NCBI GenBank assembly: GCA_964016885.1
Contig: OZ024740.1
Location: 428,420,001 to 428,484,000, forward strand
Direction of reading: 5' to 3'
From: Eledone cirrhosa
Taxonomy: Eukaryota
Length of the DNA stretch: 64,000 nt
This document shows, piece after piece, positions 1 to 64,000 of the stretch; position 1 is the first letter of the stretch, and each line of letters starts with the position of its first letter. The notes under the pieces are model-generated. The model worked only from the letters and a program-made list of their open reading frames with translations. It ran no database searches and was not told the DNA's origin. The position numbers were made by a program, and so were the translations under genes.

Positions 1-3000
1 TCTCTTGGTCTTCTCACTCTCTTGGTCTGCTCTCTCTCTCTTGGTCTTCTCCCTCTCTCTTGAGCTGCTCTCTTACTCTTAGTCTTCTCTCACCCTCTTG
101 GTCTGCTCTCTCTCTTTGGGCTTCTCTCTCTATCTTGGTCTTCTCTCTCTCTCTTGGTCTTCTCTCTCTCTCTTGGTCTGCTCTCCTGCTCTTGGTCTTC
201 TCCCTCTCTTTAGGTCTTCTCTCTCTATCTTGGTATTCTCTCACTCTCTTGGTCTTCTCTCTCTCTCTTGGTCTTCTCTCACTCTCTTGGTCTGCTCTCT
301 CTCTCTCTTGGTCTTCACTCACTCTCTTGGTCTTCTCTCTCTCTCTCTTGGTATGCTCTCTCTCTTGGTCTTCTCTCTCTCTCTCTTGGTCTGCTCTCTC
401 TCTCTTGGTCTTCTCTTTCTCTCTTGGTCTTCTCTCACTCTCTTGGTCTGCTCTCTCTCTCTCTTAGTCTTTTCTCACTCTTTTAGTCTGCTCTCTCTCT
501 CTCTAGGTCTGCTCTCTCTCTCTTGGTCTTCTCTCTCTCTCTTGGTCTGATCTCTCTCTCTTGGTCTTCTCACACTCTCTTGGTCTTCTCTCACTCTCTT
601 GGTCTTCACTCTCTCTCTCTTAGTCTTCTCTGTCTCTCTTGGTCTTCACTCACTCTCTTGGTCCTCTCTCACTCTCTTGGTCTTCTCCCATTCTCATGGT
701 CTTCTCTCTCTCTTTTGGTCTTCACTCACTCTCCCGGTCTTCACTCACTCTCTTGGACTTCACTCACACTCTTGGTCTTCTCTCACTCTCTTGGTCTTCT
801 CTCTCTCTCTCTTGGTCTTCTCTCTCTCTCTCTTGGTCTTCTCTCACTCTCTCGGTCCTCTCTCTCTCTCTTTGTCTTCTCTCACTCTGTTTGCCTTTTC
901 TATCTCTCTCTTGGTCTTCTCTCACTCTCTCTCTCGGTCTTCTCTCACTCTCTTGGTCTTCCACCACTCTCTTGGTATCCTCTCTCACTTTTGGTCTTCT
1001 CTCTCTCTCTCTTGGTCTTTTCTCACTCTCTTGGTCTTCTCTCACTCTCTTGGTATCCTCTCACTCTCTTGGTCTGCTCTCTCTCTCTCTCTCTTGGTCT
1101 TCCCTATCTCTCTTGGTCTTCACTCTCTCTCCATTGGTCTTCACTCACTCTCTTAGTTTTCTCAGACTCTCTTGGTCTTCGCTCTCTCTCATGGTCTTCT
1201 CTCACTCTCTTGGTCTTCTCTCTCTCTTGGTCTTCTCTCACTCTCTTGGTCTTCTCTCTCTCTCTCTCTCTTGGTCTTCACTCACTCTCTTGGTTTTCTT
1301 TCACTCTTTTGGTCTTCTCACACTCTCTTGGTCTTCTCTCTCTCCCTTGGTCTGCTCTCTCGCTCTTGGTCTTCTCTCTCTCTCTCTTGGTCTTCTCTCT
1401 ATATATTGGTCTTCTCTCTCTCTCTTGGTCTTCTCTCTCTCTCTTGGTCTTCTCTCACTCTCTTGGTCTGCTCTCTCTCTCTCTGTCTGCTCTCTCTGTC
1501 TTGGTCTTCTCTCTCCCTCTTGGTCTGCTCTCTCGCTCTTGGTCTTCTCTCTCTCTCTTGGTCTTCTCTCTCTATCTTGGTCTTCTCTCTCTCTCTTGCT
1601 CTTCTCTCACTCTCATGGTTTTCTCTCACTCTCTTGGTCTGCTCTCTCTCTCTTGGTCTGCCCTCTCTATCATGGTCTTCTCTCTCTCTCTCTTGGTCTT
1701 CTCTCTCTATCTTGGTCTTCTCTCTCTCTCTCTTGCTCTTCTCTCACTCTCATGGTTTTCTCTCACTCTCTTGGTCTTCTCTCACTATCTTGGTTTTCAC
1801 TCTGTCTCTTAGTCTTCTCTGTCTCTCTTGGTCTCCACTCACTCTCTTGGTCTTCTCTCACTCTCTCTTGGTCTTCTCTCTCTATCTTGGTCTTCTCTCT
1901 CTCTCTTCGTCTTCTCTCACTCTCTTGGTCTTCTCTCTCTCTCTTGGTCTTCTCTCACTCTCATGGTCTTCTCTCTCTCTTTTGGTCTTCACTCACTCTC
2001 CCGGTCTTCACTCACTCTCTTGGTCTTCACTCACTCTCTTGGTCTTCTCTCACTCTCTTGGTCTTCTCTCACTCTCTTGGTCTTCTCTCTCTCTCTCTTG
2101 GTCTTCTCTCACTCTCTTGGTCTTCTCTCACTCTCTTGGTATTCTCTCTCTCTATCTTGGTTTTCTCTCTCTCTTGGTCTTCTCTCACTCTCTTGGTCTT
2201 CTCTCTCTCTCTTGGTCTTCTCTCACTCTCTTGGTCTGCTCTCTCTCTCTCTTGGTCTTCTCTCTCTATCCTGGTCTTCTCTCTCTCTTTGTCTGCTCTC
2301 TCGCCCTTGGTCTTCTCTCTCACTCTCTTGGTCTTCTCTCTCTATCTTGGTATTCTCTCACTCTCTTGGTCTTCTCTCTCTCTTGGTCTTCTCTCTCTCT
2401 CTTGAATCTTCTCTCTCTCTCTCTTGGTCTTCTCTCACTCTCTTGGTTTTCTCTCTCTCTTGGTCTTCTCTCTCTCTTGGTCTTCTCTCTCTCTTGGTCT
2501 TCTCTCTCTCTCTTGAATCTTCTCTCTCTCTCTTGGTCTTCTCTCACTCTCTTGGTTTTCTCTCTCTCTTGGTCTTCTCTCTCTCTTGGTCTTCTCTCTC
2601 TCTCTTGAATCTTCTCTCTCTCTCTTGGTATTCTCTCACTCTCTTGGTCTTCTCTCTCTCTTGGTCTTCTCTCTCTCTCTTGAATCTTCTCTCTCTCTCT
2701 TGCTCTTCTCTCACTCTCATGGTTTTCTCTCACTCTCTTGGTCTTCTCTCACTCTCTTGGTTTTCACTCTGTCTCTTAGTCTTCTCTGTCTCTCTTGGTC
2801 TGCTCTCTCTCTCTTGGTCTTCACTCACCCTCTTGGTCTTCTCTCTCTCTCTTAGTATGCTCTCTCTCTTGGTCTTCTCTCTCTCTCTTGGTCTGCTCTC
2901 TCTCTCTTGGTCTTCTCTCACCCTCTTGGTCTGCTCTCTCTCTTTGGGCTTCTCTCTCTATCTTGGTCTTCTCTCTCTCTCTTGGTCTTCTCTCTCTCTC

Positions 3001-6000
3001 TTGGTCTGCACTCCTGCTCTTGGTCTTCTCCCTCTCTCTAGGTCTTCTCTCTCTATCTTGGTATTCTCTCACTCTCTTGGTCTTCTCTCTCTCTCTCTTG
3101 GTCTTCTCTCACTCTCTTGGTCTTCTCTCTCTTGGTCTTCTCTCACTCTCTTGGTCTTCTCTTTCTCTCTTGGTCTTCTCTCTCTCTCTTGGTCTGCTCT
3201 CTCTCTCTCTCTCTTAGTCTTTTCTCACTCTCTTGGTCTGCTCTCTCTCTCTCTCTTGTTCTGCTCTCTCTCTCTTGGTCTTCTCTCTCTCTCTTGGTCT
3301 GCTCTCTCTCTCTTAGTCTTCTCTCACCCGCTTGTTCTGCTCTCTCTCTCTTGGGCTTCTCTCTCTCTATTGGTCTTCTCACACTCTCTTGGTCTTCTCT
3401 CTCTCTCTTGGTCTGCTCTCTCGCTCTTGGTCTTTTCTCTCTCTCTTGGTCTTCTCTCTCTATCTTGGTCTTCTCTCTCTCCCTTGGTCTTCTCTCTCTC
3501 TCTTGGTCTTCTCTCACTCTCTTGGTCTGCTCTCTCTCTCTTGGGCTGCACTCTCTCTCATGGTCTTCTCTCTCTCTCTTGGTCTTCTCTCTCTCTCTTG
3601 GTCTTCTCTCACTCTCTTGGTCTTCTCTCTATCTCTTGTTTTTCTATCACTCTCTTGGTCTTCTCTCTCTCTTCGTCTTCTCTCTCTATCTTGGTCTTCT
3701 CTCTCTCGCTTGGTCTTCTCTCTCTCTCTCTTGGTCTTCTCTCACTCTCATGGATTTCTCTCACTCTCTTGGTCTTCTCTCACTCTCTTGGTCTTCACTC
3801 TCTCTCTTAGTCTTCTCTGTCTCTCTTGGTCTTCACTCACTCTCTTGGTCTTCTCTCACTCTCTTGGTCTTCTCTCTCTCTCTTGGTGTTCTCTCATTCT
3901 CATGGTCTTCTCTCTCTCTTTTGGTCTTCACTCACTCTCCCGGTCTTCACTCACTCTCTTGGACTTCACTCACTCTCTTGGTCTTCTCTCACTCTCTTGG
4001 TCTTCTCTCACTCTCTTGGTCTTCTCTCTCTCTCTCTTGGTCTTCTCTCACTCTCTTGGTCTTCTCTCACTCTCTTGGTATTCTCTCTCTCTATCTTGGT
4101 TTTCTCTCTCTCTTGGTCTTCTCTTACTCTCTCGGTCCTCTCTCTCTTTCTTCGTCTTCTCTCACTCTGTTTGCCTTTTCTCTCTCTCTCTCTTGGTCTT
4201 CTCTCACTCTCTCTCGGTCTTCTCTCACTCTCTTGGTCTTCCCCCACTCTCTTGGTATCCTCTCTCACTCTTGGTCTTCTCTCTGTCTCTTGGTCTTTTC
4301 TCACTCTCTTGGTCTTCTCTCTCTCTCCTGGTCTTTTCTCACTCTCTTGGTCTTCTCTCTCTCTCTTGGTCTTCTCTCACTCTCTTGGTCTTCTCTCACT
4401 CTCTTGGTCTTCTCTCTCTCTCTCTTGGTCTTCTCTCACTCTCTTGGTCTTCTCTCACTCTCTTGGTATTCTCTCTCTCTATCTTGGTTTTCTCTCTCTC
4501 TTGGTCTTCTCTCACTCTCTTGGTCTTCTCTCTCTCTCTTGGTCTTCTCTCACTCTCTTGGTCTGCTCTCTCTCTCTCTTGGTCTTCTCTCTCTATCCTG
4601 GTCTTCTCTCTCTCTTTGTCTGCTCTCTCGCTCTTGGTCTTCTCTCTCACTCTCTTGGTCTTCTCTCTCTATCTTGGTATTCTCTCACTCTCTTGGTCTT
4701 CTCTCTCTCTTGGTCTTCTCTCTCTCTCTTGAATCTTCTCTCTCTCTCTTGGTCTTCTCTCACTCTCTTGGTTTTCTCTCTCTCTTGGTCTTCTATCTCT
4801 CTTGGTCTTCTCTCTCTCTTGGTCTTCTCTCTCTCTCTTGAATCTTCTCTCTCTCTCTTGGTCTTCTCTCACTCTCTTGGTTTTCTCTCTCTCTTGGTCT
4901 TCTCTCTCTCTTGGTCTTCTCTCTCTCTCTTGAATCTTCTCTCTCTCTCTTGGTCTTCTCTCACTCTCTTGGTCTTCTCTCTCTCTTGGTCTTCTCTCTC
5001 TCTCTTGAATCTTCTCTCTCTCTCTTGCTCTTCTCTCACTCTCATGGTTTTCTCTCACTCTCTTGGTCTTCTCTCACTCTCTTGGTTTTCACTCTGTCTC
5101 TTAGTCTTCTCTGTCTCTCTTGGTCTGCTCTCTCTCTCTTGGTCTTCACTCACTCTCTTGGTCTTCTCTCTCTCTCTTAGTATGCTCTCTCTCTTGGTCT
5201 TCTCTCTCTCTCTTGGTCTGATCTCTCTCTCTTGGTCTTCTCTCACCCTCTTGGTCTGCTCTCTCTCTTTGGGCTTCTCTCTCTATCTTGGTCTTCTCTC
5301 TCTCTCTTGGTCTTCTCTCTCTCTCTTGGTCTGCACTCCTGCTCTTGGTCTTCTCCCTCTCTCTAGGTCTTCTCTCTCTATCTTGGTATTCTCTCACTCT
5401 CTTGGTCTTCTCTCTCTCTCTCTTGGTCTTCTCTCACTCTCTTGGTCTTCTCTCTCTTGGTCTTCTCTCACTCTCTTGGTCTTCTCTTTCTCTCTTGGTC
5501 TTCTCTCTCTCTCTTGGTCTGCTCTCTCTCTCTCTCTCTTAGTCTTTTCTCACTCTCTTGGTCTGCTCTCTCTCTCTCTCTTGTTCTGCTCTCTCTCTCT
5601 TGGTCTTCTCTCTCTCTCTTGGTCTGCTCTCTCTCTCTTAGTCTTCTCTCACCCGCTTGTTCTGCTCTCTCTCTCTTGGGCTTCTCTCTCTCTATTGGTC
5701 TTCTCACACTCTCTTGGTCTTCTCTCTCTCTCTTGGTCTGCTCTCTCGCTCTTGGTCTTTTCTCTCTCTCTTGGTCTTCTCTCTCTATCTTGGTCTTCTC
5801 TCTCTCCCTTGGTCTTCTCTCTCTCTCTTGGTCTTCTCTCACTCTCTTGGTCTGCTCTCTCTCTCTTGGGCTGCACTCTCTCTCATGGTCTTCTCTCTCT
5901 CTCTTGGTCTTCTCTCTCTCTCTTGGTCTTCTCTCACTCTCTTGGTCTTCTCTCTATCTCTTGTTTTTCTATCACTCTCTTGGTCTTCTCTCTCTCTTCG

Positions 6001-9000
6001 TCTTCTCTCTCTATCTTGGTCTTCTCTCTCTCGCTTGGTCTTCTCTCTCTCTCTCTTGGTCTTCTCTCACTCTCATGGATTTCTCTCACTCTCTTGGTCT
6101 TCTCTCACTCTCTTGGTCTTCACTCTCTCTCTTAGTCTTCTCTGTCTCTCTTGGTCTTCACTCACTCTCTTGGTCTTCTCTCACTCTCTTGGTCTTCTCT
6201 CTCTCTCTTGGTGTTCTCTCATTCTCATGGTCTTCTCTCTCTCTTTTGGTCTTCACTCGCTCTCCCGATCTTCACTCACTCTCTTGCAGTTCACTCACTC
6301 TCTTGGTCTTCCCTCACTCTCTTGGTCTTCTCTCACTCTCTTGGTCTTCTCTCTCTCTCTCTTGGTCTTCTCTCACTCTCTTGGTCTTCTCTCACTCTCT
6401 TGGTATTCTCTCTCTCTATCTTGGTTTTCTCTCTCTCTTGGTCTTCTCTTACTCTCTCGGTCCTCTCTCTCTTTCTTCGTCTTCTCTCACTCTGTTTGCC
6501 TTTTCTCTTTCTCTCTCTTGGTCTTCTCTCACTCTCTCTCGGTCTTCTCTCACTCTCTTGGTCTTCCCCCACTCTCTTGGTATCCTCTCTCACTCTTGGT
6601 CTTCTCTCTGTCTCTTGGTCTTTTCTCACTCTCTTGGTCTTCTCTCTCTCTCCTGGTCTTTTCTCACTCTCTTGGTCTTCTCTCTCTCTCTTGGTCTTCT
6701 CTCACTCTCTTTGTCTGCTCTCTCTCTTTCTCTCTTGGTCTTCCCTATCTCTCTTGGTCTTCACTCTCTCTCCATTGTTCTTCACTCACTCTCTTGGTTT
6801 TCTCTGACTCTCTTGGTCTTCTCTCTCTCTCATGGTCTTCTCTCACTCTCTTGGTCTCTCTCTCTCTCTTGGTCTTCTCTCACTCTCTTGGTCTGCTCTC
6901 TCTCTCTCTCTTGGTCTTCTCTCTCTCGCTTGGTCTTCACTCTCTCTCCATTGGTCTTCACTCACTCTCTTGGTTTTCTTTCACTCTTTTGTGCTTCTCA
7001 CACTCTCTTGGTCTTCTCTCTCTCCCTTGGTCTGCTCTCTCGCTCATGGTCTTCTCTCTTTCTCTCTTGGTCTTCTCTCTCTATATTGGTCTTCTCTCTC
7101 TCTCTTGGTCTTCTCTCTCTCTCTCTTGGTCTGCTCTCACTCTCTTGGTCTGCTCTCTCTCTCTTGGTCTGCACTCTCTCTCTTGGTCTTCTCTCTCTCT
7201 CTTGGTCTTCTCTCTCTCTCTTGGTCTTCTCTCACTCTCTTGGTCTTCTCTTTCTCTCTTGGTCTTCTCTCACTCTCTTGGTCTGCTCTTTCTCTCTTGG
7301 TCTGCTCTCTCTCTCTTGGTCTGCACTCTCTCTCCTGGTCAGCTCTCGCTCTCTTGGTCTTCTCTCTCTCTTGGTCTTTTCTCACTCTCTTGGTCTTCTC
7401 TCAACCTCTTGGTCTTCTCTCTATCTCTTGTTTTTCTATCACTCTCTTGGTCTTCTCTCTCTCTCTTGGTCTTCTCTCTCTATCTTGGTCTTCTCTCTCT
7501 CTCTTGGTCTTCTCTCTCTCTTGGTCTGCTCTCTCGCTCTCTTTGTCTTCCCTCTCTCTCTTGGTCTTCTCTCTCTCTCTCTTGGTCTTCCCTCTCTCTC
7601 TTGGTCTTCTCTCTCTCTCTTGATCTTCTCTCTCTCTCTTGGTCTTCTCTCTCTCTCTTGGTCTTGTCTCTCTCTCTTGGTCTTCTCTCTCTATATTGGT
7701 CTTCTCTCTCTCTCTTGGTCTTCTCTCTCTCTCTCTTGATCTTCTCTCTCTCTCTTGGCCTTCTCTCACTCTCTTGGTCTTCAATCTCTCTCTTGGTCTT
7801 CTCTCACTCTCTTGGTCTGCTCTCTCTCTCTCTATTGGTCTTCACTCTCTCTCTTGGCCTACACTCTCTCTCCATTGGTATTCACTCACTCTCTTGGTTA
7901 ATTCTGACTCTCTTGGTCTTCTCTCTCTCTCTCTTGGTCTTCTCTCACTCTCTTGGTCTTCTCTCTCTCTCTTGGTCTTATCTCACTCTCTTGGTCTGCT
8001 CTCTCTCTTGGTCTTCTCTCTCTCTTGGTCTTCACTCTCTCTCCATTGGTGTTCACTCACTCTCTTGGTTTTCTCTCACTCTCTTGGTATTCTCACACTC
8101 TCTTGGTCTTCTCTCTCTCTCTCTTGGTCTTCTCTCACTCTCTTGGTCTGCTCTCTCTCTCTCTCTTGGTCTTCTCTCTCTCGCTTGGTCTTCACTCTCT
8201 CTCCATTGGTCTTCACTCACTCTCTTGGTTTTCTTTCACTCTTTTGTGCTTCTCACACTCTCTTGGTCTTCTCTCTCTCCCTTGGTCTGCTCTCTCGCTC
8301 ATGGTCTTCTCTCTTTCTCTCTTGGTCTTCTCTCTCTATATTGGTCTTCTCTCTCTCTCTTGGTCTTCTCTCTCTCTCTCTTGGTCTGCTCTCACTCTCT
8401 TGGTCTGCTCTCTCTCTCTTGGTCTGCACTCTCTCTCTTGGTCTTCTCTCTCTCTCTTGGTCTTCTCTCTCTCTCTTGGTCTTCTCTCACTCTCTTGGTC
8501 TTCTCTTTCTCTCTTGGTCTTCTCTCACTCTCTTGGTCTGCTCTTTCTCTCTTGGTCTGCTCTCTCTCTCTTGGTCTGCACTCTCTCTCCTGGTCAGCTC
8601 TCGCTCTCTTGGTCTTCTCTCTCTCTTGGTCTTTTCTCACTCTCTTGGTCTTCTCTCAACCTCTTGGTCTTCTCTCTAACTCTTGTTTTTCTATCACTCT
8701 CTTGGTCTTCTCTCTCTCTCTTGGTCTTCTCTCTCTATCTTGGTCTTCTCTCTCTCTCTTGGTCTTCTCTCTCTCTTGGTCTGCTCTCTCGCTCTCTTGG
8801 TCTTCCCTCTCTCTCTTGGTCTTCTCTCTCTCTCTCTTGGTCTTCCCTCTCTCTCTTGGTCTTCTCTCTCTCTCTCTCTTGATCTTCTCTCTCTCTCTTG
8901 GTCTTCTCTCTCTCTCTTGGTCTTGTCTCTCTCTCTTGGTCTTCTCTCTCTATATTGGTCTTCTCTCTCTCTCTTGGTCTTCTCTCTCTCTCTCTTGATC

Positions 9001-12000
9001 TTCTCTCTCTCTCTTGGCCTTCTCTCACTCTCTTGGTCTTCAATCTCTCTCTTGGTCTTCTCTCACTCTCTTGGTCTGCTCTCTCTCTCTCTATTGGTCT
9101 TCACTCTCTCCCTTGGCCTACACTCTCTCTCCATTGGTATTCACTCACTCTCTTGGTTAATTCTGACTCTCTTGGTCTTCTCTCTCTCTCTCTTGGTCTT
9201 CTCTCACTCTCTTGGTCTTCTCTCTCTCTCTTGGTCTTATCTCACTCTCTTGGTCTGCTCTCTCTCTTGGTCTTCTCTCTCTCTTGGTCTTCACTCTCTC
9301 TCCATTGGTGTTCACTCACTCTCTTGGTTTTCTCTCACTCTCTTGGTATTCTCACACTCTCTTAGTCTTCTCACTCTCTTGGTCTGCTCTCTCGCTCTTG
9401 GTCTTCTCTCTCTCTCTCTTGGTCTGCTCTCTCTCTCTCTTGGTCTTCTCTCACTCTCTTGGTCTGCTCTCTCTCTCTCTCTTGGTCTTCTCTTTCTCTC
9501 TTGGTCTTCTCTCTCTCTCTCTCTTAGTCTGCTCTCTCTCTCTTGGTCTTCTCTCTCTCTCTTGATCTGCTCTCTCTCTCTCTTAGTCTTCTCTCACCCT
9601 CTTGGTCTGCTCTCTCTCTTTGGGCTTCTCTCTCTATCTTGGTCTTCTCTCTCTCTCTTGGTCTTCTCTCTCTCTCTTGGTCTGCTCTCCTGCTCTTGGT
9701 CTTCTCCCTCTCTTTAGGTCTTCTCTCTCTATCTTGGTATTCTCTCACTCTCTTGGTCTTCTCTCTCTCTCTTGGTCTTCTCTCACTCTCTTGGTCTGCT
9801 CTCTCTCTCTTGGTCTTCACTCACTCTCTTGGTCTTCTCTCTCTCTCTTGGTATGCTCTCTCTCTTGGTATTATCTCTCTCTCTTGGTCTGCTCTCTCTC
9901 TCTTGGTCTTCTCTCACTCTCTTGGTCTGCTCTCTCTCTCTTGGTCTTCTCTTTCTCTCTTGGTCTTCTCTCACTCTCTTGGTCTGCTCTCTCTCTCTCT
10001 CTCTTAGTCTTTTCTCACTCTCTTAGTCTGCTCTCTCTCTCTCTTGGTCTGCTCTCTCTCTCTCTTGGTCTTCTCTCTCTCTTGGTCTGCTCTCTCTCTC
10101 TTGGTCTTCTCACACTCTCTTGGTCTTCTCTCACTCTCTTGGACTTCACTCACTCTCTTGGTCTTCTCTCACTCTCTTGGTCTTCTCTCACTCTCTTGGT
10201 CTTCTCTCTCTCTCTCTTGGTCTTCTCTCACTCTCTTGGTCTTCTCTCTCTCTCTTAGTATGCTCTCTCTCTTGGTCTTCTCTCTCTCTCTTGGTCTGCT
10301 CTCTCTCTCTTGGTCTTCTCTAACCCTCTTGGTCTGCTCTCTCTCTTTGGGCTTCTCTCTCTATCTTGGTCTTCTCTCTCTCTCTTGGTCTTCTCTCTCT
10401 CTCTTGGTCTGCACTCCTGCTCTTGGTCTTCTCCCTCTCTCTAGGTCTTCTCTCTCTATCTTGGTATTCTCTCACTCTCTTGGTCTTCTCTCTATCTCTC
10501 TTGGTCTTCTCTCACTCTCTTGGTCTTCTCTCTCTTGGTCTTCTCTCACTCTCTTGGTCTTCTCTTTCTCTCTTGGTCTTCTCTCTCTCTCTTGGTCTGC
10601 TCTCTCTCTCTCTCTCTTAGTCTTTTCTCACTCTCTTGGTCTGCTCTCTCTCTCTCTCTTGTTCTGCTCTCTCTCTCTTGGTCTTCTCTCTCTCTCTTGG
10701 TCTGCTCTCTCTCTCTTAGTCTTCTCTCACCCGCTTGTTCTGCTCTCTCTCTCTTGGGCTTCTCTCTCTCTATTGGTCTTCTCACACTCTCTTGGTCTTC
10801 TCTCTCTCTCTTGGTCTGCTCTCTCGCTCTTGGTCTTTTCTCTCTCTCTTGGTCTTCTCTCTCTATCTTGGTCTTCTCTCTCTCCCTTGGTCTTCTCTCT
10901 CTCTCTTGGTCTTCTCTCACTCTCTTGGTCTGCTCTCTCTCTCTTGGGCTGCACTCTCTCTCATGGTCTTCTCTCTCTCTCTTGGTTTCTCTCTCTCTCT
11001 TGGTCTTCTCTCACTCTCTTGGTCTTCTCTCTATCTCTTGTTTTTCTATCACTCTCTTGGTCTTCTCTCTCTCTTCGTCTTCTCTCTCTATCTTTGTCTT
11101 CTCTCTCTCGCTTGGTCTTCTCTCTCTCTCTCTTGGTCTTCTCTCACTCTCATGGATTTCTCTCACTCTCTTGGTCTTCTCTCACTCTCTTGGTCTTCAC
11201 TCTCTCTCTTAGTCTTCTCTGTCTCTCTTGGTCTTCACTCACTCTCTTGGTCTTCTCTCACTCTCATGGATTTCTCTCACTCTCTTGGTCTTCTCTCACT
11301 CTCTTGGTCTTCACTCTCTCTCTTAGTCTTCTCTGTCTCTCTTGGTCTTCACTCACTCTCTTGGTCTTCTCTCTCTCTCTTGGTGTTCTCTCATTCTCAT
11401 GGTCTTCTCTCTCTCTTTTGGTCTTCACTCGCTCTCCCGGTCTTCACTCACTCTCTTGCAGTTCACTCACTCTCTTGGTCTTCTCTCACTCTCTTGGTCT
11501 TCTCTCACTCTCTTGGTCTTCTCTCTCTCTCTCTTGGTCTTCTCTCACTCTCTTGGTCTTCTCTCACTCTCTTGGTATTCTCTCTCTCTATCTTGGTTTT
11601 CTCTCTCTCTTGGTCTTCTCTTACTCTCTCGGTCCTCTCTCTCTTTCTTCGTCTTCTCTCACTCTGTTTGCCTTTTCTCTCTCTCTCTCTTGGTCTTCTC
11701 TCACTCTCTCTCGGTCTTCTCTCACTCTCTTGGTCTTCCCCCACTCTCTTGGTATCCTCTCTCACTCTTGGTCTTCTCTCTGTCTCTTGGTCTTTTCTCA
11801 CTCTCTTGGTCTTCTCTCTCTCTCCTGGTCTTTTCTCACTCTCTTGGTCTTCTCTCTCTCTCTTGGTCTTCTCTCACTCTCTTTGTCTGCTCTCTCTCTT
11901 TCTCTCTTGGTCTTCCCTATCTCTCTTGGTCTTCACTCTCTCTCCATTGGTCTTCACTCACTCTCTTGGTTTTCTCTGACTCTCTTGGTCTTCTCTCTCT

Positions 12001-15000
12001 CTCATGGTCTTCTCTCACTCTCTTGGTCTTCTCTCTCTCTCTCTTGGTCTTCTCTCACTCTCTTGGTCTGCTCTCTCTCTCTCTCTTGGTCTTCTCTCTC
12101 TCGCTTGGTCTTCACTCTCTCTCCATTGGTCTTCACTCACTCTCTTGGTTTTCTTTCACTCTTTTGTGCTTCTCACACTCTCTTGGTCTTCTCTCTCTCC
12201 CTTGGTCTGCTCTCTCGCTCATGGTCTTCTCTCTTTCTCTCTTGGTCTTCTCTCTCTATATTGGTCTTCTCTCTCTCTCTTGGTCTTCTCTCTCTCTCTC
12301 TTGGTCTGCTCTCACTCTCTTGGTCTGCTCTCTCTCTCTTGGTCTGCACTCTCTCTCTTGGTCTTCTCTCTCTCTCTTGGTCTTCTCTCTCTCTCTTGGT
12401 CTTCTCTCACTCTCTTGGTCTTCTCTTTCTCTCTTGGTCTTCTCTCACTCTCTTGGTCTGCTCTTTCTCTCTTGGTCTGCTCTCTCTCTCTTGGTCTGCA
12501 CTCTCTCTCCTGGTCAGCTCTCGCTCTCTTGGTCTTCTCTCTCTCTTGGTCTTTTCTCACTCTCTTGGTCTTCTCTCAACCTCTTGGTCTTCTCTCTATC
12601 TCTTGTTTTTCTATCACTCTCTTGGTCTTCTCTCTCTCTCTTGGTCTTCTCTCTCTATCTTGGTCTTCTCTCTCTCTCTTGGTCTTCTCTCTCTCTTGGT
12701 CTGCTCTCTCGCTCTCTTGGTCTTCCCTCTCTCTCTTGGTCTTCTCTCTCTCTCTCTTGGTCTTCCCTCTCTCTCTTGGTCTTCTCTCTCTCTCTCTTGA
12801 TCTTCTCTCTCTCTCTTGGTCTTCTCTCTCTCTCTTGGTCTTGTCTCTCTCTCTTGGTCTTCTCTCTCTATATTGGTCTTCTCTCTCTCTCTTGGTCTTC
12901 TCTCTCTCTCTCTTGATCTTCTCTCTCTCTCTTGGCCTTCTCTCACTCTCTTGGTCTTCAATCTCTCTCTTGGTCTTCTCTCACTCTCTTGGTCTGCTCT
13001 CTCTCTCTCTATTGGTCTTCACTCCCTCCCTTGGCCTACACTCTCTCTCCATTGGTATTCACTCACTCTCTTGGTTAATTCTGACTCTCTTGGTCTTCTC
13101 TCTCTCTCTCTTGGTCTTCTCTCACTCTCTTGGTCTTCTCTCTCTCTCTTGGTCTTATCTCACTCTCTTGGTCTGCTCTCTCTCTTGGTCTTCTCTCTCT
13201 CTTGGTCTTCACTCTCTCTCCATTGGTGTTCACTCACTCTCTTGGTTTTCTCTCACTCTCTTGGTATTCTCACACTCTCTTGGTCTTCTCTCTCTCTCTC
13301 TTGGTCTTCTCTCACTCTCTTGGTCTGCTCTCTCTCTCTCTCTTGGTCTTCTCTCTCTCGCTTGGTCTTCACTCTCTCTCCATTGGTCTTCACTCACTCT
13401 CTTGGTTTTCTTTCACTCTTTTGTGCTTCTCACACTCTCTTGGTCTTCTCTCTCTCCCTTGGTCTGCTCTCTCGCTCATGGTCTTCTCTCTTTCTCTCTT
13501 GGTCTTCTCTCTCTATATTGGTCTTCTCTCTCTCTCTTGGTCTTCTCTCTCTCTCTCTTGGTCTTCTCTCACTCTCTTGGTCTTCTCTTTCTCTCTTGGT
13601 CTTCTCTCACTCTCTTGGTCTGCTCTTTCTCTCTTGGTCTGCTCTCTCTCTCTTGGTCTGCACTCTCTCTCCTGGTCAGCTCTCGCTCTCTTGGTCTTCT
13701 CTCTCTCTTGGTCTTTTCTCACTCTCTTGGTCTTCTCTCAACCTCTTGGTCTTCTCTCTATCTCTTGTTTTTCTATCACTCTCTTGGTCTTCTCTCTCTC
13801 TCTTGGTCTTCTCTCTCTATCTTGGTCTTCTCTCTCTCTCTCTTGGTTTTCTCTCTCTCTTGGTCTGCTCTCTCGCTCTCTTGGTCTTCCCTCTCTCTCT
13901 TGGTCTTCTCTCTCTCTCTCTTGGTCTTCTCTCTCTCTCTTGGTATGCTCTCTCTCTTGGTCTTATCTCTCTCTCTTGGTCTGCTCTCTCTCTCTTGGTC
14001 TTCTCTCACTCTCTTGGTCTGCTCTCTCTCTCTTGGTCTTCTCTTTCTCTCTTGGTCTTCTCTCACTCTCTTGGTCTGCTCTCTCTCTCTCTCTCTTAGT
14101 CTTTTCTCACTCTCTTAGTCTGCTCTCTCTCTCTCTTGGTCTGCTCTCTCTCTTGGTCTTCTCTCTCTCTTGGTCTGCTCTCTCTCTTGGTCTTCTCTCT
14201 CTCTTGGTCTTCTCACACTCTCTTGGTCTTCTCTCACTCTCTTGGACTTCACTCACTCTCTTGGTCTTCTCTCACTCTCTTGGTCTTCTCTCACTCTCTT
14301 GGTCTTCTCTCTCTCTCTCTTGGTCTTCTCTCACTCTCTTGGTCTTCTCTCACTCTCTTGGTATTCTCTCTCTCTATCTTGGTTTTCTCTCTCTCTTGGT
14401 CTTCTCTCACTCTCTCGGTCCTCTCTCTCTCTCTTTGTCTTCTCTCACTCTGTTTGCCTTTTCTCTCTCTCTCTCTTGGTCTTCTCTCACTCTCTCTCGG
14501 TCTTCTCTCACTCTCTTGGTCTTCCCCCACTCTCTTGGTATCCTCTCTCACTCTTGGTCTTCTCTCTCTCTCTTGGTCTTTTCTCACTCTCTTGGTCTTC
14601 TCTCACTCTCTTGGTATCCTCTCACTCTCTTGGTCTGCTCTCTCTCTCTCTCTCTCTTGGTCTTCCCTATCTCTCTTGGTCTTCACTCTCTCTCCATTGG
14701 TCTTCACTCACTCTCTTGGTTTTCTCTGAGTCTCTTGATCCTCTCTCTCTCTCATGGTCTTCTCTCACTCTCTTGGTCTTCTCTCTCTCTCTCTTGGTCT
14801 TCTCTCACTCTCTTGGTCTGCTCTCTCTCTCTCTCTCTTGGTCTTCACTCACTCTCTTGGTTTTCTTTCACTCTTTTGGTCTTCTCACACTCTCTTGGTC
14901 TTCTCTCTCTCCCTTGGTCTGCTCTCTCGCTCTTGGTCTTCTCTCTCTCTCTCTTGGTCTTCTCTCTATATATTGGTCTTCTCTCTCTCTCTTGGTCTTC

Positions 15001-18000
15001 TCTCTCTCTCTCTTGGTCTTCTCTCACTCTCTTGGTCTTCTCTCTCTCTCTTGGTCTTCTCTCTCTATCTTGGTCTTCTCTCTCTATCTTGGTCTTCTCT
15101 CTCTCCCTTGGTCTTCTCTCTCTCTCTCTTGGTCTTCTCTCACTCTCTTGGTCTGCTCTCTCTCTCTCTTGGTCTGCACTCTCTATCATGGTCTTCTCTC
15201 TCTCTTGGTCTTCTCTCTCTATCTTGGTCTTCTCTCTCTCTCTCTTGCTCTTCTCTCACTCTCATGGTTTCCTCTCACTCTCTTGGTCTTCTCTCACTCT
15301 CTTGGTTTTCACTCTGTCTCTTAGTCTTCTCTGTCTCTCTTGGTCTCCACTCACTCTCTTGGTCTTCTCTCACTCTCTTGGTCTTCTCTCTCTCTCTCTT
15401 GGTCTTCTCTCTCTATCTTGGTCTTCTCTCTCTCTCTTCGTCTTCTCTCACTCTCTTGGTCTTCTCTCTCTCTCTTGGTCTTCTCTCACTCTCATGGTCT
15501 TCTCTCTCTCTTTTGGTCTTCACTCACTCTCCCGGTCTTCACTCACTCTCTTGGTCTTCACTCACTCTCTTGGTCTTCTCTCACTCTCTTGTTCTTCTCT
15601 CACTCTCTTGGTCTTCTCTCTCTCTCTCTTGGTCTTCTCTCACTCTCTTGGTCTTCTCTCACTCTCTTGGTATTCTCTCTCTCTATCTTGGTTTTCTCTC
15701 TCTCTTGGTCTTCTCTCACTCTCTTGGTCTACTCTCTCTCTCTTGGTCTGCACTCTCTCTCTTGGTCTTCTCTCTCTCTCTTGGTCTTCTCTCACTCTCT
15801 TGGTCTGCTCTCTCGCTCTTGGTCTTCTCTCTCACTCTCTTGGTCTTCTCTCTCTATCTTGGTATTCTCTCACTCTCTTGGTCTTCTCTCTCTCTTGGTC
15901 TTCTCTCTCTCTCTTGAATCTTCTCTCTCTCTCTTTGTCTTCTCTCACTCTCTTGGTATTCTCTCTCTCTCTTGGTCTTCTCTCACTCTCTTGGTCTTCT
16001 CTCTCTCTCTTTTGGTCTTCTCTCACTCTCTTGGTCTTCACTCACGCTCTTGGTTTTCTCTCTCTCTCTTCGTCTTCACTCACTCTCTTGGTCTTCTCTC
16101 ACCCTCTTGGTCTTCTCTCACTCTCTTGGTCTTCTCTCTCTCTCTTTGTCTGCTCTCTCTCTTGGTCTTCTCTCTCTCTCTCTTGGTCTGCTCTCTCTCT
16201 CTTGGTCTTCTCTCACTCTCTTGGTCTGTTCTCTCTCTCTTGGTCTTCTCTTTCTCTCTTGGTCTTCTCTCTCTCTCTCTTGGTCTGCACTCTCTCTCTC
16301 TCTTAGTCTGCCTCTCTCTCTTGGTCTTCTCTCTCTCTCTTGATCTGCTCTCTCTCTCTCTTAGTCTTCTCTCACCCTCTTGGTCTTCTCTCTCTCTCTT
16401 GGTCTGCTCTCCTGCTCTTGGTCTTCCCCCTCTCTCTAGGTCTTCTCTCTCTATCTTGGTATTCTCTCACTCTCTTGGTCTTCTCTCTCTCTCTCTTGGT
16501 CTTCTCTCACTCTCTTGGTCTTCTCTCTCTTGGTCTTCTCTCACTCTCTTGGTCTTCTCTCACTCTCTTGGTCTTCTCTCTCTCTCTTGGTCTTCCCTCT
16601 CTCTCTTGGTCTTCACTCACTCTCTTGGTCTGCTCTCTCTCTCTTGGTCTTCACTCACTCTCTTGGTCTTCTCTCTCTCTCTTGGTATGCTCTCTCTCTT
16701 GGTCTTCTCTCTCTCTCTTGGTCTGCTCTCTCTCTCTCTCTCTTAGTCTTTTCTCACTCTCTTGGTCTGCTCTCTCTCTCTCTTCGTCTGCTCTCTCTCT
16801 CTCTTGGTCTTCTCTCTCTCTCTTGGTCTGCTCTCTCTCTCTTAGTCTTCTCTCACCCGCTTGTTCTGCTCTCTCTCTCTTGGGCTTCTCTCTCTCTATT
16901 GGTCATCTCACACTCTCTTGGTCTTCTCTCTCTCTCTTGGTCTGCTCTCTCGCTCTTGGTCTTCTCTCTCTCTCTTGGTCTTCTCTCTCTATCTTGGTCT
17001 TCTCTCTCTCCCTTGGTCTTCTCTCTCTCTCTCTTGGTCTTCTCTCACTCTCCTGGTCTGCACTCTCTCTCTTGGGCTGCACTCTCTCTCATGGTCTTCT
17101 CTCACCCTCTTGGTCTGCTCTCTCTCTTTGGGCTTCTCTCTCTATCTTGGTCTTCTCTCTCTCTCTTGGTCTTCTCTCTCTCTCTCTCTTGGTCTGCTCT
17201 CCTGCTCTTGGTCTTCTCCCTCTCTCTAGGTATTCTCGCTCTATCTTGGTCTGCTCTCTCGCTCTTGGTCTTCTCTCTCTCTCTTGGTCTTCTCTCTCTA
17301 TCTTGGTCTTCTCTCTCTCCCTTAGTCTTCTCTCTCTCTCTTGGTCTTCTCTCACTCTCTTGGTCTGCTCTCTCTCTCTTGGGCTGCACTCTCTCTCATG
17401 GTCTTCTCTCTCTCTCTTGGTCTTCTCTCTCTCTCTTGGTCTTCTCTCACTCTCTTGGTCTTCTCTCTATCTCTTGTTTTTCTATCACTCTCTTGGTCTT
17501 CTCTCTCTCTCTCTTCGTCTTCTCTCTCTATCTTGGTCTTCTCTCTCTCGCTTGGTCTTCTCTCTCTCTCTCTTGGTCTTCTCTCACTCTCATGGATTTC
17601 TCTCACTCTCTTGGTCTTCTCTCACTCTCTTGGTCTTCACTCTCTCTCTTAGTCTTCTCTGTCTCTTTTGGTCTTCACTCACTCTCTTGGTCTTCTCTCA
17701 CTCTCTTGGTCTTCTCTCTCTTGGTCTTCTCTCATTCTCATGGTCTTCTCTCTCTCTTTTGGTCTTCACTCACTCTCCCGGTCTTCACTCACTCTCTTGG
17801 ACTTCACTCACTCTCTTGGTCTTCTCTCACTCTCTTGGTCTTCTCTCACTCTCTTGGTCTTCTCTCTCTCTCTCTTGGTCTTCTCTCACTCTCTTGGTCT
17901 TCTCTCACTCTCTTGGTATTCTCTCTCTCTATCTTGGTTTTCTCTCTCTCTTGGTCTTCTCTCACTCTCTCGGTCCTCTCTCTCTCTCTTTGTCTTCTCT

Positions 18001-19900
18001 CACTCTGTTTGCCTTTTCTCTCTCTCTCTCTTGGTCTTCTCTCACTCTCTCTCGGTCTTCTCTCACTCTCTTGGTCTTCCCCCACTCTCTTGGTATCCTC
18101 TCTCACTCTTTGTCTTCTCTCTCTCTCTTGGTCTTTTCTCACTCTCTTGGTCTTCTCTCTCTCTCTTGGTCTTCTCTCACTCTCTTGGTCTGCTCTCTCT
18201 CTCTCTCTCTTGGTCTTCCCTATCTCTCTTGGTCTTCACTCTCTCTCCATTGGTCTTCACTCATTCTCTTGGTTTTCTCTGACTCTCTTGGTCTTCTCTC
18301 TCTCTCATGGTCTTCTCTCACTCTCTTGGTCTTCTCTCTCTCTCTTGGTCTTCTCTCACTCTCTTGGTCTGCTCTCTCTCTCTCTCTTGGTCTTCTCTCT
18401 CTCTCTTGGTCTTCACTCTCTCTCCATTGGTCTTCACTCACTCTCTTGGTTTTCTTTCACTCTTTTGGTCTTCTCACACTCTCTTGGTCTTCTCTCTCTC
18501 TCCCTTGGTCTGCTCTCTCGCTCTTGGTCTTCTCTCTCTCTCTCTTAGTCTTCACTCTCTATATTTGTCTTCTCTCTCTCTCTTGGTCTTCTCTCTCTCT
18601 CTCTTGGTCTTCTCTCACTCTCTTGGTCTGCTCTCTCTCTCTTGGTCTGCACTCTCTCTCTTGGTCTTCTCTCTCTCTCTTGTTCTTCTCTCTCTCTCTT
18701 GGTCTTCTCTCACTCTCTTGGTCTTCTCTTTCTCTCTTGGTCTTCTCTCACTCTCTTGGTCTTCTCTCTCTCTCTTGGTATGCTCTCTCTCTTGGTCTTC
18801 TCTCTCTCTCTTGGTCTGCTCTTTCTCTCTTGGTCTGCTCTCTCTCTCTTGGTCTGCACTCTCTCTCCTGGTCAGCTCTCGCTCTCTTGGTCTTCTCTCT
18901 CTCTTGGTCTTTTCTCACTCTCTTGGTCTTCTCTCACCCTCTTGGTCTTCTCTCTATCTCTTGTTTTTGTATCACTCTCTTGGTCTTCTCTCTCTCTCTT
19001 GGTCTTCTCTCTCTATCTTGGTCTTCTCTCTCTCTCTTGGTCTTCTCTCTCTCTTGGTCTGCTCTCTCGCTCTCTTGGTCTTCCCTCTCTCTCTTGGTCT
19101 TCTCTCTCTCTCTCTTGGTCTTCCCTCTCTCTCTTGGTCTTCTCTCTCTCTCTCTTGATCTTCTCTCTCTCTCTTGGTCTTCTCTCACTCTCTTGGTCTT
19201 CTCTCTCTCTCTTGGTCTTCTCTCTCTATATTGGTCTTCTCTCTCTCTCTTGGTCTTCTCTCTCTCTCTCTTGATCTTCTCTCTCTCTCTTGGTCTTCTC
19301 TCACTCTCTTGGTCTTCTCTCTCTCTCTCTTGGTCTTCCCTCTCTCTCTTGGTCTTCTCTCTCTCTCTCTTGATCTTCTCTCTCTCTCTTGGTCTTCTCT
19401 CACTCTCTTGGTCTTCTCTCTCTCTCTCTTGGTCTTCTCTCACTCTCTTGGTCTTCTCTCACTCTCTTGGTCTTCTCTCTCTCTCTTGGTCTTCTCTCAC
19501 CCTCTTGGTCTTCTCTCACTCTCTTGGTCTTCTCTCTCTTTCTTGGTCTTACTCACTCTCTTGGTCTTCTCTCTCTCTCTTGGTCTTCTGTCACCCTCTT
19601 GGTCTTCTCTCACTCTCTTGGTCTTCTCTCTCTTTCTTGGTCTTCCCTCTCTCTCTTGGTCTTCTCTCACTCTCTTGGTCTTCTCTCACTCTCTTGGTCT
19701 TCTCTCTCTTTCTTGGTCTTCACTCACTCTCTTGGTCTTCTCTCACCCTCTTGGTCTTCTCTCACTCTCTTGGTCTTCTCTCACTCTCTTGGTGTTCACT
19801 CACTCTCTTGGTCTTCTCTCACTCTCTTGGTCTTCTCTCACTCTCTTGGTGTTCACTCACTCTCTTGGTCTTCACTCACTCGCTTAGTCTCCACTCTCTC
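1..19900. repeat. Large pyrimidine-rich satellite: CTTGGTCTT/CTTGGTCTG spaced by variable (CT)n, unit about 16-26 bp, with kb-scale higher-order duplications
   Basis: Continuous (CT)n-TGGTCTT units from the window start. Identical ORF translations recur at offsets 2325 (3143/5468), 1255 (7137/8392), 5078 (5468/10546) and 5175 (7137/12312). Confidence 0.97.
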
Positions 19901-19943
19901 TATTTAGGGGGGAGTAAGTGCTCCGCCCCGTTGGAGAAACACG

Positions 19944-20598
19944 TATGAGTGTGTGTGTGTGTGTGAGCATGAGTGTGTGTGTGTGTGTGTTAGCATGAGT
20001 GTGTGTGTGTGTGTGAGCATGAGTGTGTGTGTGTGTGTAAGCATGAGTGTGTGTGTATGTGTGTAAATGTGAGACATGTGAGTGTGTGTGAGACAGTATG
20101 TCTGTGTGTGCATGTCTGAGACAAAACGTCTTTGTGTTATGTATGTATGGGTAAATGTGTAGGGTTGTATGTGTTTGTATCTGTATGTGCATATGTGTGT
20201 ATGTGTGTATGAGTATATGTGTTGTATGTGTGTGTTTGTGTCTGTGTATGTGATGTGTGTATGTGTGTGTTTGTGTCTGTGTATGTGATGTGTGTATGTG
20301 TGGTTATTTGTGTATGTGTGTATGTGTGTGGGTGTATGTGTATATGTGTATGTGTAAGTGTGTATGCATGTGTATGTGTGTATGTGTATGTGAATGTGTG
20401 TGTGTGTATATGTGTTTGTGTCTGTTTGTGTCTGTATGTGTGTATGTATTTGTGTATGTGTATATGTGTATCTGTATGTATGTGTAAATGTGTGTGTATG
20501 TGTATATGTTTATATGTGTGTATGTACGTGTGTATGTAATTGTATGTGTGTGTATGTGTGTGTATGTCTGTATGTGTATGTGTGTATGTGTGTGTGTG
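19944..20598. repeat. Degenerate (TG)n/(TATG)n microsatellite
   Basis: Read directly from sequence. Confidence 0.95.
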
Positions 20599-20744
20599 CA
20601 GACAATAGATGATGGATGGGTTCATATGGTTAATGACAGGGAAAATGTTTTTCGTTAGTAAAATACAGAAAAAAACCCGAAACTCGTTCGATTTTTTCCA
20701 CACTTTAACTGATTCCAGGCAACTCGTATCATTTCAGAACTGTT

Positions 20745-21230
<486 letters not shown>

Positions 21231-21751
21231 CAGTGAGCAAAACAGGGAGAATTGAGTTGGGACAAAGAAAACATCAACAATGAACAACCTTCACAATTAT
21301 CATCATCATCATCATCACCACAATGATGATGATCATCATCATCACCCCAGTCTTTAACCCCACCACCACCTCTACCACCTACCTTAACAATATAACCACT
21401 GCCACTAGCCAGAGACGCCATTAACGTTTTCTATTGCAAGCGCCGCAGCTGCTCCTGCTATTATAATTAACTGCATCGAATTCAACTAAAGCTCCAGCCC
21501 CTTACTGTCACCGTGACCCCTAACGAAACCAACCCTCAACACCACCAGGGAGACTTTACCTGATCGATCGGTGACCTGCTTGAAATAAAAAAGCAGGGAA
21601 ATCACCCATAAAAAATATGTTATCGTGTTGAAAAAGGAAGGACATTAAATAATTCTAGAAATACTTCCTCGATAGAAATAACAGGATGGTCATGGTTGGA
21701 ATGTCTGTGATCATGGATCTGTTATTTGTTAGTTGATAAGTGTCAAAATAA

Positions 21752-21930
21752 TTGTTTCTACTTTTGGCACAAGGCCAGCAATTATCCCAGTATATTACTG
21801 GTACTTTATTTATCGACCCCGTAAGAATGAAAGGCAAAGTGAACCTCGGCGGGATTTGAACTCAGAACGCAAAGGGCCATAACTCTATACTACAAAGCAT
21901 GGTGTCTGACGCTCTAACCACTCTACCATT
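21752..21930 (-). mobile_element. tRNA-derived SINE (family S1); its 5' head runs into the 29-bp array
   Basis: Minus strand has the B-box GAGTTCAAATCC, then CGCCGAGGT..ACTTTGCCTTTCAT..GGGGTCGATAAA..GTACCAGT and the tail GCTGGCCTTGTGCCAAAAGTAGAAAC. At least 9 copies occur in the window. Confidence 0.88.
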
Positions 21931-23095
21931 CTATCCGACGTTCTAACCACTCTACCATTCTATCTGACGTTCTAACCACTCTACCATTCTATCCGACGTT
22001 GTAACCGCTCTACCATTCTATCTGACGTTCTAACGACTCTACCATTCTATCTGACTGTCTAACCACTCTACCATTCTATCCGACGTTCCAACCACTCTAC
22101 CATTCTATCCGACGTTCTAACGACTCTACCATTCTATCTGACTGTCTAACCACTCTATCATTCTATCCGACGTTCTAACCACTCTACCATTCTATCCGAC
22201 GTTCTAACCACTCTACCATTCTATCTGACTGTCTAACCACTCTATCATTCTATCCGACGTTCTAACCACTCTACCATTCTATCCGACGTTCTAACCACTC
22301 TACCATTCTATCTGACGTTCTAACGACTCTACTATTCTATCTGACGTTCTAACGAATCTACCATTCTGTCCGACGTTCTAACAACTCTACCATTCTATCT
22401 GACGTTCTAGCCACTCTACCATTCTATCTGACGTTCTAACAATTCTACCATTCTATCTGACGTTCTAACAACTCTGCCATTCTATCTGACGTTCTAACAA
22501 CTCTACCATTCTATCTGACGTTCTAGCCACTCTACCATTCTATCTGACGTTCTAACAATTCTACCATTCTATCTGACGTTCTAACAACTCTGCCATTCTA
22601 TCTGACGTTCTAACAACTCTGCCATTCTATCTGACGTTCTAACAACTCTACCATTCTATCTGACGTTCTAACCACGCTACCATTCTATCTGACGTTCTAA
22701 CAATTCTACCATTCTATCTGTCGTTCTAACAACTCTGCCATTCTATCTGACGTTCTAACAACTCTACCATTCTATCTGACATTCTAACCACTCTACCATT
22801 CTATCTGATATTCTAATCACTCTACCATTCTATCTGACGTTCTAACAACTCTACCATTCTATCTGACGTTCTAACCACTCTACCATTCTATCTGACGTTC
22901 TAGCAACTCTACCATTCTATCTGACGTTCTAACAACTCTACCATTCTATCTGACGTTCTAGCAACTCTACCATTCTATCTGACGTTCTAACAACTCTACC
23001 ATTCTATGTGACATTCTAACCACTCTACCATTCTATCTGACGTTCTAAGAACTATACCATTCTATGTGACGTTCTAACGACTCTACTAGTTTGAC
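21908..23095. repeat. 29-bp minisatellite (GACGTTCTAACCACTCTACCATTCTATCY), 40 full units plus one partial, derived from the SINE head
   Basis: Unit starts at 21908, 21937 ... 23068 (1160 = 40 x 29). The reverse complement contains the A-box-like TGGTAGAGTGG. Confidence 0.95.
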
Positions 23096-23134
23096 AACTC
23101 CAAATAAGTGCCTACTCTTCTCAGAATTACTAAA

Positions 23135-23406
23135 TCTATATATCTAAAACACAGAATGTCTGTCTGTCTGCCTGTCTAACTCCTTAAAACTCGAGAACCA
23201 CCCAACCGATTTTTTCAAACATTACACATGTAATACTCATGGTCGTGTGGGTGTTTGGAGCAAAGAATATTTCAAATATTCAATACTCTAGGGACCGCAT
23301 TAGATAGCTATAACGTCGCGCCCTTATAATATCTGTCCGTATGTCTGGCGGTTTGCATTACGACGTTATAACACTATCTGTGTTTGTGTGGATATATGTA
23401 TATATA

Positions 23407-23439
<33 letters not shown>

Positions 23440-23854
23440 GTGTGTAACGTTTTTTCAAAATATTCATGTCTGCGTTCACAGATTGATTTTTTTTAGTTTC
23501 AGAAGATCCCGTTAAGTGTGAAAGCAGCGATACGTTCATATATATATCGCTATTTCAGAGCACCAATTCTAATTTTCAATTTCTGCTTGACCGGCAGCCG
23601 CTCTGTATAATCAGTTCCTGATTATTACTAGAATTCTATAAGAATCAAACATTCATAATTTTCAGCAAATAGGTGGAGTACTTGGCATTGATAAGTACCA
23701 ATCAGTACGAAACAGAGCTCTGTCAGCTTTATCTCCCCTGTTTGCTGAAAATTTAAAGTAAGTGAGACTGTCACTACTCTAAAACAATAGCGTAAGGTCT
23801 TCGAAATGCTTTTAATTAAGCATACAGTGTATTGCAAAATACACTATATATACA

Positions 23855-23938
<84 letters not shown>

Positions 23939-24374
23939 TGTATTCGTGTACAAATATTTTTGCATACACAATAACTAAATATAAACAAACGTATTTATTT
24001 CACGAGGCTCGATGAGGATAAATATATATCAAATATATAAGAGCCCTAGAGCAAATATTGTTGTCATTGCTGACGAGGCAGAAGGGGATATACACGATTG
24101 GCTGAAGAAGAACGAGACTGTGTTAGTAGTACGACCAACGGCCGCTATCACACCAACAGCAGCAAAAAAAAACAACAAAAAAGAGAGGGAACGCAATTAC
24201 ATGCTTTTGAAAAATCTTAATGGAAAATTATTCGCCTATTCAACCAAGGCGACTTCACTTTTATTAGGACTTCTGCATCAATTGGTGAACATACGACGAA
24301 ACTGTTTCAGAAAGGAGGGATAAACATGCCAATCTATGTTTAGAATCCCGAGCAATACCGGGCCATTCTACTAG
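23135..24374 (+). mobile_element. Non-autonomous Helitron, interrupted by (TA)n tracts and Penelope-like fragments
   Basis: A|TCTATATATCTAAAAC..TGTCTGTCTGTC start; subterminal hairpin CCCGAGCAATACCGGG; ends CTAG|T. Confidence 0.8.
23683..23729 (+). ncRNA. Type I hammerhead ribozyme motif, variant core UUGAUAA (U3:A8), family A
   Basis: TGGCA-TTGATAA-GTAC caatca GTAC-GAAAC-AGAGCTCT-GTC-AGCTT. Stem II is perfect, stem III is the palindrome ACAGAGCTCTGT and the triplet is GUC. Stem I is damaged here but intact in the 40269 copy. Confidence 0.8.
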
Positions 24375-24618
24375 TATTCCTTACAATCTAATACTAACTG
24401 TAACATGGTGATGACGACGAAAATGCCGATGGAACAGTGAATTACCAACACAATAAAATATGTCCGCCGTTATATACGAAAGACAATATAACAGTAACTA
24501 CAATTCTTTACTAAGCCCTCACTAAAAGACTAAAACACTCTTTAAAATACTTGCAACATCATCCAACAATAAACATTTACAAATAAATGATCCAGAAATA
24601 CAGTTTGTATGAATAATA

Positions 24619-24834
24619 GTTTCTGATTGAGGCACAAGCCCGACGAATTGTAGGAAAAGGAAAATCGATGAAATTCGACCGCAGTGCGTTACTGGTACTT
24701 TATTTTATCGACCCAGTAAGGATGAAAGGCAAAGCTAACCTCAATGCGATTTGATCTTAGAACGTAAAGAGACGTAACTCTATGTCGTAAAGCATGTTGT
24801 CTGACGCTCTACCAACACTGCCAATCCACCGCCC
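24619..24834 (-). mobile_element. SINE S1, near full length, with target-site duplication
   Basis: Same body as the other copies; flanked by AGTTTGTAT[G/C]AATAA at 24602 and 24837. Confidence 0.85.
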
Positions 24835-24851
24835 TAAGTTTGTATCAATAA

Positions 24852-25691
24852 TCTATATATATAAAACTGTGGTTGTCTGTCTGTCTATCGATTTTTGGCA
24901 CACATCTCCTCTTAGAATCTCTCACGGAATTGCACCGAAATTGCTATACTTGTACATTGAGCCCTAGCGAAGACATCGGAAAAAAGAAATTTCAAATTGA
25001 CCCACCCTATGTGACGAAATCGAATATAATGTATCGATTTTTTAGCGTAAGTTATCAGTTATTTCCCTTTGTTCTGTTTACATTGAGCGTCTTACGTAAA
25101 AAATTACGCTGGATTTAACAGTTGTCGAGCCAGCAAAATATTGACCTGCAAAATTCATCAGTTCGAACACTAAGCTTCCGTTTTGCTTCATTTCCATTTA
25201 AAAGCATTTTAAAACAATATTTTTACTTGAAAACAAGTCTATTTAAAGACTACGTAAAACAAGCAAATATTTCGTCGTTAGGCGTGCAGACAGACAGTCG
25301 TGCAGACAGACAGTCGTGCAGAGAGGTGATATAGGCGTGCAGACAGACAGTCGTGCAGAGAGGTGATATAGGCGTGCAGACAGACATAACTGATAATTTG
25401 GTTACGCTAATGTTTTTCTCTGCGTTGCAGTGTTTACATTTTCGATCTTTGTTAATAAATAACCAGTGCAGTTTCTATCCCCAGCATCCTCTTTTGTTAT
25501 AACATTCGGGTTATCGTTATGTTTTCTTAACTTCATAAGGCATATTGTTGGTTGAGGGAATATTAATCAAAAACACCACATGCAAGTCTGCACAGTAGAC
25601 ACTACAGTTTTTAAGCCAAAAAAGAAACTTAACATTGTAACTTTAACACAGCTACTGAGCGACCCCGAGCAACGCCGGGCTTTACTGCTAG
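24852..25691 (+). mobile_element. Non-autonomous Helitron
   Basis: A|TCTATATATATAAAAC..TGTCTGTCTGTC start; hairpin CCCGAGCAACGCCGGG; ends CTAG|T. Confidence 0.85.
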
Positions 25692-26080
25692 TACAACGAT
25701 AAAAATAAAAGCTACCGACAACGATAAAAATAAAAGCTACCGTTATTTTATTTCCTAGAGTCATCGGTTCACACAGGATACTCTTGAAAATAAACTTTGT
25801 AAACATAATATACAAAATACCCAAATCTTCGAAATAACAACAACGGCTGTGAAAGTACATTTACAGTTAACGGCTTTTGTAATCACCATATGTGTGTAAC
25901 CATTATTGAATAACACATTCTATAAACAGAACGCTGAACACCCTCCATTTCACAGTCTGCTCAAAATCTGATTAAACAGACCTTTTTACAATAAGTGAAG
26001 GATACTTCACACATAAACACTTGAATTTAATATAAGTATATTTTTTTTATTTAATTATGTAATAAACAACATGAGACAAT

Positions 26081-26156
26081 TATTCCATTTACCAAAGGTT
26101 TCACGAAGACAGATGAGCTCAACAGAGACGTCTGAAATCGCTCATCAGAATGAATA
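26081..26156 (-). ncRNA. Type I hammerhead ribozyme motif, canonical core, long stem II, family B
   Basis: Minus strand: TATTCATT-CTGATGA-GCGA..(AGAC..GTCT)..TCGT-GAAAC-C TTT G-GTA-AATGGAATA. GUA triplet; predicted cut between 26090 and 26089. Confidence 0.8.
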
Positions 26157-27208
26157 TATATATATATATATATATGAACCCTTAACTCCTGAGAGAGTCA
26201 GAAGGGCGACATATTGACATACGGAGTTTCTTGGGCATTTTAAAACCTGGAGGAACCCATCTCCTCTCTCGTTCTGAATACGGAAGCTTTCTTCCAGAGA
26301 AAAATAGTGTGAAAGAAAGGAAGTGAGAGAGAGATATAGAGGAATAATGGACACAAATACTAGGTTGGTACTTTTGTATCGACCTTACATAGATGAAAGA
26401 CAAAGTTGACTTCGATAGGATTTAAACACAGAGATTTCTGCTAATTCTCTGCTTGCATCAATGTCATATAACATTCGTAAACCAATAGTGAAATATACTG
26501 CACTAGAAAATCAGACTTTCAAATAAAATGTAACAGCGCATAGCACGTTCCCATAATAAACATATGTCACCAACGTCCTCACCACCCTTCGCACTAAATT
26601 ACACTACCCTCCCCCCCACCTTCTTTCAAACTACAGCACTTTAACTCTCTCACAAAGCCCATGATTGTGAGAGACGTGAAGCACGCAACACCTTGCCTTT
26701 AAATTGTTAAACTGACAAGAAATGTGGTGTGACAATTGTTGTTGTCGATGCCAGCAAGTATACATAATGTTTTATTGTTAGTTTTACGTTGGAAACAATT
26801 TTTCTGTTTTCTGTTTTCTGTTTTTTTTTAGTGTACATAGTTTTTTGTTATTTCCTAGAGAGGTGACGAAATATCATCGTAACAAACTTCCTTTATGCCT
26901 TAGGCAATCCTGTCATACATACGTAGCTCATCAAGCTACTACTGGCAACTGTTACTACCCACATATCACCTGTTGCACCCTAGACCTATTGCAATGATTT
27001 GACAAGTAGGCCCCCACTACTTCTCTCACTATCTACTATTCGTCATCAAACCAAACATCAATAAAATAATTCAGAACTACTTCTACACATTTGAAAAGGG
27101 TACAGTACTATAAATCCCTCACAGAAAGAGAAGGAAGGTTTCAAATATCGAAACCAACCCCATCAGTAATATACGCACTGAAGTACATATATTTAATAAC
27201 GTAATAAT

Positions 27209-27388
27209 TGTTTCTTCTTTTGGCACAAGGCCAGCAATTATCCAGTGCATTACTGGTACTTTATTTTATCGACTCCGTTAGGATGAAAGGCAAAGTTAAC
27301 CTCGGCGGGATCAGAACATAAATGGCCATAACTCTATGCTGCAAATAATGGTGTCTGACGCTCTATTAATACTGCCAATTCACCGCCC
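27209..27388 (-). mobile_element. SINE S1 with 18-bp target-site duplication
   Basis: TSD ATTTAATAA[C/A]GTAATAAT at 27191 and 27391; B-box partly deleted. Confidence 0.88.
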
Positions 27389-27493
27389 TAATTTAATAAA
27401 GTAATAATAGAGGCAAGTTAACAAAAAGACAACCTTACTTGTAATATTCTAATAGGACAAGGGCCATGTTTAGTCAACAGATCAAAACAACAA

Positions 27494-27670
27494 GCAGTAT
27501 CGGTAGAGGGTCGGACGCCATGCTTTGCAGCAAAGTGCTACGGCCCTTTATGGTCTGAGTTCAAATCCCACCGAGGTTAACTTTGCCTTTCATCCTTACG
27601 GGGTTGATAAAATAAAGTACCAGTAATACACTGGAATAATTGCTGGCCTTGTGCCAAAAGTAGAAATAAT
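27494..27670 (+). mobile_element. SINE S1, inverted relative to the 27209 copy
   Basis: B-box GAGTTCAAATCC with conserved body and tail. Confidence 0.88.
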
Positions 27671-27990
27671 TATATATAAATAATACACTAGATCCTTGTC
27701 AACTTTCCTGGGCCACCAAGCTCCCTAAAATCACAATAAACTACAAAATACAGATTGTAAACAGACTCACATATAGAAACAAAATTATTAAGAATTAAAG
27801 TCCACTTGGAATGCGAGAAACTGAAATTGTTTTCTGTCGCAAAGTTTAAACCCAATAGCTCCTGTCTCAATAAGAACAACCCTCTCTAATCATAGACATA
27901 TATACAACACATCAGAGCACTAATACAACATTCTAATGTCACGGTCTCTGCCACACAGCTTGTACAAATATAAGGAATATTGAACCTTAC

Positions 27991-28065
27991 AAATAACTCT
28001 AAATCAATCAATTCAGTAGCCCCACTGGTCAAGGGAACAACTGTGACACGCACACTTGAGACCAT
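27991..28065 (-). CDS. Candidate 75-nt coding exon (MVSSVRVTVVPLTSGATELIDLELF), product unknown
   Basis: AAGATGG context, exactly 25 codons, then the donor GTAAGG, in non-repetitive sequence. No homology recognised. Confidence 0.25.
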
Positions 28066-28178
28066 CTTGCCCGAATACGGTGGGTTCACCACCAGATTTT
28101 ACGGACACACAAGATGAGTGGACAGAAAAGAGGGTACAAATGTCGAGCAGAAACGAACGAAAGTTTGTAGCATATATA

Positions 28179-28279
28179 AAGGGTGTCCCCCGAAAATGTA
28201 TACATATTTTGATTACCTATACAGGCAATATTTATTAGAAGGCTGTTAAAGTGTGTATACATTTTTGGGGGACAGCCTG
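28179..28279. mobile_element. MITE with Tc1/mariner-like terminal inverted repeats
   Basis: AGGGTGTCCCCCGAAAATGTATACA ... TGTATACATTTTTGGGGGACAGCCTG, in a TA context. Confidence 0.7.
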
Positions 28280-28280
28280 A

Positions 28281-28318
<38 letters not shown>

Positions 28319-28981
28319 GTATACATACTTATATTTATTGAGATTTCGATTCTCGATTATTTATTTGTATTTATCTCCAGTCTTTAGCTATTGACCAGTT
28401 AATTTTATTGATCTTTTAGTTAATCTTATTGACTGATGAATAGCTCTTGTTAATTTTAACACGTCTGTTGAGAACTCTAATTCGATATGTGATATTTTGT
28501 ATTTTTACATAAATATACACTTTACTGAATTCATTCGCTTATTATAGGGTTCCCTCCCTTGCTGACTCCATGTGCGTTTAGTAACGGGTTGGGAGTCTTT
28601 ATAATTCTGAACGTAATGCCTGTTGAGAAGGCAGCTTCCTCGTTCATCTCTTTACCAGAAGTCAGATATAATTTTTATGTGGGCCGACGGTAATTGATTA
28701 TGGAACTGCAGAAACCCATAAAGCTAGATTTTAACATCTTTCTAGCGGGTCCGGGTAAAATTTTACATTCATTTAATTTATTAATTTATTAATTCATTAT
28801 TTGTTTGACCTGAATTTTCCTGGTCGTTTTTTCGGCTGTGCGAATGATTTTAAGCATTGTCTCTATGTGTTGGTATTTTAACGATAGTTATAGCTCTGGT
28901 TTACCCAAACTATTGAGCCCTCTGCCACACATTTCGAAGATTGTGTTTCGTGATTTCGTGGGCTGAGATTTCGATTCTCGA

Positions 28982-29088
<107 letters not shown>

Positions 29089-29152
29089 TTTATTAAAATA
29101 ACAGATTAAAGTTTAAGCAAAGAATCGCTGCTTTCACCATTAATATATATAT

Positions 29153-29583
29153 ATAAAGAATGAATAATAACAGGTAGACATAATAAAAAGGTAATTTATT
29201 CAGAGTGCTTACAAATGTTTCAACAGTAGTTATACAGCCTAGTCATGCTATGTGCAATTGAGGAAATGGTAGTCGCAGCATTTGAAAATTGGATTTCTGC
29301 AATCAAATAATTATTAATTGTGGATTGGCATAGTTATGTCCCTTTACGATCTGAGTTCAAATCCCGCCGAGGTTGACTTTGCCTTTCATCCTTACGGGGT
29401 TGATAAAATAAAGTACCAGTAATGCACTGGATAATTGCTGGCCTTGTGCCTAAAGTAGAAACAATTATTAATTATCAATTGCACATAGCATGACTAGGCT
29501 GTATAACTACCGTTGAAACATTTGTAAGCACTCGGAATAAATTACCTTTTTATGATGTCTACCTGTTATTATTCATTCTTTAT
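29153..29583. repeat. Inverted repeat with ~109-bp arms (29153-29261 / 29475-29583) enclosing a SINE; the arms carry a hammerhead 3' half
   Basis: Arms are near-perfect reverse complements. The right arm has GAAAC-ATTT-GTA-AGCACTCGG-AATAAA (29515-29541). Confidence 0.85.
29320..29462 (+). mobile_element. SINE S1, internally deleted
   Basis: B-box present; TSD AATTATTAATT at 29309 and 29463. Confidence 0.88.
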
Positions 29584-29972
29584 CTACACTCCGGAATACA
29601 GAAGGATCAGAAACTGAATTTTTCCGACTATTCTCCCATAACTCGTTGAGTAACCCCTCACCGTACGTCAACTCTATCTAGTGTAGTAATTAACCATTAC
29701 TGCATTCAGGATAACCCTAAGCATTTCTTGCATAACCTAATATATATATATATATAATATATATATAAATATAAGTATGTATACGTACTTACATATATGT
29801 ATACAGACGTACAGTAGTATGTATATACATACATGCACACATATATATATGTACGTATGGGTTTACCGAACATTTATTATAATGTTCGGTTTGTTTGTAA
29901 ACAAACAGCCCGAATTAAGCTGTACAGTGTTCGGCAACCATCGTTGCCCTTTTGTTCAATACTGACAAAGGA

Positions 29973-30015
29973 ACGATGAACTAGTTTCTACCTTATTAGC
30001 TGTCATCAGCATCGT
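29973..30015 (-). ncRNA. Minimal type I hammerhead motif, family C copy 1
   Basis: ACGATG-CTGATGA-CAGCT aata AGGTA-GAAAC-TA-GTT-CATCGT. Perfect 6-bp stem I; weakened stem II. Confidence 0.75.
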
Positions 30016-30117
30016 ATACCTTCCTGTCAGTCGATTGAACGTTTGAAAGTATATACTTTCCTTATGGATATTAACGGCTGAGAAGCCAAATTTGCATATC
30101 GACTGACAGGAAGGTAT

Positions 30118-30160
30118 ACGGTGCTGATGACAGCTAATAAGCTAGAAACTAGTTCATCGT
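30118..30160 (+). ncRNA. Minimal type I hammerhead motif, family C copy 2
   Basis: ACGGTG-CTGATGA-C AGCT aata AGCT A-GAAAC-TA-GTT-CATCGT. Palindromic stem III ACTAGT; GUU triplet. Confidence 0.82.
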
Positions 30161-30526
30161 TCTTTTGTCGGTAACGATGGTTGCCGAACATTGTACGGCT
30201 TAATTCTGACTGTTTGTTTACAAACAAACCGAACATTATAATAAATGTTCGGTAAACCCATACGTACATATATATATGTGTGCATGTATGTAAGTATATA
30301 CATACTACTGTACGTCTGTATACATATATGTATGTACGTATACATACTTATATTTAAGTATCAGCCGTACTAAGAGTGAGAAAGGAAATTTCATTTTTTC
30401 CCATTTATCGTTTTCGGTACGCTCGGCCGACTAACTCACTCGATATGCAAATTAGGCTGCTCAGCCGTTAATATGCATGAGGAAAGTATATACTTTCAAA
30501 CGTTCAATCGACTGACAGGAAGGTAT

Positions 30527-30569
30527 ACGGTGTTGATGACAGCTAATAAGCTAGAAATTAGTTCATCGT
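30527..30569 (+). ncRNA. Degenerate hammerhead motif, family C copy 3
   Basis: Same sequence but core TTGATGA (uncompensated C3U) and GAAAT. Confidence 0.6.
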
Positions 30570-31029
30570 TCCTTTGTCAGTGTTGAACAAAAGGGCAACG
30601 ATGATTGCCGAACATTGTACGGCTTAATTTGGGCTGTTTGTTTACAAACAAACCGAACATTATAATAAATGCTCGGTAAACCCATACGCATATATATATA
30701 TATATAAATGGAAAAGAATGAAATGAAATTTCATTTCTCACTCTTAGTACGGCTGATACTTAAATATAAGTATGTATATGTATATACATATATGTATAAA
30801 GACGTACAGTAGTATGTATATACATACATACATGCACACATATATATATGTGTGCATACTTAAATATAAGTATGTATATGTACATACATATATGTATACA
30901 GACGTACAGTAGTATTTATATACATACTACTGTACGTCTGTTTACATATATGTATGTACATATACATACTTATATTTAAGTATCAGCCGTACTAAGAGTG
31001 AGAAATTTCATTTCATTTCATTCTTTTCC

Positions 31030-31089
<60 letters not shown>

Positions 31090-31189
31090 GTATTGAAGTT
31101 TCTGTTGAAAATTGAAAAAGTCATAGGAGTGAAGAGTGCTCTATGTAAGTACCAGAGCTAAATTTAATGTATAATAAACAATCCAATAT

Positions 31190-31266
31190 AATTACCTCAT
31201 TACCAGAGGTTTACCGAATAAGACGAATCGAAAAACGTCCTCATTCGTTCATCGGACAAGGCAATT
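31190..31266 (-). ncRNA. Hammerhead motif in the 3' pLTR, family D copy 1, probably inactive (G12U)
   Basis: AATTGCCTTGT-CCGATGA-A CGAATGAGGACG..CGTCTTATTCG G-TAAAC-CTCTG-GTA-ATGAGGTAATT. 11-bp stem I with G-U wobbles. Confidence 0.65.
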
Positions 31267-31967
31267 TAAAACATAGTGAAATATTTGAAAAATCTCCTCA
31301 AGAAAGGCAAGAGTTTAACGGGCAAAAAACACAAAGCAAGAGATATATAAAAAAATAACGAAATATAGTTAGGGTATGTGTATAAATGTGTATATATTCA
31401 CTCACAAATGTACATATGTGTGTATGTGCAAATGCATGTGTATAGTGAAAATGTGTGTGTGCGTAAGTGAGTATATGAGGGCAAGCATAATAGTGTATGC
31501 GTGACCGATACGTATATAATATAAGTTGAAAAATAATGTACATCCAGATTTAGGTATTAAATATATACACATACAAGTATGGAAGCACGCGTATAAACAC
31601 ACACGTGCGATCATTTATATGCGGAAGATAAGAAGGGAAGGGAGTGTTTAGTCAAAAAGAGTGTCATATTCGATACGTATAAAAATGAAACAATATATGA
31701 GAAAGAAAAAAAAAATTTTTAAATCAAAGAGAAAGTAAGAGGGAGGGGTTATCAATTATAAATTAACACTAGAGAAAAAGAAAACAAACATAGGTTCGCA
31801 CGTACGCACATAATACATATAAAAATATATATATATATGAATACGTACAGGCAAAAGCGCATGCATACGTACATACATACACACGAAGCACACATATATA
31901 TACATATATCGGCACACGTACGTACGCGACTACATATATACACATATGCATACACACACATACATAC

Positions 31968-32015
<48 letters not shown>

Positions 32016-32445
32016 GTACTTATACACATACGTTCACCCACATACACACACTCGTATAAAATATAGATATAAAAACATACATGCTCACACATATAGACAC
32101 ACACATGCACACACACGGAGGCGCATACACACTCACACGCATAGATACAAATTATAGACCAGCCATATGAAAAAAGAAATACAAATATAAAAGCGGCTGC
32201 GAAACAACAGGGTATATCTGGAGTTGAAAACGCAAGTGACAGGATATCAGGTAGTGAAAGAAAATGGGGAAGTAAAGTGTGTAATTTGAAGATATTAGGT
32301 AAGTGAATCAAAAAGTAGGGAGGGGGGTTACTTGTGGATGTGAAGTGAAAATAAAAATAAAAATGAATATAAAGTTAAAAATGAAAGTAAATCAGAAAGA
32401 GAAGTCTGTAAAGAGGATAATTTTAGGAAAGTGAAGAACGAGAGT

Positions 32446-32967
32446 TTATGGAGGACAAGTATCTGAAAGTGAGTTAAGTTTATATGAGCTGGAAAGCAAG
32501 TGTGATTTCATGTGTGGGCAACTGGTGAACATTTCTGTTTTTGTATTTAGGCACGTTTTTGGTGATTTAAGGTTCTGTAAAATCCAATATTTTTCACTTA
32601 TGCAGAGTGTACATCTTCTTGTTCCTCTTGCACATTCTTTAGATTGGTTCAAAATTGACCAATCTAATTTATATTGGATACCTTGGTCTTTCAAATCCCA
32701 TATTCTGCTAGCCAGAGCTGTTATAAATCTTTTTTCTGGATGTCGGAAAGATGCGACATGTGAGTAATAACGCGTTTTGAATTTGTCTTGTGTCATACCC
32801 ACATATCGTTCGCTGGTGGCTGGTAGGTTGTTGCTGATGGTTGTCACTTTAGCCGCATATACAATGGCTTTGGTGTTGCATTTACCTTGTAATGGGTATT
32901 CACTTTTGACTCTACAGGAGCAATTTTTATGTTCTCTGGGTGATTTCTTATTGATAATATAAGATTT
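32446..32967 (-). pseudogene. C-terminal GIY-YIG endonuclease domain of a Penelope-like element, Neptune-like
   Basis: In frame: CSC..YPLQGKC..AIVY..YVGMT..FKTRYYSH..SF..CTLCISEK..LNTKTE..SCPH. The reverse transcriptase domain is absent. Confidence 0.88.
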
Positions 32968-33070
32968 ATATTTCCTTATTTTTTTATATATCTCTTGCTT
33001 TGTTTTTTTTTTTGCCCGTTAAACTCTTGCCTTTCTTGAGGAGATTTTTCAAATATTTCACTATGTTTTA

Positions 33071-33148
33071 AATTGCCCTGTCCGATGAACGAATGAGGAC
33101 GTTTTTCGTATTCGTCTTATTCGGGAAACCTCTGGTAATGAGGTAATT
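33071..33148 (+). ncRNA. Hammerhead motif in the inverted pLTR, family D copy 2, core CCGAUGA (U4C)
   Basis: AATTGCCCTGT-CCGATGA-A..11-bp stem II..G-GAAAC-C TCT G-GTA-ATGAGGTAATT. Confidence 0.75.
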
Positions 33149-33322
33149 ATATTGTATTGTTTATTATGCATTATATATATATATAAAATAAATGTAATCT
33201 GAGTTTTTCGAATATTAATAATAAAATTCGATTCATTTGCAATTATGCAAACAAGCCTCATTTTTAAAACCATGTTAGTAGAATGAGCCCCTCATTCCTG
33301 CTCTTGTGTTGGCATTCGAACA

Positions 33323-33372
33323 GAACTGCAGACACTAATGTTTCCGGGTATTACCCTTCATCAGTACAGTTC
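33323..33372 (-). ncRNA. Type I hammerhead ribozyme, canonical core, family E copy 1
   Basis: GAACTGTA-CTGATGA-A GGGT aat ACCC G-GAAAC-ATTAGT-GTC-TGCAGTTC. 8-bp stem I, near-palindromic stem III, GUC triplet; predicted cut between 33331 and 33330. Confidence 0.88.
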
Positions 33373-34301
33373 ACTGTCCACCTGCCAACTGTCAAAGCTA
33401 GTGAAAATATATGCTATTTTCTAAAATATACAGTGACTGACCGGCCTGATTTGCATATTAGCAGACTGGCTGATCAGTCAGATCTGCATATTAGCAGATC
33501 CACTGATCAGCCAGATTTGCATATCAGCATATAGATACAATGAAAAGAATAGTGTAATCAACGTATAATGTAGAAATTTAGAATATTTATATAAAGAGGT
33601 TGTATTTTTGCATTACTAAACGGTTCCTTGGCCGTAAATACGACCAACACTTTCAGGGGCGAACAAAAAAATATATTCTAACCACATGTCCATAGTATCG
33701 GAGCTGTGATGTCTCAGTCCGGAGAAGTAGCGGCTCTACCAGGAGTGACTCTCTCATCTCCGAGCTACACACTCTAACGTTACTCCAAAGACCATTCAAA
33801 AGAACCCTATTTCGGTCTTTTGTATCGCAGTCGTATTCTTTCCGTCATTATCACCTACCCATTTCAATTTTCAAATTTCAAAACTATTATTAAGTCAACC
33901 GTTGTATTTACACTTAGAATAACTTTACAAGCTGACATTGGTGGCCAGCGACTCTTTAGTGATGGTAACATCCTCTCTCTATATCCACGAGAAGCGGACC
34001 TTCATTCCTCATTGCCATCTCAAGCATGGTTTTTCTATAAGTTTTACACAATTCTCTCAACTAATATCTATAGTGACCGACTATTATTGTGATCATTTTC
34101 GTTGGAAACACAACTTTATATATATTTATATATATATATATTTATATATGTGTGTGTGTATGTAGATAGTAAGGGAGGGAATGGAATAAGATAAAGAATG
34201 AGTGGTTTTATTCTCTTTCTTAGGAGGCCAATAATATATATATACGTATATATGTGTAGATATACATATATGTATATACATTGACACACACAAAAACACA
34301 C

Positions 34302-34336
<35 letters not shown>

Positions 34337-35014
34337 CGGGATAACACTCAGGTATAGATTTATATACATATAAGTTTTGACAACTATTTGATTAGAAAAT
34401 CCTTCGAAACCGTGTGAGTGTGTTTACGTATGTGTGTGTATATGTGTATGAATGCGTGCATGTGTGTGTACGGACGTGTGTGTGTGTGGACGTGTCTGTG
34501 TATGTGGACGTGTGTGCGACGTGTGTGTGTTTTGTCAAAGATATACATATCAGAAATGTCATTTATCTCCGAGTTTATTAACGATTAGTCCCTGGAGCCT
34601 TTAAAGTGGCTTAAATATTTCGGTGATTTCCGTCATTCCTGCAACAAATGTGGGGGGTTTACAATGGAAGATTAAGGGATGTAACAAAAAAGAAAAGAAA
34701 AAATATAAATATAAAAAAAAGAAAAGAGAAAAAAGAAGGATAGGAAAATATAATGAAAACAATAATATTAAATATATAATGAAAAGAATGAAGATAAAAA
34801 TGATCTCTCTTCGGAACTCCGTCTTGGTGAGTTCGATCAAAGATTGTTTTACTGTTGTTGCTAGAATAGAAGCAAAAGTTGACAGAGATGAGATTGTTAA
34901 ACTATGAGAAAAGTAAATATAAACATTGTTTGTCTGTGTTTTTACATTTGAGAATAGCCTGAAGATGGTGAAGATGGTACCTTGTTAAGGCAGTTCTGTA
35001 TGGTCTATGTAGGT

Positions 35015-37712
35015 GAGGGTGTGTATGTTGTGTCGTGTGAGGGTGTGTCTGTTGTGTTGTGTGAGGGTGTGTCTGTTGTGTTGTGTGAGGGTGTGTCTGT
35101 TGTGTCGTGTGAGGGTGTTTCTGTTGTGTTGTGTGAGGGTGTTTCTGTTGTGTTGTGTGAGGGTGTGTCGTGTGAGGGTATGTCTGTTGTGTCGTGTGAG
35201 GGTGTGTCTGTTGTGTCGTGTGAGGGTGTTTCTGTTGTGTTGTGTGAGGGTGTGTCTGTTGTGTTGTGTGAGGGTGTGTCTGTTGTGTCGTGTGAGGGTG
35301 TTTCTGTTGTGTTGTGTGAGGGTGTGTCGTGTGAGGGTATGTCTGTTGTGTCGTGTGAGGGTGTGTCTGTTGTGTCGTGTGAGGGTGTTTCTGTTGTGTT
35401 GTGTGAGGGTGTGTCTGTTGTGTCGTGTGAGGGTGTGTCGTGTGAGGGTATGTCTGTTGTGTCGTGTGAGGGTGTGTCTGTTGTGTCGTGTGAGGGTGTG
35501 TCTGTTGTGTTGTGTGAGGGTGTGTCTGTTGTGTTGTGTGGGTGTGTGTCTGTTGTGTTGTGTGAGGGTGTGTCTGTTGTGTCGTGTGAGGGTGTGTCTG
35601 TTGGGTTGTGTGAGGGTATGTCTGTTGTGTTGTGTGGGGGTGTGTCTGTTGTGTTGTGTGGGGGTGTGTCTGTTGTGTTGTGTGAGGGTGTGTCTGTCGT
35701 GTCGTGTGAGGGTGTGTCGTGTGAGGGTATGTCTGTTGTGTCGTGTGAGGGTGTGTCTGTTGTGTCGTGTGAGGGTGTGTCTGTTGTGTTGTGTGAGGGT
35801 GTGTCTGTTGTGTTGTGTGGGTGTGTGTCTGTTGTGTTGTGTGAGGGTGTGTCTGTTGTGTCGTGTGAGGGTGTGTCGTGTGAGGGTATGTCTGTTGTGT
35901 CGTGTGAGGGTGTGTCTGTCGTGTCGTGTGAGGGTGTGTCTGTTGTGTTGTGTGAGGGTGTGTCTGTTGTGTTGTGTGGGTGTGTGTCTGTTGTGTTGTG
36001 TGAGGGTGTGTCTGTTGTGTCGTGTGAGGGTGTGTCGTGTGAGGGTGTGTCTGTTGTGTTGTGTGAGGGTGTGTCTGTTGTGTCGTGTGAGGGTGTGTCT
36101 GTTGTGTTGTGTGAGGGTCTGTCTGTTGTGCTGTGTGAGGGTGTGTCTGTTGTGCTGTGTGAGGGTGTGTCTGTTGTGTCGTGTGAGGGTGTGTCTGTTG
36201 TGTTGTGTGAGGGTGTGTTGTGTGAGGGTGTGTCTGTTGTGTTGTGTGAGGGTGTGTCTGTTGTGTTGTGTGAAGTTGTGTCTGTTGTGTCGTGTGAGGG
36301 TGTGTCTGTTGTGTTCTGTGTCTGTTGTGTCGTGTGAGGGTGTGTCTGTTGTGTTGTGTGAGGGTGTGTCTGTTGTGTTGTGTGTGTGTGTGGGGGGGTG
36401 TCTGTTGTGTTGTGTGAGGGTGTGTCTGTTGTGTCGTGTGACGGTGTGTCTGTTGTGTTGTGTGGGTGTGTGTCTGTTGTGTTGTGTGAGGGTGTGTCTG
36501 TCGTGTCGTGTGAGGGTGTGTCGTGTGAGGGTATGTCTGTTGTGTCGTGTGAGGGTATGTCTGTTGTGTTGTATCGGGGTGTGTCTGTTGTATTGTGTGA
36601 GGGTGTGTCTGTTATGTTGTGCGACTGTGTGTCTGTTGTGTTGTGTGAGAGTGTGTCTGTTGTGTGGTGCGACTGTGTGTCTGTTGTGTTGTATGTCTGT
36701 TGTGTTGTGTGAGGGTGTGTCTGTTGTGTGTCTGTTGTGTCGTGGGAGGGTGTGTCTGTTGTGTGGTGCGACTGTGTGTCTGTTGTGTTGTGTGTCTGTT
36801 GTGTTGTGGGAGGGTGTGTCTGTTGTGTGGTGCGACTGTGTGTCTGTTGTGTTGTGTGTCTGTTGTATTGTTTGAGGGTGTGTCTGTTGTGTGGTGCGAC
36901 TGTGTGTCTGTTGTGTTGTGTGTATGTTGTGTTGTGTGAGGGTGTGTCTGTTGTGTTGTGTGAGGGTGTGTCTGTTGTGTGGTGCGACTGTGTGCCTGTT
37001 GTGTTGTGTGTCTGTTGTGTCGTGGGAGGGTGTGTCTGTTGTGTGGTGCGACTGTGTGTCTGTTGTGTTGTGTGTCTGTTGTGTTGTGGGAGGGTGTGTC
37101 TGTTGTGTGGTGCGACTGTGTGTCTGTTGTGTTGTGTGTCTGTTGTATTGTTTGAGGGTGTGTCTGTTGTGTGGTGCGACTGTGTGTCTGTTGTCTTGTG
37201 TGTCTGTTGTGTTGTGTGAGGGTGTGTCTGTTGTGTGGTGCGACTGTGTGTCTGTTGTGTTGTGTGTCTGTTGTGTTGTGTGAGGGTGTGCCTGTTGTGT
37301 GGTGCGACTGTGTGTCTGTTGTGTTGTGTGTCTGTTGTGTCGTGTGAGAGTGTGTCTGTTGTGTGGTGCGACTGTGTGTCTGTTGTCTTGTGTGTCTGTT
37401 GTGTTGTGTGAGGGTGTGTCTGTTGTGTGGTGCGACTGTGTGTCTGTTGTGTTGTGTGTCTGTTGTGTCGTGGGAGGGTGTGTCTGTTGTGTGGTGCGAC
37501 TGTGTGTCTGTTGTGTTGTGTGTCTGTTGTGTTGTGTGAGGGTGTGTCTGTTGTGTGTTGCGACTGTGTGTCTGTTGTGTTGTGTGTCTGTTGTGTCGTG
37601 TGAGAGTGTGTCTGTTGTGTGGTGCGACTGTGTGTCTGTTGTCTTGTGTGTCTGTTGTGTCGTGTGAGAGTGTGTCTGTTGTGTGGTGCGACTGTGTGTC
37701 TGTTGTGTTGTG
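35015..37712. repeat. TG-rich minisatellite: 24-bp unit (GAGGGTGTGTCTGTTGTGTYGTGT) changing to a 64-bp unit after about 36.7 kb
   Basis: 8-aa periodicity (EGVSVV[S/L]C) in the ORF track; the GGTGCGAC marker recurs every 64 bp from 36981 to 37685 (one copy varies). Confidence 0.95.
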
Positions 37713-37925
37713 TGTGTGAGTATGCTGTATTGTGTTTGTGTAAATGTGTGGTGTGTGTGTGCGTATTGTGTGTGGTGTGTGTTTGTGTGTATGCATGAGT
37801 GTGTGTGTTGTATGTGTAAGTGTGGCGTGCGTGTGTTTGTGTTTGTCTGTACGAGATTATTTGGTCGCTCGTCTGAGAAAATGAAGATCGATTCGACCTG
37901 ACAAGACATCCGACTTCTTCTAGCT

Positions 37926-37935
37926 CTATGTCTAC

Positions 37936-38015
<80 letters not shown>

Positions 38016-38063
38016 GTCTATCTATCTATCTGTCTATCTGTCTGTCTATCTATCTATCTATCT
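37926..38063. repeat. (TCTA)n/(TCTG)n microsatellite
   Basis: Read directly from sequence. Confidence 0.95.
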
Positions 38064-38251
38064 GTTCATTTATTATTAGAAGACCAGCTTTTTGCAAAGC
38101 TGGTCACCTGAGCAAACGAAGAGCCTACTTTGTCAAATGATGAGTTTCCCGTAAAACCTCTTGTGGATTCGTTACAAGATCGACATTTAATCTAATATCA
38201 CAATTGTTATTATTGTTATCATTGTTATCAATGTTATCATTGTTGTTGTTG

Positions 38252-38295
<44 letters not shown>

Positions 38296-38549
38296 GTTAT
38301 TGCAACTATGAGGAAGCGACGTTATCTTCTTATCACGATCAACTCAAATAGAGCGATCTATAAGTATCGGACTCTGCTTACGATTAGATGAAAAACTACT
38401 TATAATCTATTGTTCCAGGTGATTAACTTATCTATACTTGCAGTGAACCGGCTTAAATATCTTCACAAAGTTCCTGTCGCTTAAACTTTTACACATAACT
38501 CAGAAAGACATTAAATAGAAACAATTAGGAATGTACATACCATTTTCTG

Positions 38550-38702
<153 letters not shown>

Positions 38703-38715
38703 TAATCATATATAT

Positions 38716-38887
38716 ATATTGTTATACTTTGGAAGGGTCATGTTGCCAATAAGAAACACATGCACCAGTTGCTTTCACTTCAATTTATTATAATAAATTT
38801 ATAAATTTATTATAATAAATTGAAGTGAAAGCAACTGGTGCGGGTGTTTCTTATTGGCAACATGACCCTCCCAAAGTATAACAATAT
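38716..38887. repeat. ~170-bp palindrome next to (TA)n
   Basis: Arms of about 80 bp are near-perfect reverse complements around an AT-only centre. Confidence 0.88.
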
Positions 38888-39152
38888 CGGTTTCAACACA
38901 CGATTTCAGATAAAGAATCTTGCTAAGCAAATTCAGAAACGAAATATATATATATATATATATATACATATAAATATATATTTTATATATATATGTGTGT
39001 GTGTGTATACATATATATATATATAGAGAGAGAGATAGAACGAGAAAGTGAGAGAGATTTATATAATATATATATATATATATATATACTAAGAAACAAT
39101 CATATATATCTATAAATATAATCATATGTATATACATTATATACCATCATAG

Positions 39153-39218
<66 letters not shown>

Positions 39219-39247
39219 GTAAGAATAACTGTCTTCAGGTTTGTAAA

Positions 39248-39320
39248 CGGGGTCGATAAAATAAAGTACCAGTAATGCACTGGGTAATTGCTGGCCTTGT
39301 GCCAAAAGTAGAAACAATTA
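39248..39320 (+). mobile_element. SINE S1 3' fragment
   Basis: GGGGTCGATAAAATAAAGTACCAG..GTGCCAAAAGTAGAAAC. Confidence 0.8.
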
Positions 39321-39447
39321 TATATTTATAATGTAAAATTGTTTGTTACTTGGATAACAAATTATATAACGGAACAGTGTTTATAATAGTCTTATAATTA
39401 GAGCTTTTCATGTGATAATCAGTTGTTTGTGACTTCCTCTAGCTATC

Positions 39448-39527
<80 letters not shown>

Positions 39528-39965
39528 CACGCGCACTCACGCACGCACGCACACACTGGGGTGAGACATGTCTTTAATGCGTTGAAATGTCCAAGAACCC
39601 CAGCAGACAACTGATAAAGGAAAATTTTGTCCCCTTCTTGCTTTCCTCTTTTTATAAGTATAACTTAACCAGCAACTACACAGCCCGTTTATTCTTATAT
39701 ATATATGCTTATGCTGAAAGAATAACTATGTTGCTTGTGTTTATTTCCATCTTCGGTTAGCTTCCCCCTGTGTTGTTTACTTGTCTCACTCGCTTTACGC
39801 GTTTCTATTGTCCTAATAACTTATTTTAGTTATTATCGCTCCAACGTGAGGTATATGATTTTTAATGCGATGAAATACCCATGATCGTTTGGTAAATCAC
39901 TGATGAGGGACTCATTTTATAACATGTTATCCATGTGCAACCAGCAGTTTTCTTCTCCCCCATAT

Positions 39966-40103
<138 letters not shown>

Positions 40104-40268
40104 TAGAATTGGTGCTCTGAAATAGCGAGCGATATATATATGAATGTATATATAGTGTATTTGGTAATACACTGTATGCTTAATTAAAAGCATTTTGAAG
40201 ACCTTACGCTATTGTTTTAAAGTAGTGACAATGTCACTTACTTCAATTTTCACCAAACAAGGGGAGAT

Positions 40269-40315
40269 AAGCTGACAGAGCTCTGTTTCATATTTGTTGG
40301 TACTTATCAAAGCTC
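40269..40315 (-). ncRNA. Type I hammerhead motif, variant core UUGAUAA (U3:A8), family A copy 2
   Basis: GAGCT-TTGATAA-GTAC caacaa ATAT-GAAAC-AGAGCTCT-GTC-AGCTT. Stem I intact, stem II damaged. The 5' half is duplicated as a 33-bp tandem (40288-40353). Flanks 40100-40470 match 23540-23860. Confidence 0.75.
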
Positions 40316-40480
40316 AGCACTCATATTTGTTGGTACTTATCAAAGCTCAGCACTCCTCCTGTTTGCTGAAAATTATGAATGATGGATTCTTATACAATTC
40401 TAGTAATAATCAGGAATGATTTTAATTAAGCATACAGTGTATTGTAAAATACACTGTATATACATTCATATATATACATA

Positions 40481-40677
40481 TAACGAAGGAAGTGTGGTAA
40501 GGAACCAGGTGGACCATAACGCACCAGAGTACTCAATACTTTGGATAGTGGAGTGGGTAATAGGAACAGAGTCAGAACCCCGACTACAGAGCTCAAGCCC
40601 TTTCGACAGCTATTTCTGGACTGTCCAGAAATAGCTGTCGAAACGGCTTGAGCCTGCCGTCGGGTGCTGATTCTTTT

Positions 40678-40680
<3 letters not shown>
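40481..40680 (-). mobile_element. Short (TA)n-embedded element (family K) ending in a palindrome made of two hammerhead 3' halves
   Basis: Body AACGAAGGAAGTGT..GTGGGTAATAGG also occurs near 45180, 47260-47345 and 63846-63928. Palindrome 40572-40670 is centred at 40622. Confidence 0.8.
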
Positions 40681-40742
<62 letters not shown>

Positions 40743-40890
40743 GCATAAATATAATATTTCGCTGTGGGAGCAGCAAAGTTTTAACTTTCGGAAAATTACC
40801 TATTGCCACCCTACCATGAGGCCACCCTAATGTACAGATATCCGTATGTGGTTAACAGCTGAGAGAAATGAATGAGTACTCGGTATTGAG

Positions 40891-40961
<71 letters not shown>

Positions 40962-40962
<1 letters not shown>

Positions 40963-43657
40963 TAGCGGAGCTACCCGGCTTCGCTCAGTGTTAAAAAGCT
41001 TATTTAGAAAAGAATAATATTAACATTTTAATCGTTATTTAAAAACTTCTGTAATTTAGTTTCTATTTTTTAGATTTTAACATTTATCTTTAAATGACTG
41101 AATGACTGACGAATTTAAAGAAAATTCGTTATAAGAACATTTAATTTGTTTTACTGAAGTGCTTTTGGATACACAATGTTTTTTGTTTTTCCTTCTGGTG
41201 CGTACACGAATAAATCAGAAGGTTTACCGACGCGTGAGCACGCCACATACAGCTGTCCATGTGAGAAGCATGGATTTTCTAAATTTAGTCCACACACTTG
41301 TAGCGATTGTCCTTGTGCTTTGTTAATAGTCATTGCAAAGGCGAGTCGCACCGGAAACTGTAAACGTTTGAAATCGAATGGCGTATCTGTTGGAATGATT
41401 GGGATGCGTGGCAAGAGTACATCTTCTCCTTTAAATTTTCCATTTAAAATTGTAGCCTCGATGATATTGTTCATCGTCTTTTTCACTGAAAGTCTGGTAC
41501 CGTTGCAAAGTTGTGGTGGATTGATGTTTCGGAGAAGGATGATAGGCACGCCAATTTTCAATGTTAAAATGTGCGGTGGCATGCCTGGCAAATCAAGTGA
41601 ATTCAAGAATTCAATTGGATAATTGATAATTTCGTCTTGATTCATTACAGTATCGATGGACTTATACGTTGTCGCTTCGCCTGGTATTTCGTTTTGAATG
41701 CTGAAATTAATGGCATTGACATCGGTGTTTTTGGCTGCTAATATAGCACGTACACTGAGCCACTGATGATTTTTGTAATGCTGCGCAATATTTGGGAACA
41801 CTTTGTGAATCAGTTCGTCTCTGGTTGCCGTGATTCTACAGAAGTTTGTTGGCAATGTGATACATTTTGTGGAATCATCGATTACCATTTTCCCATTCCC
41901 AATATCCAGCAATTGTTTTGTGAAACGTTCAGCGGATGCGTCATTTTGTAGTTGTACACGCATATTGTTTTTAAAGTTAATTTCTGTACGTGTCGCCATA
42001 AAACTGATGATTTGAGACATGCATTAAGCTCATCAGCGGGTGTTGATCGCGGTATAACTGGTAGAGTTTGTCGAAAATCACCAGACAATAAAATGAGTGT
42101 GCCACCGAAGAGCTGTTCATTTCCTTTCAAATCTTTTAGCGTATTATTAAGCGCTTCCAATGATTTTTTGTGCGCCATAGTACATTCGTCCCATATAATG
42201 ATTTTACATGATTGGAGTACTTTACCTATACCAGAATTTTTGGTAATATTGCATGTTGATGTCTCAGCGATTTGCATATTCAATGGCAATTTCAGGGCTG
42301 AATGTGTTGTTCGGCCACCATCTAAAAGAGTTGCCGCAATTCCAGATGATGCGATTGCCAGTGCAATATTATTTTCTGATCGTATAGTTGCTAAAATAAG
42401 TGAAATGAGAAAACGTTTGCCTGTACCACCGGGCGCATCTATAAAATACAATCCGCCGCTTTGACTTATAATTGCCTGCATAATTTGGTCATATACTATG
42501 CGTTGTTCTGGTAGCAATTTGGGAAGATTCGTTTGAACAAATGTACCCAATTCGGCGACATCAAATTTTGTTTCTTGTTGCAAATCACGATCGAAAATGT
42601 CGTTTACAGATCGATTCGGCGCAGGCATTCCCAATTGTACCAATGTTTTGTTAGCGATTGCTAAACATATGACCTCAATGGAAACCAATGCTTCATTATA
42701 CACATTTTGTGTGAATTGAATATTCATATTTTGATTTGTTGCACGCAAACGATGTAGGATATCTTCACTCATGTAGTCTTTATATTTTTCCCAAAGATCT
42801 TTTGGATTTGATGGGAAGCACGTTGTCCATATTATTGAGAATAATGTGCGTATTTGCTTTGGTCGAGCAGTATTCGATGCATCAGCGAGTGAAGTGTCCC
42901 AATGTCCATCATTTTCAAGAAGATTTAATTCTTGGCAAGCCTCACGATAAGTGGCACATACTTGACCGTTTACTGTTCTCAATTCTTGGAATGATGTCGG
43001 TCCACGTATGTGTCCAGGTCAGGAAAATAAGGACAGACGAAATGAAGATATCAAATTACAGCACTTAGTTAAGGGCTAGCTGAAAAAGAATTCCCTGTAA
43101 TGGGAGTGGAAGGGAAGTAATGTGAAACAGACACTATACTAATTCTATTGAAATTATATTAAATTAAAGAGAGAATTTACTAATTCTATTGAAATTATAT
43201 TAAATTAAAGAGAGAATACTAATTCTATTGAAATTATCTTTAATTATAAAAATTTCACACTAGCTCTTTCACTCACTCTTTGTCTATACGTTGATTTCTC
43301 TTTCTCCGTTTATAGCACTCTCTCTTTGTCTATACGTTGCTCTTTCACTCTCTCTTTGTCTATACGTTGATTTCTCTTTCTCCGTTTATAACTTTAGAGA
43401 CAGTCTAATATAGGGAGTGGTTCAAAGCAGCCAGACTACTCGCTCTTTCACTCGTTGCTCTTTCACTCTCTCTTTGTCTATACGTTGATTTCTCTTTCTC
43501 CGTTTATAACTTTAGAGACAGTCTAATATAGGGAGTGGTTCAAAGCAGCCAGACTACTCGCTCTTTCACTCTCTGTTTGAATATACGTTGATTTCTCTTT
43601 CTCCGTTTATATCTTTGGACAAACAAACAAACATACATTCATTTTTATATATATAGA
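40962..43657 (-). mobile_element. Helitron internal-deletion derivative (2.7 kb) retaining the helicase
   Basis: Minus strand starts A|TCTATATATATAAAAATG at 43657; hairpin CTGAGCGAAGCCGG; ends CTAG|T at 40962. Internal tandem repeats at 43137-43610. Confidence 0.93.
41151..43012 (-). pseudogene. Pif1-family (SF1B) helicase domain of Helitron RepHel, frameshifted, Rep domain missing
   Basis: DAPGGTGK, IIWDECTM, GDFRQTLPV, LCNGTRL, QFPVRLAFAMTINKAQGQS and FSHGQLYVACSRV. A one-base deletion near 41965 splits LTLKT/NMRV between two ORFs. Confidence 0.95.
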
Positions 43658-43773
43658 TATATATATGTAAGTAAGATGTATGGTAGGTCGTATGTGAATC
43701 GCGATGATCACGTCTGACTTACCAAATATGTGACGGTAGCTAGTTAAGCTCTATGCGTATACGCAGAGCAGAA

Positions 43774-44018
43774 ATATTAGTGAAAAAGAACAAAGGAACT
43801 ATTATGACATTATAACAAGTTTATTGCCGACAGCCGTTTCGTCCGACCCCATCAAGGCATATAACATGTGATTGCAAGATTGAGTGATACGTTGATGTAA
43901 ACAATGATCTTGCAATCACATGTTATATGCCTTGATAAGTCCCACCATGGGGTCGGACGAAACGGCTGTCGGCAATAAACTTGTTATAATGTCATAATAG
44001 TTCCTTTGTTCTTTTTCA

Positions 44019-44025
<7 letters not shown>
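43774..44025. repeat. Palindrome with ~110-bp arms and a 26-nt loop, hammerhead in each arm
   Basis: Arms are identical except that the left arm (motif remnant 43825-43859, minus) lacks AAGTCCCACCAT. Confidence 0.92.
43928..43974 (+). ncRNA. Intact type I hammerhead motif, variant core UUGAUAA (U3:A8), family F
   Basis: TGCC-TTGATAA-GTCC caccatggggtc GGAC-GAAAC-GGCT-GTC-GGCA, running into AATAAA. All three stems pair; GUC triplet; predicted cut after 43970. Confidence 0.87.
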
Positions 44026-44074
<49 letters not shown>

Positions 44075-44344
44075 TATGTGTATATATATATATACTCTCC
44101 TTGCTTTCATATTTCTCCTTGCTCCCCTTTTCTCATTATATTTGTAAATAAACAATTACATAGATGCAATGAGAAGAGGAGAGGAAGGAGAGAAGGAGAG
44201 CAAGGAGAGCAGGGATAAATGGAGAGCAAGGGGATAAAGAATCAAAGGAGAGCAAGGAGAGCAAGGAGAAAAGGAGAGCAAGGTAAGCAGAGGGGAAAGG
44301 AGAGCAAGGAGAGCAGGAATAAAAAAGGAGAGCAAGGAGAGCAA

Positions 44345-44800
44345 TCAACTGAAGATGACTTTTCTTCCTTTACAAAAATTGAGTTTTCGTCTTTTGTAAC
44401 TCCTGAGAGATTTTCTATCAACATCGATTTCCTCGACAAAGACCCTTCAACATGAAAGGATGATCCTAGTTACAAATTATTGTATAGAAGTTGTGTGCTT
44501 TATTAAGAAAACCTAATATTTCTTAGGTTTTTCATGTTATTTCAGGAATTTTTCAAATTAACTATTGGTAAATTTGAATCAGAATATTTTAAAGAAGAAA
44601 AAAGAAAATGGTCGAGATAGGTAATATCACTTTTGAACAGAATTAATCGTTGCGTATACTATGTTCCAACTTCAAGGCGTTTGGGGGTCGCCTAACAGTT
44701 GTCCATTGAGCTGAGATTTTGCACACCACGGGTTTGTGTTGATTGAAACAGGATTAGGGGTTGGGAACAGCAAAATTACCTAAGCTAAGGGCCACCCTAA
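44345..44800 (+). mobile_element. Degraded DNA-transposon fragment, possibly Sola-like
   Basis: Peptide RFSINIDFLDKDPST*KDDPSY resembles a transposase C-terminal region from recall. The end GGCCACCCTAA is shared with 40820-40830. Confidence 0.3.
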
Positions 44801-44801
44801 T

Positions 44802-44841
<40 letters not shown>

Positions 44842-45042
44842 TTAAAAGATAGGTGTCGCTCTATCTCAAAATTATTTTTGAAAAGCATTAGAAATGCGCA
44901 ACCAGTAAAACTTAAAACCAAAACTGAATACTAACCAATACTATTACTAATTCTCACTTATTCCTAATTAAACTATTTTTCACTGTGAACAATTTGTCAG
45001 TATTTTCTTTTCCGTTTACCAATATATATATATATATATAAC

Positions 45043-45170
45043 TGTTTCTACTTTTGGCACAAGGCGAGCAATTATCCCAGTGTATTACTGGTACTTTATT
45101 TTATCGACCGCGTAAGGATGAAAGGCAAAGTTAACCTCGGCGGGATTTGAACTCAGACCATAAAGGGCCG
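45043..45170 (-). mobile_element. SINE S1, 5'-truncated
   Basis: B-box, body and tail present. Confidence 0.85.
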
Positions 45171-45341
45171 TATATATATAACGAAGGAAGTGTCGTAAGG
45201 AACCAGGTGGACCATAACGCACCAGAGTACTCAATACTTAGGGTAGTAGAGTGGGTAATAGGATCAAGACCCCGATGGCATTTTCCTATATATATATATC
45301 ATATATTTTCACTAGCTCTGACAGTTGGCAGGTAAGCAGTA

Positions 45342-45387
45342 AAGTGCACTGATGAAGAGTAATCACCTAGAAACAGTGTCTGCAGTT
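45342..45387 (+). ncRNA. Degenerate hammerhead motif, family E copy 2
   Basis: TGCA-CTGATGA-AGAGTaatcACCTA-GAAAC-AGT-GTC-TGCA. Flanks match the reverse complement of 33230-33410. Confidence 0.6.
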
Positions 45388-45488
45388 CTGTTAATATGCC
45401 AACACAATAGCCTGAATGAGGGGCTCCTTCTACTGACGTGGCTTATAAAAGAGGATGTTTGCATAATTGCAAACGAATCGAATATTAC

Positions 45489-45534
<46 letters not shown>

Positions 45535-45656
45535 CTGCCCGCCCAGCCAGTGGGATGGCGTTATCTTATGACTAAAACAGCACGATGTGCTGTGACCAGC
45601 GGCGCCGAATGGACGCCCGACAGACTGGTTGGTCAAGGTGATATATATATATATAT

Positions 45657-46596
45657 ATTTATTAAAATAACAGATTAAAGTTTAAGCAAAGAATCGCTGC
45701 TTTCACCCTTAACGGGATCTTCTGAAACTAACAAAGTCAATCTGTAAACGCAGAAGTGGATATTTCAAAAAACGTTGCAACCGGAGGAAGACAGGAAGAC
45801 GATACTTTGCTTCGTGGAAACGTTCCCTGACAAAAACGAAGATAATACGTCATATGTGGAGCGTGGAGAACAATTGCACCAAAGACAAAACCACGTAAAA
45901 GGTATAGCTGAAGTCGTAGACTAAAATTCTAACTAGGAAACCGAATGATTCTCCGCTTCAGAGTTAAGAAAAAGGTAAATAAAATACAATACAGAGGTAA
46001 TAGAAATTAAATATAAGCATACACGCATGCAACTACGTACATACACAAGCATACGCAAAACACTTACCATAGGAATACAAAACCACGCACATATAAATAT
46101 GTGTGTGTGTGTGTGTGTGCGTGTATACAAATAAATAAATAATTAAATAAACATATATAAATAAATAAATACGTATATAACAAGCGCGCACACATACCTA
46201 CATGTAAATACACAAATGTTCGGAGACGTAAGTCAACCAAAACATGAAGTACATATGACGTATTATCTTCGTTTTTTCCGTTCATTGCCAGAGAACGTCT
46301 CTATGAACCACCTAAGAGAACATTAGTCTACGACTTCTTTTATACCATAAACGTCTTTGCGTGTAATTGTTTTTCACCGCTCCAAATAATGACGTATTAT
46401 ATTCGTTTTTTCCCGTTCTTTGCCAGGGAACGTTTCCACGAACCAAACTATCGTCTTCCTGTCTTCCTCCGGCTGCAACGTTTTTTGAAATATTTACTTC
46501 TGCGTTCACAGATTGACTTTGTTATTTTCAGAAGATCCCGTTAAGGGTGAAGGCAGTGATTCTTTGCTTAAACTTTAATCTGTTATTTTAATAAAT
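45657..46596. repeat. Inverted repeat with ~270-bp arms (45657-45925 / 46322-46596)
   Basis: Arms are diverged reverse complements; fragments of the same family occur at 23445-23530 and 29088-29138. Confidence 0.85.
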
Positions 46597-46770
46597 ATTT
46601 GCTCTACGGTTCTTATATATTTGATATATATTTATCCTTATCGAGCCCTCTTTGGATTTTAGTCTCCAAATTTATTATTATTACTATATATATATATTTA
46701 TAAAGCAAAATTCAACCAATTTTTAAAAATAAATTAAAAAATATAATATAAATATTTACCTCTTCTAATG

Positions 46771-46852
46771 GCCCTTACTGATCAGTTTCGCCTTGTAAAA
46801 CCCCAGAAATCCGATGGATATCTGATGTAAAACCAAAGCTCATCAGAGAAGC
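46771..46852 (-). ncRNA. Type I hammerhead ribozyme motif, canonical core, long stem II, family G
   Basis: GCTTCT-CTGATGA-GCTTTG..CAAGGC-GAAAC-TGATCA-GTA-AGGGC. Stem III is the perfect palindrome ACTGATCAGT; GUA triplet. Confidence 0.83.
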
Positions 46853-47164
46853 GTTTTCCTTTCCTAGGGCTAAAAGACCCAGGAACGATAAAATATATGA
46901 CCTCCTGCCAGCTAACACAGGTCTGAAAGGTCGTAAAAGTGACCCGTATGTAAACCGGTCTGAAGTAAAAGCGGGAAACCACACACTTGCTGTCTATAAT
47001 TACTACTAAAAAAATAGCAGCTAAATAGAACAACAGGTTTGTTCTCTACATAACGGAGATTAATGAATGAAGTTAATATGTCCAAGGATACTAAGTACCC
47101 CTAGAAATACATAGGTTGTCTATGATTCAAGGTTGTTCAATGGTGTATCCTTGGACATATAGTT

Positions 47165-47339
47165 AAATGTTTAACCCCGACGGCTATTTTTTTTTTTTTT
47201 TTTTTAGTCTGGAAATAGCCGTCGAAACGGCTTGAGCTCTGCCGTCGGGGTTAAACATTTCCTATTACCCACTCTACTACCCTATGTATCGAGTACTCTG
47301 GTGCGTTATGGTCCATCTGGTTCCTTACCACACCTCCTT

Positions 47340-47345
<6 letters not shown>
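47165..47345 (+). mobile_element. Family K element with a hammerhead lacking its CUGANGA strand
   Basis: AAATGTTTAACCCC|GACGGCTATTT..AAATAGCCGTC-GAAACGGC ttgagctct GCCGTC-GGGGTTAAACATTT. Confidence 0.75.

Positions 47346-47375
<30 letters not shown>

Positions 47376-64000: not shown

Follow-up and report, generated by a model that had tools for sequence, protein, structure and literature searches.

A family-wide U3:A8 minimal hammerhead motif in a truncated insertion of a putative Hydra-clade Penelope-like element

Hammerhead ribozymes whose core has changed from C3:G8 to U3:A8 are known from several sources. Natural U3:A8 covariation was described in several hammerheads together with cited in vitro activity, obtained on other constructs (Perreault et al., 2011; PMC3088659). 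In Penelope-like elements (PLEs) the variant is reported from Cercyon elements, with about 1,300 matches in Schistosoma mansoni (Cervera and De la Pena, 2014; PMC4209133). Minimal PLE hammerheads showed no cutting in monomeric form, and dimers or trimers of them showed weak cutting (PMC4209133). The hammerhead of PAc (Poseidon of Anolis) needs protein, and a double swap at 3:8 partly rescues it (Frangieh et al., 2024; PMC11167929). In PAc, the one PLE tested in vitro, insertion is unaffected in ribozyme mutants, and RNA-seq reads ending at the cut site number 0. In Craig et al. (2021; PMC8557442), all 26 Hydra-clade rows of File S2 carry C3:G8, although the search descriptor presupposed the canonical core. 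The literature searched reports U3:A8 for neither Hydra nor Neptune elements, though the supplements of PMC4209133 and PMC3088659 may include such motifs from further clades; nor did that literature yield a cleavage rate for any U3:A8 PLE motif. The U3:A8 variant, its occurrence in PLEs, dimer dependence and the palindromic stub are all already described, and what is added here are putative Hydra-clade and Neptune-type examples beside the published Cercyon case.

The window, that is, the whole analysed stretch of 64,000 nucleotides, holds at 43928-43974 (+) a motif that reads TGCC TTGATAA GTCC cACCatggGGTc GGAC GAAAC GGCT GTC GGCA. The features of the locus are as follows.

43668..43880, minus strand: left arm, an inverted, 5'-truncated copy of the same pLTR end as the right arm, with a 110-nt tail (long 3' end); by alignment.
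43881..44021, plus strand: right arm, a pLTR 3' end with 5' truncation, from a putative Hydra-clade PLE; identical over this stretch to the pLTRs of a full-length copy (L034).
43774-43852 and 43947-44025: inverted repeat, 100%.
44022..44094, no strand: (TA)n microsatellite, likely the insertion target; from TRF, and 3' ends of the family run into (TA)n.
43928..43974, plus strand: minimal type I hammerhead with U3:A8 core; from sequence, with an Rfam Hammerhead_1 match below gathering and 206 exact copies of 43932-43970.
43928-31 with 43971-74, plus strand: stem I, TGCC with GGCA, 4 bp; from sequence.
43932 onwards, plus strand: core, T43932 as position 3, then T G A T, A43937 as position 8, and A; from sequence.
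43939-42 with 43955-58, plus strand: stem II, GTCC with GGAC, and 3 further bp beyond a C.C mismatch; from sequence.
43959-63 and 43968-70, plus strand: GAAAC and GTC, from sequence, with a predicted cut after C43970.
43962..43969, plus strand: stem III with loop 3, self-complementary ACGGCUGU, the predicted dimerization site (8-bp duplex between two copies).

The UUGAUAA core, GAAA, GUC, the type I order and a Watson-Crick 3:8 pair are all present, with T43932 and A43937 in place of the canonical C3 and G8. An earlier note, made from the letters of this DNA, had described a TTGATAA core in which both C3 and G8 are changed, together with GAAAC, GUC and a predicted cut site at 43970, and the sequence bears this out. 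The same note held that all three stems pair, which holds for stems I and II but overstates the case for stem III. The latter consists of just an A-U and a C-G pair round a 4-nt loop, with pairing probabilities of 0.005 and 0.006 in the folded monomer, where stem I reaches 0.31-0.35 and stem II (4+3 bp) 0.84-0.86. The 47-mer folds no better than shuffles of itself (z 0.11). Overlooked at that stage was an inverted repeat of 107 bp, with the motif set in its right arm and a second, deleted copy in its left arm.

Because stem III has just 2 bp and a pairing probability of 0.005, the active fold is likely to need a dimer. The segment ACGGCUGU forms with itself a predicted 8-bp duplex of -9.7 kcal/mol (duplexfold), so that a type I motif, which is expected to have either a stable monomer stem III or a dimer palindrome, would here depend on the 8-nt self-complementary segment, the monomer being unstable. 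The lowest-energy homodimer (-38.9) has double-hammerhead geometry and shares its stems I (4-bp core), II and III with a hand-built dimer model (-38.5). The energy gain on dimerization, -8.7 kcal/mol, is not unusual, since 85 of 200 shuffles do as well, and for this family the geometry alone is therefore informative. For two further families treated below, C and B, shuffles equalled the dimer energy in 52/200 and 193/200 cases, and the lowest-energy dimer of family B is not a double hammerhead.

Rfam Hammerhead_1 (RF00163) matches 43927-43976 with 19 bits (E 0.062), below its gathering score of 34 bits, and the whole 64-kb window gave no Rfam match at gathering. The earlier note had argued that searches restricted to CUGANGA miss this motif. 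This holds by definition; the miss by Rfam is nevertheless not down to U3:A8 alone, as a C3:G8 motif in the same window goes without a gathering match too. miRNA-like Rfam matches that appear at relaxed E-value were rejected, as they reflect the inverted repeat and the (TA)n run. A second hammerhead-like motif lies at 26148 (-), right after a (TA)n run; its 3:8 pair is the canonical C3:G8, stem I has 6 bp and the loop of stem II is long. This motif has no Rfam gathering match, and has a relative with U3:G8 at another locus (L055).

The copies of the window motif define a family, here called family A. Its 39-nt core (43932-43970) has 206 exact genomic copies, while the same pattern with CTGATGA has none; reversed controls gave 0. 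With the seven core bases left free the genome holds 246 matches, and among the 100 listed, counted by eye, 89 read TTGATAA, U3 is present in 100/100, A8 in 99/100 and C3 in 0/100. The 30-nt flank downstream of the motif occurs 849 times. From the first 30 of these loci, 29 were displayed (L107 was left out) and 2 proved to be truncated before the core; all 27 that remain carry U3:A8, 23 of them tallied in register and 4 by eye. In the 23 in-register copies N7 is A in 12 and T in 11. Subfamily differences within the motif fall on N7 and loop 2, and the conserved core, including positions 3 and 8, is constant. When the pattern was loosened to accept C or T at position 3 together with A or G at position 8, 944 matches resulted, the first 100 listed comprising 99 with U3:A8, one with C3:G8 (an unrelated motif) and none with a mismatched pair. 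The segment 43895-44020 is found at 100% identity in at least 41 places, window included (949 candidates, 40 scored). U3:A8 is the state of the whole of family A and not decay, because 206 TTGATAA copies stand against no CTGATGA copy and the free-core and flank samples agree. The earlier note had proposed collecting genomic copies to learn whether this one is an outlier, and TTGATAA turned out to be the family consensus, with 0 copies of CTGATGA. One family A copy, at G000:C3:287048001, reads TTGATGG (A8G + A9G), possibly a trace of A-to-I editing.

Family A copies have their upstream sequence in common, truncated to varying extents, and their downstream ends pass into (TA)n at either of two positions. 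The full-length copy L034 comprises an inverted piece and a pLTR whose motif lies at 2084, then an ORF and a 3' region about 2.7 kb long, with the motif recurring at 7662; its ORF is split by a frameshift into pieces at 2319-4493 and 4436-4948. Two other copies (L142 and L143) have the same build, their two motifs lying 5.9 and 5.3 kb apart. In all three, hammerhead-bearing pLTRs flank an ORF for an RT followed C-terminally by a GIY-YIG endonuclease, as in EN+ PLEs, and no unbroken ORF was found among the long family A copies examined. The protein carries SLKNIP, RIRWR, SDKA (SDKT in L144), CNCRRKDKC (CxCX5C), CSLC (CxxC) and CPH (CxH). Read by eye, these correspond to the Hydra clade in having an RWK-like motif, DKA or DKT for DKG, the CxCX5C linker, CxxC with CxH and not CCHH, and a C-terminal endonuclease; insertion into (TA)n, another Hydra-clade trait, is seen at the fetched loci and in contigs of a public run. 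Pfam found 0 families in either protein tested, so that the domains were assigned by visual inspection of motifs. Family A thus appears to be a young Hydra-clade PLE, as judged by such motifs rather than by a tree. A homolog search with its protein returned 808 proteins among 7,995 scored; those listed are 34-45% identical, and the named homologs among them come from molluscs. Two features of L034 exceed the descriptions of Hydra elements, namely the long 3' region and a long low-complexity stretch rich in R, N and T (L034:3790-4140) between the RT thumb and the endonuclease linker.

Two other assignments were considered and dropped. The Naiad clade has an N-terminal GIY-YIG and no canonical hammerhead, and was set aside because the endonuclease of family A is C-terminal. 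Non-LTR retrozymes are non-coding tandem monomers of a few hundred bases; this identity was rejected, as the upstream sequence of family A leads into an RT-EN ORF in full-length copies and the window locus is a truncated stub. A further Hydra-like GIY-YIG endonuclease survives as a remnant in the window, at 32928-32482 (-); it shares 37% identity with that of family A, and no hammerhead was found within 3.5 kb downstream of it. Among other Hydra-like families, only one (L051/L109, L132) showed a candidate motif with C3:G8 downstream of the endonuclease, 1.0-1.6 kb on.

Of 27 inverted pairs of family A counted at the level of loci, 25 combine one long and one short end, and the other two are views of the internal junction of L034. 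Merged by coordinates they give 18 distinct palindromic insertions, of which two may be one duplicated event, and 18/18 have one long and one short end. This combination of 5' truncation, an inverted truncated partner and a tail at a single end is that of EN+ PLEs. Contigs of one public sample contain loose (AT)n ends at the same two 3'-end positions; the three public runs, represented by contigs of that one sample, which cannot show RNA ends, yielded no joints. A further locus (L144; G000:C2:219154101, 219159376) holds tandem family A units 5.3 kb apart, both with U4G hammerheads, beside an open stretch of 708 codons. Since this damaged pair adjoins a long ORF, it appears that core-damaged copies can be multiplied, possibly by local duplication.

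Family A resembles the Cercyon elements (PMC4209133) in its U3:A8 type I motif in PLE pLTRs, the 4-bp stem I and long stem II, the palindromic stem III region, G10.1-C11.1, and the predominance of solo copies of truncated elements, some lying close together on opposite strands. It differs from them, as they are described there, in belonging by its motifs to the Hydra clade and in a hammerhead that retains two base pairs of stem III around a 4-nt loop and has no additional base between positions 9 and 10.1; family A is also very young and uniform, whereas the schistosome matches, roughly 1,300 in number, are heterogeneous. With the published Hydra clade (PMC8557442) it shares N-terminal SxKNIP and RW[KR], DK[AT], the CxCX5C linker, a C-terminal GIY-YIG with CxxC and CxH, (TA)n targets, the inverted 5'-truncated copy and the tail on a single end. 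In contrast to the 26 Hydra rows, which have C3:G8 under a canonical descriptor, family A has U3:A8; it also measures 5.3-5.9 kb from motif to motif, compared with a usual length below 3 kb, and contains the long RT-endonuclease insert. Its tail of 110 nt exceeds the 30-40 bp given for PLEs (PMC8557442). The covariation is the same as that of Perreault et al. (2011; PMC3088659), whose examples do not appear to concern dimerization-dependent retroelement motifs. In family A as in PAc (PMC11167929), the hammerhead lies where pLTR and ORF meet, and a pair of 3' ends past the cut site defines the tail; PAc, however, has C3:G8 and a motif that overlaps the start codon, whereas the first ATG of family A lies about 240 nt past the cut site.

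Taken together, these observations favour, with a probability of roughly 80%, the reading that a young Hydra-clade PLE carries this minimal type I hammerhead in its pLTR, that U3:A8 likely keeps function and cutting is likely to depend on a dimer or on protein, and that the window copy itself is predicted to be inert. Against this reading speak the unremarkable energy gain of the dimer, the equal decay of core positions in family C described below, the multiplied U4G pair of L144, and the unaffected insertion of ribozyme mutants in PAc. U3:A8 would preserve the tertiary 3:8 pair, as the literature indicates. By the folding prediction, two copies would pair through ACGGCUGU into a double hammerhead, the monomer having no stem III, and the cut after 43970 would likely take place only in the dimer or with protein help. 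Published minimal PLE hammerheads and PAc behave in this way, which is why slow, dimer- or protein-dependent cutting of tandem RNA is proposed; on the published picture, the ribozyme would process long tandem transcripts of the element slowly, and the element protein would prime reverse transcription on both ends of the cut target. Two internal RNA priming sites, located 51 and 161 nt beyond the point of cutting, could then give one short and one tailed end per insertion. The template would have to be uncleaved or re-ligated, because DNA copies run through the cut site. The one-tailed stub fits what is published on PLEs, both the single-end tail (PMC8557442) and the two internal priming sites (PMC11167929).

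The history of the variant was approached with a descriptor in which positions 3 and 8 were left free, run over 74 loci and the window. All repeated families it recovered have a Watson-Crick 3:8 pair, U3:A8 in families A, B and C and C3:G8 in the others, and 3:8 mismatches occurred just as single copies (L008, L055, L073). Family C, apparently a Neptune-type PLE, has 11,012 copies of a U3:A8 hammerhead, with U3 in 20/20 fetched loci (L081-L100). Its hammerhead contains a perfect ACCGGT palindrome, and short palindromic stubs lying in (TA)n account for many of the copies. One locus (L134:2717-5026) has a long open RT-EN frame with the Neptune-type motifs GLKF, DKG and a CX4CxxC linker, the family C motif lying behind it, and its protein is 22% identical to that of family A. 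Family B (L047, L068, L075-L080) is old and diverged, with U3:A8, a GUA cut site and a variable N7. It gave one match in the free-3:8 run and 8 copies by a pattern search; among these 8, N7 is A in 1, C in 3 and T in 4, loop 2 varies and the core is constant, under a pattern that fixed positions 3 and 8. No ORF tied to family B was found in the fetched loci. Because the U3:A8 of family C goes with a protein only 22% identical to that of family A, the comparison points to more than one origin of the swap. A single animal genome can thus hold roughly 12,000 U3:A8 motifs.

The covariation makes it likely that U3:A8 is under selection. A stronger proposal holds that it is a convergently selected, attenuated core state, adopted independently by Hydra and Neptune elements (here) and by Cercyon, in which slow dimer- or protein-dependent cleavage spares uncut template, and which in this genome would form a major core class of some 12,000 copies missed by canonical searches; as a whole we regard this as unlikely. 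It is also rather improbable that U3:A8 is the founder state of a vestigial or near-inactive ribozyme, carried along in the pLTR by an element that spreads without cleavage. Several published findings would suit such a passenger: hammerhead mutations leave PAc able to insert in vitro (PMC11167929), canonical hammerheads are absent from Naiads, which nonetheless proliferate (PMC8557442), and minimal hammerheads cut poorly even as dimers (PMC4209133). Genomic copies that continue past the cut site are compatible with it as well. Within family C, 59 copies are changed at position 3, 46 at position 7 and 43 at position 8, and none has C3 and G8 together; the mutant patterns differ slightly from the 11,012-copy pattern, so the ratio is approximate. 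A test for selection within this family accordingly gave no difference among positions 3, 7 and 8, and such equal decay is as expected from a founder state with neutral decay. Against a founder state stand the change of both partners with the Watson-Crick pair kept in three families whose stems are unrelated and of which two go with proteins only 22% identical, the confinement of mismatched pairs to single copies once 3 and 8 are left free, and the subfamily differences that hit N7 and loop 2 and spare the conserved core. The earlier assertion that the motif is a selected variant rather than decay is consequently upheld for decay (206 vs 0; 27/27), and in view of the equal decay in family C its selection is suggested rather than established.

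The preferred reading also covers the fate of the window copy. The locus is an ordinary truncated insertion of a putative Hydra-clade PLE with a real, family-wide U3:A8 minimal hammerhead. The right arm is a short 3' end, stopping 51 nt past the cut site, and TA-rich sequence also borders the left end of the insertion, at about 43646-43667. In the hammerhead of the left arm 12 nt of core and stem II are deleted between two AT dinucleotides, a junction seen nowhere else in the genome. With the inverted left arm added to the fold, the intact motif lies inside a 107-bp hairpin and every hammerhead stem has probability 0; as the left arm captures the motif in this way, no activity is predicted for the window copy when transcription comes from upstream. 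That it is instead an active monomeric ribozyme serving a host transcript is thus very improbable. The motif is indeed intact and the same as in full-length elements, yet stem III has a probability of 0.005 in the monomer, all stems fall to 0 beside the inverted arm, and the stub is without the upstream pLTR and ORF of the element. Its identity to many copies also argues for a recent insertion and not for a conserved host element.

There is next to no probability left for a decayed outlier of a canonical CUGAUGA family or a chance match, to which the Rfam score under gathering and a 47-mer fold equal to shuffles might have pointed, given 206 TTGATAA copies against 0 of CTGATGA with a reversed control of 0, C3 in 0/100 of the free-core matches listed, and U3:A8 in 27/27 flank-sampled copies.

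These young, homogeneous families offer material for measuring the effect of U3:A8 on cleavage and the role of cleavage in PLE mobility. The window holds other repeats as well. A perfect two-copy tandem repeat of 118 nt lies just upstream of the insertion (43335-43571), and a further inverted repeat of 195 nt, 91% complementary, spans 45655-45849 and 46404-46598. Large, strand-biased minisatellite arrays occupy 1-19901, 21905-23086, 35013-37714 and 54680-61977 of the window, with units of 19, 29, 24 and 55 nt.
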